A stretch of 64,000 bases of DNA from an uncultured Actinomycetes bacterium (GCA_963725665.1 CAVRZA010000008.1:32001-96000); one strand, 5' to 3'. Shown: positions 1 to 64,000, counted from the first letter of the stretch. The notes: a model not told the origin generated them from the sequence alone. A program made the numbers and translations.

Positions 1-1380
1 GCCATCGCCCTGCGCGACCTCTTCGAGGGCTACAAGATGCGCGCCCAGCAGAACACGCGCTACATCGAGTCCTGCGGCCGCGAGGCGACCGTCACGCACG
101 TGCTCGACCTGCTGATCTCGCGCCTGACCTCGGCCGACATCCAGTCGACGATCACGCCCGATGAAGGGCGCAACGTGCCCTGGCACTACAACAACGTGCA
201 CGCTGTCAACACGGCCCGCCAGGCGCTCGTCGGCATGGACGGTCTGCGCGACATCGTCACGGTCGACCCCGAGAACGCGGAGCTCAAGGCGCAGGTACGT
301 GAGCTCAAGGAACGGGCGGTGCTCTTCCTCGAGCACATGATCGCGGACGGCGGCTACTTCGCCTCCGTCGAGCAGGCCTACTTCGTCGACTCCGGGCTGT
401 ACCCGGAGACCAACGACGACGGCATCGCGCGCAAGGCCGACGGCGGTGTGGCGGCGGGATCGATCGTCGAGCGCGCCGACGACTACCTGGCGCCGGTCTG
501 CCACCACTTCGGCGCGAACCACCTGCCCCAGGGTCTTGTGAAGCCCTGCGACCTGATCGGCGGCTGCACGCTCTGCGACGGTGAGAAGGTCCCCTTCATC
601 GACGAGCTCGACCCCGAGGACAACGTCAACGTGCGCCTCGAGCGCACGCGGGCGCTGCGCGAGAAGGGCCTTATCAAGCCCGAGGTGGAGTGGGCGGCCG
701 ACGGCTGGGTGGTCGTCACCCTCATGCTCCCGGCAGCCGAACGCGTGGCCGAGTTCGCCGCCCTCGAGTTCGGCAAGGCGATGAACCTGCAGGACTGCGA
801 GGTCATCCACAAGCAGGTCCTGCACCCTGCCGAGGGCACGCTGATCGAGCTCAAAGGGCGGCTCGACGTGACCGTCGATCCGGCGACCCTCGTCATCCCC
901 GAGAAGCCGGAGGTGCTCTCGCCCGAGGAGGTGCGCGCCTGGGTGGCCGAGCATGGCCTTAAGGTGATCGGCGCCACAGTAGGCTCCGACGAGCACTCAG
1001 TCGGCATGCAGGAGATCCTCGACATCAAGCACGGCGGGCTCGAGGCGTTCGGCGTCGAGTGCTACTACCTGGGCACCTCGGTGCCGGTCGAGAAGGCCAT
1101 CGACGCCGCGATCGAGCACGCCGCCGCCGCCATACTGATCTCGACCATCATCACTCACGGCGACGTGCACCGCCTGAACATGCAGAAGCTCAACGATCTC
1201 TGCGTGGAGAAGGGCGTGCGTGACCGCTTCGTGCTGGTCGGCGGCGGCACGCAGGTGGCCAACGAGGAAGCCGTCGAGTGCGGTATGGATGCCGGCTTCG
1301 GCCGCGGCACCAAGGGCATCGACGTGGGATCGTTCATCGTCAAGGAGCTGCGCCGGCGCGAGGCGGGAGGCGAAGCCTGA
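1..1380 (+). CDS. oraE: D-ornithine 4,5-aminomutase large subunit (PLP/AdoB12), 5'-truncated by window edge
   Basis: TITPDEGRNVPWH motif; C-terminal B12-binding domain with DEHSVG (DxHxxG) and DIKHGG (PLP lysine); GFGRGTKG. Confidence 0.92.
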   Translation, partial: AIALRDLFEGYKMRAQQNTRYIESCGREATVTHVLDLLISRLTSADIQSTITPDEGRNVPWHYNNVHAVNTARQALVGMDGLRDIVTVDPENAELKAQVRELKERAVLFLEHMIADGGYFASVEQAYFVDSGLYPETNDDGIARKADGGVAAGSIVERADDYLAPVCHHFGANHLPQGLVKPCDLIGGCTLCDGEKVPFIDELDPEDNVNVRLERTRALREKGLIKPEVEWAADGWVVVTLMLPAAERVAEFAALEFGKAMNLQDCEVIHKQVLHPAEGTLIELKGRLDVTVDPATLVIPEKPEVLSPEEVRAWVAEHGLKVIGATVGSDEHSVGMQEILDIKHGGLEAFGVECYYLGTSVPVEKAIDAAIEHAAAAILISTIITHGDVHRLNMQKLNDLCVEKGVRDRFVLVGGGTQVANEEAVECGMDAGFGRGTKGIDVGSFIVKELRRREAGGEA

Positions 1381-1448
1381 GCGCCTCGCGCGCACACGGC
1401 GGCGCGCCTCGCAGGCCCGGCGGTGACGAGCCGCCGGGCCGCACGCCG

Positions 1449-2822
1449 GTGATCGACTCGTCGGGGCGGACGTGTGATGCCGCGCGCCCCGTCGACGCCC
1501 TCGTGGCCGAGATCGGCTCGACGACGACCGTCGTCTCGGCCTTCGACGGCCTACAGGGGGACGCGCCGGCGGCGCCGGCGCTCCTTGGCCAGGGCGTCGC
1601 CGCGACGACGGTCGGCGACGGCGACGTCACGCTCGGTGTGAATCAGGCGCGCGCGGCGCTCGAGGCCCGTTCCGGGCCGCTGGCGCCGCGCGCCATCCTC
1701 GCTACGAGCTCCGCCGCCGGCGGCCTGCGCATGACGGTGCACGGTCTCACGCAGCGCATGACGGCCATGGCTGCGCGCGAGGCGGCCCTCGGCGCCGGCG
1801 CGGTCGTGAAGTACCAAACGGCCGGCAGGCTGCGCGAGGGCGACATCGAGCGCATCGCGCAGGAGCGTCCGAACCTCATCCTGCTCGCCGGTGGGGTCGA
1901 GGGCGGCGACGTCGAGACCGTACTCGCCAACGCGCGCCTGCTGGCGCGGCTGCCCACGCGGCCCAACGTCGTCTTCGGTGGCAACTCCGAGGTGCGCGAC
2001 GAGGTGCGCGCGCTGCTCGAGGAGGCCGGCTTCAAGGTGAGGACGACGCCGAACGTGTATCCGGCCGTCGACGAGCTCGACATCGTGCCGGCGCGGGCGG
2101 TCATCCACGACGCCTTCGAGGAGCACATCACGCACGCCCCGGGCATGGAGCGCATCGTCGACCTCGTCACGGGACCTATCCTGCCCACGCCCGGCGCGGT
2201 GCTGCTGGCGGTGGAGCGTCTCGCCGAGGAGCTCGGCGACCTGGTCGTCATCGACGTCGGCGGGGCGACCACCGACGTGCACTCCGTCACCGACGGCAGC
2301 CCCGATCTCGCCGCCCTGCAGACGGAGCCACAGCCGCACAGCAAGCGCACCGTCGAGGGCGACCTGGGCACGTTCGTGAGCGCGCGCCACGTCGTCGACC
2401 TGCTGCCGGCGGCCGAACGGCCGGCGGCTCTGCCGCCGGCGCTGCCGACGACGGCCGATGAGATCGACGCAGCGCGCACCCTCGCTCGCGCCGCGGCCGT
2501 CACGGCCGTGCAGCGGCACGCCGGCGCTCTCGTGCACCTCTACACGCCTACCGGACGCAAGACGGTGGCGCGCGGCCGTGACCTCACGGCTTGCCGTTGG
2601 GTGATCGGCACCGGCGGCGCCCTGACGAGATTGCCGGGCGGGGAGGAGGTGCTCGCGTCGACGCGCGCGTCGACGGGCGGCCCCTCGGAGAGGCTCCTGC
2701 CGCCCGCCGACGCGCGCGTCGCCCTCGACGGCGACTACATCTTCGCCTGCTGCGGCGCGCTGCTGGCGCGCTTCAGCGCCGACCGGGTGGTCGCGCTCAT
2801 GCGGCACAGCCTCGGCTGCTGA
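1449..2822 (+). CDS. GlmL/MutL-like reactivating factor for ornithine aminomutase (ASKHA ATPase)
   Basis: VAEIGSTTT, ATSSAAGGLRM, DVGGATTDVHSV, KRTVEGDLG motifs; directly after oraE; GTG start at 1449 inferred. Confidence 0.85.
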   Translation: MIDSSGRTCDAARPVDALVAEIGSTTTVVSAFDGLQGDAPAAPALLGQGVAATTVGDGDVTLGVNQARAALEARSGPLAPRAILATSSAAGGLRMTVHGLTQRMTAMAAREAALGAGAVVKYQTAGRLREGDIERIAQERPNLILLAGGVEGGDVETVLANARLLARLPTRPNVVFGGNSEVRDEVRALLEEAGFKVRTTPNVYPAVDELDIVPARAVIHDAFEEHITHAPGMERIVDLVTGPILPTPGAVLLAVERLAEELGDLVVIDVGGATTDVHSVTDGSPDLAALQTEPQPHSKRTVEGDLGTFVSARHVVDLLPAAERPAALPPALPTTADEIDAARTLARAAAVTAVQRHAGALVHLYTPTGRKTVARGRDLTACRWVIGTGGALTRLPGGEEVLASTRASTGGPSERLLPPADARVALDGDYIFACCGALLARFSADRVVALMRHSLGC

Positions 2823-3015
2823 AGGAGCCTGGGCCAGACCCCGTGTAGCCTCTCCCGCGTCGGTGGGGAATGCAGGAGGCAGGCGATAGGCCCTGGGGCG
2901 CACGGTAGCAGGCTTCGGTCCCGTTGTACGGGCCCAGACGACGCGGCAGGGCACCACGAGCCCTCCGCGACCGCGCCTCCCAGCCGCTTCGCAAGACGAC
3001 GGGAGGAAGGGCGAG

Positions 3016-3918
3016 ATGGACGAGATGGAGCGCTCCGCTGAGGGCAAGACGATACTCATCACCGGTGCGACGTCGGGTATCGGCAGAGCCACCGCCCTCG
3101 CCCTCGCGGCTCGCCGGCCGCACTTGGTCATCCTGGCTAGAGACCCGAAACGCGGCGAGGAGGTGGCGGCCGCGGCTCGTCGGGCGGGGGCCGCAGACGC
3201 CGAATTGCTCCGCTGCGATGTGAGCCTGATGGAGTCGGTGCGCGCGGCTGCGGCGGAGTTCGCCCGCCGCCACGCCGTCCTTGACGTACTCATCAACAAC
3301 GCCGCAGTCTTCACCGCCCATCGCGAGGTGACCGCGGAGGGGCACGAGCGCATGCTCGCCACGAACTACCTCGGCCCGTTTCTGCTGACCAACCTCCTGG
3401 CCGATCGCCTCGCCGCCGCCGCTCCCTCACGCGTTATCATGGTGACCGCCCCGGCGACGACCGCACCCCACGTGGACGACCTCGAGAGCGCGGGCCGCTT
3501 CCGGCCGACGCTGGCCTTCGGTCGCTCGAAGGCCGCCGAGCTCCTCTTCAGCTACGCGCTGGCACGACGTCTCGGGCCTCGCAGCGTGGCCGTTTGCGCG
3601 TACCATCCCGGGGTCACACAGACCACCCTGCTGAAGAACGGGCCGCTTGCGATGAGAGCACTGGGGGCGGTCATGAACCTCAGGGCCCAGACAGCCGAGC
3701 AGGCCTCCCGGGGTCTCGTCGAGCTTTCCCTTTCGCTGGGGATCGAGCGGCTCGCCGGTGGGCTCGTGCATGACGGTAAGGCGATCAAGGCGCCCTTCGC
3801 CGATGATGGCGAGCTGCAGGAACGACTCTGGGCGGCGAGCGAGCGACTCGTGGGGATGATCGAGCCGGACGCGACGAAGGACGCGCGTGCGGATGACCAC
3901 AGGCGACTCTCTAGATAA
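3016..3918 (+). CDS. Short-chain dehydrogenase/reductase (retinol-DH-like)
   Basis: ITGATSGIG, LINNAA, ATNYLGPFLLT; catalytic YxxxK appears as FGRSK. Confidence 0.85.
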   Translation: MDEMERSAEGKTILITGATSGIGRATALALAARRPHLVILARDPKRGEEVAAAARRAGAADAELLRCDVSLMESVRAAAAEFARRHAVLDVLINNAAVFTAHREVTAEGHERMLATNYLGPFLLTNLLADRLAAAAPSRVIMVTAPATTAPHVDDLESAGRFRPTLAFGRSKAAELLFSYALARRLGPRSVAVCAYHPGVTQTTLLKNGPLAMRALGAVMNLRAQTAEQASRGLVELSLSLGIERLAGGLVHDGKAIKAPFADDGELQERLWAASERLVGMIEPDATKDARADDHRRLSR

Positions 3919-3946
3919 GCAGACCGGCAGGAGCGAGCAGACCCAG

Positions 3947-4022
3947 CATCCCGCGCTCGCTCCTTTCACGCCCCAGGGCGCGACTGGTTCGGGCGGGCGT
4001 TCGTGGAGCCTACGCCCGCGCA
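3947..4022 (+). repeat. Diverged direct repeat of the lhr 5' coding region (partner at 4500-4576)
   Basis: 76 vs 77 bp, 8 mismatches plus 1 indel by manual alignment. Confidence 0.85.
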
Positions 4023-4056
4023 TGGCTCTGAGAGCTAGGGCGTGGGAGTCAACTGC

Positions 4057-4251
4057 TTAGGATGCTGCTGCGCCGGATCCCTTGGAATCGCCCAACTGTT
4101 CGACCGCGAGCGTCAGCTTCTCGATCCTGTCGGCGATAAGCGCCAAGAACAGGCGAGTGGCTTGGGCGTCGGTGGTGCGGCCGCTCAGGATAGAGCTCTC
4201 GATAGCATCCACGAGGTCTTGCGTCGCCGCGTTCATGCCGGCAACCTGCAT
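4057..4251 (-). CDS. Small hypothetical protein (64 aa)
   Basis: ORF with helical composition in a lower-GC patch; no recognisable motif. Confidence 0.4.
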   Translation of the reverse strand: MQVAGMNAATQDLVDAIESSILSGRTTDAQATRLFLALIADRIEKLTLAVEQLGDSKGSGAAAS

Positions 4252-4481
4252 TCTTCACTCCTCTCGAGCGTGACAGAAGTAGAGGAAGACTAACGAACGG
4301 AGCTGGGGCCCGCTAGCCGAGCGTGCCTGCCTGAGGGTGGAGTCCTGGCGCGACGGCGGACGCGACGGCGGGGTCTTGCTCGTCGGTGCCGCACACGCAC
4401 TCCTCTCCCGTGGTCGCGCGCTGCGGGAAGACGTCGCATCATCCAGGCATCAAGGGTGCGGCGAGGGGTATCCTGACTCTC

Positions 4482-7400
4482 GTGGTCGCGACGACGCCTC
4501 ATCCCGCACTCGCTCCCTTCACGCCACAGGTGCGTGACTGGTTCGCGCGAGCGTTCGCGGAGCCGACGCCCGCGCAGATCCAGGCGTGGCCGGCCATCGC
4601 CACGGGCGAGCACGCGCTCATCGCCGCCCCGACCGGGTCGGGCAAGACCCTCGCCGCCTTCCTCTGGGCGCTCGATCGGCTCGTGGCCGATCCCTCGCCG
4701 GCTGACCGGCGCAAGCGCGTCACTCGTCTCGTCTACGTCTCCCCGCTCAAGGCGCTGGGCTACGACGTGGAGAAGAACCTTCGTGCGCCGCTGCGCGGCA
4801 TCGGCGCCGACGTGAGGGTCGCTATCCGCACCGGCGACACCCCGCAGGTCGAGCGCCGCGAGATGCTGCGCGAGCCGCCTGACGTGCTCATCACGACGCC
4901 CGAGTCGCTCTATCTCATGCTCACCTCGCAGGCGCGGCGACTCTTCTCCGGCACGGAGTGGGTGATCGTCGACGAGATCCACGCCGTCGCGCAGACCAAG
5001 CGCGGCGCGCATCTCGCCGTGACGCTCGAGCGACTCGTCGAGGAGGCCGGTCGCGACGTGCAGCGCATCGGCCTCTCGGCGACGCAGAAGCCGCTCGAGG
5101 AGGTGGCCCGCTTCCTGGTCGGACCGCAGCGCTCATGCAGGGTCGTCGACGCCGGCCTGCGCAAGGAGCTCGACCTGCGCATCCACGTGCCGGTGGAGTC
5201 GATGGTCGAGCCCGACGAGGTCGATCTCGGGCTCGACCAGTCGACAGGCAAGGAGGCGACGCGGCGCTCGATCTGGCCGGCGATCTATCCGGAGCTCTTG
5301 CGGCTCGTGCGTGAGCATCGTTCCACGCTCGTCTTCGTCAACAACCGTCGCGCCGCGGAACGCATCGCGCTGCGGCTGAACGAGCTGGCCGAGCGGGAAG
5401 AGGAGGGCGACGCAGGGAAGAGAGCGTCGGGTCCGATCGCGCGCGCCCATCACGGCTCCCTCGCACGGGAGGAGCGGCTGCAGATCGAGGACCAGCTCAA
5501 GGCCGGCGTGCTGCCCTGTCTCGTGGCGACCTCGTCGCTCGAGTTGGGCATCGACATGGGCGCCGTCGACCTGGTGATCCAGGTCGAGTCGCCCAAGTCA
5601 GTGACGCGCGGGCTGCAGCGCATCGGGCGGGCCGGGCACGGTGTCGGCGATGTGTCCAAGGGGAGGATCTTCCCCAAGTTCCGCGCCGACCTGCTCGAGT
5701 GCGCCGTGGTCGCCAAACGCATGCGCGAGGGTGAGATCGAGACGACCGTCGTCCCGCGCAACCCCCTCGACGTGCTGGCGCAACAGATCGTGGCCATCGC
5801 CGCGACGGCGGGCGACGAGGGCGTGCCGGTCGACGACCTGCACGCCCTCGTCGCCCGCACCTACACCTACGCCGAGCTCGAGCGGCGCCAGCTTGAGAAC
5901 GTGCTCGACATGCTCGACGGTCGCTACCCCTCGGACGAGTTCGGCGAGCTGCGGGCGCGGATCGTGTGGGACAGGCTCTCGGGCACGATCCGCGCCCGCA
6001 AGGGCGCCCTCGGCCTCGCGGTCGCCAACGCGGGCACGATCCCCGACCGCGGACTCTTCTCGGTGAACCTGCCCGACGGGCGTCGTGTCGGCGAGCTCGA
6101 CGAGGAGATGGTCTACGAGGCGCGGGCGGGTCAGACGTTCCTGCTCGGCGCCTCGTCGTGGCGCATCGAGGAGATCACCCGCGACCGCGTCATCGTTTCT
6201 CCTGCTCCGGGCGTGCCGGCCGCCGTGCCCTTCTGGCACGGCGACGGGATCGGGCGCCCGCGCGAGCTGGGCGAGGCGATCGGTGCCTTCGCGCGCTGGG
6301 CCGTCGCCCGCCAGCCCGAGGAGCTCGAGCGCGACTACGACCTCGATTCGCGGGCGGCGCGCAATCTGGTCGAGTTCCTGCGCGAGCAGGAGCAGGCGAC
6401 CCGCGTCGTGCCCAGCGACCACACGGTCGTCGTGGAGCGCTTCCGCGACGAGATCGGCGACTGGCGCCTGTGCGTGCTCTCGCCCTACGGCGGGCGCGTG
6501 CACAGCGCCTGGGCGCTGGCCCTAAGCGGCCGTCTGCGCGAGCGCTTCGGGCTCGAGGCAGGCGCCATCTGGTCCGACGACGGCATCATCGTGCACCTGC
6601 CCGACGCGGACGAACCGCCGGGCACCGACCTGGTGCTCATCGACCCCGACCAGGTCGAGGATCTGGTCGTCGCCGAGCTCGGCGGCAGCGCCCTGTTCGG
6701 GGCCCGCTTCCGCGAGAACGCCGCCCGGGCGCTGCTCATCCCGCGCGCCTACCCGGGCAGGCGCACCCCGCTCTGGCAGCAGCGCCTGAAGTCGCAGTCG
6801 TTGCTCGAGGTAGCGCGCCGCTACGGGCAGTTCCCGATCGTGCTCGAGACCTACCGCGAGTGCCTGCGCGACGTGCTCGACGTACCCGGGCTGGTCGAGA
6901 TCCTGCGCCGGATCCACCGCCGCGAGCTGTCCCTCGTCGAAGTAGAGACCGCCACCGCGTCGCCGTTCGCCTCCTCGCTCCTCTTCGACTACGTGGCGAC
7001 CTACATGTACGAGGGTGAGACGCCGAAGGCCGAGCGGCGGGCGGCGGCGCTCGCCCTCGATCGTGAGCTGCTGCGCGAGCTGCTCGGCCAGGAGGAGCTG
7101 CGCGAGCTCATCGACGCCGGCGCGCTGGAGGAGGTCGAGGACAACCTGCAGCGGCGATCTGAACGCACGCGGGCGGCGTCGCCCGACGAGCTGCACGATG
7201 TGCTGCGGCGGCTCGGCGACCTGACCCTCGAGGAGGTGCGCGGGCGCGTTGTCGCGCTGGAGGAGGCCGAGGCGTGGCTCGACGGGCTCGCCCGCGAGCG
7301 GCGCGCTGTGCGCGTCCGGCTCGCGGGCGAGCTCCGCTGGATCGCGACCGAGGACGCCGGCCTGATGCGTGACGCGCTCGGTGCCGTGCCCCCGTCGGGC

Positions 7401-8964
7401 CTGCCCGAGGCGTTCCTCACCGACGTGCCCGACGCCCTCGCGCGTCTCGCGCGTCGCTACGCTCGTACGCATGGGCCCTTCGAGTCGGCCGAGCTGCGTG
7501 CGCGGTACGGCATCGAGCTCACCCCCGTGCTCGAGAGCCTCGAGCGCGAGGGGGAGCTCGTTCGCGGCGAGCTGCGGCCCGGCGGCAGCCGGCGCGAGTG
7601 GTGCGACCCCGAGGTGCTCCGTCGACTGCGCCGGGCCTCGCTCGCTGTGTTGCGGCGCGAGATCGAGCCCGCGGAGCGGCGCGTGCTCGCACGGTTCGCG
7701 CCCGAGTGGCAGGGGATCGATCGGCGTTCGTCGGCAGGCGCCGGTGTCGACCGGCTGCGCGAGGTACTCGTGCCGCTGCAGGGAGTGCCGCTCTCGCCGG
7801 AGGTGTGGGAGCGCGACGTGCTGCCGCGGCGCGTCGGCGCCTACTCGCCCGCCTGGCTCGACCAGTTGTGTGCGAGTGGGGAGGTCGTCTGGGTCGGCGC
7901 CGGGCCGGTCGGCAGACGCGGCGGCAAGGTCGCGCTCTACTTCCGTGAGGACGTCGCCTTGCTCGGGCCCCCGCCGATGCCCGAGACGGCAGCGGTGACT
8001 GGCGAGGTGCACGACCGTATCCGCGAACGCCTGCGGCGCGCCCCCTGCTTCTTCACCGACTTCCTGGTCGAGCTCAGCGGTGTCACGACGCAGGAGCTCC
8101 AGGACGCGCTCTGGGATCTGGTCTGGTCGGGGGAGGTGACCAACGACGCCTTCGCGCCGCTGCGCTCGGCGAAGCTGGCGCCGCCTTCGGTGCCCGAGCG
8201 ACAGCGCTCGCTGCACGCCGCGCAACGGCGGCGGCGTTTCGGCGCGCGGCCGACCGGAGCCATGCCGCAGGTCCAGGGACGCTGGTCGCCGACCGAGGCC
8301 CTGTTCGCCGGCGCGCCGTGCGGAGCCGGCAGCGCGCCGGCGCGCCTGGGCCGAGCTCTTGCTCGAGCGTCACGGCATCGTGACGCGCGAGCTCGTGCGC
8401 GCCGAGGGCATTGCCGGCGGCTTCGCCGCCCTCTACGATGCCCTCACCTCGCTGGAGACGCTCGGCGTCGCGCGCCGGGGCTACTTCGTCGAGGGCCTGG
8501 GCGGCGCGCAGTTCGCGCTGCCCGCGGCCGTCGAGCGGCTGCGCGGGCAGCGCGACGACGAGCGCGTCGCCCTCGTCCTGGCCGCCGCCGACCCCGCGCA
8601 GGTCTACGGCGCCGCGCTGCGCTGGCCGCAGCTCTCTGACAGAAGCCCTGGGCGCCACGGCGGCGCCTACGTCGTGCAGGTCGGCGGCGATCCCGTCCTC
8701 TTCGTCGATAGAGGCGGCAGGGGCCTGCAGACGCTGGTCGACGCCGACGACGGGCGCGTCGACCAGGCGCTGCAGGCACTCGTCGAGAGCGTTGCGCACG
8801 GCCGGGTGCGTCGGCTCGCCGTCGAGAGAATCGACGGCGAGCCGGCCGTCGCCTCTCCTTTCGCGAACCGCCTCATCGCCCTGGGCTTCCGCGCCGGCCC
8901 GCGCAGGCTCACGCTGGCCGCCGACCACATCGGGGCCACCGCGTCCGATCGCTCCGGGCCGTGA
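4482..8964 (+). CDS. lhr: Long Lhr-family SF2 helicase; frameshifted near 8310-8340
   Basis: APTGSGKT, DEIH, GLSAT, HHGSL, QRIGRAGH; C-terminal AELLLERHGIVTRE...RRGYFVEGLGGAQFA continues in another frame (8359-8964 ORF). Confidence 0.88.
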
Positions 8965-8993
8965 GCACCAGCCGGCCACCGCTGTGAACGGCG

Positions 8994-9779
8994 ATGCCTG
9001 AGGGCGACACCATCCACTACGCGGCGCGCCGCATCCGCGCCGTCCTCGAGGGTCACGTCCCCGACGAGATCCTCACTACGCACCCCCGCTTCGCGCGCGA
9101 CGAGTGGCCGGAGCGGCTGGCCGGGCGCCGCGTGACCGTCGTCGACGCCGTCGGCAAGCACCTGCTCGTCCGCTTCGAGGGCGGGCCTCGTGATCCATTC
9201 GCACCTGCGCATGCACGGCCGCTGGCGCATCGTTCCGGCCGACGAGCGATGGCGCCGCTCGCGCGGCACCTGGCTGGTGATCAGACGTGGCCAGACGGAG
9301 GTCGTGCAGTCGGGCGGGCCCGTCCTCGAGCTCATCGACTGTCCGCACAAGCCCGGCTCGACCCGAGGCTGACCCAGCTTGGCCCTGACATCGTCGCGCC
9401 CGAGCCCTTCGACGAGGCGCGCTTCTTGCGCCGTCTGCGCGGAGACGACCCCACGCGGCCCATCGGCGATGCGCTGCTCGACCAGCGAACGGTGGCCGGC
9501 ATCGGCAACTTCTGGAAGGTCGAAGGCTGCTTCCTCGCCGGGATCGATCCCGGGCGGCCCGTCGCGGAGGTGAGTGACGAGGAGGCCCGCGCAATCGTCG
9601 CCACGCTGCGGCCACGCATGCAGGCCTCAGCACAGGACGGCCACCAGTCGCGCTTCACGACGATCTACGGGAAGAGCGGCTCCTACTGTCCCCGGTGCGG
9701 CCCTCGAGCGCGGATCGCCGCACGCCACCAGGGTGACGACAACCGCATCACCTACTGGTGCCCGTCGTGCCAGCACTGA
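8994..9779 (+). CDS. nei: Fpg/Nei DNA glycosylase; two compensating frameshifts (~9185, ~9340)
   Basis: N-terminal MPEG, GKHL, LLDQRTVAGIGN, C-terminal CPRC...CPSCQ zinc finger; conserved HSHLRMHGRW lies in an alternative frame (9190-9372). Confidence 0.85.
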   Translation: MPEGDTIHYAARRIRAVLEGHVPDEILTTHPRFARDEWPERLAGRRVTVVDAVGKHLLVRFEGGPRDPFAPAHARPLAHRSGRRAMAPLARHLAGDQTWPDGGRAVGRARPRAHRLSAQARLDPRLTQLGPDIVAPEPFDEARFLRRLRGDDPTRPIGDALLDQRTVAGIGNFWKVEGCFLAGIDPGRPVAEVSDEEARAIVATLRPRMQASAQDGHQSRFTTIYGKSGSYCPRCGPRARIAARHQGDDNRITYWCPSCQH

Positions 9780-9955
9780 TGCGGGTCGTAAGAGCGGTTC
9801 CTTTTGCCTGCGCCGCCCCTGGGTCACAGCCCCTCGGCTTGCACATCCGGGGAGGGCTGCAATACGCTCCTGTATAGGAACTATTCACCCTGCGTGGCAC
9901 CCGCATCGTGCGACGGGCATGGTCGGAGGCCGGCCGCGGAGAGGCGCGAGGGAAC

Positions 9956-11076
9956 GTGTCGAGAGCAGCGACCATAGTCATCGACCTCGACGCCATCGAG
10001 CGCAACGCGCGCACGTTGGTGGAGCGGCTGCCCGGCATCGACATCACCGGCGTGACCAAGGTCACCTGCGGCGAGCCCGAAGTGGCGCACGCTCTCATCC
10101 GCGGCGGGGTGGCCGCCGATCGGCGATTCCCGTCTGCGCAACCTCACGACGTCTACGCCGCGGCGGCGTCACGGTGCCCGTTTGGCTCATCCGTGCGCCG
10201 CAGCCCGCCGAGGCGCTCGACACGGTGCGGCTCGCCGACGTCTCGCTCAACAGCGAGCTCGAGACCATCGCGGCCCTCGACGCCGCCTGTGCGCGTCTCG
10301 GCGAGCCGCACGAAGTCGTCCTCATGGTCGACGTCGGCGACCTGCGCGAGGGCGTGCTGCCCGACGATTTGCCTCGCCTCGTCGAGCAGGTCCTGGCGCT
10401 GCCGCACGTGCGTCTCGCCGGCATCGGCGTCAACCTGACCTGTTACGGGGCCATCGTGCCCAGTGTCGAGAACATCGGCCAGCTTGTCGCGCTCGCGCGT
10501 GAAGCCGAGGAGGCCACCGGACGCAAGCTCCTCGTCTCGGGCGGCAACTCCGGCAGCCTGCCGCTGGCGCTCTCGGGAGTCATGCCGGATGGCGTCACCA
10601 ACTTGCGCGTCGGCGAGTCCATCCTGCTGGGGTTGAACACGCTGACGCGCGAGCCGCTCATCCCCGAGCTCGCTCTCGACACCTTCACGGTGCGGGCGCC
10701 GGTGATCGAGTGTCTGGTGAAGCCATCGCTGCCCGTGGGCGAGGTCGCCCAAGACGCCTACGGCAACCGGCCCGTTTTCGTTGACCGAGGTCTGCGGCGG
10801 CGGGCCATCTGCCAGGTCGGGCGTCAGGACGTCGTCCCCGAGGGGCTCACGCCGCTCGATCCTCGCGTCGAGGTGCTGGGCGCGTCGAGCGACCATCTCG
10901 TGCTCGACGTCGAGGCGCTCGACGCGCCCCCCGCCCTGGGGAGCAAGATCTCGTTCCGTCCCAGCTACGCCTGCGTACTGCAGGCGATGACGTCGCCGTA
11001 CGTCGAGAAGGTCTTCAGCCGCATGCCTGAGTCGGTCGTGGCGCGGTCAGCCAGTGAGGAGGAAGAAGGAGAGGGC
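9956..11076 (+). CDS. orr: PLP-dependent ornithine racemase (alanine racemase fold); frameshifts ~10117 and ~10149; no stop before next gene
   Basis: IDLDAIERN...GVTKVTCG (PLP Lys), IGDSRLRNL in shifted frame, DVGDLREG, NLTCYG, SGGNS, LRVGESILLG, GASSDH. Confidence 0.8.
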
Positions 11077-12408
11077 ATGACTGACGGCCGCACGAAGGTG
11101 CTCATCATGGGAGCCGCGGGGCGCGACTTCCACAACTTCAACACGTTCTTCCGCGACAACGAGGACTACGAGGTCGTCGCCTTCACGGCCACGCAGATCC
11201 CCTACATCAACGACCGCAAGTACCCCGCCGAGCTCGCTGGTCGCCTCTATCCCGAGGGCATCCCCATCCACGACGAGTCGGAGATGCCCGAGCTGGTGAA
11301 GAAGCACGACGTCGAGCAGGTCGTGTTCGCCTACAGCGACGTGCGCTACGAGTACGTCATGCACCGCTCGGCGCTGGTGAACGCGCTGGGCGCCGACTTC
11401 CGTCTGCTCGGCCCCGACCACACGATGGTCAAGAGCACGAAGCCGGTGATCGCCGTGTGCGCCGTGCGCACGGGCGCCGGCAAGAGCCAGACCACGCGCA
11501 AGATCCAGGTGCTGCTGCGCGAGGCCGGCAAGAAGGTCGTCAGCATCCGCCATCCCATGCCGTACGGCGACCTCGTCAAGCAGCGCGTGCAGCGCTACGC
11601 GACGGTCGAGGACCTCGCCAGGTACGACTGCACCATCGAGGAGATGGAGGAGTACGAGCCGCACGTCAAGGCCGGCAATGTGATCTACGCCGGCGTCGAC
11701 TACGAGGCCATCGTGCGCGAGGCGGAGAAGGAAGCCGACGTCATCCTCTGGGACGGCGGCAACAACGACTTCAGCTTCTACAAGCCCGACCTGTACATCA
11801 CCGTCGCCGACCCGCATCGCCCCGGCGACGGCCTCGTGTACTACCCCGGCGAGGTCAACCTGCGTCTCGCCGACGTCATCGTGCTCAACAAGATCGACAC
11901 CGCCGACCGCGCCGGCATCGAGGCCGAGCTCGAGGCCGTGCGCTCGGTGAACCCCACGGCTCAGATCGTCATGGGCGCCTCGCCGGTGACGGTCGACGAC
12001 CCGGCTGCGGTCAAGGGCAAGCGCGTGCTCGTGGTCGAGGATGGACCTACACTCACGCACGGCGAGATGAAGTACGGCGCCGGCACCGTGGCCGCCAGGC
12101 AGCTCGGCGCCGCCGAGTTCATCGACCCACGGCCGTTCGCCGTCGGCGAGATCAAGGCGACGTTCGAGAAGTATCCGAACGTCGGCGTGCTGCTGCCGGC
12201 CATGGGCTACTCCGACGAGCAGCTCAAGGATCTCGAAACGACCATCAACACCTCAGGCGCCGACCTGGTCGTCATCGGCACCCCCATGGACCTGCGGCGC
12301 ATCATCGACATCAAACTGCCCGCGGTGCAGGTCAAATACGACCTGCAGGAGATCGGCAGCCCGACGCTGCGCGACATCCTGGTCGAGCGCGGGTTCATAG
12401 CTGTCTGA
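11077..12408 (+). CDS. COG2403 P-loop enzyme (cDPG-synthetase-like 'GTPase'), probable arginine synthetase
   Basis: MGAAGRDFHNFN, AVRTGAGKSQT, RHPMPYG, TIEEMEEYEPH, WDGGNND, EDGPTLTHG; strong SD AAGGAG upstream; next to OTCase. Confidence 0.75.
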   Translation: MTDGRTKVLIMGAAGRDFHNFNTFFRDNEDYEVVAFTATQIPYINDRKYPAELAGRLYPEGIPIHDESEMPELVKKHDVEQVVFAYSDVRYEYVMHRSALVNALGADFRLLGPDHTMVKSTKPVIAVCAVRTGAGKSQTTRKIQVLLREAGKKVVSIRHPMPYGDLVKQRVQRYATVEDLARYDCTIEEMEEYEPHVKAGNVIYAGVDYEAIVREAEKEADVILWDGGNNDFSFYKPDLYITVADPHRPGDGLVYYPGEVNLRLADVIVLNKIDTADRAGIEAELEAVRSVNPTAQIVMGASPVTVDDPAAVKGKRVLVVEDGPTLTHGEMKYGAGTVAARQLGAAEFIDPRPFAVGEIKATFEKYPNVGVLLPAMGYSDEQLKDLETTINTSGADLVVIGTPMDLRRIIDIKLPAVQVKYDLQEIGSPTLRDILVERGFIAV

Positions 12409-12430
12409 TCGCAGGGTTGCGGAAGAAGGC

Positions 12431-12476
12431 GCTCGCGGGCGGGCCGCCGTCACATGACGGCGTCCCGCCCGCGAGC
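12431..12476 (+). terminator. GC-rich stem-loop after the ArcE-like gene
   Basis: GCTCGCGGGCGGG-C-CGCCGTCA / TGACGGCG-T-CCCGCCCGCGAGC inverted repeat. Confidence 0.6.
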
Positions 12477-12637
12477 TCTGACGCCCCAGTTTCCTCCCGC
12501 CACCTGCGGTCGCCCCAACGGTTCCCGTTGCCCGCGCTCTGCGCCGACGACCCCCGCCGCCGGGCGGCTCGGAGGCCCCCGATGCGTGACCTGTAGACTA
12601 GCCTGACCATCTGCCACCGATAGCGAAAGAGGGGGCC

Positions 12638-13609
12638 ATGTCGACTCCCGTCTCCGGGCTCGCCGAGCGCGCCGCCGGTCTGGGCCTCAAGGGCACGAGC
12701 TTCCTCACCATGCACCATCACACCCCGGCACAGATCGCCGGCCTGCTCGATCTGGCCGCCGACATCAAGGCGCACCACAAGGGCGGCGTCGCGCCGATGC
12801 TGCTCCAGGGACGCTCTGTGGCCATGATCTTCATGAAGACCTCGACGCGCACGCGCATCTCGTTCGAGGTCGGGATCACCCAGCTCGGGGCCCAGCCGCT
12901 GTTCCTCAACGCCAACGACATCCAGTTGCGCGTGGGCGAGACGATCAAGGACACGGCGCACGTGCTCTCGCGCTACGTCGACGCCATCATGATCCGCACT
13001 TTCGCCCAGAAGGACGTCGAGGACCTGCGCGACGAGGGCTCGATCCCCGTCATCAACGGCCTCACAGACGACTGGCACCCCTGCCAGGCCATGGCCGACC
13101 TGCTCACCATCCGCGAGCACTTCGGCGAGCTCGCTCGGCGGCGGCTTGTTTACGTCGGCGACGGCAACAACGTGGCCCACTCGCTGATGATCGGCGGCGC
13201 CAAGACCGGCATGCGCGTGACCGTCGCCACACCGGCGGACTACCAGCCCAAGGATTGGGTCGTCGCGTGGGCGCGCGAGGACGCCCGGGAGACCGACGCC
13301 ACGATCGATCTCACGACCGACCTGCGCGGCGCCGTGCGCGGGGCCGACGTGATCTACACCGACACCTGGACGAGCATGGGCCAGGAGGCCGAGGCTGCCG
13401 TGCGCGAGCAACGCCTGGCCGACTTCCAGGTCAATGCCGACCTGGTCGTCGAGGCTGGGCCGCAGGTGCGCGTCATGCACTGTCTCCCGGCGCACTGGGG
13501 CAAGGAGATCACCGAAGAGGTCCTCTACGCTCCGCAGTCGATCGTCTTCGACCAGGCCGAGAACCGCCTGCACGCGCAGAAGGCGATCATGGCGGCTCTC
13601 ATCGGGTAG
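12638..13609 (+). CDS. argF: Ornithine carbamoyltransferase
   Basis: STRTR, HPCQ, GDGNNV, SMG, HCLP, AENRLH motifs. Confidence 0.95.
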   Translation: MSTPVSGLAERAAGLGLKGTSFLTMHHHTPAQIAGLLDLAADIKAHHKGGVAPMLLQGRSVAMIFMKTSTRTRISFEVGITQLGAQPLFLNANDIQLRVGETIKDTAHVLSRYVDAIMIRTFAQKDVEDLRDEGSIPVINGLTDDWHPCQAMADLLTIREHFGELARRRLVYVGDGNNVAHSLMIGGAKTGMRVTVATPADYQPKDWVVAWAREDARETDATIDLTTDLRGAVRGADVIYTDTWTSMGQEAEAAVREQRLADFQVNADLVVEAGPQVRVMHCLPAHWGKEITEEVLYAPQSIVFDQAENRLHAQKAIMAALIG

Positions 13610-13652
13610 GGGATCGCAGTCTGGGGAGGCGGCCGTTCCGCTGGCATCGGGC

Positions 13653-14873
13653 CTAGCCGGTCGACCTCTGCTCCGGTCTCGGTGGGGTTCCTCCGGACGA
13701 CTCGATCCGTCGTGAGACCCGCGCCAGCCCCACGGCCGCCACCGTCGCCGCCGCCGCGGCGACGGCGAGCATGAGGAAGACGTACTGCAGGCGTCCGCCG
13801 GCGGCGTCGGCGATGAGGCCGCCGGCGAGCGCCGCCAGCGAGCCGAAGCCAAACGACAGTCCGAAGCTGAAGCCGTACCCAACGCCGCGCCGGCCGGGAG
13901 ACGTGTACTTACCGGTGAAGGTGTTGTCCATCGGCTGCGTGGTGAAGTGCACGAAGCTGAACGTCATGAAGAGCAGCAATAGCGCCCAGTCCCAGGCGAA
14001 GAAGGCGAGCGCGAGAAGCGCTGCCTGCATCCCCAGAAGCAGCACGTAGAGGCGCTCTGGGCGCCGCCAGGCGCCGAGGTGGCCGCCGGCCCATTGGCCG
14101 AAGAAGCCGACGGCGTAGACCAGCGACGCGACGATGCCCCCGCGCACGAGCGGACTCGCGGGCAAGAAGTCGGCGCGCACGCCGGCGTATGAGGGCAGAA
14201 AGGTAACCACGCCGCGGAAGATGAAACCGAGCGCGATCGTGATCGCGTAGACGTAGACGAGCGCCTCGACGTAGGTGCGTCCGTGGCTGTGTCTGGTGGC
14301 TGGCGAGGCCGAGTGTGCGGCCGGCGCGGGCTCGTTCGCGGGTGCCCGCGCCAGCAGCACCACGCCCAGGACCACGCCGAAGCCTGCCGCGAGCGCGAAC
14401 GGCAGGCGCCATGAGACGAGCCAGGCGAGGATGCCGCCGAACGCCGGCGCGGCGGTGAGGCCGATGTTGCCGATCATGCCGTGGTGGCCGAGGAAGACGG
14501 GGTCGTTGCCGCTGGCCGTCGAGACGAGCGTCACCCCGGCGGTGTGGTAGAGGGAGCATGAGACGCCGAGGCCGAAGAGCGCTGCCGAGAAGGCGATGGG
14601 CGTGGGCGCGGCGGCGACCGCCAGGGCGGCCGCCGCCGCGCCCAGCACGCAGATACGCAGGAACGTGAGCGCGCGCACGCGGCCGATGGCGAGCCCTACG
14701 CCCAGGGCGCCGAAGCCGTACACCATGGTCGCGGCGGTGTAGACGCCGCCCAGGCTCGCGTAGTCGGCGTGCCACTGCGCCCGCAGCGCGAAGAGCACGG
14801 CGGGGAAGAGGCTCATGGTGAGGTGGACATAGGCGTGCGTGGCGTACACGGGGAGCAGGTGGCGGGAGCGCAT
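13653..14873 (-). CDS. MFS transporter
   Basis: About 12 hydrophobic segments, MFS-like pattern; ATG at 14873. Confidence 0.85.
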   Translation of the reverse strand: MRSRHLLPVYATHAYVHLTMSLFPAVLFALRAQWHADYASLGGVYTAATMVYGFGALGVGLAIGRVRALTFLRICVLGAAAAALAVAAAPTPIAFSAALFGLGVSCSLYHTAGVTLVSTASGNDPVFLGHHGMIGNIGLTAAPAFGGILAWLVSWRLPFALAAGFGVVLGVVLLARAPANEPAPAAHSASPATRHSHGRTYVEALVYVYAITIALGFIFRGVVTFLPSYAGVRADFLPASPLVRGGIVASLVYAVGFFGQWAGGHLGAWRRPERLYVLLLGMQAALLALAFFAWDWALLLLFMTFSFVHFTTQPMDNTFTGKYTSPGRRGVGYGFSFGLSFGFGSLAALAGGLIADAAGGRLQYVFLMLAVAAAAATVAAVGLARVSRRIESSGGTPPRPEQRSTG

Positions 14874-14959
14874 CGTCGCTCGCTGATCGTAGCGGCCGCG
14901 TCCGGCGGCCGGCGGCCCAGCGCCCGGCTGTCCGGCGGTCGCCCGCGACGAGGCCGTGT

Positions 14960-16561
14960 CTAGATCCAACTGCCGAACCACATGAGGCGGTAGAAGTGGG
15001 TCGACGGGATGGCCAGCGAGAGCACGATGGGCAGGAACACCAGGCACCATCCCACGACGGCCCCGGACCAGACCCAGAGGAACCGCCGCCGCAGGCCGCG
15101 GCACGGCGGAAGGACGAAGACGCCGATCAACACGGCCGCCGCCAGCACCCCCGCCGTCACGCTCACACCCCAGGCGAGGGCGGGGGAGACCGCATGCGGC
15201 AGCGTCCAGAAGACGGCCTTGGCTACTTGCCCGATGGGATACCAGAACAGCGTCATCACGGCCAGGCCGGCGGCGAACAGGATGAGCGGCCGACGAGTCA
15301 GCCAGGCCAGGACGGATCGGCCGGGCTCCTCCTCTGATCCACCGCCGAGCCCGCCGGCTTGCGTCTCGTCGGGGTCGGCCCGATCCCAGGGTGGGTGCTC
15401 AGGAAGCCTTACGTCGACCCCGTTCACGGTGGCGATCGCGGTCGCGACGAGCACGGCGAGCAGGGGCGCGACCGGCTGCATGTAGTACATGAACGAGGTC
15501 CGCGTGGTCAGGAACCATGGGAAGTAGAGGACGGCGACGAGCAGCGGCGCGACGGCGAGCCCGCGGCGGCGCCGCAGAAGAGCGACGAAGGGCAGCACGA
15601 GGAGACACGCCAGGGCGCTCCACCAGAGGAAGGCGTTGCCGATCGAGATGACGCCGTGGACGACGTCGTTCTTGCTCACGAAGTAGTACCAGACCGGGCG
15701 ATAGTCGGCGATCCAGGTCGGCGCCAGCGAGGCGTAGCTGTGGGTCGCGTGCAGGTGCAGGTTGAACTGCCACATCTGGCGCTGCAGCTCGCGCCACTGC
15801 GCCCAGGTGTGCCCCGCCGCGAAATACTGCCAGTAGCTCGCCACGTACAAGCCCACGGGGAGCGCTACGAGCAGGGCGAGCGGCGCCAGCGCCGCTCGCC
15901 CTGCTCGTAGCAACTTCGGCCACGCACCGGCATCCGGCTCGCCGGCGGGCCGGCTTCTCAGGAGGAAGAGCAGCAGGAGTGCGGCCAGCAGCGCATAGGC
16001 GCCCGACCACTTGGTGCCCAGAGCGAGGCCGCCGACGACGCCCGCGAGGACGAGCCAGAGCAGCCGGCGTCCGTCTTGCGCGTAGCGCAGGGTGAAGAGC
16101 AGGCAGAGCACCGTCCAGAGGCCGACGAAGATGTCGAGCGTGGCGATGCGCGATTGAGCGATGCCGAGCGTGTCGGCCGCCGCCAGCGCCAGGGCCAGGA
16201 GCGCCCAGACCGGCGCGAGGCCGAGCCGCCGCGCCAGCGGATAGACGCCGGCCAGCATCACGAGCCCGGCGAGGGCGCTGGCGAAGCGCCAGCCGAGGGC
16301 GTTGTCGCCGAAGAGAAGGATGCCGCCGGCGATGAGGAATTTGCCCCACTCGGGATGTGGCCAGGAGATCTCCTTGCCGGGCTCCCACGGGAAGGCCTTC
16401 TCGGTCGGCCCCACCCGCCCCTTGAGGATCGTCTTGGCGTCCTTGGCGTAGTAGACCTCGTCGAAGATGTAGGACTTGGGTGTGCCGAGGTGGTAGAAGC
16501 GCGCGCCGGCGGAGAGCGCGACGATCACCACGATGGCGATGATGACGAACCGGCGGGTCAC
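14960..16561 (-). CDS. Polyprenyl-phosphate-mannose protein O-mannosyltransferase (GT39/PMT family)
   Basis: FDEVYY, HPEWGK, GWRF, SRIATLD, TKWSG, HSYAS..W, GNAFLWW motifs; multi-TM. Confidence 0.85.
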   Translation of the reverse strand: MTRRFVIIAIVVIVALSAGARFYHLGTPKSYIFDEVYYAKDAKTILKGRVGPTEKAFPWEPGKEISWPHPEWGKFLIAGGILLFGDNALGWRFASALAGLVMLAGVYPLARRLGLAPVWALLALALAAADTLGIAQSRIATLDIFVGLWTVLCLLFTLRYAQDGRRLLWLVLAGVVGGLALGTKWSGAYALLAALLLLFLLRSRPAGEPDAGAWPKLLRAGRAALAPLALLVALPVGLYVASYWQYFAAGHTWAQWRELQRQMWQFNLHLHATHSYASLAPTWIADYRPVWYYFVSKNDVVHGVISIGNAFLWWSALACLLVLPFVALLRRRRGLAVAPLLVAVLYFPWFLTTRTSFMYYMQPVAPLLAVLVATAIATVNGVDVRLPEHPPWDRADPDETQAGGLGGGSEEEPGRSVLAWLTRRPLILFAAGLAVMTLFWYPIGQVAKAVFWTLPHAVSPALAWGVSVTAGVLAAAVLIGVFVLPPCRGLRRRFLWVWSGAVVGWCLVFLPIVLSLAIPSTHFYRLMWFGSWI

Positions 16562-16689
16562 GAGCCCGACCGAGCGGGAGCGGGCGCCGGGCACGGCCGG
16601 CGCTGCGGCTTGGCCGAGGGAGCTGATAGCTCAGGGGCAATCTCGTCGTATCGGCGGTTGCTGTGCATCGTCGGCCGCCATTATAGTTT

Positions 16690-18084
16690 TTGCCGAGCAT
16701 CCTGCCGCGAGCGACGGTGGCGTCTACGACGAAAGGGGAGACGATCAGACCGCGCAGTCTTTCGCCGTGCCATCGATCGCACCGGCGTCCCACGGAGGGG
16801 GGAACGAGGCCGCTGCGCAGGCTCGCGCTCGGCGTCGTCCTCGGTCTGGCGGTCGCCGTCCTCCTGCCGTCGCCGGCGACCGCCGTCGTCACGACGAGTT
16901 ACCAGACCCAGCCCCGACCGGGCGTCACGGAGCGTGTGATCTGGGGCCAGAACCAGGTCGCCATCTACAAGGTCTCCGGCGTCAACCACGTCGGCAGCAT
17001 GCACTTCGCCGTCCATTGGCGGCCGACGAGCGCCGACCTCGACATCTACCTGCTCGACCCCTCCCAGATCTCTCTCAACGAACCGCAGGGCTTTCTGGGC
17101 ACGTCCAAGGGGCGCGAGGCAATCGACTACTACGTCGCCTCGATTTCGCCGGCCGGACTGCAGCTCGGCGAGGACCCCGCCACGCACGAGCCCCGGCCGG
17201 TCGGCGACACCTACTACGTCGTCGTGACCGCCTACAACGGCTCCGCGCGCTTCTGGGTCGATGGGACATACCCGTACATCGCCGCGGGTGGCGGCACCGA
17301 CACGATCGGCCCTGCGAACCTCGCAGCCGCCACCTATCGCCGGCCGGTCTTTGCCGGCACGCGGTCGCGCCTCAGCGGCGCCGCCTTCGGCGCTCCGTTT
17401 GACTACGTCCCGACCTCGGTGGGCGTCGCGTCGGCGGCGCTCGAGTGGCCGGCCAACGTGGCCACGAAGCGCGTGACCTACGATCCCGTCGCCGCGCCGA
17501 AGCCGGCGAACTTCCAGCACTATGGGTTGGCTGGCTCGGTGCTCGACCCCGTGTTCGCCTCGCTTGGGCCGGCGAACTGGTCGCCACCGGTGCACGGCGA
17601 CCCGCCGTCGTGGTACAGCCTCTTCGCCACCTACACGGTGGCGCGCTCGACACCCACGCCGCCCGGGCGCCTGGAGCACTACGTCCCGGTGCTGTACCTG
17701 GTCGCCAAGGACCCCGCCCTGGGGCCCGACGGCCCGCTTAGGACGGGGATCAGCACCGTCGGCTACAAGGCGACGCTCGACTTTCCGCAGAACCTCTACC
17801 TGGCCAGCGCCCCGGGTAGCGTGCTACGGGGCATGCCGGTCGCCCTCAAGGGAACGCTGGCACGCGATGGCAGCTGGGCGCCTGCGAAGACCCCGGTGAG
17901 GATCCAGCGGCTCAATGACGGGGAGTGGAGGACGGTCGTCACGACTCGGGTGGGCAAGAACGGCGCCTGGACGGCGATCCTCTACCCGCGGACGAGCGCG
18001 CGCTGGCGCGCCGAGGCGGCGGGCGACGCGCTCACGGGCCTCGCGCTGGAGCACTCCACGGTCCGTAGGATAGTCGTCAACTGA
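16690..18084 (+). CDS. Secreted hypothetical protein (start uncertain)
   Basis: Signal-peptide-like RRLALGVVLGLAVAVLL..ATA; DLDIYLLDP (PPC-like); Ig-like C-terminus. Confidence 0.65.
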   Translation: MPSILPRATVASTTKGETIRPRSLSPCHRSHRRPTEGGTRPLRRLALGVVLGLAVAVLLPSPATAVVTTSYQTQPRPGVTERVIWGQNQVAIYKVSGVNHVGSMHFAVHWRPTSADLDIYLLDPSQISLNEPQGFLGTSKGREAIDYYVASISPAGLQLGEDPATHEPRPVGDTYYVVVTAYNGSARFWVDGTYPYIAAGGGTDTIGPANLAAATYRRPVFAGTRSRLSGAAFGAPFDYVPTSVGVASAALEWPANVATKRVTYDPVAAPKPANFQHYGLAGSVLDPVFASLGPANWSPPVHGDPPSWYSLFATYTVARSTPTPPGRLEHYVPVLYLVAKDPALGPDGPLRTGISTVGYKATLDFPQNLYLASAPGSVLRGMPVALKGTLARDGSWAPAKTPVRIQRLNDGEWRTVVTTRVGKNGAWTAILYPRTSARWRAEAAGDALTGLALEHSTVRRIVVN

Positions 18085-18226
18085 CGCGAAGAAGGGGACG
18101 GCTCTTCCATCCTTGGGACGACCACCGCCACGAAAGGGGCGCACACGACCATGGGCAAGATCTCGATGAGCCTGCCTGCTGGGTCGATGTCGCCCAGCGC
18201 GCACAGGCGCGCGATGGGAGGTCCTC

Positions 18227-19780
18227 TTGGCTGATCGTCTCGCCCAGACGGAGGTCGTCGTCGGTGAGCGGCCTCTGCTGATCGAGGACGTCGTCGCGGT
18301 CGCGCGCGGTGGCGCGGCCGTGAGGCTGGACGCCGCCGCGCGCGACCGCATCGACCGCGCCCGCGCGGTCGTCGAGCAGATCGTGGCCGACGAACGCGTC
18401 GTCTACGGCGTCACGACGGGCTTCGGGCAGCTCGCGACGACACATATCCCGGCGACCAAGGCGCGCGAGCTGCAGGAGAACCTCATCCGCAGCCACGCCG
18501 TCGGCGTGGGCGAGCCGTTGGCGCGCGACGTGGTGCGCGCGGCGATGGTGATCCGCATCAACACCATCGCCAGAGGTCACTCCGGTGTGCGCACCTCGGT
18601 CGTCGACCTGCTCGTCGAGCTCCTCAAGCGCGACCTCGTAGGCTGGGTGCCGTCGCGCGGCTCGCTGGGGGCGAGCGGCGACCTCGCCCCGTCGGCGCAC
18701 CTGGTGCTGGCGATGATGGGGGAGGGAGAGCTGCTGGGCGCTCACGGGGAGCGGGTCGCCGCTCGCCCCGCGCTCGCCGCCGCTGGCCTCGAGCCTCTGC
18801 GTCTGGAGGCCAAGGAGGGCGTCTCCCTCATCAACGGCACACAGTTCATGGCCGCCGTCGGCTGCCTGGCGGTGGCCGACGGTGAGAGCGTGCTCGACTC
18901 GGCCGACCTGATCGGGGCGATGAGCATCGAGGGACTCAAGGCGTCGGTTGGTCCGTTCCAGGATCGCATCCAGCTTCTGCGCCCCATCCCCGGCCAGTTG
19001 CACACGGCGCGCCACGTGCGCGCCGCGACCGAGGGCAGCGAGATCATGCTCAGCCATCTCAACTGCGACAAGGTGCAGGACGCCTACTCGATCCGCTGCA
19101 TCCCGCAGGTCCACGGGGCCTGTCGCGACGCCTTCCGCTGGCTGCGTGAGGTCGTCTCGATCGAGATCGAGTCGGTGACCGACAACCCGCTCATCTTCCC
19201 CGACACCGGTGAAGTGATCTCGGCCGGCAACTTCCACGGCGAGCCGCTGGCGCTAGCCCTCGACGTGGCCGCCATGAGCATGGCCGAGATCGGCGGCATG
19301 TCCGAACGGCGCACCTTTCGGCTCCTCTCGCCGTTCCTTTCGGGGCTGCCGCCCTACCTTACGCGCGAGAGCGGCCTCAACAACGGCTACATGATCTCGC
19401 AGTACACTGCCGCGGCGCTCGTGGCCGAGAACCGCATCCTCTCCCATCCGGCGAGCGTCGACTCCCTGCCTACTTCAGGCGATCAGGAGGACCACGTCAG
19501 CATGGGCATGACGGCGGCCCTCAAGCTGCAGACCGTCATGCGCAACACCGAACTGATCCTCGGCATCGAGGCGCTCTGCGCGGCGCAGGCGATCGATCTG
19601 CTGGCCCCGCTCCAGCCCGGTGCGGGCACCAGGCGCGGCTACGAGCTCGTGCGAGGCGTAGCCCCGCCCCTCGAGGGTGACCGCTACCTGGCACCCGAGA
19701 TCGAGGCCTGCGGTGAGCTCGTGCGCCGAGGGGCTTTCGCAGGGCTGGTGCGCGAGCTGCACGGCGACGAGGGCGGCTGA
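18227..19780 (+). CDS. hutH: Histidine ammonia-lyase
   Basis: YGVTTGFG, GSLGASGDLAP (MIO ASG), QDAYSIRCIPQVHG, GNFHG, QEDHVSM. Confidence 0.95.
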   Translation: MADRLAQTEVVVGERPLLIEDVVAVARGGAAVRLDAAARDRIDRARAVVEQIVADERVVYGVTTGFGQLATTHIPATKARELQENLIRSHAVGVGEPLARDVVRAAMVIRINTIARGHSGVRTSVVDLLVELLKRDLVGWVPSRGSLGASGDLAPSAHLVLAMMGEGELLGAHGERVAARPALAAAGLEPLRLEAKEGVSLINGTQFMAAVGCLAVADGESVLDSADLIGAMSIEGLKASVGPFQDRIQLLRPIPGQLHTARHVRAATEGSEIMLSHLNCDKVQDAYSIRCIPQVHGACRDAFRWLREVVSIEIESVTDNPLIFPDTGEVISAGNFHGEPLALALDVAAMSMAEIGGMSERRTFRLLSPFLSGLPPYLTRESGLNNGYMISQYTAAALVAENRILSHPASVDSLPTSGDQEDHVSMGMTAALKLQTVMRNTELILGIEALCAAQAIDLLAPLQPGAGTRRGYELVRGVAPPLEGDRYLAPEIEACGELVRRGAFAGLVRELHGDEGG

Positions 19781-19814
19781 GCCGCTCGCGTCGCAAGGCT
19801 GGCTGTGCGGCGAT

Positions 19815-19890
19815 CCGCCCGCCAGCGAGCCGCCCGCCAGCGAGCCGCCTGCCAGCGAGCCGCCTGCCAGCGAGCCCGTTCGCCAGCGAG
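19815..19890. repeat. 15-bp tandem repeat CCGCCYGCCAGCGAG x4 plus one degenerate copy
   Basis: Read directly from sequence. Confidence 0.9.
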
Positions 19891-19925
19891 CTTGCGCGCG
19901 ACAGCGGGGCGGACGACTCCAAGAC

Positions 19926-19937
19926 GAACACTTGTTC
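19926..19937. promoter_or_regulatory. Candidate LexA (GAAC-N4-GTTC) box
   Basis: GAACACTTGTTC, exact reverse complement of the lexA promoter box at 24133-24144. Confidence 0.5.
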
Positions 19938-19989
19938 CCGGTCTTTCACCTGAACTTCGTCTCGGGTGGGTTGGACTCGGGGCATTAGA

Positions 19990-20007
19990 TTGTGATACTA
20001 GTCGCAA
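19990..20007. promoter_or_regulatory. Candidate Rex/CRP-type operator upstream of satP
   Basis: TTGTGA-TACTAG-TCGCAA, one mismatch from TTGTGA-N6-TCACAA, in a locally AT-rich promoter region. Confidence 0.5.
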
Positions 20008-20127
20008 GGCCCGAGCGGCGCGTGGCGCCGTCGTGCCCTGCCCGCCTGCCGGGCCCTCCTCACAGTCGATCGGAGGCGCGGCGCGGGCGCAGGTTGACAG
20101 GCAACATCATTGGGAGGCAGCGCATCG

Positions 20128-20781
20128 ATGGCTGAGCAGAGCACAAGAGTCCTAGCGGAGCTGAGGGATCGTACCGCCAACCCCGCCCCGTTCGGGCTGA
20201 TGGCGTTCGGCCTCACGACCGTGCTCCTGAACCTGCACAACGCGGGCCTCTTCGGGATGAACACGATGATCCTGGCCATGGGCGTCTTCTACGGCGGCGT
20301 CGCGCAGCTCATCGCCTGCGTGCAGGAGTACAAGAAGAACAACACCTTCGGGGCCACGGCCTTCGGGTCCTACGGCCTCTTCTGGCTCACGTTCGTCGGC
20401 ATCTTTGCCTTCCCCAAGTGGATGGGCATCGAGGCGCCGACGGCGACCGCGATCGGCTGGTACCTCATCTCGTGGGGCGTCTTCACCGGCCTCATGTTCA
20501 TCGGCACGCTCAGGATCAACCGCTCGCTGCAGACGGTGTTCGGCAGCCTCACCATACTGTACGTCCTGCTGGCGATCGCGGAGTGGACGGGCAACGGGAC
20601 CCTGACGAAGGTCGCCGGCTGGGAAGGCGTCTTCGTCGGCCTCTCGGCCGTGTACGGCTCGATCGCGCTGATCTGGAACGAGCTCTACGGGCGCACCGTG
20701 CTGCCCATCGGGCCGGTGGTCAGGGCGGCGGCTACCAAGCCGGCCTCCATCTTGACGAAGGGGGAGCAGGTCTCGGCCTGA
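20128..20781 (+). CDS. satP: Acetate uptake transporter (SatP/YaaH, GPR1/FUN34 family)
   Basis: ANPAPFGLMAFG, NTFGATAFGSYGLFW; 6 TM. Confidence 0.9.
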   Translation: MAEQSTRVLAELRDRTANPAPFGLMAFGLTTVLLNLHNAGLFGMNTMILAMGVFYGGVAQLIACVQEYKKNNTFGATAFGSYGLFWLTFVGIFAFPKWMGIEAPTATAIGWYLISWGVFTGLMFIGTLRINRSLQTVFGSLTILYVLLAIAEWTGNGTLTKVAGWEGVFVGLSAVYGSIALIWNELYGRTVLPIGPVVRAAATKPASILTKGEQVSA

Positions 20782-20790
20782 CGGATGCGT

Positions 20791-20878
20791 GCGGCGGGCG
20801 GCCCGGGAGGGCCGCCCGCCGCGCTCCCTGAGGGGCGGGGCGAGCGACGCCGTGAAGGCGCCGCTCGCCCCGCCCCTC
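20791..20878 (+). terminator. Two consecutive GC-rich hairpins after satP
   Basis: GCGGCGGGCGGCCC-GGGA-GGGCCGCCCGCCGC and GAGGGGCGGGGCGAGCG...CGCTCGCCCCGCCCCTC. Confidence 0.6.
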
Positions 20879-21027
20879 TCGTCTGTCTGGGCGGTCTCTC
20901 TGAGCAGGACGCGAGCCGATCCGCGGCGCGGTATATGCTGAGAGGAAGACGGCCGGGCAGCTGCGCTCGAGACGTGAGTGGCGGGCCGCCGCCGCGGGCA
21001 GACCACGATCGTTCCAGGGAGGCAGCG

Positions 21028-22350
21028 ATGGCCGAGCGCTCGGCGCGTGAGCCCACGAGCGCCGCGTGCGACTTCGTCCTGCGCGGCGCCTCCGAGCTCG
21101 TCAGCATGCGCGGCCCGGATCTCGGCGTGGTCGAGCGCGGCGCGCTGGCGGCGCGCGAGGGACGGATCGTCTGGGTGGGCGCGGAGAGCGAGCTCGAGCG
21201 CGTCGTCACGCTGCGCGACGACGCGCTCGTCGTCGACGCTGAAGGCGCCACCGTGCTCCCGGGGTTCGTCGACGCGCACACGCACGCCGTGTTCGCGGGC
21301 GAGCGCGCTGCCGAGTACGGCGAGCGCCTCGCCGGCGTCTCCTATCAAGAGATCCTCGCCCGCGGCGGCGGCATCAACGCCACTGTGCGGGCGACGCGGC
21401 TAGCTTCCGAGGAGGAGCTGGCCGAGCTCACAAGGCACAGGCTCGACTCCTTCCTCGTGCACGGCACGACGACGCTCGAGGTGAAGAGCGGCTACGGCCT
21501 CACGCTCGAGGACGAGCGCAAGATGTTGCGCGCCGCCGCCGTCGCGCATGCGACGCGCCGCGTGCGCACGATGCTCGGCGCCCACTTCACGCCCCCCGAG
21601 TACACGGGTGACGACGACGCCTTCGTCGACCTCGTAGCGCGCGAGATGGCTCCGGCGCTGCGCGACGAGGCCGAGTTCTGCGACGTCTTCTGTGACGAGG
21701 GCGCCTTCACGGTGCAGCAGTCGCGGCGCGTGCTCGAGGCCGCGCGGGCCGCTGGGTACGGCCTCAAGATCCACGCCGACGAGCTGGCGCGATCGGGGGG
21801 TTCCCTGCTCGCCGCGGAGATGGGCTGTGTGTCGGCCGACCATCTCGTGCACGTCGGCGACAACGAGATCGCCGCGCTGCGCGCGGCCGGCGTCGTCGCC
21901 GTGCTGCTGCCGGGGACGAGCTTCACGCTCCACTCCTCCTACGCGCCGGCGCGCGCCTTCGTCGACGCCGGCGTCACCATCGCCCTCGCCAGCGACTTCA
22001 ACCCCGGCACCTGCTACTGCGAGAACCTGCAAACGATCGTCTCCCTCGCCTGCCAGGAGATGCGTCTGACGCCCGCCGAGGCGCTCCGCGCGGCGACACT
22101 GGGGGGCGCGTACGCGCTGGGTCTGCAGGCTGAGGTCGGCAGTCTCGAGGTGGGCAAACGTTGCGACCTCGTCGTCCTTGCGGCGGCGACGCACCGCGAG
22201 CTGCCCTACCACTTCGGTGTGAACCTGGTCGATGCGGTCGTCGTCAACGGCGAGCTGGTCGTGAGCGGGGGGACGCTGGTGGTCGGGGACCAGAGCGCGC
22301 GGTGCGGCGGCCATACGGGCGCCGGGCAGGGAGGAGGCGTGACGTCGTGA
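21028..22350 (+). CDS. hutI: Imidazolonepropionase
   Basis: PGFVDAHTH, GGGINATVRATR, EVKSGYGL, DVFCD, HADEL, SDFNPG. Confidence 0.95.
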   Translation: MAERSAREPTSAACDFVLRGASELVSMRGPDLGVVERGALAAREGRIVWVGAESELERVVTLRDDALVVDAEGATVLPGFVDAHTHAVFAGERAAEYGERLAGVSYQEILARGGGINATVRATRLASEEELAELTRHRLDSFLVHGTTTLEVKSGYGLTLEDERKMLRAAAVAHATRRVRTMLGAHFTPPEYTGDDDAFVDLVAREMAPALRDEAEFCDVFCDEGAFTVQQSRRVLEAARAAGYGLKIHADELARSGGSLLAAEMGCVSADHLVHVGDNEIAALRAAGVVAVLLPGTSFTLHSSYAPARAFVDAGVTIALASDFNPGTCYCENLQTIVSLACQEMRLTPAEALRAATLGGAYALGLQAEVGSLEVGKRCDLVVLAAATHRELPYHFGVNLVDAVVVNGELVVSGGTLVVGDQSARCGGHTGAGQGGGVTS

Positions 22351-23255
22351 GTCTGATCGAGTGCATCCCCAACTTCTCCGAGGGACGGCGACAGGAGGTC
22401 GTCGATGAGATCGTGGGGGTCATCGCCGGCGTCGAGGGTATCGACGTGCTCGACCGCCAGAGCGATCCGGCCCACAACCGCAGCGTGATCACCTTCGTCG
22501 GGCAGGAGGGCGCGGCCGCCGAGGCCGCGTTCCGCGGCATCGCGGCGGCCGCGCGCCTCATCGACCTCAACCGGCACGAAGGCGCCCACCCGCGCTTTGG
22601 CGCCGCCGATGTGGTGCCCTTCGTCCCGATCGCGGAGGGCGACATGCCGGTCTGCGTCGAGACCGCGCGCGAGCTCGCGCGCCGCGTGGCGCGCGAGCTC
22701 GCCATCCCCGTGTACCTCTACGAGAAGGCCGCCCTGCGCCCCGAGCATCGCGACCTGGCCGACGTGCGCCGCGGCGAGTTCGAGGGGCTACGCGAGGCGA
22801 TCGCCACCGACCCCGAGCGGCGGCCCGACGAGGGCGAGGCGAAGATCCACCCGACGGCGGGCGCGGTCGCCATCGGCGCCCGCGCCCCTCTGGTCGCCTA
22901 CAACGTGAACCTCGATAGTGCAGACGTCGAGCTCGCCAAACGCATCGCACGCGAGATCCGCGAGCGCGACGGCGGGCTACCCAAGCTCAAGGCCATCGGC
23001 CTTGGGCTCCACGACGGGCGCGCGCAGGTATCGATGAACCTGACCGACTACCGCGAGACGTCGCTCCTCGACGCGTACGAGGCCGTGCGCTCGCGAGCCG
23101 CGGCGGCGGGCGTAGCCGTGGCCGAGAGCGAGGTCGTGGGACTCCTGCCTCAAGACGCTCTCGTGCGTCTCGCGCGCGCCGTCCTGAGGGCGGAGGCGTT
23201 CGGTCGTGAGCAGGTCCTCGAGGCGCGCCTCCTCGAAGGCCTGCTGCGCGCCTAA
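22347..23255 (+). CDS. ftcD: Glutamate formimidoyltransferase (no cyclodeaminase domain)
   Basis: ECIPNFSEGR, HNRSV, HPRFGAADVVPF, GARAPLVAYN, QVSMNL. Confidence 0.92.
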   Translation: MSLIECIPNFSEGRRQEVVDEIVGVIAGVEGIDVLDRQSDPAHNRSVITFVGQEGAAAEAAFRGIAAAARLIDLNRHEGAHPRFGAADVVPFVPIAEGDMPVCVETARELARRVARELAIPVYLYEKAALRPEHRDLADVRRGEFEGLREAIATDPERRPDEGEAKIHPTAGAVAIGARAPLVAYNVNLDSADVELAKRIAREIRERDGGLPKLKAIGLGLHDGRAQVSMNLTDYRETSLLDAYEAVRSRAAAAGVAVAESEVVGLLPQDALVRLARAVLRAEAFGREQVLEARLLEGLLRA

Positions 23256-23285
23256 CGGCGCGGTGGAGACGCAAGGAGGAGCGAT

Positions 23286-24056
23286 ATGAGCTCACGTGCC
23301 GGTGAGCGGGGCCGCCGCGAGCCTCGGCTTTCAGTCGGCGTTGCGGGCGCGAGGCGGAAGCTCTCGACCTTCTCGATCGCGGCCCGCGATCCCGTGACGG
23401 GGATGCTCGGCGTCGCCGTCTCGTCGAAGGCCTTCTCGGTCGGCAGCCTTTGTCCCTTCGTCGCCGCCGGCGTGGGCGCCGTCGCCACCCAGGCCTGGGT
23501 CAACCCTTACCTGGGCCCTGTAATCCTCGGCCTGCTGGGCGGCGGGCTGGGCGTTGAGGGAGCCCTCGCCAGGGCTCTGGCCGACGATCCTCGGCCCGAG
23601 CTCAGGCAGCTCAGCGCTGTCGACGCCCTGGGGCGTAGCGCGACCTACACGGGGCCGGGCACCGACCCCTGGTGTGGCGGACGCAGCGGCGCCGACTACG
23701 CGGTGGCGGGCAACATGCTTGTCTCCGAGGCGACGACCGACGCCATGGAGAGGACCTTCCTGACGGTCAAGGGCCACGACCTCGCCGACCGTCTCATCTC
23801 TGTGCTCGAGGCCGGGCAGGCAGCCGGGGGAGACCGCCGCGGGCGGCAGTCGGCGGCGGTCATCGTCGCCAACCGCACGATCCTTCCCTACCTCGATCTG
23901 CGCGTCGACGATCACTCCGATCCGGTGGCCGAGCTGCGCCGCCTCTATCAGGTCGCCGCGGCCGAAGAAGACGGCGAGCTCCTGCGCTTCCAGCTCAAGA
24001 TGTCGTCGGTCGTGGGGACCTACGAGGGACTGGAGGAGGCGGAGGAGAAGCGGTAG
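23286..24056 (+). CDS. DUF1028 family Ntn-hydrolase-like protein
   Basis: TFSIAARD, GAVATQA, AGNML, AGGDRRGRQSAA, DLRVDDH. Confidence 0.88.
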   Translation: MSSRAGERGRREPRLSVGVAGARRKLSTFSIAARDPVTGMLGVAVSSKAFSVGSLCPFVAAGVGAVATQAWVNPYLGPVILGLLGGGLGVEGALARALADDPRPELRQLSAVDALGRSATYTGPGTDPWCGGRSGADYAVAGNMLVSEATTDAMERTFLTVKGHDLADRLISVLEAGQAAGGDRRGRQSAAVIVANRTILPYLDLRVDDHSDPVAELRRLYQVAAAEEDGELLRFQLKMSSVVGTYEGLEEAEEKR

Positions 24057-24125
24057 AGGCGCCCCCGCCCGCGTGGGGTCTCCGTCCGATCCATCCGTCC
24101 GCCCCCTTCTCTATCATCGACTCCG

Positions 24126-24172
24126 TTGACACGAACAAGTGTTCTGGTAACATCGACACGAACACTAGTTCG
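24126..24172 (+). promoter_or_regulatory. lexA sigma-70-type promoter with two SOS boxes
   Basis: -35 TTGACA (24126-31), -10 TAACAT (24148-53); GAACAAGTGTTC (24133-44) and CGAACACTAGTTCG (24159-72). Confidence 0.9.
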
Positions 24173-24186
24173 ATAAAGGAGCCGGC

Positions 24187-24780
24187 GTGAACGACCTCAC
24201 CGAACGGCAGCAGCAAGTGCTCGATTTCATCCGCGCCTTCAGCGAGCGCACCGGGTACCCGCCCACGGTGCGCGAGATCGGCCGCGAGCTCAAGCTCTCG
24301 TCGCCTTCGACGGTGCACGTCCACCTGGCGAACCTCGAGCGGCGGGGGCTCATCCGGCGCGACCCGAGCAAGCCGCGCGCGCTCGAGCTCGTTACCGGCC
24401 TGCGGCCGTCACGGCCGCTGCCTCTTGTCGGGCAGGTCGCGGCCGGCCAACCGATCCTCGCCGAGCAGAACATCGAGGCGTACGTCGAGGTCCCGTCGTT
24501 CATGCGTCTCAGCGACGACGACTTCCTGTTGCGCATCGAAGGCGATTCCATGGTCGGGGCGGGCATCTACAACGGCGACTACATCGTCGTACACGCTCAG
24601 GCCACCGCCGACAACGGCGAGATCGTCGTCGCACTGGTCGACGACGAGGCCACCACCAAGCGTTTCTACAGCGAGCGCGGCAAGATCCGCCTCCAACCCG
24701 AGAACGAGTTGTATGAGCCGATCGTGCTCGACGAGGTCGAGCTCGTCGGCAAGGTGGTGGGGGTGATCCGTAGGCTGTGA
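24187..24780 (+). CDS. lexA: SOS repressor LexA
   Basis: LTERQ..GYPPTVREI wHTH; VAAG cleavage site; GDSM serine and TTK lysine. Confidence 0.96.
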   Translation: MNDLTERQQQVLDFIRAFSERTGYPPTVREIGRELKLSSPSTVHVHLANLERRGLIRRDPSKPRALELVTGLRPSRPLPLVGQVAAGQPILAEQNIEAYVEVPSFMRLSDDDFLLRIEGDSMVGAGIYNGDYIVVHAQATADNGEIVVALVDDEATTKRFYSERGKIRLQPENELYEPIVLDEVELVGKVVGVIRRL

Positions 24781-24980
24781 ACGTCGCTCTCGCACACGTC
24801 CCCGAGCCGACGCTGGCCGAGGCCGCCGGTGAGCTGCTTCTACTCGCGCCCAACGGGGCCGGCGCCTGCTTGTGGTGCGGCTCCCGCCGTCTCACCGCCC
24901 GCCGCAACACGGCCGACGGCTCCCTCACCGTGCGCTGCGGCTCCTGCGGCAGCGTCCTGTCCAGCGCGCCTCGCGAGTGA
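24777..24980 (+). CDS. Small zinc-ribbon protein
   Basis: CLWC...CGSC; GTGA overlap with the lexA stop. Confidence 0.6.
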   Translation: MNVALAHVPEPTLAEAAGELLLLAPNGAGACLWCGSRRLTARRNTADGSLTVRCGSCGSVLSSAPRE

Positions 24981-24983
24981 CCT

Positions 24984-25376
24984 GTGGCGAGGCCTGGCGA
25001 CAGCCCGCGCACATACGCCGAGTGGCCCGTGCCCGCCGGGCGCGCCGCTGAGCGGCGCGCCCGGCGGGCACGGGCCCGCATCCGCCGGCAACGACGCGTG
25101 CGTGGGCTCGTGCGGCTCGCCGTGCTCGTGATCATCGTGGCGGCCGTCGTCTGGGCGGGCGCTCGCGTCGCCAACGCGACCGCCGATCGCTCGGCCGTGA
25201 GTGAGCACGTCTACGTGGTGCATCGCGGCGACACTCTGTGGCAGATCGCGGCCGGCACCTACCGCGGCCGCCGCGATCTGCGGCCGCTCATCTACGACAT
25301 CGAGCGGCGCAACGGCATGGATTCGGCTGATATCACGCCCGGCCAGCGCCTCGTGCTGCCGGTGGCCCCACTGTGA
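24984..25376 (+). CDS. Membrane-anchored LysM protein (YneA/ChiZ-like)
   Basis: Basic N-terminus, one TM, YVVHRGDTLWQIA...ITPGQRLVLP LysM. Confidence 0.85.
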   Translation: MARPGDSPRTYAEWPVPAGRAAERRARRARARIRRQRRVRGLVRLAVLVIIVAAVVWAGARVANATADRSAVSEHVYVVHRGDTLWQIAAGTYRGRRDLRPLIYDIERRNGMDSADITPGQRLVLPVAPL

Positions 25377-25494
25377 CGACGCGGGCGCGGCAGCAACTGC
25401 GGGGGAGGACTGGCATCGCGGCCGCTGGCAATCGCACCGGCGGGCGGTGGGCTCCGGTCTTGTCCAAGGTAGAGCCGTCTCTGGCAGTCGCGTC

Positions 25495-26475
25495 CTAGAG
25501 CCAGCCCTTGCGCTTGAAGGTGAGGTAGAGCAGACCGGAGGCGACGATCATGGCGATCAAGGCGTAGGGGTAGCCGTACCGCCAACCGAGCTCCGGCATG
25601 TGCACGAAGTTCATGCCGTAGATGCTGGCGATGACGGTGGGCAGGGCAATGATGGCCGCCCAGGCGCTCACTTTGAGCACGACCGTGTTCAGGCTGTTTG
25701 AGACGACGGCAAGGTGGTCCTCGAAGGCGGCGGCGATGATCTCACGGTCCATCTCGATCTCCTCGAACACACGCACGACGTGGTCGTAGAGGTCGCGGAA
25801 GTACTCCTCGATAGGCTCGTCGAAGATGGTCTCGTCGCGGCGCACGAGTGCATTCATCACCTCGCGCAGCGGCGCGACCACGCGGCGAAAGTGGATGAGG
25901 TCGCGCCGCAGTGTGTAGGCCTCGCCCACCTGCCCACCTTCACGCGCACCCCACACGAGGTGCTCCTCGACGTCCTCGAGACGTCCCTGCAGACGATCGG
26001 TCACCTCAAAATAGCCGTCGACGATATGGTCGAGCACGGTGTAGCCGACAAATGCGCCACGTTTGGCGAGGTCGGCCGGCGCCCGCTCGAGGCGCGAGCC
26101 CACGTCGCTCAGGTCGAACCCAGCGTCGTGACGCACCGTGATGACGTAGCGACGGGCCACGAACATGCTGAGCTCGTGCAACTTGATACGTCCGTCCTGG
26201 CCCCACTCGGCCGCGTAAGCGGTGACGAAGGCGAAGTCCGGATAGCGGTCGAGCTTGGGGCGCTGGTGCTCGTGCAGTGCGTCCTCGAGTGCGAGGGGGT
26301 GCAGCCCGAACTCCTCGCCAAGACCCTCGACCTGCTCGGGAGTTGGCCCGACCACGTCGAGCCAGATGAGCGTGTCGGGCTGTTCGAGGACCTCCGAGAC
26401 CTGCTCGAGGGGCAGGTCGTCCTCGGCCGGTTTGCCGTCGCGGAAGACTCTCGCTTTAACGCTCACGGTGTTCAT
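25495..26475 (-). CDS. corA: Magnesium/cobalt transporter CorA
   Basis: LHPLALED..HQRPK, FRDLYDH, YGMNF..MPEL. Confidence 0.93.
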   Translation of the reverse strand: MNTVSVKARVFRDGKPAEDDLPLEQVSEVLEQPDTLIWLDVVGPTPEQVEGLGEEFGLHPLALEDALHEHQRPKLDRYPDFAFVTAYAAEWGQDGRIKLHELSMFVARRYVITVRHDAGFDLSDVGSRLERAPADLAKRGAFVGYTVLDHIVDGYFEVTDRLQGRLEDVEEHLVWGAREGGQVGEAYTLRRDLIHFRRVVAPLREVMNALVRRDETIFDEPIEEYFRDLYDHVVRVFEEIEMDREIIAAAFEDHLAVVSNSLNTVVLKVSAWAAIIALPTVIASIYGMNFVHMPELGWRYGYPYALIAMIVASGLLYLTFKRKGWL

Positions 26476-26574
26476 GTTCAACACGCGGGGCCAAGGTCTT
26501 TCCTCACACCCGGCCGAGAGTCTCCAGGCCGGCAGCGCTCTGCCGTCGGGGGCCGCCGTAGGGTCGAGGGGCGA

Positions 26575-26583
26575 TGCTATACT
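26575..26583 (+). promoter_or_regulatory. Extended -10 promoter for the tRNA cluster
   Basis: TG-C-TATACT just upstream of tRNA-Pro. Confidence 0.6.
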
Positions 26584-26591
26584 GGCCCGGC

Positions 26592-26668
<77 letters not shown>

Positions 26669-26677
26669 ACACCACGA

Positions 26678-26753
26678 GCGGGAGTAGCTCAGTCGGCAGA
26701 GCGCCAGCCCTCCAAGCTGGAAGTCGCGGGTTCGAGGCCCGTCTCCCGCTCCA
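26678..26753 (+). tRNA. tRNA-Gly(TCC), atypical C33
   Basis: GCGGGAG/CTCCCGC-T-CCA acceptor; CCAGC-CC-TCC-AA-GCTGG. Confidence 0.9.
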
Positions 26754-26774
26754 CCTGCGTCGCCCAATCAGCGC

Positions 26775-26851
26775 GCGCCCGTAGCTCAGTTGGATAGAGC
26801 GGGAGCCTTCTAAGCTCTAGGTCGCAGGTTCGACTCCTGCCGGGCGCGCCA
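26775..26851 (+). tRNA. tRNA-Arg(TCT)
   Basis: GGAGC-CT-TCT-AA-GCTCT; GGTTCGACTCC; CCA. Confidence 0.95.
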
Positions 26852-26937
26852 CCTCCACCGTTTTGCAGGCACTCTGCAAACCGCCCGAGACGTAGGCGAG
26901 GCGTTTTGCCCTCGCTTTGACCTCGCTCTTCTCACCG

Positions 26938-27445
26938 CTACCCGCGATCGACGCGTGCTGCCATGAGCTCCGCGGCGCTCTCCTGCAGGGCGGGGATGGC
27001 GTGCGAGTACCCGTCGAGCGTCATGGCGACGCTCGAGTGCCCGAGCCGCTCGCTCATCACCTTGGGGTTAATGCCGGCCGCCAGGCCGTTCGTCGCGTGT
27101 CCGTGCCTAAGGTCGTGCAGGCGGATCCGCGGGAGATCCTTGAGAGTGCCGCCGCGGCCCCGCGCTTGCGTCTGGTCAAAGAGCTTCGTTACGCGGTCGG
27201 GGTGCAGCCCCGCGCCCTTCTCGTCGGCGAACACCCACGTCGTGTCAGCAGGCTTCGCCTCGAAGCGGGGCAAACTCGCTCTCCTGTCGCTCGCGCCACG
27301 ACTGCAGGATCACTGTTGTCTTTGCGTCGAGTGTGATCGACGGGCGGCTGCCTCTCGTCTTCGGCTCGCTCTCGGCGACCTTGTAGCCGACCTGGATGCG
27401 CGCCCGCCGTATCGCTAGCCGACTGCCGGCGAAGTCGATATCGCA
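26938..27445 (-). pseudogene. Tyrosine integrase remnant (C-terminal half, frameshift ~27270)
   Basis: DIDF..LAIRR..EPKT upstream frame; RLHDLRH, RLGHS, YSHAIPALQ downstream frame. Confidence 0.85.
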
Positions 27446-27479
27446 CTGTCAGGAGGATGCGCCTGGTACATCATTCACA

Positions 27480-27551
27480 GTGATGCCGGGCACGCAGGAG
27501 GAGGCCGCGGAGAAGATCGACGCCAGGCTGCGGAGGGCACTGGCGGGATAG
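27480..27551 (+). pseudogene. Second integrase C-terminal tail fragment
   Basis: VMPGTQEEAAEKIDARLRRALAG*, resembles the post-catalytic-Tyr tail of integrases. Confidence 0.5.
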
Positions 27552-27801
27552 GACGACCGGCAGAACAACGCCGGATGCCCGTAGTCGAGGTCAAGAGGCA
27601 AGACGGCGCCAACGGGGTCCACGAGGCCGCCGGAGCCATCGCCGTCACGCAGGGCGCCTTGCCGACGGAGCCGATGCTCTCGAGCCCGGCGGCTCGGCGG
27701 GTCACTCGGCGGGTGGCCTTCGACGGGCGGTCGTCAGCAGCAGCCGCCTGCGCGTCGTGGACAGGTCGCCCGCCGGACGCAGCGCTCCCCGCCGCACGCC
27801 C

Positions 27802-28731
27802 TCAGGGCACGAACAGAACGTTGTTCCGAGTGTAGTAGAGCGTCTCGCGGGCGATCTTGCCGTCGCGGATCTCGAGCATGGTCACGCCGTCGCCGCCGGC
27901 GTTCCAGATGACGGCCGCCCAACCGGCGCCGAAGGCATAGCTGAGGTTCGTGAAGGTTAGGCTCCAACCGGCCGGCGTCTTGAAGATCTTGGCATAGTGG
28001 GCCTGCACCTGGCCGGGATCGTGCCCGACCGTGTCGGAGGCGGTGTCGGCGAAGGCGATCGTGGGCGCGCTCAAGGCGGCCATCGCGGCGGCGTCCTGGG
28101 CCTGCAGCGCAGCCGCGTACTTGAGCGCCACGCCCTCGGCCGCCGCCGGCGAGTCCTGCGGTCCCGGCGCCGACTTGAGCGGCGCTGGCGCGAGTGGCCG
28201 GCCCTTCTCGGAGGCCTCGTAGTACCACGCCTCGTACCCGATCTTGCCGCTGCGGCTCTCGAGGACTACGAGGACTTGCATCGATCCGTTGGTGGATTCA
28301 TCGCGGTAATCCCAGCGCAGCTCAGTCACCCCCCAGCCGACGCCGGCGTAGCCCGCGTAGACGCGAGCGCCGGTGGTCATGGCGAGGCTCCTTCGGAGTG
28401 CCTTGAGAACCACCGCCTTGCCCTTCCCGTGCACGTTGTAGGCGCAGTCGACGAAAGCTACATCGGCCGCGTAGAGAGGGCCGAACCGGTCGGTTCTCCA
28501 CGCGACCCACGCGGCGGTGTAGCCGTCGACCACCTTCTTGGTGACGGCGACCGAGTCGCTGCCGACGAGGGCCACGGGCGTGGCGGCAGCGAACGGCGTC
28601 GCGGAGGGCGAGGTCGCCGCCCTTGTGCTCGAGCCGCCGCAGGCAGCGAGCGTGAGCGTGGCGACCACGACGAGCGACGCGAGCCCGATTGCGATGGATG
28701 CCGATGACCCGAATCCCCATTGCGGCTTCAT
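27802..28731 (-). CDS. Lipoprotein with two SnoaL/NTF2-like domains
   Basis: LAAC lipobox; repeated YAADVAFVD / SAPTIAFAD and SRSGKIGYE / IRDGKIARE. Confidence 0.75.
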   Translation of the reverse strand: MKPQWGFGSSASIAIGLASLVVVATLTLAACGGSSTRAATSPSATPFAAATPVALVGSDSVAVTKKVVDGYTAAWVAWRTDRFGPLYAADVAFVDCAYNVHGKGKAVVLKALRRSLAMTTGARVYAGYAGVGWGVTELRWDYRDESTNGSMQVLVVLESRSGKIGYEAWYYEASEKGRPLAPAPLKSAPGPQDSPAAAEGVALKYAAALQAQDAAAMAALSAPTIAFADTASDTVGHDPGQVQAHYAKIFKTPAGWSLTFTNLSYAFGAGWAAVIWNAGGDGVTMLEIRDGKIARETLYYTRNNVLFVP

Positions 28732-28788
28732 GACCTGCTCCCTTCTCCCTTGCCCCTGAGTCGTTCGATCCTCAGGCGCCGCTGCGCC

Positions 28789-29557
28789 TCACCAGGGGAA
28801 ATACCGCCCAAGCCCGTACGCCGCGGGCTTTCCCCTCCCGTTCTGCTCAGTGACGTAGATCTGCAGGACGCCGACGCCGGGCCAGCCCACGATGTAGCCT
28901 GCGACGATGGGTTTGGCTGCGGTAGGCCAGTCCAGCTTCGCGACGACGCGGTCGTAGAACCAGTATTTCGCCGCGTCCATTGCCCAGGTCTCACCCTTGC
29001 TGAGGACCCCATACGATTTCCACGGAATCATGCCGTGAGTCCACGGCGGCACACCAAAGTAAGGATCGTCGTACCCCCCCGCTGATGGTGGCGATGGGGC
29101 GCACCTCTCCGCTGGCCGTGTCGACCACGGCGGACACGTCGATGCCGGCCTGCATCAGCACGACCACGTAAGCGACGATCGCCCCCGGCTGGCCGACGTA
29201 CTTGCGATAGTCGTTGCGGTCAGTGCGGTAACCCTGGTACTCAGGGTCATTGACGAAGTCGGCGGCCGCCGCGAGCATCCTCTTCTCGTGTGTCGTCAAC
29301 TGGTGCTCCCCGAGCGGGGCGGCGGTGAACCACGTGATGGGCCTCTCGCTTGGCGAGACCGTCGCGCTGCCTTGTGCCGCCGCACTCTTTGCGCAGCCGC
29401 CGAGCGTCAGCGCAGACAGACCGCAGGTCGCGACAGCGAGGAGCGCGCCAAGGGCGAGAGTGAGCGGCAGGCGTGACCCGCGGCAGACTGTGCTGCGACG
29501 GGCGCAGCGTGCTGTCTCTTGTGCGGGGACTGATCTGGTGGCGAGTCGAACGTCCAT
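28789..29557 (-). pseudogene. Lipoprotein split by a +1 frameshift in a G7 run (29074-29080)
   Basis: LGGC lipobox; removing one G joins ...ISGG to YDDPYFGVPPWTH... through to 28789. Confidence 0.6.
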
Positions 29558-30077
29558 GGCGCCATTCCTTCCTTCCGGCCCTGGCTCCCTCCGCTCCAGA
29601 GACGAGTGGCTCCAAATGTGGCAGAAACGCTTAGACGTCCGACGGGTCGATTTCTTCGCCCCAAGAAGCACAAAGACCGGCCTGCGGGCCGGTCTCACCA
29701 GTGGCTCCCCGCCAGATGATAGTGGCCGCGACGTGCCGCCGGCGGATCAGAGCTCCCGTACGAAGCGCTGCCTCTCTTGAGGAGTCTCGTATGCCTTGGC
29801 CCTAACTCTGAGGTCCACGGCACAAACCGGCGTCGTGTTACGGGTGTGCAGGAGCGCGAAACAGGGTGTCCGATGGGCCTATGGACGTGGAAATCGATAG
29901 CAGTGGGGGCGCGACTCTCCAACCGCTCGTCAGCGCCAGCGTGACCGCTGCCTCACGGGTGGCGAGCCTCAGTGCAAGGCCAACGGCCCGGACCCGGCCA
30001 CCGGGTGTCCGGGCCGCTGCCCCGCGGATTCGGCGCAGGCCCCCGCGAGCCGGTGCGCACCGGCCGTGTGGACCGCC

Positions 30078-30329
30078 TCACTCCAGGATGAACCACCATT
30101 CGACGGCAAACACGCTGGCATGCTCGGCGGTCGCTGGCCACCTCGCAGAGAGGGCGTACTCACCGCGCGTCCTGGGCGTGATCGTCCATCTGAAAGTGCC
30201 CAGCGTGCTGGCGTCCCTGATGATGCGCTCCACTCGCTGGACCACCCGCTGGTGGCCGTCCGATCCCCTCTTGAGGGTGAGCTTGACCTTCTCGCCCACA
30301 GACCAGGTAGGTGCTGCGCGCGGGCCCAC
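30078..30329 (-). pseudogene. Fragment of an Ig-like domain from a secreted protein
   Basis: Beta-rich VKLTLKR...GTFRWTITPRTRGEYALSARW; no signal peptide or clear start. Confidence 0.35.
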
Positions 30330-30364
30330 TGCCCACTGAGCATCTACCCGAGCGATAAGGCCAC

Positions 30365-31351
30365 TTACGCGGCTGCCGCCGGGGGTGTCTGCCTCGTCCG
30401 CTCGTCCCTAGCCACGTCGCGCTTCTCGCGCCGCCAGTCCCAGAAGGCCATGAAGGCGGCGCCGAAGCCGACGATCCAGAGCACGCCAACGGCGATGGCG
30501 CCGGCGATCGGGATCAGGCCCACCAGGCGCACGATGAGCACTCCGACGACCCCGGCTAGGAGCAAGCTCTCGTTCTTGGAGCCCAGCCAGGGCAGGACGC
30601 GGTCGCCCACCAGCACGGCCGCGCCGACCGCTCCGAACAAGAACGCTGCGAACACGACCAGTGCCCACGGGAGCAGCGCGAGGATGCCGACGATACTGAT
30701 GATGAGGAGCACCGTCACGACGGGCACCACTACGACGGCGCCCAGCAGTCCCCATCCGAACGTGGGCCAGAAGCGCTCCCGGATGCGGTTCTTGATCGCG
30801 AGGGTCTGCCGCTGCGCCAGGGCGATGATGAGCATGGCGACCAGCGCGTAGAGGATGGTCGAACCGACCCAGCCGACGAGCGAGGTGGTACGGAAGGGTC
30901 TTACGATGGGATCGACGATTCCGGTGCGCCAGATGTCGCCGGCCCAGCTGCCGCTGACCGTCGTGGTCTTGCCGTTCACGACCGCCCCGGACGCGCGTGT
31001 GACCGAGCTGCCGACCAGGACGAGTGTGCTGTCGCCGGCCTTGGCGTTGGCGCCCACAACGGCCGTCGGCAGCAGGTTGACCTTGCCGCCCACGTTGACG
31101 AGCGCGTCTCTGACGGTGCCGGCCACGGTGACGTCTCCTCCCACGACGATGACCGCCGCAGCGGAATCTGTTTGGGGGATCGTGACGTCGCCGCCGACCT
31201 TGAAAACAGTCCCTCGATCGGCCGCCAAGGCTTGGCCGACGAGACCGGGGACCAGCAACAGGACGAGCGTGATGAGCAGCGCGGACACAAGGGCGAAGGC
31301 GGCCCTTGCAGCGACCGGCCGCTCGGCCGTGACGGCCACGGACCGTACCAT
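30365..31351 (-). CDS. Membrane protein with N-terminal bactofilin-like (GGDVT) beta repeats and 5-6 TMs
   Basis: Signal/TM, VGGDVTI..VGGDVTV..VGGKVNL repeats, hydrophobic C-terminus. Confidence 0.7.
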   Translation of the reverse strand: MVRSVAVTAERPVAARAAFALVSALLITLVLLLVPGLVGQALAADRGTVFKVGGDVTIPQTDSAAAVIVVGGDVTVAGTVRDALVNVGGKVNLLPTAVVGANAKAGDSTLVLVGSSVTRASGAVVNGKTTTVSGSWAGDIWRTGIVDPIVRPFRTTSLVGWVGSTILYALVAMLIIALAQRQTLAIKNRIRERFWPTFGWGLLGAVVVVPVVTVLLIISIVGILALLPWALVVFAAFLFGAVGAAVLVGDRVLPWLGSKNESLLLAGVVGVLIVRLVGLIPIAGAIAVGVLWIVGFGAAFMAFWDWRREKRDVARDERTRQTPPAAAA

Positions 31352-31634
31352 TCGCTCACGAGTTCGCGCAGGTGTCTGATATGCGGGAGCCACTGTGTGC
31401 ACCTTGGCACCTCGGGTCTCGTGGATTGCCGGACAAGCGGCTCATCCCCCGCGAGAAGTGCGCACAAGCCGTTTCGCTGGCCACGCGGCGGCCGCACATC
31501 TCGCTGCGTCCGCCGCGGATGGCCAGCGGACCGTTGCATCGGCCACGCTGAGCGGTCGCGGCCACGGATGACGGCCGCGAAGCGGCGGTGGTATCCTATT
31601 CTGCCGCCGCGCGGGTGACCGACGGCGACACGGT

Positions 31635-31711
31635 GGTGAAGGTAGCTCAGGTGGTAGAGCTCCAGGTTGTGGCCCTGGCGGTCGCGGGTTCGAGTCCCGT
31701 CCTTCACCCCA
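31635..31711 (+). tRNA. tRNA-His(GTG) with G-1
   Basis: G-GTGAAGG/CCTTCAC-C-CCA; CCAGG-TT-GTG-GC-CCTGG. Confidence 0.95.
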
Positions 31712-31793
31712 TCTCCCCTGGTGCGACCGGGGTTGCGCTGCGACGCGTGGGGAATACCCGGTTGAGTGCGGTCCGGTCGCGGGGTAAACGCTC

Positions 31794-31879
31794 GCGGGTG
31801 TGGCGGAACTGGTAGACGCGCTAGACTTAGGATCTGGTGGGCACTGCCCGTGGAGGTTCAAGTCCTCTCACCCGCACCA
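31794..31879 (+). tRNA. tRNA-Leu(TAG)
   Basis: CTAGA-CT-TAG-GA-TCTGG; long variable arm; CCA. Confidence 0.95.
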
Positions 31880-31988
31880 AGCAGCACCAGCGGCCCGGCA
31901 CCCCCTCCTTCCGCCGCGGGCGGCGCACTCCCGCAGCCGAACCCGGGGCCGCGCAGCTCGCCACAACAGACGCAAAGGACGAAGAAGA

Positions 31989-33536
31989 GTGAAGACAGAA
32001 GTCAAGCCGGTGGCCGAGAACGAGGTCGTCCTCGAGGTCGAAGTGCCGCAGGACGACATCAAGGACAAGGTGGAGAAGACGATCGAGCGCCTCTCCCGAG
32101 AGATGAGCGTTCCAGGCTTTCGCAAGGGCCATGTCCCGCGAGCGGTCGTCCTCAACCGCCTCGGCAAGGACTACGTGCTGAGCGAGACGCTGCGCGACCA
32201 CCTCGGCGACTGGTACGGCGAGGCTCTCGACGAGGCGAGGGTCGACCCCGTCTCTCAGCCCGACATCGACTTCGACGAGTTCAACGACGACGGCACTTTC
32301 GCCTTCACGGCCAAGGTGCAAGTGCGTCCCACGCCCGTCCTGGGCCAGTACAAGGGTCTCCGTGTGCCGAAGCGGTCGGTCGGAGTGACTGACGCCCAGG
32401 TCGACGCACAGCTCACGATGTTGCAGGAGCGCTTCGCCAGCCTCAAGCCGGTCGAGGGCCGCCCCGTGCGCGAGGACGACTTCGTCGTCATCGACTTCAC
32501 AGGCTCGCGAGACGGCGGACCCATCGAAGGCGCACAGGCGCAGGACTACATGACGCAGGTGGGTCGCGGCGCGCTGATCGGGGGGTTTGACGAGGCCCTG
32601 ATCGGCAGCGAGCAGGGCGAGGAGAAGGAGTTCCCCTTGACCTTCCCGGACGACTACGGCGTCGAGGAGCTGCAGGGTGCTGAGGCCACGTTCACGGTGA
32701 AGGTCAAAGAGATCAAAGAGAAGCTCGTTCCCGCGCTCGACGACGACTTCGCCAAGGAGGCGAGCGAGTTCGAGACTCTGGCGGAGTTGCGCGACGACAT
32801 GCGCGCGCGGCTGCAGCAAGCCCAAGAGGCTGCAGCCGAGCGCGAGTTCCGCTCCGCGGTGATCGACGAGGCGGTCGCCAACGCCAATGTCTCGCTGCCG
32901 CCGGCGATGGTCGACCGGCAGGTCGACGCCCTCTACCACGACCTCGAACACACAGTCCAGGATCAGGGGATGACGATGGAGGCCTACCTGGGCGCCATCG
33001 AGCGCACGCCGGAGCAGGTACACGACGAGCTGCGCCCGCGGGCCGAGGCGAACCTTAAGCGTAGCCTGGTCATCGATGCGGTCCGCGAGGCCGAGAACCT
33101 CGAGGTGACCGACGACGAGGTGCGGGAGCGCATCAAGCACGACGCCGAGATCCTGCAGCGCGATCCCAACCAGCTCGTGATCGACGCGTACGCGTCGGGA
33201 CGGCAGGAACTGGTACGCGAGGAGCTGCTGATGGCCAAGGCGGTCGATGTCCTGGTCGACAACGCGGTCGTCACCGAGACTGAGCCTGCAGTCGACGCCG
33301 AGGAAGAGACCGAGCTCGCAGTCGACGCCGAGGAAGAGACCGAGCTCGCAGTCGACGCCGAGGAAGAGACCGCAGTCGCAGTCGACGCCGAGGAAGAGAC
33401 CGAACTCGCAGTCGACGCCGGGGAAGAGGCCGAGGTCCAGGTCGAAGCAAAGGCCGAGCCTGCGGTCCATGAGGAGGGCGAGCCCGTGCGTGAGGCCGCC
33501 GCCGAGCCCGCGGCGAGCGGCGCGAGCGATACATGA
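31989..33536 (+). CDS. tig: Trigger factor with acidic C-terminal repeat tail
   Basis: PGFRKGHVP ribosome-binding motif, FKBP domain (FPDDY). Confidence 0.95.
33291..33440 (+). repeat. 30-bp coding tandem repeat ([10 protein letters not shown]) x5
   Basis: GTCGACGCCGAGGAAGAGACCGAGCTCGCA units. Confidence 0.92.
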
Positions 33537-33622
33537 GGGCACCGCCAGTGCCGATGAACGTCTCAGGACCGACGACGAGACCGACGGTGCCCCCACAGGC
33601 GCCGAAAGGAGTGAAAGCGCAG

Positions 33623-34204
33623 ATGCCTCTGGTCCCCATGGTGGTCGAGCAGACCAGCCGCGGCGAGCGTGCCTTCGACATCTACTCCCGCCTGCTCAAC
33701 GAACGTGTCGTGTTCCTGGGCACGCCGATCAACGACGAGGTCGCCAATCTGGTCGTTGCCCAGCTCATCCATCTAGAATCCGAGGACCCCGACAAGGACA
33801 TCAGCGTCTACATCAACAGCCCCGGTGGGTCGGTGTACTCGGGCTTGGCGATCTACGACACGATGCAGTTCATCAAGCCCGACGTGTCGACGATCTGCGT
33901 GGGGATGGCCATGAGCATGGGCGCCCTCCTGCTCGCCGGGGGGGCGAAAGGAAAGCGCTACGCCCTGCCGAATGCGAAGGTGCTGATCCACCAGGTGCTC
34001 GGCAGTTTCGAGGGTCAGGTCACCGATATCGAGATCCACGCGCGTGAGATGGTCGACATGCGCCGGCGCCTCGACGAGATCCTGGCGAAGCACGCGGATC
34101 AGACGGTGGAGAAGGTGCACGCCGACACCGACCGCGACTACTTCATGTCGGCGGACGAGGCGAAGGCGTACGGCATCATCGACGATGTGATCTCGCATCG
34201 GTAG
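33623..34204 (+). CDS. clpP: ClpP protease subunit
   Basis: DIYSRLL, YINSPGG, AMSMG, IHQ, DRDYF. Confidence 0.96.
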
Positions 34205-34223
34205 ATCGGTAGGAGGCATCACC

Positions 34224-35498
34224 TTGGCAGGACCGACCGACAGCAACGATCAGCTCCTCTGCAGCTTCTGCGGCAAGTCGCAACGGCAGGTGAAGAAGTT
34301 GATCGCCGGCCCCGGCGTGTACATCTGCGACGAGTGCATCGACCTCTGCAACGAGATCATCGACGAAGAGCTGACGGCTCCGGCGACGCTCGATCTCGAG
34401 ACGCTGCCGCGTCCGCGCGACATCAACGCCATCCTCAAGGACTACGTCGTGGGGCAGGATGAGGCCAAGCGCACGCTGTCGGTGGCCGTCTACAACCACT
34501 ACAAGCGCATCCAGGCCATCGCCTCGGGCGAGGCCGACGTGGAGCTGCAGAAGTCCAACATCCTTCTGCTCGGGCCGACCGGGTGCGGCAAGACCCTTCT
34601 GGCCCAGACCCTGGCGCGCATCTTGAACGTGCCCTTCGCCATCGCCGACGCCACCGCGCTCACCGAGGCCGGCTACGTCGGTGAGGACGTCGAGAACATC
34701 CTTCTCAAGCTGATCCAAGCGGCCGACTTCGACGTCAAGCGCGCCGAGACCGGGATCATCTACATCGACGAGGTCGACAAGATCGCGCGCAAGGCCGACA
34801 ACCCGTCGATCACGCGGGACGTCTCGGGCGAGGGCGTGCAGCAGGCCTTGCTGAAGATCCTCGAAGGGACCGTGGCCAGCGTGCCGCCGCAGGGTGGACG
34901 CAAGCACCCCCACCAGGAGTTCCTCACCATCGACACGACGAACATCCTCTTCATCTGCGGCGGTGCCTTCGCCGGCCTCGACAAGATCATCGAGCGACGC
35001 ATCGGCAAGCAGGGCGTCGGCTTCATGGCCGACCTCTCCACCATCGCGCAGGCCAAGGACACGGGCGAGATATTCAAGTTCGTGCTGCCCGAGGACCTGC
35101 TCAACTTCGGCCTGATCCCCGAGTTCGTGGGTCGCCTGCCCGTCGTCTCGGCCGTCCACTACCTCGACCAGGATGACCTGGTGCGCATCCTCACCGAGCC
35201 GAAGAACGCGCTCGTGCGCCAATATCAGAAGTTCTTCTCCCTCGACTCCATCGAGCTGGTCTTCGCCGACGAGGCGCTGGGCGCCATAGCTACGAAGGCC
35301 CAGGAGCGGCAGACGGGCGCCCGCGGCCTGCGCTCGATCATCGAGGAGGCGCTGCTCGATGTGATGTTCGAGCTGCCCTCGCGGCGCGACGTGCGCAAGT
35401 GCGTGATCACGCGCGAGACGATCGAGAAGGGCATCAGCCCGACGCTCGTCACCGAGGCCGAGGCCTCGAGTCTCCAACTTGGCGAAGAGTCCGCCTAG
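34224..35498 (+). CDS. clpX: ClpX ATPase
   Basis: CSFCGK zinc-binding domain, [20 protein letters not shown]. Confidence 0.97.
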
Positions 35499-37908
35499 CC
35501 CGGCGACACCCGAGCACGTCCTGCCGCTGCTTCCCACGCGGGAGCTGATCGTCTTCCCCAAGATGGTCGCGCCCATCTTCGTGGGGCGCGAGAAGTCGGT
35601 CAGGGCCATCGAGCGCGCCTTCGCTGAGGGGTCCTCGATCGTCCTCTCGTCGCAGCGCGAGCCGACGATCGAGGACCCGACTCAAGAGGACATTCTGCCC
35701 GTGGGCACGCGGGCGACGATCGTGCAACTCTTCAAGCTGCCCGACGGCAGCGTGAAGGCGCTCGTGGAGGGTCAGGAGCGTGTGCACATCGACGCTTTCG
35801 CTGCCACGACGCCGCACTTCGTCGTCAACGTCACGCCGCTCGTCTCGGCCGATCGCAACGCGCGCCGCAGTCAGGCCCTCGCACGCCGCGTGCTCACCGA
35901 GTTCGGCCTCTACGTCGCCGCGCACCCGCAGATCCCCGACGAGGCGCAGTACATCGTCGGTGCGGCGGCCGACCCCGAGCAGGCGGCCGACCTCGTCGCC
36001 GGCCACCTGCTGGTGAGCTATGAAGAGAAACAGCGGCTCCTCGAGATGGGCTCCACTCAGGAGCGTCTGCGCGCGCTGCTCGAGTCGCTGGTCGAGGAGA
36101 ACGCCGTGCTGCAGCTCGAGCACGAACTGGGCGAGAAGGTGCAGCGGCGCATCGAGTCGATGCAGCGCCAGGCGTTCCTGCACGAGAAGATGCGCACCAT
36201 CCGCGACGAGCTCACCGAGGCGGGGGAGGAGGCCGACGACGAGGCAGGGCGGTACGCGCGCCAGGCCGCCGAGCTGGGGCTGCCCGAGGCGGCGGCCGCC
36301 GTCGTCGAGAAGGAGATCGTCAAGCTACGTACCGCCCCGCCGATGTCGCCCGAGGTCGCCGTCGTGCACACCTTCCTCGACACCGTCCTCGGGCTGCCCT
36401 GGGGAAGGACGGCGGCGACGAGGCTCGACATCGCCGCCGTCGCACGACACCTGGAGCGAACGCACTACGGCCTCAAGGACGTCAAGGACCGCATCCTCGA
36501 GTACCTTGCCGTGAGCAGGCTGTTGGGAAGCGACCAGCCGCACACCATCCTCTGCCTCGTAGGCCCGCCGGGCACGGGCAAGAGCTCGATCGCGCGCGCC
36601 ATCGCCGATGCTCTCGGGCGCCCCTTCGTGCGCGTCTCGCTCGGCGGGGTGCGCGATGAGGCCGAGATCCGCGGTCATCGGCGCACCTACGTAGGGGCGA
36701 TGCCGGGACGCATCATCGACGGTATCGCCAAGGCGGGGGTCGATAACCCCGTGATGCTCCTCGACGAGCTCGACAAGATGGAGTCGGACTGGCGCGGCAA
36801 CCCCGCGGCGGCTCTCATGGAGGTGCTCGACCCGGCGCAGAACTCCGCCTTCCGCGACAACTATCTCGAGGTCGACTACGACCTCTCGCAGGTGTTCTTC
36901 ATCGCCACCGCCAACGACGCCTACGGCATCCCGCACACCCTCTACGACCGCCTCGAGGAGATCGAGACGGGCGGCTACACGCTCGAGGAGAAGGTCGCCA
37001 TCGCGCGCCGGCACCTGCTGCCGCGCACGGCCGCCGAGAGCGGCCTCAAGCGCCGGCAGGTGCGCATCGCCGCCCCCGTCGTGCGGCGGCTGATCCGCGA
37101 GTACACACGCGAGGCCGGCGTGCGCGAGCTCGAGCGGCTGCTGCGGCGTATCTTCCGCAAGGTCGCGCGGCGCCATCTCGAAGAGGGTCTGTCGCTGCCG
37201 ATCGAGGTGACCGCCGACGACCTGGCTGCCTACCTCGGCGAGCCGCGCTACCGTGAGAGCGAGCTATCGCGGCGCCAGATGGTCGGCGAGTGTCTCGGCC
37301 TGGCCTACACCGCCGACGGCGGCGACGTGCTGACGATCGAGGCCAGCATCGCCAAGGGGCGCGGCGAGCTCATCCTCACCGGTCAGCTCGGCGAGGTCAT
37401 GCAGGAGTCGGCGTCGGCGGCGTGGGGCTATCTGCTTGCGCACCTCGAGTCCGACCCCACACTGCGGCAGCTCGCGCGCCGCTCGCGCTACGCCGGCAAG
37501 AGAGGGCTCGATCTGGCCAACCGCGACGTGCGCGTGCACGTCCCCGAGGGCGCTGTGCCCAAGGACGGGCCGTCCGCGGGTCTCGCCATAGCGGCCGCCC
37601 TGCTCTCGGCCGTTACCGGCGTGCCACTGCGGCCGCGCGTGGCCATGACCGGGGAGATAACGCTCTCGGGCCGCGTCCTGCGCGTCGGCGGCCTCAAGGA
37701 GAAGTGCCTGGCCGCGGTGCGCAACGGTGTACGCACGGTGGTGCTGCCCGAGGAGAGCAGGCCCGGTGTGCGCGAGCTGCCCTCCGAGCTGGCGCGCAAG
37801 CTGGAGTTCGTCTACGTGCGCCGCTTCACCGAGGCGCTGCCGCACATCCTCTCGGGATCGGGCCTGGGCGCCGCCGTCCCGGCGGCGAGCCAGGACCCCG
37901 GCTGCTAG
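35479..37908 (+). CDS. lon: Lon protease
   Basis: [34 protein letters not shown]. Confidence 0.95.
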
Positions 37909-37943
37909 AGGCCGCGGTCCGGCTGGTATACTCGCAAGCCGCC

Positions 37944-40586
37944 ATGGACGCCGAGGCACGCACCTATCTCGAAGCGACGACGCGCTTCGCGCCGCAAGAA
38001 GTCGAAGCGCGCTGGATGGCGGACTGGCTCGAGAGCCACCTCTTCCATGCCGAGGTCGATGCCTCGCGCACGCCCTACTCGATCGTCATCCCGCCGCCCA
38101 ACATCACCGGCAACCTGCACATGGGCCACGCGCTCAACGGGACCATCCAGGATGTGATGATCCGCTACCGCCGCATGCGGGGCGACAACGCCTGCTGGCT
38201 CGTGGGCACTGATCACGCCGGGATCGCCACGCAGAACGTGGTCGAGAAGCAGCTCGCGCGCGAGGGCCTCACCAAGGAGGATCTGGGGCGCGAGGAGTTC
38301 GTGCGGCGCGTCTGGGCCTGGCGCGAACAGTACGGCGGCACGATCATTCAGCAGCTCAAGCGCCTCGGCTGCGCCTGCGACTACGAGCGCGAGCGCTTCA
38401 CCTTCGACGAGGGCTACGTGCGCGCCGTCAACAAGGTGTTCGTCGCCCTGTACGACAAGGGCTGCATCTACAAGGATTCCTACCTCGTCAACTGGTGCCC
38501 GCGCTGCGGCACGGCCATCAGCGACCTCGAGGTCGCCCACGTCGAAGAGCGGGGCAAGCTCTACCACGTGCGCTACGAGCTGGAGGGCGGCGGCTCGGTC
38601 ACGATCGCCACGACGCGCCCCGAGACGATGCTCGGCGACACGGCCGTCGCCGTGAACCCGGGCGACGGCCGCTACGCCGGCATCGTGGGGCGCGTCGCGC
38701 TCCTCCCGCTCCTCGGCCGCCGCCTACCGGTGATCGCCGATGATCGCGTCGAGGCCGAGTTCGGCACCGGGGCGCTCAAGATCACGCCGGCGCACGACAT
38801 CACCGACTTCGAGATCGGCCGCGACCACGGCCTGGACACCGTGCAGGCGATCGGCCCCGACGGGCGCATCACCGAGGCCGGCGGTCCGTACGCCGGCCTG
38901 GGCGTCGACGAGGCGCGCGAGCGCGTCATCGCTGACCTGCTGGCGCAGGGCGCTCTCGAGAAGGCCGAGGAGTTCTCCCACAGTGTTGCCACCTGCGACC
39001 GCTGCGGCACGCACATCGAGCCGCTCATCTCGCTGCAGTGGTTCATGCGCATGGACGAGCTCAAGGAGCCGGCCATGGAGGTGGTGCGCGAGGGCAAGGT
39101 GCGCTTCGTGCCCGAGCGCTGGGCGCGGGTCTACCTCGACTGGATGGAGAACCTGCGTCCCTGGTGCGTCTCGCGCCAGCTCTGGTGGGGGCACCGTCTG
39201 CCCGTGTGGTACTGCGACGATTGCGGCGCCGTGCTCGTGCAGGAGGCAGCGCCGGAGCGTTGCGCGAAGTGCGGCGCGCAGGCGCCGAGGCAGGAGACCG
39301 ACGTCCTCGACACCTGGTTCAGCTCGGCCCTCTGGCCGTTCGCCACCTGGGGCTGGCCCGACGAGACCCCCGACCTCGCGTACTTCTACCCCACAGGCTT
39401 GCTGAGCACGGCGCGCGAGATCATCTTCCTCTGGGTCTCGCGCATGGTGATGATGGGCCTCGAGTTCGTCGGCGAGGTCCCTTTCGACGACGTCTACATC
39501 CACTCGGTGATCCAGGCCGCCGACGGGCGGCGCATGAGCAAGTCGCTGGGCACGGGGATCGACCCTCTGGAGATGATCGACAAGTACGGCGCCGACGCCA
39601 CGCGCTTCGGTCTGCTGGCGATGTCGAGCGGCCAGGACGTGCGCTTCAGCGAAGAGAAGATCGAGATGGGGCGCAACTTCGCGAACAAGCTGTGGAACGC
39701 CTCGCGGCTCGTCTTGCTGGCCGCCGGCGACGTCGAGCTGGCACGCTCCGAGGTCGACCAGGTCGACCGCTGGATCGAGAGCCGCCTCGCGCGCTGCGTG
39801 GCCGCGGTCCAGGAAGCGCTCGCCGCCTATGACTTCTCGGAGGCGGTGGACACGGCCTACCACTTCGTGTGGGACGAGTTCTGCGACTGGTACCTCGAGA
39901 TGGCCAAGCTACGCGTCTACGGCGACGACGAAGCGCAGCGGCTCGTGGCGGCCGGCCACGCGCGCTACATGCTCGACGCGATCCTGCGTCTGCTGCACCC
40001 CTTCCTGCCCTTCGTCACCGAACAGGTCGCCGCCCTCACCGACGAGGCTCCGCTGCTGGAGCGCCGCTACCCGCGGGTCGACGAGGCGCGTCTGGCGCCC
40101 GCCGACGAGCGAATCATCGCCCAACTTCAGAAGGCGATTGTCGCGGTTCGAACCTATCGAGCCGAGACGGGCGTCCCCCAGAGCGCAAGGCTTGTCGCAA
40201 GACTCCTGCCAGATAGCCACGACATAGCGGAGCTCTTCCGACAGTACGAGTCCGTGATTGCTGGCCTGACACGGACAACTATCCAAGCGAGCGGCACGGC
40301 TCGGGTTACCTTCTCCGCGACAGCCAACGTGATTGTCATTCCAGGTGGGACTCGACTTGAGGTCGAGGCGCTTGGCGTCGACCGTGCCGAGGAGCAGAAG
40401 CGGCTGCAGGTGCAGCTCGCGAGGCTCGACGCCGAGGTCGGTCGCGCCGAGGCCAAGCTGGCGAACGAATCGTTCGTGGGCAAGGCGCCGGCGGCTGTGG
40501 TCGAGAAGGAGCGCGAGAAGCTCGCCGCCTACCGCGCCGACCGCGACGAACTGTCCGCGCGGCTCGCCCTGCTTCAGCAAGGCTGA
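37944..40586 (+). CDS. valS: Valine--tRNA ligase
   Basis: PPPNITGNLHMGH, SRQLWWGH, RMSKS, C-terminal coiled coil; TGG-TATACT promoter at 37924-32. Confidence 0.97.
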   Translation: MDAEARTYLEATTRFAPQEVEARWMADWLESHLFHAEVDASRTPYSIVIPPPNITGNLHMGHALNGTIQDVMIRYRRMRGDNACWLVGTDHAGIATQNVVEKQLAREGLTKEDLGREEFVRRVWAWREQYGGTIIQQLKRLGCACDYERERFTFDEGYVRAVNKVFVALYDKGCIYKDSYLVNWCPRCGTAISDLEVAHVEERGKLYHVRYELEGGGSVTIATTRPETMLGDTAVAVNPGDGRYAGIVGRVALLPLLGRRLPVIADDRVEAEFGTGALKITPAHDITDFEIGRDHGLDTVQAIGPDGRITEAGGPYAGLGVDEARERVIADLLAQGALEKAEEFSHSVATCDRCGTHIEPLISLQWFMRMDELKEPAMEVVREGKVRFVPERWARVYLDWMENLRPWCVSRQLWWGHRLPVWYCDDCGAVLVQEAAPERCAKCGAQAPRQETDVLDTWFSSALWPFATWGWPDETPDLAYFYPTGLLSTAREIIFLWVSRMVMMGLEFVGEVPFDDVYIHSVIQAADGRRMSKSLGTGIDPLEMIDKYGADATRFGLLAMSSGQDVRFSEEKIEMGRNFANKLWNASRLVLLAAGDVELARSEVDQVDRWIESRLARCVAAVQEALAAYDFSEAVDTAYHFVWDEFCDWYLEMAKLRVYGDDEAQRLVAAGHARYMLDAILRLLHPFLPFVTEQVAALTDEAPLLERRYPRVDEARLAPADERIIAQLQKAIVAVRTYRAETGVPQSARLVARLLPDSHDIAELFRQYESVIAGLTRTTIQASGTARVTFSATANVIVIPGGTRLEVEALGVDRAEEQKRLQVQLARLDAEVGRAEAKLANESFVGKAPAAVVEKEREKLAAYRADRDELSARLALLQQG

Positions 40587-40592
40587 CGCCCG

Positions 40593-41903
40593 GTGGCTGC
40601 CGGCGGGGGTCGCGGCGCGGATTGGGAGGCGTACCTTCGTTCGCTAGCGGTCTTCGGCATGCGGCCCGGTCTCGAGCGGGTCGCTGCCCTGCTGGGCGCA
40701 CTCGGAGGCCCGCACGAACGCTTTCGCGCCATCCACGTCGTTGGCACTAACGGCAAGTCCTCGACGACCCGCTACGCCGAAGCCATCCTGCGCGCCCACG
40801 GCGTGCGTTCGGGGGCGTACCTCTCGCCACACATCACCGGCTTCGCCGAGCGCGTCTTGGTCGACGGGCGCTCGATCGCGGCTGAGGAGCTCGGCGACGC
40901 GGTCGCACGCGTGCGAGCCGAGAGCGAGCGCCTCCCGGCCGCTCTCGGCCCCGTGACGCAGTTCGAGGTGCTCACCGTGGCGGCGTTCATCGCTCTGGCG
41001 TCTGCCGGTGTGACGCATGCCGCGATCGAGGCCGGCCTGGGCGGTCGGCTCGACGCCACCAACTGCCTACACGCGCCTGTGGTCGTGCTCACGAGCGTCG
41101 AGCTCGAGCACACCGAGGTGCTGGGCGACACGCGCGAGGCGATCTTCGCCGAGAAGATCGCCGTTGTCGGATCGGGGGCGGACGTCGTGTTCGGCCCGCT
41201 CGAGGGACTCGAGGGGCTCGCGCGGGCGGCGTGCCGGCGTGCGCGGGCGCGGGCGCACTTCTTCGTCGAGCCGGCGGCAGCGGGCACCGAGAACGTGAGC
41301 GTGGCTGGCGGGCCCCAGCGATTCTCGGTGGTTACCGCACGACGCGCCTACGACGCTCTCAGTCTGCCGACGGAGGCGTCCTACCAGGTCGTCAACGCGG
41401 CCCTCGCCGTCGCTGCGTGTGAGCTTCTGTTCGGCGAGCTCGACCCCGAAGCCGTGCGCGCGGCGCTTGCGTCGACCGCCGTGCCGGGTCGGCTGCAGGT
41501 GGTGGCGCGACGGCCGCTGGTGCTCGCCGACGGGGCGCACAACCCGCACGGGATGCGCGTCCTGGCGGCGAGCCTCGCGGCCGTCGCGAGGCCCGCGCCG
41601 CGCGTGGGCGTCGTCGCCATGCTGCGCGACAAGGCCGTCGCCGAGATGCTGGCCGGCCTGGCGCCGCTGATCGACGAGCTGGTGTGCACGCGGGCGAGCG
41701 AAGAGCGCAGCCTCACGGCCGATGAGCTCGCTGCGCGGGCGCGCGCCGCCGGCGTCCCCGCCGGCGGCGCGGGCCCGCGCAGCGAGCCCGATCCGCATCG
41801 TGCGCTCGCGCTCGCCGAAGAGCTCGCCGGGGTGGGGGGGTCAGTGCTCGTGACGGGGTCGCTCTACCTGCTCTCTGACCTCGCCGACGTGCTCGCCCAG
41901 TGA
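40593..41903 (+). CDS. folC: Folylpolyglutamate synthase/dihydrofolate synthase
   Basis: GTNGKSS, SPH, EAGLGGRLDATN, DGAHN, GSLYL. Confidence 0.93.
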   Translation: MAAGGGRGADWEAYLRSLAVFGMRPGLERVAALLGALGGPHERFRAIHVVGTNGKSSTTRYAEAILRAHGVRSGAYLSPHITGFAERVLVDGRSIAAEELGDAVARVRAESERLPAALGPVTQFEVLTVAAFIALASAGVTHAAIEAGLGGRLDATNCLHAPVVVLTSVELEHTEVLGDTREAIFAEKIAVVGSGADVVFGPLEGLEGLARAACRRARARAHFFVEPAAAGTENVSVAGGPQRFSVVTARRAYDALSLPTEASYQVVNAALAVAACELLFGELDPEAVRAALASTAVPGRLQVVARRPLVLADGAHNPHGMRVLAASLAAVARPAPRVGVVAMLRDKAVAEMLAGLAPLIDELVCTRASEERSLTADELAARARAAGVPAGGAGPRSEPDPHRALALAEELAGVGGSVLVTGSLYLLSDLADVLAQ

Positions 41904-41960
41904 CCGAGTCGAGCGAGATGCCCTTGGTCTATACTAGGCCGACCCGTCGAAAGGCAGAGG

Positions 41961-42089
41961 ATGGCCGCCGGTTCGAGCACCTTGGTCCGCATCTTGTTCA
42001 CGATCCTGCTGTTGCTCGCCGTGGCCGTCGTCTCGTTCTTCATCGGCTACCTGATCGGCCCGCCGCTGCTGAACAGGGTACTCGGGTGA
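41961..42089 (+). CDS. Small single-TM protein (42 aa), absent from the ORF track
   Basis: MAAGSSTLVRILFTILLLLAVAVVSFFIGYLIGPPLLNRVLG; TATACT at 41930-35. Confidence 0.6.
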   Translation: MAAGSSTLVRILFTILLLLAVAVVSFFIGYLIGPPLLNRVLG

Positions 42090-42144
42090 CGCGTAGAAGA
42101 GACGTCCGTCCCACGGCACGTGGACGAACGAGGAGGACGAGACG

Positions 42145-42654
42145 GTGCACTTGCTTGTGATGGCGAACGACACGTCGAGCGATCCCTTCGGGTCGATCAA
42201 GGACTTCTTCCAGTCGTCCACCTGGCATTTCATCGAGTACATGTTCATCTTCTTCGCCATCGTCCTGTGGCTCGCCTGTGCCTACTGGATCTACAAGGAC
42301 TCCCGGCGGCGGATCGACGACACCATCGTGATCGTGGTCGCCGTGCTCACGGGGGTGGTGTTCGGTCCCTTCGGGGTGCTCATCTACGCCATCCTCCGCC
42401 CGCCCGAATACCTCGACGACATCCGCGAGCGCGAGCTCGAGATGCGCACGCTCGAGCAGCGCCTGGCCGAGGAAGCGCGCTGTCCGCACTGCAAGGCGCG
42501 CGTGCGCGAGGACTTCCTGATCTGTCCGAACTGCATGCGCCGCCTGCGCGGCGTGTGCCCCAATTGCCGCCGGCCCGCCGAACCGAGCTGGAGGGTGTGT
42601 CCCTACTGCGAGGAGCAGCTCATGGCGGAGCCGGCCGGCTACGAGCTGCGCTAG
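42145..42654 (+). CDS. Membrane protein with double zinc ribbon
   Basis: 2 TM, RPPEYL, CPHC/CPNC/CPNC/CPYC. Confidence 0.85.
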   Translation: MHLLVMANDTSSDPFGSIKDFFQSSTWHFIEYMFIFFAIVLWLACAYWIYKDSRRRIDDTIVIVVAVLTGVVFGPFGVLIYAILRPPEYLDDIRERELEMRTLEQRLAEEARCPHCKARVREDFLICPNCMRRLRGVCPNCRRPAEPSWRVCPYCEEQLMAEPAGYELR

Positions 42655-42819
42655 CCGGTCAGGCCTCGTCGGCGGAGCTGGGCCGCGACGCGGCGGCCCG
42701 GTCGCATGCCCGGACGACAGAAGACTGGCTCTGAACACGGCACGAGGCGCCGGGCGTCTCGCTCCTCTGCCGGCGGAGCGGCGGCCCATCGGACGACCAA
42801 CGGTCCCAGGGAGGTCGAT

Positions 42820-43233
42820 GTGGAACGGACGTTCATCATGCTGAAGCCCAACGGCGTCGAGCGCGGCCTCGTGGGCGAGATCGTGGCGCGCTTCGAGCGC
42901 CGCGGGTTGACCCTGAGGGGGTTGAAGCTGCTGCGCCTTTCGAGAGAGTTGGCCGAACGACACTACGCGGAGCACCGCGAGAAGCCGTTCTTCGAGCCGC
43001 TCCTGACGTTCATCACCTCGGGGCCGGTCGTGGCGATGGTGTGGGAGGGACCCGAGGCGATCGCCGTGGCGCGGACCATGATGGGCTCCACGAACCCTGT
43101 GCACGCGGCCCCGGGCACGATCAGGGGCGATTTCGCGCTCGACACGGAGAGGAACATCGTCCACGGGTCCGACGGCTCCGAGAGCGCCGCGCGGGAGATC
43201 GCACTCTACTTCCGCGACGACGAGCTGGTGTAG
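42820..43233 (+). CDS. ndk: Nucleoside diphosphate kinase
   Basis: [20 protein letters not shown]. Confidence 0.96.
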
Positions 43234-43273
43234 CGACCGCCGCTGTGAGCCCCGACCGCCGCTGGCGCGTGAC

Positions 43274-43876
43274 GTGACCTCTGCGCACGATAGGCTTCGC
43301 CTCGTCCTTGCCTCGCGCTCGCCGCAGCGTGACGCCTTGTTGCGCCAACTCGGGATACCGTTCCGCGTCTGCGTGAGCGGTCACGACGAGACGGAGCACG
43401 AGGGTGGCCCTGCGGCGACGGTCGAGGAGAACGCCCGCGGCAAGGCCGCCGCAGTCTGCGGGCGCGTGCGTCTAGCGGTGGGGGAGTTCGTTCTGGGCGT
43501 CGATACGGTCGTCGTCGTCGAGGGTGAGACCCTGGGCAAGGCGGCCGACGAGGTTGAAGCGGCCGCCTACCTGCGCCGCCTGAGTGGGCGCGCGCACGAG
43601 GTCTACAGCGGGCTCTGCCTGCGTCACGGCGCGGACGAGCGCTGTGGACACGAGGTCACGGCGGTGCGCTTCCGCGAGATCGGCGCCGGCGCGCTGGCGC
43701 GCTATCTCGCCTCCGGCGAGTGGCGCGAGCGCGCCGGCGCCTACGCCATCCAGGGCCTGGGGTCGTCCTTCGTCGCGGCTGTGCAGGGCGACTACTTCAA
43801 CGTCGTCGGTCTGCCGGTGCGCCTCCTCGTCGAGGAGCTCGTGAGCCTCGGCGTCGAGCCGCTGTCTTGGCTCTGA
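43274..43876 (+). CDS. maf: Maf nucleotide pyrophosphatase
   Basis: LASRSPQR, DTVV, AGAYAIQG, NVVGLP. Confidence 0.92.
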   Translation: MTSAHDRLRLVLASRSPQRDALLRQLGIPFRVCVSGHDETEHEGGPAATVEENARGKAAAVCGRVRLAVGEFVLGVDTVVVVEGETLGKAADEVEAAAYLRRLSGRAHEVYSGLCLRHGADERCGHEVTAVRFREIGAGALARYLASGEWRERAGAYAIQGLGSSFVAAVQGDYFNVVGLPVRLLVEELVSLGVEPLSWL

Positions 43877-44038
43877 GCGGCGATGAGGAGACCGGCCGGG
43901 GCGCGTCGAAACGTGAGGAGATGCGCCAGGAGGCAAGCGCGGGCCTCGAAGGCACGGCTGTGGTCGCCGCGAGAGCCATGCCCTATACTATGGGGCTTGG
44001 TCTGAAGCCTTCCTTGTCTGCACTGAAAGGAGCCGGCA

Positions 44039-45082
44039 ATTAGCTTCCTCAGCTTCCTCACCGGTTTTGGAGCTCGCGACATGGCGGTCGATCTGGGGAC
44101 CGCGAACACCCTCGTCTACGTACGGGGGCGCGGCATCGTGCTCTCCGAGCCTTCGGTCGTGGCCATCGATCACCGCAGCGGCGAGGTCCACGCCGTCGGC
44201 GCCGAGGCCAAGCGCATGCTCGGGCGGACCCCGGGCACGATCAGCGCCATCCGTCCTCTGAAGGATGGTGTCATCGCCGACTTCGACGTGACCGAGCAGA
44301 TGCTGCGTCACTTCATCCGCAGAGCGTCCAACAACAAGTGGGCCCACCCGCGCGTCGTCATCTGCGTGCCCTCGGGCGTGACCGGCGTGGAGAAGCGCGC
44401 TGTCGAGGAGGCGACCTACTCGGCCGGCGCTCGCTGGGCGGGCCTCATCGAGGAGCCCATGGCGGCCGCCATCGGCGCCGGTCTGCCGGTAGCCGAGCCC
44501 ACGGGGAGCATGATCGTCGATATCGGCGGCGGCACCAGCGAGGTGGCCGTCATCTCCCTCGGCGGCATCGTCGTCTCGCAGTCGATCCGGGTCGGCGGCG
44601 ACGAGCTCGACGAGGCCGTCATCAGCTACGTCAAGAAGGAGTACAAGCTCCTCATCGGCAGCCAGACGGCCGAGGAGATCAAGCTCGAGATCGGCTCGGC
44701 GCATCCTTTGCCGCAGGAGGAACAGGCCGAGATCCGCGGCCGCGACCTCGTGACGGGGCTGCCCAAGACGATCGTCCTCTCGTCTGAGGAGGTGCGCTCC
44801 GCGCTGGAGGAGCCGACCCAGGCGATCATCGACGCGATCAAAGCCACGCTCGACAAGACACCGCCCGAGCTGGCGAGCGACATCATGGACCGCGGCATCA
44901 TGCTGGCTGGCGGCGGATCTCTGCTTCAGGGGATGCCCGAGCGCCTGCGCGGCGAGACGCAGATGCCCGTGCATCTCGCCGAGTCGCCGCTCACCTGCGT
45001 CGCGGTCGGGTCCGGCAAGTACCTCGAGGAGTTCGATGCCCTTTCAAGGAGCATGCGCAGCGCGCGGCCGAAGGGGCGCTAG
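44039..45082 (+). CDS. mreB: Rod shape protein MreB (probable ATT start at 44039; first ATG 44081)
   Basis: DLGTANT, DIGGGTSE, AGGGS; SD AAAGGAG before ATT. Confidence 0.95.
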   Translation: MSFLSFLTGFGARDMAVDLGTANTLVYVRGRGIVLSEPSVVAIDHRSGEVHAVGAEAKRMLGRTPGTISAIRPLKDGVIADFDVTEQMLRHFIRRASNNKWAHPRVVICVPSGVTGVEKRAVEEATYSAGARWAGLIEEPMAAAIGAGLPVAEPTGSMIVDIGGGTSEVAVISLGGIVVSQSIRVGGDELDEAVISYVKKEYKLLIGSQTAEEIKLEIGSAHPLPQEEQAEIRGRDLVTGLPKTIVLSSEEVRSALEEPTQAIIDAIKATLDKTPPELASDIMDRGIMLAGGGSLLQGMPERLRGETQMPVHLAESPLTCVAVGSGKYLEEFDALSRSMRSARPKGR

Positions 45083-45104
45083 CGAGAAACGGCTGTAGCG
45101 TCTG

Positions 45105-45941
45105 GTGGCTCGCAAACGCGCAGTCCGACGGCGGATCCTCGCCGCTGTCCTGCTTCTGCTATCGGTAGGTCTGCTTACGCTGTACTTCCGTGAGTCTGAG
45201 GGAGGCGTCGTGCACCGCGCCCAAGACCGCGGGCTGAGCGTGCTGGCTCCCCTGCAGACGGGCACCGCGCGTGCCATCCAGCCCTTCCGCGACGGCTGGA
45301 ACTGGGTCGGCGACCTGTTCCGCGCCAAGTCGGAGAACGCCCGCCTCAAGAAGGAGGTCGTCGCTCTGCGAGCGGGGGTCGCCGAAGCGCAGGCCACGCA
45401 GGCCGAGAACGATCAGCTGCGCGCGCTGGTGCAGATCAGGCAGCAGATGGCGTCGATCTACCCCAAAGGCCTGCACTTCGTGACCGCGCGCGTGATCGCG
45501 CGCTCGACGGCGGCCTGGTACTCGACGGTGACCGTCGACGCCGGGTCGGAGCAGGGAGTCAAGGAGTTCGACGCCGTCGTGAACGGGCAGGGCCTCGTCG
45601 GGCGCGTGACCTCGGTGACGACCGACGCCGCCGAGGTCACGCTGATCACCGACCAATCGAGTTTCGTCGACGCCGTGGTGCTGCCCGAACGGGCCCAAGG
45701 GCTGCTTGCCGGCAGCGTCACCGGCGATCTCAGCCTGCAGTACGTCGACAAGAGCGCCAAGGTGGAGCAGGGGCAGTTCGTGGTCACGTCGGGGATGAAG
45801 GGCTCGGTCTTCATACCGGGCATCCCCATCGGCACCGTCGCGAGCGTGGCGCAGCAGGAGGTAGAGCTCTACCAGAGCGTGTCGGTGAGTCCCTTCGTCG
45901 ACTTCCACACGCTCGACCTCGTGATGGTGGTCGAACGATGA
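45105..45941 (+). CDS. mreC: MreC
   Basis: TM plus coiled coil (ENARL, ENDQL), GLVGRV, VVTSG. Confidence 0.92.
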   Translation: MARKRAVRRRILAAVLLLLSVGLLTLYFRESEGGVVHRAQDRGLSVLAPLQTGTARAIQPFRDGWNWVGDLFRAKSENARLKKEVVALRAGVAEAQATQAENDQLRALVQIRQQMASIYPKGLHFVTARVIARSTAAWYSTVTVDAGSEQGVKEFDAVVNGQGLVGRVTSVTTDAAEVTLITDQSSFVDAVVLPERAQGLLAGSVTGDLSLQYVDKSAKVEQGQFVVTSGMKGSVFIPGIPIGTVASVAQQEVELYQSVSVSPFVDFHTLDLVMVVER

Positions 45942-46546
45942 GCGTGCCGACGATCCCGTCGCGGCGGGCCGCGCCCGCGTCGGTGGCACCCGCGAGCGTC
46001 ACGCGCCGCTTGCACACCGCCCAGGAGCAGCTCAACCCGGCGGCAGAGCTCGCCCGCTTCTTCGTGCTGCTGGTCGCGGCGACGCTGCTGCAGACGCTGA
46101 TCGCGCCCAACGTGCGCATCCTCGGCGCGAACCCCGACTTCATGCTCATCGTGGTCGCCTCCGTCGGGCTCCTGCGCGGCTCGGAGGCCGGCGCATTGTT
46201 CGGGTTCGCCGGCGGTGTGGTCGTCGCCGTGGCTCTCTTCGAACCGCTCGGCATCACGGCCTTCGTGCTGGTGATCGTGGGTTACTTCTCGGGGCGATAC
46301 GCGGAGACCGCCGACCTCTCGTCGGGTTTCGCGCCCCTCGTCGCCGTTTTCGTCGGCAGTCTTCTGGCCGAGTCGCTCTCCGTGGTCGCCCAGTTCCTGC
46401 TCGGGCGCCAGGTGCCGCTCGACTTCGTCGTCACGAGGGTCGCCGTCCCGGCCCTGATCCTGAACACCTTGCTCGCCGCGCCGGTCTACGTCGCCGCGCG
46501 CTGGTGGATGCGAGGGGAGAGGACCCACCGTGCGTTGGAGGCGTAG
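45938..46546 (+). CDS. mreD: MreD
   Basis: Multi-TM, PDFML, position in operon. Confidence 0.88.
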   Translation: MSVPTIPSRRAAPASVAPASVTRRLHTAQEQLNPAAELARFFVLLVAATLLQTLIAPNVRILGANPDFMLIVVASVGLLRGSEAGALFGFAGGVVVAVALFEPLGITAFVLVIVGYFSGRYAETADLSSGFAPLVAVFVGSLLAESLSVVAQFLLGRQVPLDFVVTRVAVPALILNTLLAAPVYVAARWWMRGERTHRALEA

Positions 46547-48488
46547 GGGACCCTTCCAGCGTCGCCCCCTTCCCGACGGCCGTCGCGACCGTCCCATACG
46601 CACGCTCAGGGCCGACAGGCCGTTCGTGCAGCCGCCGTCGGTCGCCCTCCGCGTGGCCGCCATCGGCATGCTCGCCGTGGTCGTCTTCGCGGTCATCCTG
46701 TTCCGTCTGTGGTTCTTGCAGATCCTCACCGGCACGCAGCACGTCGCCGAAGCCAACGACAACCGCCTGCGCACGGTGAAGCTGGTGCCGCCGCGGGGGA
46801 CGATCCTCGATCGCAACGGCAGGATTTTGGTCGACAACCGGCCCGGCAACGCCATCGGCATACGCCCCATGGACGTGCCGTCGGGTGAGCTCAAGCCGCT
46901 CATCAAGCGCCTCGCCGGAGTGCTGGACATGTCGGGCGCCGAGATCCGTCGGCAGCTGCGTGAGCACGCCGCCAACCCCTACGACCTCGTCGTGATCAAA
47001 AGGGACGTGAGACGTCGCGTGTTCTCCTACATCCTCGAGCGCAAGGCGTCGTTCCCGGGGGTCGAAGTACAGAAGAACTACTTGCGGGACTACCCCGGCG
47101 GCGAGTTGGCCGCTCAGTTGCTCGGCCACACCGGCGAGATCTCGGGACAGCAGCTCAAGGAATCGCGCTTCAGCGGGTACTCGGCCGGCGATGTCATCGG
47201 CCTGTCGGGCGTCGAGTACACGTTCGACCGCTGGCTGCGCGGGCGCGACGGGGCGCTGAAGGTCGAGGTCGACGCCTTCGGGAGGCCCAAGGCGCAGGTG
47301 CCCGGCGGCAGGCTCGCGCAGCCGGGAGACAGCCTGGTGCTGACCATCGACGATCGCGTGCAGCGGGCGGCGGAGAACGCTGTGCGCTACGGCATCGACC
47401 TCGCCCACGCCGCCAACAACTGGCGCGCCGACGCCGGCGCCGCGGTCGTCATGGACCCCAGGAGCGGCGAGCTTCTCGCCATGGCGAGCTACCCGACCTA
47501 TGACCCCGCGATCTTCGCCGACGGGCTGACGCCGAAGGAATGGAAGAAGCTGCGCCGGCCCTCCGCCAACAACCCTCTCATGGAACGCGCCGACCAGGGA
47601 GCTTATCCGGTCGGCTCGACCTTCAAGCTCATCGATGCCGTGGCGGGGCTCGAAGAGGGCGTCATAAGCCCCTACACGACCTTCTCTTGTCCGGGCTACT
47701 TCAAAGCCTACGGGTCGACCTGGCACTGCTGGATCTACCCCGGGGCGCACGGCACGATCCCGCTCGATCTGGCGCTCGAGGAGTCGTGCGACGTCTACTT
47801 CTACAACGTCGGCCTGCTCTTCTACGGCCGCAAAGGCACGGAGCTCGAGGACTGGGCGAAGCGCCTGGGCCTCGGGCACCTCACCGGCATCGACATCCCC
47901 GGTGAGGTGCCCGGTCTCGTGCCAACGCCCGAGTGGCGCAAGAAGACCTTCACGAGTCCTATCGACAAGCTCTGGAAGCCGGGCAACTCGATCAACCTGG
48001 CCATCGGCCAGGGCGACCTGAAGGCGACGCCCCTGCAGATGGCGGTCGCCTACGCCGCCGTCGCGAACGGAGGCTTCGTCGTCGAACCCCACCTCGGCCT
48101 CAAGGTGCTCTCGCCCCAGGGCAGGCTGCTCGAGCGCTTGTCGGGGGCGGCGCCGAAGAAGCTCGACGTCTCGCTGGCCACGCTCGAGACCGTGCGCCGC
48201 GGCATCCGTCTCGCCGCCTCGGGTCCGGTCGGCACGTCGACGTCGGTGTTCGCCGGCTTCCCCGTTCCGGTGGCCGGCAAGACCGGCACGGCGGAGATGT
48301 TCGGCAAGGGCGACTACTCCTGGTACGTGAGCTGGGCGCCGGCCGACCATCCCAAGTACCTGGTCGCCGTCATGATCGAGCAGGGTGGCCACGGCGGCAG
48401 CGCGGCGGCGCCGGCGGCGCGCATGATCTACGACACGCTGTTCAACGTGAAGGGCGGTCAGATCAGCGGCGCGACCAAGAGCGACTGA
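46530..48488 (+). CDS. mrdA: Penicillin-binding protein 2
   Basis: RGTILDRNG, GSTFK, SCD, KTGTA. Confidence 0.93.
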   Translation: MRWRRRGPFQRRPLPDGRRDRPIRTLRADRPFVQPPSVALRVAAIGMLAVVVFAVILFRLWFLQILTGTQHVAEANDNRLRTVKLVPPRGTILDRNGRILVDNRPGNAIGIRPMDVPSGELKPLIKRLAGVLDMSGAEIRRQLREHAANPYDLVVIKRDVRRRVFSYILERKASFPGVEVQKNYLRDYPGGELAAQLLGHTGEISGQQLKESRFSGYSAGDVIGLSGVEYTFDRWLRGRDGALKVEVDAFGRPKAQVPGGRLAQPGDSLVLTIDDRVQRAAENAVRYGIDLAHAANNWRADAGAAVVMDPRSGELLAMASYPTYDPAIFADGLTPKEWKKLRRPSANNPLMERADQGAYPVGSTFKLIDAVAGLEEGVISPYTTFSCPGYFKAYGSTWHCWIYPGAHGTIPLDLALEESCDVYFYNVGLLFYGRKGTELEDWAKRLGLGHLTGIDIPGEVPGLVPTPEWRKKTFTSPIDKLWKPGNSINLAIGQGDLKATPLQMAVAYAAVANGGFVVEPHLGLKVLSPQGRLLERLSGAAPKKLDVSLATLETVRRGIRLAASGPVGTSTSVFAGFPVPVAGKTGTAEMFGKGDYSWYVSWAPADHPKYLVAVMIEQGGHGGSAAAPAARMIYDTLFNVKGGQISGATKSD

Positions 48489-48490
48489 CG

Positions 48491-49639
48491 GTGGACCTGC
48501 GCTCCTACCTGCGCCACGTCGACTACCTGCTCCTCGCGACGGCGGCGATCCTGACCGGCTACGGCGTGACCGTGGTCTTCTTCGCCACGCGCAACGACCC
48601 CCTGCCGCGTCCCACCTACTACTCCGACTACCAGCTCGTCTACGGCCTGGCCGGGTACGTCCTGCTGGTCGCGTTGTCGATCGTCGACTACGAACGCTTC
48701 CGCCGCTGGCAGTGGCCGCTGTACGCGTTCGCGATCCTCTCGATCCTCGCCGTCTTCGCCTTGGGACCCGTCACGCGGGGATCGCGTCGCTGGCTCGTGC
48801 TGCCGTTCTTCCGCTTCCAGCCGTCGGAGCTCGCTCTGGTGATCGTGACCGTCGCCCTCTCGGCCTTCCTCCTCGACCGGCTGCACCTGCTGGGAACGCG
48901 CCGCATCACTTTGATGGCCATCGCCTACGTGGCGCTGCCGGCGCTGCTCGTCTTCGCCCAACCCGACTTCGGCACGACCATGGTGTTCGTGTGCCTGTGC
49001 ATCGCCGTCCTCTTCTTCTACGGTACGCCTTGGACCCACTTTGCGGCCCTCGCTGGCGCCCTCGCCTTGGCTCTCGTCGGCGTCTTCGCGCTCTTGCCGG
49101 CGCTGGGCGTCCAACTCGTCAAGAGCTATCAGATGGAGAGGCTCACCGTCTTCCTCAACCCAGGCCACGACCCCTCGGGCAGCGGGTACAACCTCGCGCA
49201 GTCGATCATCGCCATCGGGTCCGGGGGACTTCACGGCCGCGGCAACCTGGCTACGCAGACGACGCTCGACTTCCTGCCCGAACACCACACCGACTTCATC
49301 TTCGCCGTCGTGAGCGAACGCTACGGGTTCGTCGGCGCCGCGCTGCTCCTGGCTCTCTTCGCGGTGCTCGTTTGGCGTGCGCTACGCATCGCCACCATCT
49401 CGCGCGACCTGTACGGCAGCATGATCGCGGGAGCCATCGCGGCCATGTTCCTGTTTGAGATCTTCGTGAACGTCGGTATGACTCTTGGTATCATGCCCAT
49501 CACGGGGATCCCGCTCCCGTTCATCAGCTACGGCGGGGCGGCTCTCATCACCAACCTCATGCTCGTCGGTCTCCTCGAGAGCATCCATATCAGAGGACGG
49601 ATCGCGGGTGTGGCAGGGGGGCTTCGTGGCAACGGTTAG
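48491..49639 (+). CDS. rodA: RodA SEDS glycosyltransferase
   Basis: QPSE, QPDFGT, PEHHTDFIF, GIPLPFISYGG. Confidence 0.94.
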   Translation: MDLRSYLRHVDYLLLATAAILTGYGVTVVFFATRNDPLPRPTYYSDYQLVYGLAGYVLLVALSIVDYERFRRWQWPLYAFAILSILAVFALGPVTRGSRRWLVLPFFRFQPSELALVIVTVALSAFLLDRLHLLGTRRITLMAIAYVALPALLVFAQPDFGTTMVFVCLCIAVLFFYGTPWTHFAALAGALALALVGVFALLPALGVQLVKSYQMERLTVFLNPGHDPSGSGYNLAQSIIAIGSGGLHGRGNLATQTTLDFLPEHHTDFIFAVVSERYGFVGAALLLALFAVLVWRALRIATISRDLYGSMIAGAIAAMFLFEIFVNVGMTLGIMPITGIPLPFISYGGAALITNLMLVGLLESIHIRGRIAGVAGGLRGNG

Positions 49640-50579
49640 CATGCGCAAGATCATCGGCGCGTTCAACGAGGCGCGCTCTCGTGCGGGGCGGCCCGCGAGG
49701 CTGTGCCTGGTGGGCGACCCGGGCGACGTCGCGATGTTCGCGGCCGCTCTGGTTTCGGGAGGCGGCGACGCCGCCGGCGGCGCGGCTCAGTCGGGGTCGG
49801 ATCGCGCGGCCGACGTCCTGCGCACGTTCGATGTCGATTCCTTTGCCCGCTCGCCGAAGGAGCTGCGCGCCTGCTCGCTGGTGGTGTTTGTGGCGCGCCC
49901 AGGGCGTCTTGCGCCCGAAGCCCTGCGCGCGCCGGTCGCGATGGTGCGCGAGGCCGACGTGCCGCTCCTCGCGGTGCTCCTCGACGCCGGCCGGGCCGAC
50001 GCGGGGCTCTGGGTGGCGAGCGACGTCTTCTTCGCCCAGGAGGTGGCCGTGCTTCGTCCCGGCGAAGCGCTGGCGCACTCGGAGGCGGCGAGGAGCATCG
50101 CCGGGCGCGCGCGCGACGGCGCCGTGCCGCTGGCGGCGCGCTTGCCGGCGCTGCGCCCGGCCGTCGTCGACCGCATCATCGCCACCGCCGCGCGCCAGAA
50201 CGGCGTCGTCGGGGTGCTGGTGTTCATCCCCGGCGCCGACATGCCGGTGATGACGGTGAACCAGATACGCATGGTCCTGCAGATCGCCGCCGCCTATGGC
50301 GAGCGCGTCGGGCTCGAGCGGGCTGTCGAGATCCTCTCGGTGGTCGGCCTCGGGTTCGGCCTACGCACGATCGCTCGCGAAGCGCTCGACTTCGCCCCCG
50401 GACCGGGGTGGATGTTGAAGGGCGGCTTCGGCTACGCGGCGACGCTGGCCCTCGGTAAGACCGCGGTGCGCTACTTTGAAGAAGGCGCGCCGCTCACGAC
50501 GAGCCGGGTAACACGGCTCACGGAGAAGCTTGGCAAGATTCCCAACCCACTCGCAGGACGGGGGTCGCGTACCGGATGA
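49626..50579 (+). CDS. DUF697/YcjF-like membrane-associated protein
   Basis: QNGVVG..PGADMPVMTVNQIRMV..AAYG. Confidence 0.7.
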   Translation: MATVSMRKIIGAFNEARSRAGRPARLCLVGDPGDVAMFAAALVSGGGDAAGGAAQSGSDRAADVLRTFDVDSFARSPKELRACSLVVFVARPGRLAPEALRAPVAMVREADVPLLAVLLDAGRADAGLWVASDVFFAQEVAVLRPGEALAHSEAARSIAGRARDGAVPLAARLPALRPAVVDRIIATAARQNGVVGVLVFIPGADMPVMTVNQIRMVLQIAAAYGERVGLERAVEILSVVGLGFGLRTIAREALDFAPGPGWMLKGGFGYAATLALGKTAVRYFEEGAPLTTSRVTRLTEKLGKIPNPLAGRGSRTG

Positions 50580-52401
50580 GCTGACCGATCTCCTCGCTCG
50601 CGTGACTCGCCCCGCACGCTACGTGGGCGGCGAGTTCAACGTGCGACGCAAGAGCGGCGCCTCGCCGCGCATCGTGCTGTCGTACCCCGACGTGTACGAG
50701 ATCGGGATATCGAACCCCGGTCTGCAGATCCTCTATAGCTGGCTCCACGAACGCACGCCGGCCGCGGTCGAGCGTGCCTACTGCCCGTGGCCAGATCTCG
50801 CCGCGCTCATGCGGGAACGCCGCGTGCCTCTGTGGACCCTGGAGAGCTTCGCCCCCGTGCGCGAGTGCGAGCTCTGGGGCTTCACCCTGCAGCACGAGCT
50901 CACCTACACGAACGTGCTCGAGATGCTCGACCTCGCCGGCGTGCCGCTGTGCGCGGCCGCACGAGGTGAGGGCGACCCAATAGTCATGGGCGGCGGGCCG
51001 GGCACGGCCAACCCGCTGCCGGTGGCACCGTTCTTCGACGCCTTCTTCGTCGGTGAGGCTGAGGGCAGGTTGGGCGAGATGGTCGAGGCGCTGCGCGCGC
51101 CCTCGCGCGCGCAGCGCCTCGACCATCTCGCGGCCGTCGGCGGCGTCTGGGTGCCGGCACGCGCGAGCCACGATTCGCCGGGGAACTATCCCGTCGCGCA
51201 CGGCGGACTGAGCGCAGGAGCCGAGGCCGGCGCGTCCCCCGAAAGGAGCGGGAGGTCCGCGGCCGGAGCGCGCGTCGAGCGGCAGGTCTTTAGCGAGTTC
51301 TCGCGCACGCCGCCGGTCACCGAGCCGCTGGTGCCGCTGCTCGAAGCGGTGCACGACCGCGCCGTCATCGAGGTGATGCGCGGCTGCTCGGCGGGCTGCC
51401 GCTTCTGCCAGGCTGGGCTCTGGTACCGGCCGGTGCGCGAACGGCCCGTCGACCTCGTGGTCGAGTCGGCCGTTCGCGCTCTTGCGGCCACCGGCTGTGA
51501 CGAGGTCTCCTTGCTCTCCCTGAGCTCGTGCGACTACTCGGGCATCGAGGACGCGGTGCGCGGCATCCGCGACCGGCGGTCGGACGTGCGCATCTCCCTT
51601 CCGTCGCTGCGCCTCGATTCGGCCGCCGTCGGCTTGGCTCGGCTCGGCGGCGACCAGCGCGGGTCGGTGACGCTCGCGCCGGAGGCCGCGACCCAGGCGC
51701 TGCGCGACGCGGTCAACAAGCGCGTCGACGACGGTCAGTTCCTTGGCGCCGTGCGCGCCGCCTACAGCTCCGGCTTCACCGGCGTCAAGCTGTACTTCAT
51801 GATCGGGCTCCCCGGAGAGCGCGACGAGGACGTGCGTGCCATCGCCGCGATGGCGGCTGCCGCCTTGGACGAGGGCAGGCGGCTCATCGGAGGCCGCGCC
51901 CAGCTCTCTGTCTCGGCGTCGTCGTTCGTGCCCAAAGCGCAAACACCGCTGCAGTGGGAGCCTTTCGCCGGCGCGGACGCCATCGTCCGCCGGCAGGAGC
52001 TCCTGCGTGCGGCGATGCCGCGTGGGGTGCGGCTGTCGCTTCACGACGTGGGTGCTTCGCAGGTCGAGGCGACCCTGGCACGCGGTGGCGAAGAGCTGGG
52101 GAGGTTCGTCGAAGGCGCCTGGCGCCTGGGAGCGCGCTTCGACGGCTGGCGCGAGCACTTCAGCCTCGAGGCGTGGCGGCGAGCCGCCGGCGAGGAAGGC
52201 CTTGACCTCGACGACCGCGGCGGGCTCGGGGAGGGCGACGCGCTGCCGTGGGATGTGGTCGATGCGCGTATCGCGTCGCGCTTCCTGCACGAGGAACGCG
52301 ACGCCGTGGCCTCCGGGGGCGGGCGCGACGACTGCCGCTTCGGCGCTTGCAGCGAGTGCGGCGCCTGCGTTGGGGAGATACAGATGGACCTTGTGGGGTG
52401 A
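50530..52401 (+). CDS. TIGR03960-type radical SAM protein (start uncertain)
   Basis: PARYVGGEFN, YPDVYEIG, CSAGCRFC, LAPEA, C-terminal CSECGAC. Confidence 0.9.
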   Translation: MARFPTHSQDGGRVPDELTDLLARVTRPARYVGGEFNVRRKSGASPRIVLSYPDVYEIGISNPGLQILYSWLHERTPAAVERAYCPWPDLAALMRERRVPLWTLESFAPVRECELWGFTLQHELTYTNVLEMLDLAGVPLCAAARGEGDPIVMGGGPGTANPLPVAPFFDAFFVGEAEGRLGEMVEALRAPSRAQRLDHLAAVGGVWVPARASHDSPGNYPVAHGGLSAGAEAGASPERSGRSAAGARVERQVFSEFSRTPPVTEPLVPLLEAVHDRAVIEVMRGCSAGCRFCQAGLWYRPVRERPVDLVVESAVRALAATGCDEVSLLSLSSCDYSGIEDAVRGIRDRRSDVRISLPSLRLDSAAVGLARLGGDQRGSVTLAPEAATQALRDAVNKRVDDGQFLGAVRAAYSSGFTGVKLYFMIGLPGERDEDVRAIAAMAAAALDEGRRLIGGRAQLSVSASSFVPKAQTPLQWEPFAGADAIVRRQELLRAAMPRGVRLSLHDVGASQVEATLARGGEELGRFVEGAWRLGARFDGWREHFSLEAWRRAAGEEGLDLDDRGGLGEGDALPWDVVDARIASRFLHEERDAVASGGGRDDCRFGACSECGACVGEIQMDLVG

Positions 52402-52414
52402 CTGGGGTCGTGCG

Positions 52415-53164
52415 GTGAGCTGGCACCTCTTGCGTTTCTCGCGCGCCGGGGCGGCGCGCTACCTCTCGCACCTCGACACGGCGCGGGCGCTGCAGCGCAC
52501 ATTCGCACGCGCCGGCGTGCCGATCGCGCCCTCGCATGGCATGCGTCCCAGGCCGCGCCTCTCGCTCGTCCTGCCGCTGCCGGTCGGTGCAGCCGCCCTG
52601 TGCGAGCTCGCCGTCGTCGAGCTGGCGGAGCCCGAGCCAGCGGATGACCGGGCAAGGGCCCTGGGAGCATCGCACGGCTCGCCGGCGGGGGAGAGCGCTG
52701 CTCAACTCGGCGAAGTGGCCGCGGACGATCGCCTGGTCCGGCTGCGCGCCGCGGCGCCGGAGGGCATCGGCATCGAGGCTCTCGAGGCCGCCGCGGCGCG
52801 CCCGCGCCCGGTGGCCGTGAGCGCCGACTACGAGTGTGAGCTGGCGGCGAGGCCCGAGCGCCTGGCGCCGGCTCTCGCCTGGTTCGACGAGCAAGAGCAC
52901 GTTGCGACGGAGCGCATCTCGCCCAAAGGGACGAAGATGGTCGACCTGCGGCACTACGTCGGCGGGGTGTTCGTGAGAAGGTCGCTAAGCGGCTCGCGGC
53001 TTGGTTTCACGGTGCGCTACGAGAGCGCCGGCGCCGCCAGACCCGAGGAGTTCGTCCGCCTGCTGGCCGTCAGGGCCGGGGTGGACCCGGTGATGCGCGA
53101 CCTCGTGAGGACGCGCGTCGCCTACAGGGAATCGCGCGACTGTGGTCGCGCAGGCAAGGAGTGA
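52415..53164 (+). CDS. TIGR03936 radical SAM-linked protein
   Basis: RYLSHLD..RTFARAG, PRPRLS..PLPVG. Confidence 0.85.
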   Translation: MSWHLLRFSRAGAARYLSHLDTARALQRTFARAGVPIAPSHGMRPRPRLSLVLPLPVGAAALCELAVVELAEPEPADDRARALGASHGSPAGESAAQLGEVAADDRLVRLRAAAPEGIGIEALEAAAARPRPVAVSADYECELAARPERLAPALAWFDEQEHVATERISPKGTKMVDLRHYVGGVFVRRSLSGSRLGFTVRYESAGAARPEEFVRLLAVRAGVDPVMRDLVRTRVAYRESRDCGRAGKE

Positions 53165-56055
53165 ACGATATGGACGACAGTGACGAACGGCCTTTGAGGC
53201 CGGAGGACGACTCCGGCACGACGGCAGACCCCGGTGACGGGGCCGGAGATGGCGTGGCGGGAGAAGGCGGCGACGCCGTTTCTTCGCCGCGCCGTCGCCG
53301 GCGCGGCCGCCGCGGAGGGCGGCGTCACCGGCGCAAGGATGCCGGTGGCGAGGAGCAGGCGGCGGAGGCGGCGGGGGAGCCCAGAGCGGCTCCGACCGAA
53401 GCGGTCGAGCCGGAGCTCGCGCGCGAGGGCGTGGCGGCCGGCGTCGTCGAGCCGGCGAAGAAGCGGGGCGCGCGTCGCCGTCGCAGCCCGGCGGAGGCTC
53501 CGGCGCAGGCCGCCGAAGGGGTAGTGGGCGGCGAGGTGGCGGCGGCAGAAGAGCGCCCGGCTGCCGAGCCGGCGAAGCGACCGCGTGGTCGGCGACGGGC
53601 GAAAGCCGCCGGCCCTCCGAGAGAGGGATCCGGAGGCGAGGTTGCGGATGCGTCTGGAGAAGGGGGCGAGGCAGGCGTGCCGACCGCGGCCGAGGTCGCA
53701 CCTGCGGCTGAAGCGCCGCCTGGGGCAGCAGCGACGCTCGAGGCCGCAGCGACGCCCGACAGCGAGGCGCCGGCGCAGCACAAGAAGCGCTCGCGGCGGC
53801 GGCGTCCGACGAGCGCCGCGAGTCCAGCGGAAGCGCCGGCAGCGGCGTCCGAGGTGCCGGCGGCGGACACAGCCGAGCCCTCGCCAGCGGTCGTCGGACG
53901 CCGGGGGGAGGCGGCTGCCGAGGCGCTCGGCGTCGACGAGGCCTCCGGTCCGCGCGAGTCGGGCATGCCGAAGCGGCGCGGTCACCGCGGCGGTCGCGGC
54001 CGTCGCAAGACGCTCGCCGCGCCGGATGAAGGCCCGGCGGTCGAGCTGACGGAGCCGGTCGCCGCCGTCGAGGCGCCCAGAGCAGCGCCGGCCCCGCCCG
54101 AGACACTGGGCGCGGCGGCCGCCGAGGGGGGCGAGCCGGCTGCGCCGGCTCGCCGCAGCCGCGGCGGCCGCCGCCGGCGCAAGGTCGCCGGCGAGCATCC
54201 GTCGCCGGGTCACGGGACGGTCGAGCGAGGCTCCGAGCTCTCTGCCGACGCGCCGGTGGCCGAGGGGGTCACAGCGGCGCTTCAGGCGCGCGAGGAGGCC
54301 GGCGAGGAAGAGGAGCCCGCCCGCCGCGGCGGGCGGGGCCGGCGCCAGCTCCCCAGAGTGGGTGCGGTCGAGCCCGAGCTGCCCGAGCACAAGGAGATGC
54401 TCGTCACCGTCGAGGGCGACGAGCTGCGCGTAGCGCTCGTCGAGGACGGGCGTCTAGCCGAGATCTACATCGAGCGCCCCGGCAAGCGGTCGTACGCAGG
54501 CAACATCTACCATGGCAAGGTCGACAACGTCATCCCCGGGATGGACGCCGCCTTCGTCGAGATCGGCCTCGAAAAGAACGGCTTCCTCTACGTCGACGAG
54601 GTCGCGGTCGACGACGAGGAGAAGCGGCCCAAGCACATCACCGAGGTGCTCAAACCGCGCCAGGAGCTGCTCGTGCAGGTCATGAAAGACCCCATGGGCA
54701 GCAAGGGCGCCCGCCTCACCGGACAGCTGTCGCTGGCGGGGCGCTATCTCGTGTACGTGCCCGGAGGCAGCGGCGTGGGCGTCTCGCGACGCCTCGGGGC
54801 GGCCGAGCGCGACCGCCTGCGCGACCTCTGCAAGCAGCTGCGCCCCAAGAAGGCGGGGCTGATAGTGCGCACGGTCGCCGAGGGCAAGGGCCTCGATGAG
54901 CTGCACCGTGACCTCCAGTACCTCTCCCGTCTCTGGTCGCGCCTCAAGGCGCGCGCGGAGAAGATCCCCGCCCCGGGTCTGCTCTACGAAGAGGCCGACG
55001 TGTCGCTGCAGGTCGCCCGCGATCTCTTCAACGACACCTTCGAGGCGGTGATCGTCGACGACAAGAAACAGCGCGACAAGTTCGTCGCCTACCTGCAGAA
55101 GGAAGCGCCGGAGCTCGCCGACCGCGTGCGCCCCTACGAGGGTGAACAGCCCCTGTTCGACGCCTACGGGATCGAGGAGCAGATCGCCAAGGCCCTCGAA
55201 CGTCGCGTACGCCTGCCCAGCGGCGGCAACATCGTCATCGACCATACCGAGGCCTTCACTGTGATCGACGTGAACACCGGCCGCTACACGGCGGGCCGCA
55301 ACCTCGAGGAGACGATCACCAAGACGAACCTCGAGGCGGCGCGGGAGGTCGTGCGCCAGCTGCGTCTGCGCGACATCGGCGGCATCATCATCATCGACTT
55401 CATCGACATGGCCTACGCGCGCAACCGCGAGGCGGTGCTGGCGAAGCTACAGGCCGAGCTCGACACCGACCGCACGAAGACATACGTGGTCGAGATCTCG
55501 CCCCTGGGGCTCGTCGAGATGACGCGTCAGAACATTACCGACGGAGCGCGCGGCGTCCTGACCAAGGAGTGCCCCAGCTGCTCCGGCAGGGCGCGCATCT
55601 TCTCCGAGGACACGGCGGCACGTAACGCGGTGCGTGAGGTGCGCCGGCAGGCCAAGGCGTCGCCGCACCAGGCCTTCTTGTACGAGGTGAACCACCTCGT
55701 GGGCGAGCGCATAGCCGGCATGGGCTGGCTCAAGGCTCTCGAGAAGGAGACGGGCAAGCACATCTTCCTCGAGGGCTCGCAGGCCCTGCCGGTCGACACC
55801 CTGAAGCTCATCGTCGCGGGGACGCGCGAGGACGTCGAGCGGCAGCGCATCCCCGTGCGCGAGGGACAGGAGCTCGAGGTCGAGCTCGAGCACACGCTGA
55901 CCTACAGCCCGGGTGACGCCGTGGCGCACGTCGACGGGTACGAGATCACCGTGCTCGGAGGACGGCCCTCCCTGGGCAAGCGCAGGGCGGTGAAGGTGAC
56001 CTCGATGTCGCGCACCGGCGCCTTCGCGACGCTGATGGGGAAGGGCAGGCACTGA
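53161..56055 (+). CDS. rne: RNase E/G with long disordered N-terminus and C-terminal TRAM-like domain
   Basis: GNIYHGKV S1 domain, IDVNTG, LRDIGGIIIIDFIDM, CPSC. Confidence 0.92.
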   Translation: MNDMDDSDERPLRPEDDSGTTADPGDGAGDGVAGEGGDAVSSPRRRRRGRRGGRRHRRKDAGGEEQAAEAAGEPRAAPTEAVEPELAREGVAAGVVEPAKKRGARRRRSPAEAPAQAAEGVVGGEVAAAEERPAAEPAKRPRGRRRAKAAGPPREGSGGEVADASGEGGEAGVPTAAEVAPAAEAPPGAAATLEAAATPDSEAPAQHKKRSRRRRPTSAASPAEAPAAASEVPAADTAEPSPAVVGRRGEAAAEALGVDEASGPRESGMPKRRGHRGGRGRRKTLAAPDEGPAVELTEPVAAVEAPRAAPAPPETLGAAAAEGGEPAAPARRSRGGRRRRKVAGEHPSPGHGTVERGSELSADAPVAEGVTAALQAREEAGEEEEPARRGGRGRRQLPRVGAVEPELPEHKEMLVTVEGDELRVALVEDGRLAEIYIERPGKRSYAGNIYHGKVDNVIPGMDAAFVEIGLEKNGFLYVDEVAVDDEEKRPKHITEVLKPRQELLVQVMKDPMGSKGARLTGQLSLAGRYLVYVPGGSGVGVSRRLGAAERDRLRDLCKQLRPKKAGLIVRTVAEGKGLDELHRDLQYLSRLWSRLKARAEKIPAPGLLYEEADVSLQVARDLFNDTFEAVIVDDKKQRDKFVAYLQKEAPELADRVRPYEGEQPLFDAYGIEEQIAKALERRVRLPSGGNIVIDHTEAFTVIDVNTGRYTAGRNLEETITKTNLEAAREVVRQLRLRDIGGIIIIDFIDMAYARNREAVLAKLQAELDTDRTKTYVVEISPLGLVEMTRQNITDGARGVLTKECPSCSGRARIFSEDTAARNAVREVRRQAKASPHQAFLYEVNHLVGERIAGMGWLKALEKETGKHIFLEGSQALPVDTLKLIVAGTREDVERQRIPVREGQELEVELEHTLTYSPGDAVAHVDGYEITVLGGRPSLGKRRAVKVTSMSRTGAFATLMGKGRH

Positions 56056-56073
56056 CGGGCGGCTTCGCGCGCG

Positions 56074-56121
56074 GGCGCGACCGGCGCCGCGGGGAGCCGT
56101 CCCCGCGGCGCCGGTCGCGCC
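56074..56121 (+). terminator. Perfect 22-bp stem hairpin after rne
   Basis: GGCGCGACCGGCGCCGCGGGGA-GCCG-TCCCCGCGGCGCCGGTCGCGCC. Confidence 0.75.
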
Positions 56122-56130
56122 TGGCCTTCG

Positions 56131-56159
56131 TTGACACCCAAAGGGGCGTTGGCTATCAT
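56131..56159 (+). promoter_or_regulatory. rplU promoter
   Basis: TTGACA-17 nt-TATCAT. Confidence 0.75.
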
Positions 56160-56188
56160 CGGCGGTCGTTGCGTTGCGGGGAGTGAGC

Positions 56189-56551
56189 ATGGCGAAGGCC
56201 GGCAAGGACGAGGTCGTGTACGCGATCGTGCGCGTGGGCGGCAAGCAGTACAAGGTCGCCGCAGGCGATGTGATCGAGGTCGACCGCGTGGGCACCGACG
56301 AGGGCAAGAGCATCACCCTGGAGCCGCTCGCGGTGCGCACCGCCGACGGCATCTTCGACGCCGCCCGGCTCAAGGGCGCCCGCGTCAAGGCCACCGTGCA
56401 GGAGCACTTCCTGGGCCCCAAGATCCGCGTGTTCACCTACAAGCCCAAGACGACCTACAAGAAGATGCGTGGCCATCGCTCTCGCCTCTCCCGTCTGGCG
56501 ATCGATGCGATCACGCTCAAGGAAGCCAAGGAGAAGGACGTTGGCGCATAA
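56189..56551 (+). CDS. rplU: 50S ribosomal protein L21
   Basis: [16 protein letters not shown]. Confidence 0.95.
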
Positions 56552-56795
56552 GAAGGGCGGCGGCACCAGCCGCAACGGCCGCGACTCCGAATCGAAGAGG
56601 CTGGGCGTCAAGGCGTACGCCGGCCAGGTCGTGCCGGCGGGCTCCATCATCGTGCGCCAGCGCGGCACCAGGTTCCGTCCCGGCTCCGGCACCGGCATCG
56701 GCGTCGACCACACGATCTTCGCCATCGTCGGCGGCCGCATCGAGTTCACCAAGGGCGGCGCCGGGCGCGTCATCTCCGTCATCCCCGAGGGCTGA
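56541..56795 (+). CDS. rpmA: 50S ribosomal protein L27 (short form)
   Basis: [20 protein letters not shown]; TTG start. Confidence 0.96.
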
Positions 56796-56831
56796 CGCCC
56801 AAGCCCGGCTGATCGCCGGACCCACCGCTCC

Positions 56832-58097
56832 ATGCAGGACCACGCCAAGATCGATGTGCGTGGCGGCAACGGCGGTGCGGGGTCGGCCAGCTTCAGGCGC
56901 GAGAAGCACGTCCCCAAGGGCGGGCCCGATGGCGGCGACGGGGGCAAAGGCGGCGACGTCCACCTCCAGGCGACGCGTCAGATCCGTGATCTCTCTCCCT
57001 TCCGTCAGAAGGTGCACGTGCGCGCCGGCGACGGCGGCCACGGCCGGGGCGGCAACAAGCGTGGGCGCGACGGTGATGACGCCGTGGTCGAGGTGCCCGT
57101 GGGTACCGAGGTGCGCATCGACGGCGCATTGATCGCCGACCTCGTCGTCGAGGGGCAGCGTGCGCTCGTGGCGGCCGGCGGGGAGGGAGGCCGCGGCAAC
57201 ACCTGCTTCGTCTCCTCCACACGCCGCGCGCCGCGGTTCGCCGAGAAGGGTCTCCCGGGCGAGGAACGCTGGATCGAGCTCACGCTCAAGCTGCTCGCCG
57301 ACGTCGGCTTCGTCGGCCTGCCCAACGCGGGCAAGTCCTCTCTGCTCGCCGCGCTCACCCGGGCGCGGCCGAAGATAGCCCCGTACCCGTTCACCACGCT
57401 CGAGCCCAATCTCGGCACGGTGATCATCGACGAGCGCCAGATCGTGCTCGCCGACATCCCCGGCTTGGTCGAAGGCGCCAGCGCCGGCGTGGGTCTCGGG
57501 GACCGTTTTCTCGCGCACGTCGAGCGCACGGCGGTGCTCCTGTACGTCGTCGACGTGTCGCAGGGCGCCGACGCCGCCTGCGCCGCGGCTCGCACCGTGC
57601 GCGATGAACTGATGGCCTTCTCCCCGGCGCTCCTGACGCGCCCGGCGCTGTGCGCGCTCAACAAAGCCGACCTCGTGGGAGCCGGCGAGGCGAGCGCTGC
57701 GGTGGCGTCGCTGCAGAGTGTGGGTCTCGATTGGGCGGCGGCGCCGTCGGCGACCTCGGCCGTGACCGGCTCTGGCGTAGAGGAGCTGGTGGTGGCGCTG
57801 GGGCGGGCGCTGGCGGCGGTCGAGCCGCCGCCAGCGCCCGCCCCAGCGCCACCCGTCTTGCGCCCCGGAGAGGACCGTGTGAGCGCCTTCACCGTTGCGC
57901 GCGAGGAAGAGGGCTTCCGCATCGTCGGCGCGGCGCTCGAACGCCTGGTCGCCAAGACGGAGCTCTCCAACGACGAGGCGGTGCGCTACCTGCAGGAGGT
58001 CATGGAGAGAGCCGGGGTGAGCGAGGCGCTGCGTCGCGCAGGGGCTCAGCCGGGCAACGCCGTCGTCATCGGCGAGCACGAGTTCGAGTTTGCGTGA
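56832..58097 (+). CDS. obg: Obg GTPase
   Basis: GGPDGGDGG, GLPNAGKS, YPFTT, DIPG, NKAD. Confidence 0.96.
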   Translation: MQDHAKIDVRGGNGGAGSASFRREKHVPKGGPDGGDGGKGGDVHLQATRQIRDLSPFRQKVHVRAGDGGHGRGGNKRGRDGDDAVVEVPVGTEVRIDGALIADLVVEGQRALVAAGGEGGRGNTCFVSSTRRAPRFAEKGLPGEERWIELTLKLLADVGFVGLPNAGKSSLLAALTRARPKIAPYPFTTLEPNLGTVIIDERQIVLADIPGLVEGASAGVGLGDRFLAHVERTAVLLYVVDVSQGADAACAAARTVRDELMAFSPALLTRPALCALNKADLVGAGEASAAVASLQSVGLDWAAAPSATSAVTGSGVEELVVALGRALAAVEPPPAPAPAPPVLRPGEDRVSAFTVAREEEGFRIVGAALERLVAKTELSNDEAVRYLQEVMERAGVSEALRRAGAQPGNAVVIGEHEFEFA

Positions 58098-58131
58098 GCG
58101 CGAATAGGGCAGAAGGAGCAGCGGGAGCGAC

Positions 58132-59235
58132 GTGAAGACGATCGTGGTCAAGTTCGGTTCGAGCACGGTGACGGGGCCGCGCGGACGGCTGCGGCGAGCC
58201 GTGATCGCCGCCCGCGCGGGCGAGATCGCCGATCTGCTCGCGGCCGGTCACCACGTCGTCGTCGTCTCGAGCGGGGCGATCGCCTGCGGCCAGGCGCTGC
58301 TGGAGATGGGCGAGCGCCCACGCGAGATGGCGGCGCTGCAGGCGGCCTCGGCCGTCGGCCAGGGCCGCCTTTTCGCCGCCTGGTCGCGGGCGCTCGCCCG
58401 CCAGGGGCGGATCGCCGCGCAAGTGCTCCTCACGAGTGCCGACATCGCCGAGCGGACGGCCTACGTGAACGCCCGCCACACACTGCGGCGGCTGCTGCGC
58501 TGGGGGGTCGTGCCCGTGGTGAACGAGAACGACACCACGGCCACCGACGAGATCCGTTTCGGCGACAACGACATCCTGGCGGCACAGGTCGCCATCATGC
58601 TGCGCGCCGATCTACTGCTGCTCCTCACCGACCGCGGCGGGCTCTATACGAGCGACCCTTCGCGCGACCCTCAGGCGCGCTTGATAGAGGAGCTGAGCGG
58701 CGGTGCGGGCATCACCCAGGCGGAGCTGCACGACCACAGTGGCGGAGCCGGGGGCATGCGCGGCAAGGTGGCCGCCGCTCTTATGGCGGCGGCGGCCGAC
58801 GTGCCCGTAGTGATCGCCGACGGCGCCGCTCCCGCGGTGATTGCGCGCGCCGCTGAGGGCGAGCCGGTCGGCACGAGCGTGCGCGCGCAGAGCGGCGGGG
58901 AGCCCGCCTTCAAGCTCTGGCTGCGCTACGCGAAGCCGGTACGCGGGGCGCTCGACATCGACGAGGGGGCCGCGCGCGCCCTGCGGGAGACGGGGGCAAG
59001 CCTCCTGCCGGTCGGTGTGCTGGACGTCCATGGTACCTTTAGCGCGGGAGACGCCGTGGTGCTGCGCGATCCCGCCGGTCGTGAGGTCGCACACGGCGTC
59101 GCCGCGATGAGCGCTCGCGAGGTGCGGCGCGTCACCGGCCTGCGCAGCGAGGAGGCTCGCAGGCTGCTGCCGCACGTGGGCGACGAAGTGGTGCACCGGG
59201 ACCGCCTGGTGCTCAGCGACGAGGAGGACGTGTGA
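58132..59235 (+). CDS. proB: Glutamate 5-kinase
   Basis: VKFGSS, VSSGA, NENDT, FGDND, PUA domain. Confidence 0.95.
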   Translation: MKTIVVKFGSSTVTGPRGRLRRAVIAARAGEIADLLAAGHHVVVVSSGAIACGQALLEMGERPREMAALQAASAVGQGRLFAAWSRALARQGRIAAQVLLTSADIAERTAYVNARHTLRRLLRWGVVPVVNENDTTATDEIRFGDNDILAAQVAIMLRADLLLLLTDRGGLYTSDPSRDPQARLIEELSGGAGITQAELHDHSGGAGGMRGKVAAALMAAAADVPVVIADGAAPAVIARAAEGEPVGTSVRAQSGGEPAFKLWLRYAKPVRGALDIDEGAARALRETGASLLPVGVLDVHGTFSAGDAVVLRDPAGREVAHGVAAMSAREVRRVTGLRSEEARRLLPHVGDEVVHRDRLVLSDEEDV

Positions 59236-60479
59236 CGGTCGAGGAGCTCTGCGCCGCCGCCAAACGCGCCTCTCGAGGCCTGGCGACTCTGCCGCGCGAG
59301 GGTAAGGACGAGGCCCTGCGCGAGGTCGCCGAGGCGCTCGAGCGGCGCGCCGACGAGATCCTGCGCGAGAACGCCGAGGATCTCAAGATGGCGCGCAGCG
59401 AGCATCTGCCCGAGGCGCTCGTCGATCGCCTTCTGCTCGACGAAGACCGCCTGCGTGACATCGTGACCTCGGTCCGCGCCGTGATGGCCCTCGACGACCC
59501 CGTGGGTCGGGTGACGCGGGGCTGGCGCTTGCGCAACGGTCTCGAGGTGCGCAAGCAGCGGGTGCCGTTCGGGGTCGTGGCCGTGGTCTACGAGGCGCGG
59601 CCGAACGTCACCGTCGACGCCGCCGTCCTGTGCCTGAAGACGGGCAACGCCGTGATACTGCGCGGCGGCCGCGCCGCCAAGCACTCGAACCGCATCCTGG
59701 CAGAGGTCGTGCAGGGCGCCGTCATCGAGGCGGGCCTGCCGGCGGCGGCCGTCTCGTACCTCGCTGCCGAACGTGACACACTGCTCGAGCTCGTCCGGCA
59801 GCGCGGCGCGGTCGACCTTGTGATCCCGCGCGGCGGGGAAGAGCTCAAGGAGTTCCTACTCGAGCACAGCCGCGTGCCGGTCATCTACGCCGCCGGCGGC
59901 AACTGCCACGTCTACGTCGACGCCACCGCGGACCTCGAGAAGGCACAGCGCATCGTGATCAACGCCAAGGTGCAGCGTCCGGGAGTCTGCAACTCGGCCG
60001 AGACCTTGCTCGTTCACCGCGAGGTGGCGGCGGAGTTCCTCCCCAAGGTGTTTGCCGAGCTCAAGGCGCGGGGCGTCGAACTCGTCGTCGACAAGGCGGC
60101 GGCTGAGGTCGTCGACGACGCGTCGCTCAAGCGCGCCAACCGGACGCACTACGAGACGGAGTTCCTGAGTCTCAAGCTGGCAGTTCGCGTGGTCGACTCC
60201 CTCGACGAGGCCGTCGAGCACATCGCCACCTACGGGACCGGGCACTCCGAGGCCATCGTCACCGAGGACCTCGAGGCGGCGCGGCGCTTCACCCAGCTCG
60301 TCGACGCGGCCTGCGTCTACGTCAACGCGTCGACGCGCTTCACCGACGGCGGTGAGTTCGAGCTCGGCGCCGAGATCGGCATCTCGACCCAGAAGCTGCA
60401 CGCGCGTGGGCCTCTCGCGCTCGAGGAGCTCACGTGCGAGAAGTACGTCGTCTGGGGCGAGGGCCAGGTCCGCACGTGA
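59232..60479 (+). CDS. proA: Gamma-glutamyl phosphate reductase
   Basis: YEARPNVT, CNSAETL, NASTRFTDG, STQKLHARGP. Confidence 0.96.
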   Translation: MTVEELCAAAKRASRGLATLPREGKDEALREVAEALERRADEILRENAEDLKMARSEHLPEALVDRLLLDEDRLRDIVTSVRAVMALDDPVGRVTRGWRLRNGLEVRKQRVPFGVVAVVYEARPNVTVDAAVLCLKTGNAVILRGGRAAKHSNRILAEVVQGAVIEAGLPAAAVSYLAAERDTLLELVRQRGAVDLVIPRGGEELKEFLLEHSRVPVIYAAGGNCHVYVDATADLEKAQRIVINAKVQRPGVCNSAETLLVHREVAAEFLPKVFAELKARGVELVVDKAAAEVVDDASLKRANRTHYETEFLSLKLAVRVVDSLDEAVEHIATYGTGHSEAIVTEDLEAARRFTQLVDAACVYVNASTRFTDGGEFELGAEIGISTQKLHARGPLALEELTCEKYVVWGEGQVRT

Positions 60480-61093
60480 CGGCCGCCGCCGACGATCGCC
60501 CCGCCCTCGGCGTGCTCGGCGGCAGCTTCAACCCGCCCCACGTCGGTCATCTCGTCGTCGCCTCCGACGCGTGCGCCCAACTGGGCCTCGAGCGCGTGCT
60601 GTTCGTACCGGCGGCCGCGCCGCCGCACAAGCACATGGCCGACGGCGTGCCCGCCGACATACGCCTCGAGATGACGCGGCGCGCCGTCGCCGGCGACGCT
60701 CGCTTCGTCGTCTCGACGGTGGAGATCGACGAGCGCCTGCGCTACACGGTCGACACTGTGAAGGCGCTGCAGACGGCTCACCCCGGGCGGCGTCTCTACT
60801 TCATCATCGGGTCGGACTCACTGCTGCAGTTCGCGACCTGGCATCGACCGCAGAGCATTCTCGCCGCCTGTCGGCTGGCGGTGGCGTTCCGTCCTGGCGA
60901 CGACCGCGCGGCCGTCGCCGAGGCCCAGGCCGCGTGGGGAAGCGAACGCGTCGTGCTCCTCGACAACGTCGGCATCGACGTCTCCTCGAGCCTGCTGCGC
61001 GAGCGCGTGCGCCGGGGGGCGCCGATACGCTACCTCGTCCCACCGGCGGTCGACGAGATGATCGTGCGTCTGGGGCTGTACAAGGCGCCGTGA
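60476..61093 (+). CDS. nadD: Nicotinate-nucleotide adenylyltransferase
   Basis: GGSFNPPHVGH, PPHK, IGSDS, VSSS. Confidence 0.93.
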   Translation: MTAAADDRPALGVLGGSFNPPHVGHLVVASDACAQLGLERVLFVPAAAPPHKHMADGVPADIRLEMTRRAVAGDARFVVSTVEIDERLRYTVDTVKALQTAHPGRRLYFIIGSDSLLQFATWHRPQSILAACRLAVAFRPGDDRAAVAEAQAAWGSERVVLLDNVGIDVSSSLLRERVRRGAPIRYLVPPAVDEMIVRLGLYKAP

Positions 61094-61644
61094 CGCTGCG
61101 CGATGCCGAGGTGCTGATCGAGGGGCGGCTGCCGCCGCGACTGCTGGCCCATTCGCGGCGCGTCGCCGACACGGCCGCCGAGCTCGCCAAGGCCTGGGGC
61201 GCCGACCCAGAGGCGGCGCGTCTCGCCGGCCTCCTGCACGACTACTGTCGCGATCTCTCGTCGGAGGAGACCCTCGCTCAGGCGGAGGCGGCCGGGCTCG
61301 CGATCGGCCCTCTAGAGCGAGCCCGGCCGCGACAGCTCCTGCACGCGCCGCTCGCCGCTGCGCAGCTTGCGGAGCGCGGCTTGAGCGAGGCCTGCCTGCG
61401 CGCCATCGCCACGCACACGGTGGGGGGCGGCGGCATGGACCCCCTCCAGAAGTGCGTTTATCTTGCCGATGCTATCGAACCGGGACGTGACTACCCCGGC
61501 GTGGAGGAGCATCGTGGCCTGGCGGCGAACTCGCTCGACGATGCGTTGCGGTCGCTCGTGCGTCTGACGATCGTCGACCTCGTCGAGAGGCAGCGGCCGC
61601 TGCATCCCGCGACGGTGGCGCTATACAACGAGTTGCATGGCTAA
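61090..61644 (+). CDS. yqeK: HD-family Ap4A hydrolase YqeK
   Basis: HSRRV, LLHD, HT.G, ADAIEPGR; follows nadD. Confidence 0.85.
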   Translation: MTLRDAEVLIEGRLPPRLLAHSRRVADTAAELAKAWGADPEAARLAGLLHDYCRDLSSEETLAQAEAAGLAIGPLERARPRQLLHAPLAAAQLAERGLSEACLRAIATHTVGGGGMDPLQKCVYLADAIEPGRDYPGVEEHRGLAANSLDDALRSLVRLTIVDLVERQRPLHPATVALYNELHG

Positions 61645-62782
61645 GCAAAGACACGGATATCGGGCCCAGCGGCTGGCGCGGCGTCGCTCCGAGCGGTCGC
61701 ACTCCTGGCAGAGCATCGCCCTGTACGTGCTCGCCGGCGTGGTGACGTTCGCGGCGGTAATGGGTTCGGTATACCTCGCCCGGCGTCTCACCGCCAAGCA
61801 TGTGCGCCCGACCGACGCGAGCTTCATCGCCCTGGTGCGCGTGGGCGCGGGGGAGAAGGGAACGAGTCCCTTGAGCGCCCTACTCCTCTACGACCAGCCC
61901 AAGCGGTCCTACTCGCTATTCACGATCCCTCGCTCGACGCTCCTCGTCGGCTTGCAGGACGAGTACCTCCTGGCCGGCGACATCACCGCGCAGCCGGAGT
62001 ACGCGGCGATCTTGGGCAAGCTCATCAACGCCCCGCTGCAGTACCGGCTCGACCTCTCCTACGAGGGGCTCCAGAAGCTCGCGGGGAGCAGCCGGCTCGG
62101 TGTCGAGCTGGCGCGCCCGGCCACCGTGCAGTTCAGCGGCGCCTGGCACAGCTACAAAGGCCGCTTCAGCCTGCCCGCGTCGATGCTGGCGGCGGCCCTG
62201 AGTGCGCCCGGCAAGACGGGGACAGAAGAGGCGGCCTTCGACATGGCTGTGCTGCGCGCCGTCCTCGAAGCGGCGGCCGTGAACAGGACGGGGGCGTCGA
62301 CCGCCGTCGAGGCCGTCGCCGCCGGCGACGGCACGAAGCCGGCCGACGCCCGCACCATCCTGCGCGCCGTGCTCGGCGGTCACGTCTGGGTCGGCATGCT
62401 CCCGGCCACCGGTCGCGTGTCGGAGGGGCAGTTCGTCTACCGGCCCGACAACGACCAGATCCTCGCCCAGATCACGCGTCGCGCGCCCGGCTACCGCTCG
62501 AAGTTCACGGTGCAGATCGAGAACGGATCGGGTCTCGCCGGCATCGGGCAGCTGGTCGCCAAGCGCCTGGCGATCCTCGACGTGAACCTGCCGCAGCCCA
62601 AGAACGCCGACTCGTTCGACTACCGGCGGACGCAGATCTACGCCGGCTCTGACGCCTTCACGGTCGCGGGCGACGTGCGTGCTATACTGCGCCGTGGCGC
62701 GGTGCTGCGCGGGGCCGATCTGCCCCCGAACGGCATCGTGGTGATTGTCGGCCAGGACATGAAACCAAGCGAGCTACGGTAG
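61637..62782 (+). CDS. LCP-like protein with LytR C-terminal domain
   Basis: N-terminal TM, TIPR, VQIENGSG..NADSFDY..VIVGQD. Confidence 0.75.
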   Translation: MAKQRHGYRAQRLARRRSERSHSWQSIALYVLAGVVTFAAVMGSVYLARRLTAKHVRPTDASFIALVRVGAGEKGTSPLSALLLYDQPKRSYSLFTIPRSTLLVGLQDEYLLAGDITAQPEYAAILGKLINAPLQYRLDLSYEGLQKLAGSSRLGVELARPATVQFSGAWHSYKGRFSLPASMLAAALSAPGKTGTEEAAFDMAVLRAVLEAAAVNRTGASTAVEAVAAGDGTKPADARTILRAVLGGHVWVGMLPATGRVSEGQFVYRPDNDQILAQITRRAPGYRSKFTVQIENGSGLAGIGQLVAKRLAILDVNLPQPKNADSFDYRRTQIYAGSDAFTVAGDVRAILRRGAVLRGADLPPNGIVVIVGQDMKPSELR

Positions 62783-62826
62783 CAACGGACTCCTCCAGGC
62801 AGAACTCACTCGACCTCGCGCTCGAG

Positions 62827-63156
62827 ATGGCGCGGGTCGTCTCCGCGAAGAAAGCCCACGACGTGGTCGCCCTCGACATGAGCGAGGCGGTCACCTACAC
62901 CGACTACTTCCTCATCTGCAGCGGCACGAGCGCGCGCCAGACCAAGGCCCTTGCCGAGGAGCTGCAGCGGCGCATGCGCGAGCGCGGTGTGCGCCCGGCG
63001 CGCGTCGAGGGCGAGCGCGAGGCCGAATGGATCCTGCTCGACTACCTCGATGTCGTGGTGCACGTCTTCACACCGGCGGCGCGCGACTTCTACCGCCTTG
63101 AGGCGCTCTGGCGCGACGTGCCGCGCCAGGACCTGCCGAGCGAGGCCGTGGGCTGA
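62827..63156 (+). CDS. rsfS: Ribosome silencing factor
   Basis: KKAHDV, DYFLICSG, WILLDY, FYRLEALW. Confidence 0.93.
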   Translation: MARVVSAKKAHDVVALDMSEAVTYTDYFLICSGTSARQTKALAEELQRRMRERGVRPARVEGEREAEWILLDYLDVVVHVFTPAARDFYRLEALWRDVPRQDLPSEAVG

Positions 63157-63424
63157 AATCGCCGCGCGGTCTGCGGGCGCCGCGCCGCGACCGGCCTCCC
63201 GCGACGCGCGTTGTTTCCCGCCGACTGGTCCGCGCGCGCCCGGGCGAGCGGTCCGCTGGTCCCCCTTGCCTTCCCTCGCCGAGGGCTGGTAGGGTACCGC
63301 GCTAACAGGAGCCAAGGGAGCCCGTCACCCAGCGGGGTCCAGCCTCGTCCGAGGTGCGTTGGCATACAAGCGGTGCGCTGCAAGCGCCGCCGCCGGCGGA
63401 CCGAAGCGACCCACTGGAGGAACC

Positions 63425-64000
63425 ATGGGGAAGGGAGTCACCTGGCTTGCGCTGAGCGCAGCCATCCTCGTCACCCTCGTCCTAGTAGCACCCGCTGAAG
63501 CGTCGCTGTTCGTCGACGGGCCGGTCGCGGCAGGCGGCGACGCCGCGAGCGACGTGCAGACGAGCGACGCGGTCCTCGGCACCGTCTCGCTCACCACACC
63601 CGAGCGCACTCTGCTCACCCTCATCAACAAGGCTCGCGCCGCGCGTGGCCTGCACCGCCTTGGTCTGCGGACCACTCTCTGCCGGGCAGCCAAGGCGCAC
63701 TCGCTCTCGATGCTGCGCTTGAGCTACTTCTCGCACAGCTCGGCCTCGGGTGAGACCTTCGCTCAGCGCATCGTGCGTTACGGCTATGGACGTTCCGGCT
63801 GTTCCTCCTGGAGCGTCGGTGAGGTCATCGGCTGGGGCGCCGGCAGCGCCGCCGGCTCACCGAGGGCGATCTTCAGGGCCTGGATGCGCAGCACCGCTCA
63901 CCGCAGCGTGATCTTTACCAAGCGCTGGCGCGACGTCGGCATCGGGCGGGCGTTGGGCGCCTACGCCGGCATCGCCGGCGTGCGCATGTTCACGGTCGAT
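63425..64000 (+). CDS. Secreted CAP/SCP-domain protein, 3'-truncated
   Basis: GGAGG SD, signal peptide, LINKARAARGL, AAKAHS.SM, YFSH, WMRSTAHR, DVGIG. Confidence 0.85.
   Translation, partial: MGKGVTWLALSAAILVTLVLVAPAEASLFVDGPVAAGGDAASDVQTSDAVLGTVSLTTPERTLLTLINKARAARGLHRLGLRTTLCRAAKAHSLSMLRLSYFSHSSASGETFAQRIVRYGYGRSGCSSWSVGEVIGWGAGSAAGSPRAIFRAWMRSTAHRSVIFTKRWRDVGIGRALGAYAGIAGVRMFTVD

Follow-up and report, generated by a model that had tools for sequence, protein, structure and literature searches.

Clostridia obtain ornithine from the hydrolytic arginine deiminase pathway, and a gene cluster for oxidative L-ornithine degradation was reportedly described in Clostridium (Acetoanaerobium) sticklandii by Fonknechten et al. 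2009. In this organism and in Clostridioides difficile, the cluster holds seven genes (ord, ortA, ortB, oraS, oraE, or-4/oraF and orr). A scheme of the oxidative ornithine pathway is given in PMC8803604, and PMC13397332 mentions that some actinobacteria carry the orr operon.

The arginine synthetase pathway of Thermococcus kodakarensis consists of ArcE (TK2200), an ornithine carbamoyltransferase (OTC, ArcB) and carbamate kinase (ArcC) (Michimori et al. 2024; PMC11032458; PMC13260591). ArcE was described only in 2024, with homologues of cDPG synthetase as the outgroup, and according to PMC11032458, what it does in organisms other than T. kodakarensis has not been evaluated. A link between ArcE and ornithine aminomutase was not found in the searchable literature, though Figs S2, S10 and S11 of PMC11032458 (neighbourhoods, distribution) may show some. 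In their accessible text, the ArcE papers do not discuss a fermentative fate of ornithine, and the word "racemase" is absent from PMC13260591.

Here, we have analysed a stretch of 64,000 nucleotides (the window) on contig C8 of an uncultured, high-GC metagenome-assembled genome of the Thermoleophilia (Actinomycetota), which comprises 12 contigs and is 97.5% complete. The locus probably combines the canonical ornithine degradation cluster with an ArcE and OTC module directly behind orr, in what we read as an arginine fermentation route. Both modules are known as such, and only their linkage is new. A preliminary description of this DNA was not aware of any earlier description of the combined layout, which holds for the connection to the ornithine pathway, whereas PMC11032458 had already reported that Actinomycetota have homologues of ArcE and that these pair with arcB/arcC. 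The relevant features of the window are as follows:

1-1380, plus strand: 3′ part of oraE, D-ornithine 4,5-aminomutase E subunit (OAM_dimer and B12-binding domains)
1491-2822, plus strand: or-4, GlmL/MutL-like accessory protein, putative mutase reactivase (PF13941, 458 bits)
3016-3918, plus strand: SDR oxidoreductase, intervening gene (domain match)
4386-8639, plus strand: Lhr-type helicase, intervening gene (domain match)
8994-9779, plus strand: Nei/Fpg-like DNA glycosylase, intervening gene (domain match)
~9956-11030, plus strand: orr, ornithine racemase, frame-broken (NF040742, 321.2 bits for the C-terminal piece)
11077-12408, plus strand: ArcE-family (COG2403) P-loop protein of 443 aa, candidate arginine synthetase (family membership, gene context)
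12638-13609, plus strand: argF/arcB, ornithine carbamoyltransferase (TIGR00658, 411.9 bits)

In the proposed route, the putative ArcE would convert arginine, ADP and Pi to citrulline, NH3 and ATP, and OTC would convert citrulline and Pi to L-ornithine and carbamoyl phosphate, from which a carbamate kinase, whose gene is on another contig, would gain a second ATP. Orr would racemise L-ornithine to D-ornithine, the B12- and PLP-dependent OraSE would turn this into 2,4-diaminopentanoate, Ord would produce 2-amino-4-oxopentanoate, and OrtAB would yield acetyl-CoA and D-alanine. We infer the catalytic steps, the catabolic direction and the co-expression of the route. The earlier proposal had drawn it from arginine to 2,4-diaminopentanoate; the genes, the carbamate kinase and the linkage speak for it, whereas the broken orr frame, the interruption by lhr-nei and the unlinked arcC detract from it.

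The oraE fragment in the window scores 732.9 bits against NF040743, and the whole gene, which starts upstream at about L001:17179, scores 1328.4 bits. The upstream sequence (L001), where the preliminary description had suggested looking for oraS, ord and ortAB, indeed contains all of them: ord (447 bits), ortA (111.6 bits) and ortB (792.1 bits) lie above their cut-offs, as does the complete oraE, and oraS is recognised by PF16552 (140 bits). Since these genes and the remainder of oraE are present, none of the canonical oxidative ornithine genes is missing: all seven occur in the clostridial order (ord-ortA-ortB-oraS-oraE-or-4 ... orr), and each is matched by the corresponding NCBIfam model of this pathway. 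The or-4 gene, whose start is approximate (1449 or 1491), scores 521.8 bits against NF040744, below the cut-off of 600; the gene itself is thus where the preliminary description had placed a reactivase, but "reactivase" is only a presumed role.

Unlike its clostridial counterparts, this cluster resides in a high-GC Thermoleophilia genome, has the ArcE and OTC pair behind orr, and is not contiguous. About 7.1 kb separate or-4 from orr, filled by the SDR, Lhr and Nei genes, which had gone unmentioned when oraE, or-4, orr, the P-loop gene and argF were correctly described as lying on one strand. A terminator-like hairpin follows the Nei/Fpg gene (9783-9800). A single operon is unlikely here, because the SDR gene, lhr-nei and then this hairpin split the cluster. 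At the corresponding place in relatives, the SDR gene had no match in the 19 loci examined. A promoter scan of positions 8600-14000 found nothing, and Rfam searches at gathering thresholds found no riboswitch in L001, in L008 (a 4.3-kb stretch, window positions 9577-13905, spanning orr, arcE and argF) or in two relatives' loci, the sole match being an RNase P RNA.

A further difference from the clostridial cluster concerns orr, which had been taken for an ordinary ornithine racemase gene. Its sequence is present, but not as one open frame: the N-terminal 52 aa, a piece of 9 aa and the C-terminal ~290 aa are each read in a frame of their own, and the 321.2 bits of the last piece, a partial sequence, compare with a cut-off of 480. 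Relative to its homologues, the gene carries an extra base near 10117, another near 10153, and lacks a base within 11016-11027. The reading frame of the last piece thereby misses the ancestral TGA stop and continues into arcE. In 10 relatives that were read, orr is one frame of 352-377 aa; in the present genome it is not intact. The route may therefore be interrupted in this organism, or the assembly may carry errors.

If orr were a real pseudogene, the ornithine route would be defunct here, and arginine would be converted to ornithine with a gain of ATP, but without entry into the B12 pathway through this racemase. We consider this a serious possibility, falling somewhat short of an even chance. 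Three indels lie inside 1.1 kb, and precisely the two extra bases, at 10117 and 10153, are absent from a contig with 93% identity that stems from a public run. The Lhr gene is truncated by a frameshift as well, its C-terminal ~190 aa continuing in another frame from about 8356. Since arcE, argF, nei, oraE and many window ORFs of 600-1100 aa are intact, random sequencing error would have to be locally concentrated. On the other hand, the read-through Orr is 56-63% identical to its relatives at the amino acid level, as compared to 54-72% between other genera, and thus shows no trace of prolonged decay. Despite the indels, it retains the PLP-lysine motif GVTKV. That the genome is in 12 contigs may furthermore indicate that it was assembled from long reads and still contains erroneous indels, and one relative (G023) is also full of frame breaks. 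No sequencing run with this strain was found: the sampled words were present in public runs to a fraction of 0.17 at most, and the contigs examined came from relatives only.

Returning to the arginine fermentation route, the gene downstream of the P-loop gene is an OTC gene, as had been described; it exceeds the TIGR00658 cut-off of 280.85 and has both the OTCace_N and the OTCace domain. The window was said to lack arginine deiminase and arginase, and contig C8 as a whole indeed has no match to either family. A genome-wide search for carbamate kinase and arcA, likewise suggested at the outset, yielded an arcC above its cut-off (415 bits), on another contig, adjoining a different OTC paralogue and unlinked to the window module. 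Canonical arcA was not found in the 97.5% complete genome, the best candidate reaching 72.8 bits against a cut-off of 489, and the classical arginine deiminase (arcABC) pathway was rejected for this reason. The only matches to the deiminase family are this candidate, a 316-aa protein of the guanidino-modifying superfamily, and a fragmented copy on contig C11; lying beside another OTC gene, the 316-aa protein could provide a hydrolytic route. Acetate kinase was looked for and not found.

The genome therefore has arcC without canonical arcA, a combination associated with ArcE. Like the T. kodakarensis pathway, the locus has a COG2403-type P-loop protein adjoining an OTC, with carbamate kinase in the genome and no canonical arginine deiminase. 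Unlike it, the module follows an ornithine racemase and a B12-dependent ornithine cluster, which would give ornithine a fermentative fate, and arcC is unlinked; the likeness is one of family and context.

The direction of the pair could also be the reverse. ArcE and argF might be anabolic or homeostatic, proceeding from ornithine via citrulline to arginine with one ATP spent, or argF might be the housekeeping OTC, such that adjacency to orr would reflect a shared ornithine node and not arginine fermentation. In T. kodakarensis, according to PMC11032458, arginine synthesis in vivo is supported by ArcE, whose reaction is reversible. Four OTC-family genes of the genome exceed the cut-off, among which the window argF scores highest, and none was found beside argG-argH, so it might also serve biosynthesis. 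However, argG and argH are present (as is carB), and the same source reads the co-occurrence of these two genes with ArcE as catabolic use, from arginine to citrulline. The module is moreover located behind a catabolic cluster, and elsewhere the ArcE family is mostly paired with carbamate kinase. We thus regard an anabolic or housekeeping role as unlikely.

As to the 443-aa protein itself, it lies where it had been described and contains LIMGAAGRDFHNFN. Pfam and NCBIfam have no model for it, and matches to CobW/HypB were sub-threshold only. Its family is very large and highly conserved, with 3735 cluster representatives at E <= 1e-3 and full-length relatives that are 34-62% identical. A profile search of genome contigs with an 11-sequence alignment retrieved loci from many phyla, the best 80 of which encode proteins 63-88% identical to the 443-aa protein. 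PMC11032458 names Thermoproteales, Desulfurococcales, Virgibacillus and Caldithrix as ArcE carriers. Our protein has 63-70% identity to proteins from Calditrichaeota MAGs and a Virgibacillus sp. genome and 46% to one from a Thermoproteota archaeon, and it falls into one clade with a protein of a Desulfurococcales archaeon, at a tree distance of 1.17. Carbamate kinase occurs in 27 of the best 80 loci of other phyla, mostly directly downstream of arcE, and OTC at >= 41% identity in 10 of them. In one protein (P0130), known from just one 2.8-kb contig, carbamate kinase and ArcE are fused. The arcB/arcC neighbourhood of ArcE is found here as well, with argF 230 nt downstream of arcE. From family membership and gene context, we read the protein as a putative ArcE-type arginine synthetase.

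The concern that it might group with true cDPG synthetases was not borne out. The enzyme from Methanothermus fervidus (PDB 8oru, 8ork; also 9sxb) is a distant homologue that has the P-loop core in common with it. The 443-aa protein scores 35.7 bits against the solved 9sxb, and 40 bits at 24% identity against a true homologue of the synthetase in the same class (G029), which itself reaches 410 bits to 8oru. Homologue searches, a cluster look-up, the contig scan and a protein atlas yielded no sequence from Thermococcales. In a FastTree phylogeny of family members and this homologue, which accordingly did not include TK2200, the 443-aa protein stands in a separate clade, the homologue being clearly distinct on a very long branch (distance 4.48, as compared to 0.7-1.8 to family members). 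Close full-length similarity to cDPG synthetase was therefore rejected. A different activity, be it that of a cDPG synthetase, of a GTPase or of an enzyme synthesising another ureido or guanidino compound, is quite improbable: databases label close relatives "predicted GTPase" or, as NCBI does, "cyclic 2,3-diphosphoglycerate synthase", 8oru matches the structural model best (E 2.4e-16) and the nearest assayed family member is TK2200, but the TM-score of that match is only 0.44, the scores against true cDPG synthetases stay at 36-40 bits, and the neighbouring genes encode carbamate kinase and OTC instead of glycolytic enzymes or 2-phosphoglycerate kinase. Many of these database entries are probably misnamed.

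The arrangement proposed here as an arginine fermentation locus is kept in relatives, as a neighbourhood survey showed. Among 15 loci of the same Thermoleophilia family, orr and arcE are adjacent in 12 and not in the other 3. The argF gene follows arcE in 11 of the 15, and in 10 of the 12 with adjacent orr-arcE; ora/ort genes lie inside the retrieved span in 11 of those 12. The whole cluster is contiguous in two relatives (G016, G008); in a third (G022), contiguity can be seen only from oraE onward, since the contig begins inside this gene. Two loci (G021, G036) have the order arcE-argF-arcC. The linkage recurs in another actinobacterial family, in a low-GC genome (G067, 31% GC) with the order ord-ortA-ortB-oraE-or-4-arcE, where arcE directly follows or-4. 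In a sample of the phylum, ArcE was present in 6 of 7 other genomes holding OraE, as compared to 93 of 301 overall. None of the best 80 ArcE loci of other phyla contained Orr, Ora, Ort or Ord.

We give about an even chance to the wider proposition that one Thermoleophilia family and, independently, the G067 lineage have wired an ATP-forming ArcE into the B12-dependent oxidative ornithine pathway, giving a complete arginine fermentation. If this is true, the products from arginine would be acetyl-CoA, alanine, CO2 and NH3, and substrate-level phosphorylation would supply as many as three ATP per arginine, one each from ArcE, carbamate kinase and acetyl-CoA. Bacterial ArcE would thereby receive its first defined physiological role. 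The conserved ArcE and OTC module behind orr provides a concrete and testable role for this protein, and suggests that arginine may be a high-yield fermentable substrate in uncultured Actinomycetota of soil and sediment.

In this genome (3.73 Mb, 12 contigs, about 70% GC), the window covers positions 32001-96000 of contig C8, and close homologues of its proteins carry the source name 'Thermoleophilia bacterium'. All genes named in the preliminary description were found on the + strand, but it had omitted some 7 kb of sequence, carrying unrelated genes, that parts or-4 from orr:

1-1380, + strand: oraE, 3' part (family scan)
about 1491-2822, + strand: or-4, GlmL/MutL-like (NF040744, 521.8 bits, under the cut-off of 600)
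3016-3918, + strand: SDR (family scan)
4386-8639, + strand: Lhr helicase (family scan)
8994-9779, + strand: Nei/Fpg-like glycosylase (family scan)
about 9956-11030, + strand: orr, ornithine racemase of the alanine-racemase fold, frame-broken (family scan)
11077-12408, + strand: 443-aa P-loop protein
12638-13609, + strand: argF (TIGR00658, 411.9 bits)

The next gene past argF encodes a convergent MFS transporter, and the cluster therefore ends there. The 18 kb upstream of the window (L001) contain ord, ortA and ortB together with the beginning of oraE, each scoring above its curated cut-off, as well as oraS (L001:16764-17129; PF16552, 140 bits), such that oraS, ord and ortAB, which the preliminary description had proposed to look for there, are all present. 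For the clostridial oxidative ornithine pathway, whose founding paper is said to be Fonknechten 2009, the gene order is the same as here, ord-ortA-ortB-oraS-oraE-or-4 ... orr. A scheme of that pathway is given in PMC8803604. The claim that the window lacks arginine deiminase and arginase holds for the whole of contig C8, which has no match to either family. L001 also carries an RNase P RNA (class A, 279 bits; L001:1769-2149). A few kb downstream of the cluster, at 18227-22350, lie genes for a histidine ammonia-lyase, a GPR1/FUN34/YaaH-family (acetate-channel-like) protein and an amidohydrolase, which point to more amino-acid catabolism.

Neither Pfam nor NCBIfam has a model for the 443-aa protein. 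Its family is strongly conserved and very large: matches at E <= 1e-3 comprise 3735 representatives of 50%-clusters, and the family also has more than 8000 90%-clusters and 595 confirmed loci among species-representative genomes. The 443-aa protein keeps the invariant family residues, including G135-K136 of Walker A, and its G012 orthologue shares 92% identity with it. The structural matches of the protein's confident AlphaFold model (pLDDT 92.1) are headed by cyclic 2,3-diphosphoglycerate (cDPG) synthetase (8oru; E 2.4e-16, TM only 0.44), followed by the P-loop kinase LpxK and then HypB, which places the predicted fold among SIMIBI-class P-loop kinases and synthetases.

A genuine homologue of the synthetase for cDPG, an archaeal thermoprotectant, does occur within the same class, in the bacterium G029 (L034:1234-2601; 410 bits to 8oru). 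The 443-aa protein is not itself such an enzyme: its score to 9sxb, a solved synthetase, is 35.7 bits, and the G029 homologue is only 24% identical to it (40 bits). In a tree of 45 sequences, built without TK2200, the characterised arginine synthetase (ArcE) of Thermococcus kodakarensis, 4.48 substitutions per site separate this homologue from the 443-aa protein, compared to 1.81 for a Thermoproteota and 1.17 for a Desulfurococcales archaeal homologue; the tree called for in the preliminary description thus sets the 443-aa protein apart from true cDPG synthetases.

Among the best 80 of the 595 loci, which are 63-88% identical to the 443-aa protein and represent many phyla of bacteria and some of archaea, 27 have a carbamate kinase gene, mostly directly downstream of the homologue, and 10 have OTC at at least 41% identity (15 with five weaker carbamoyltransferase matches). 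In P0130, a homologue of 766 aa on a single 2.8-kb contig, carbamate kinase (NF009007, 313.8 bits against a cut-off of 266) is fused to the ArcE domain. According to Michimori et al. (PMC11032458), arcE homologues are carried by most members of the Thermoproteales and Desulfurococcales and by many bacteria, Actinomycetota, Virgibacillus and Caldithrix among them, and are located near arcB and arcC. The gene context supports the arginine-synthetase reading; on this indirect chain of evidence, the protein is a candidate ArcE. One further homologue, P0239 (806 aa), has an intein that includes a LAGLIDADG endonuclease domain.

Of the 24 other genomes of the same Thermoleophilia family, 22 have ArcE; over all 41 relatives, with this genome included, the number is 28. 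OraE exceeds its cut-off in 18 of the 41, every one from the family, and arcC in 21. We fetched 19 loci, 15 from the family and four from other families of the class. The proposed linkage is borne out in the former, where orr immediately precedes arcE in 12 of 15 loci (the exceptions being G021, G009 and G018), as compared to none of the four from other families; of these 12, argF then follows in 10, and ora/ort genes lie inside the fetched span in 11. The full series ord-ortA-ortB-oraS-oraE-or-4-orr-arcE-argF is without insertion in G016 and G008, and the uninterrupted oraE-or-4-orr-arcE-argF of G022 starts where its contig begins. In G021 and G036 the order is instead arcE-argF-arcC. The stretch separating or-4 from orr (2823-9955 here; loci L038, L039, L043, L045) is occupied by lhr, which nei may accompany, both here and in four relatives (G012, G019, G014 and G024) and by other fillers of 1.4-4.2 kb in G001, G003, G020 and G023; it is empty in G016, G022 and G008. 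It is a variable insertion site, the occupancy of which varies even within a genus.

In a sample of 301 genomes of the phylum, 93 carry ArcE, a count in which ten genomes flagged unpublished are included. OraE is present in eight, counting this genome, and six of the seven other carriers also have ArcE. In G067 (31% GC), arcE directly follows or-4 and closes ord-ortA-ortB-oraS-oraE-or-4, downstream of 2-oxoacid dehydrogenase genes; in G248 the arginine and ornithine modules are unlinked, and the ornithine cluster of G257 has no ArcE. None of the best 80 ArcE loci from other phyla contains Orr, Ora, Ort or Ord. In the 45-sequence tree, ArcE of the family groups with sequences from Virgibacillus, Marinifilum, Treponemataceae and Calditrichaeota, and that of other Thermoleophilia families (G036, G037, G032, G027; about 57% identity) is placed in a different clade, which suggests that the two groups acquired the gene separately.

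The orr stretch GGVTAIGDSRLANLRRLKDDGVPAPLWLLRSP, a single frame in relatives, needs three frames in the window. One base each at 10117 and 10153 is absent from a 362-nt public contig of about 93% identity, and the 3' end is one base short relative to relatives, which puts the ancestral TGA (11028-11030) out of frame; the orr frame continues without a stop into arcE, explaining an ORF of 944 aa. Lhr, about 1500 aa in relatives, is also apparently frameshifted near 8306-8356 (affected region 8306-8964): the part beyond residue 1311 or so aligns in a different frame, which starts at about 8356 (C8:40356-40925). Read-through Orr retains the PLP-lysine motif and is 56-63% identical to relatives, which is not below the level seen between other genera (54-72%). 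The broken orr may be a recent pseudogene, to which we give somewhat less than an even chance, or a local assembly error; a search of public sequencing runs found none containing this strain. The DNA across the orr stop and the next 25 nt or so (11016-11050; A3 columns 45-83; consensus CTCCGCCGGCCTGAC...GATCGTGGCGCGGAG) shows stronger conservation than the Orr protein itself and could form a hairpin of 12 pairs; these are nearly invariant, so covariation evidence is small, and the 5' arm is changed by the indel in this genome.

Elsewhere in the genome, the preliminary description had asked for carbamate kinase and arcA. The former (415 bits) is on contig C4, beside an OTC paralogue, an M20 deacylase, a LysA-like decarboxylase and an IS110 transposase. 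Canonical arcA is absent from the genome, a 316-aa guanidino-modifying-superfamily (DDAH/ADI-like) protein reaching 72.8 bits against a cut-off of 489. Three further OTC-family genes exceed the OTC cut-off (C3:86297-88324, C4:415692-417788, C11:500925-506062): one, the third OTC, adjoins the 316-aa protein, one is by arcC, and the fourth OTC is among three agmatine-deiminase paralogues. Arginase-family matches number ten. At C11:212665-215612 (L075), two OTC-like genes and an ADI-superfamily gene are all split over two frames, either as a decaying paralogous cluster or as another error-prone stretch.

Acetate kinase was looked for in the genome and not found. Four large ORFs carry an ATP-grasp_5 domain, a domain typical of ADP-forming acyl-CoA synthetases, and they may act as such. 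A second B12 aminomutase pair, lysine 5,6-aminomutase-like (C11:330716-332595; 146 and 121 bits to the OraE model), is shared with most family relatives and suggests that lysine might be fermented in addition.

The ArcE and ornithine modules are each known already; in the literature searched, no paper mentions both arginine synthetase and aminomutase, the supplementary neighbourhood figures of PMC11032458 lying beyond that search. By analogy, ArcE would use ATP to phosphorylate the ureido oxygen of citrulline, followed by ammonia attack, and the reverse would yield ATP. The catabolic direction is argued, as in PMC11032458, from the presence of argG and argH, which adjoin each other on C4; carB is on C8. 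ArcE would convert arginine to citrulline with gain of ATP, OTC would split citrulline into ornithine and carbamoyl phosphate, and ArcC would use the latter for a further ATP. Orr would turn L-ornithine into D-ornithine, OraSE this into 2,4-diaminopentanoate, Ord that into 2-amino-4-oxopentanoate, and OrtAB would release acetyl-CoA and D-alanine. We infer this route from arginine to acetyl-CoA and D-alanine to be the most likely way in which the genes work together.
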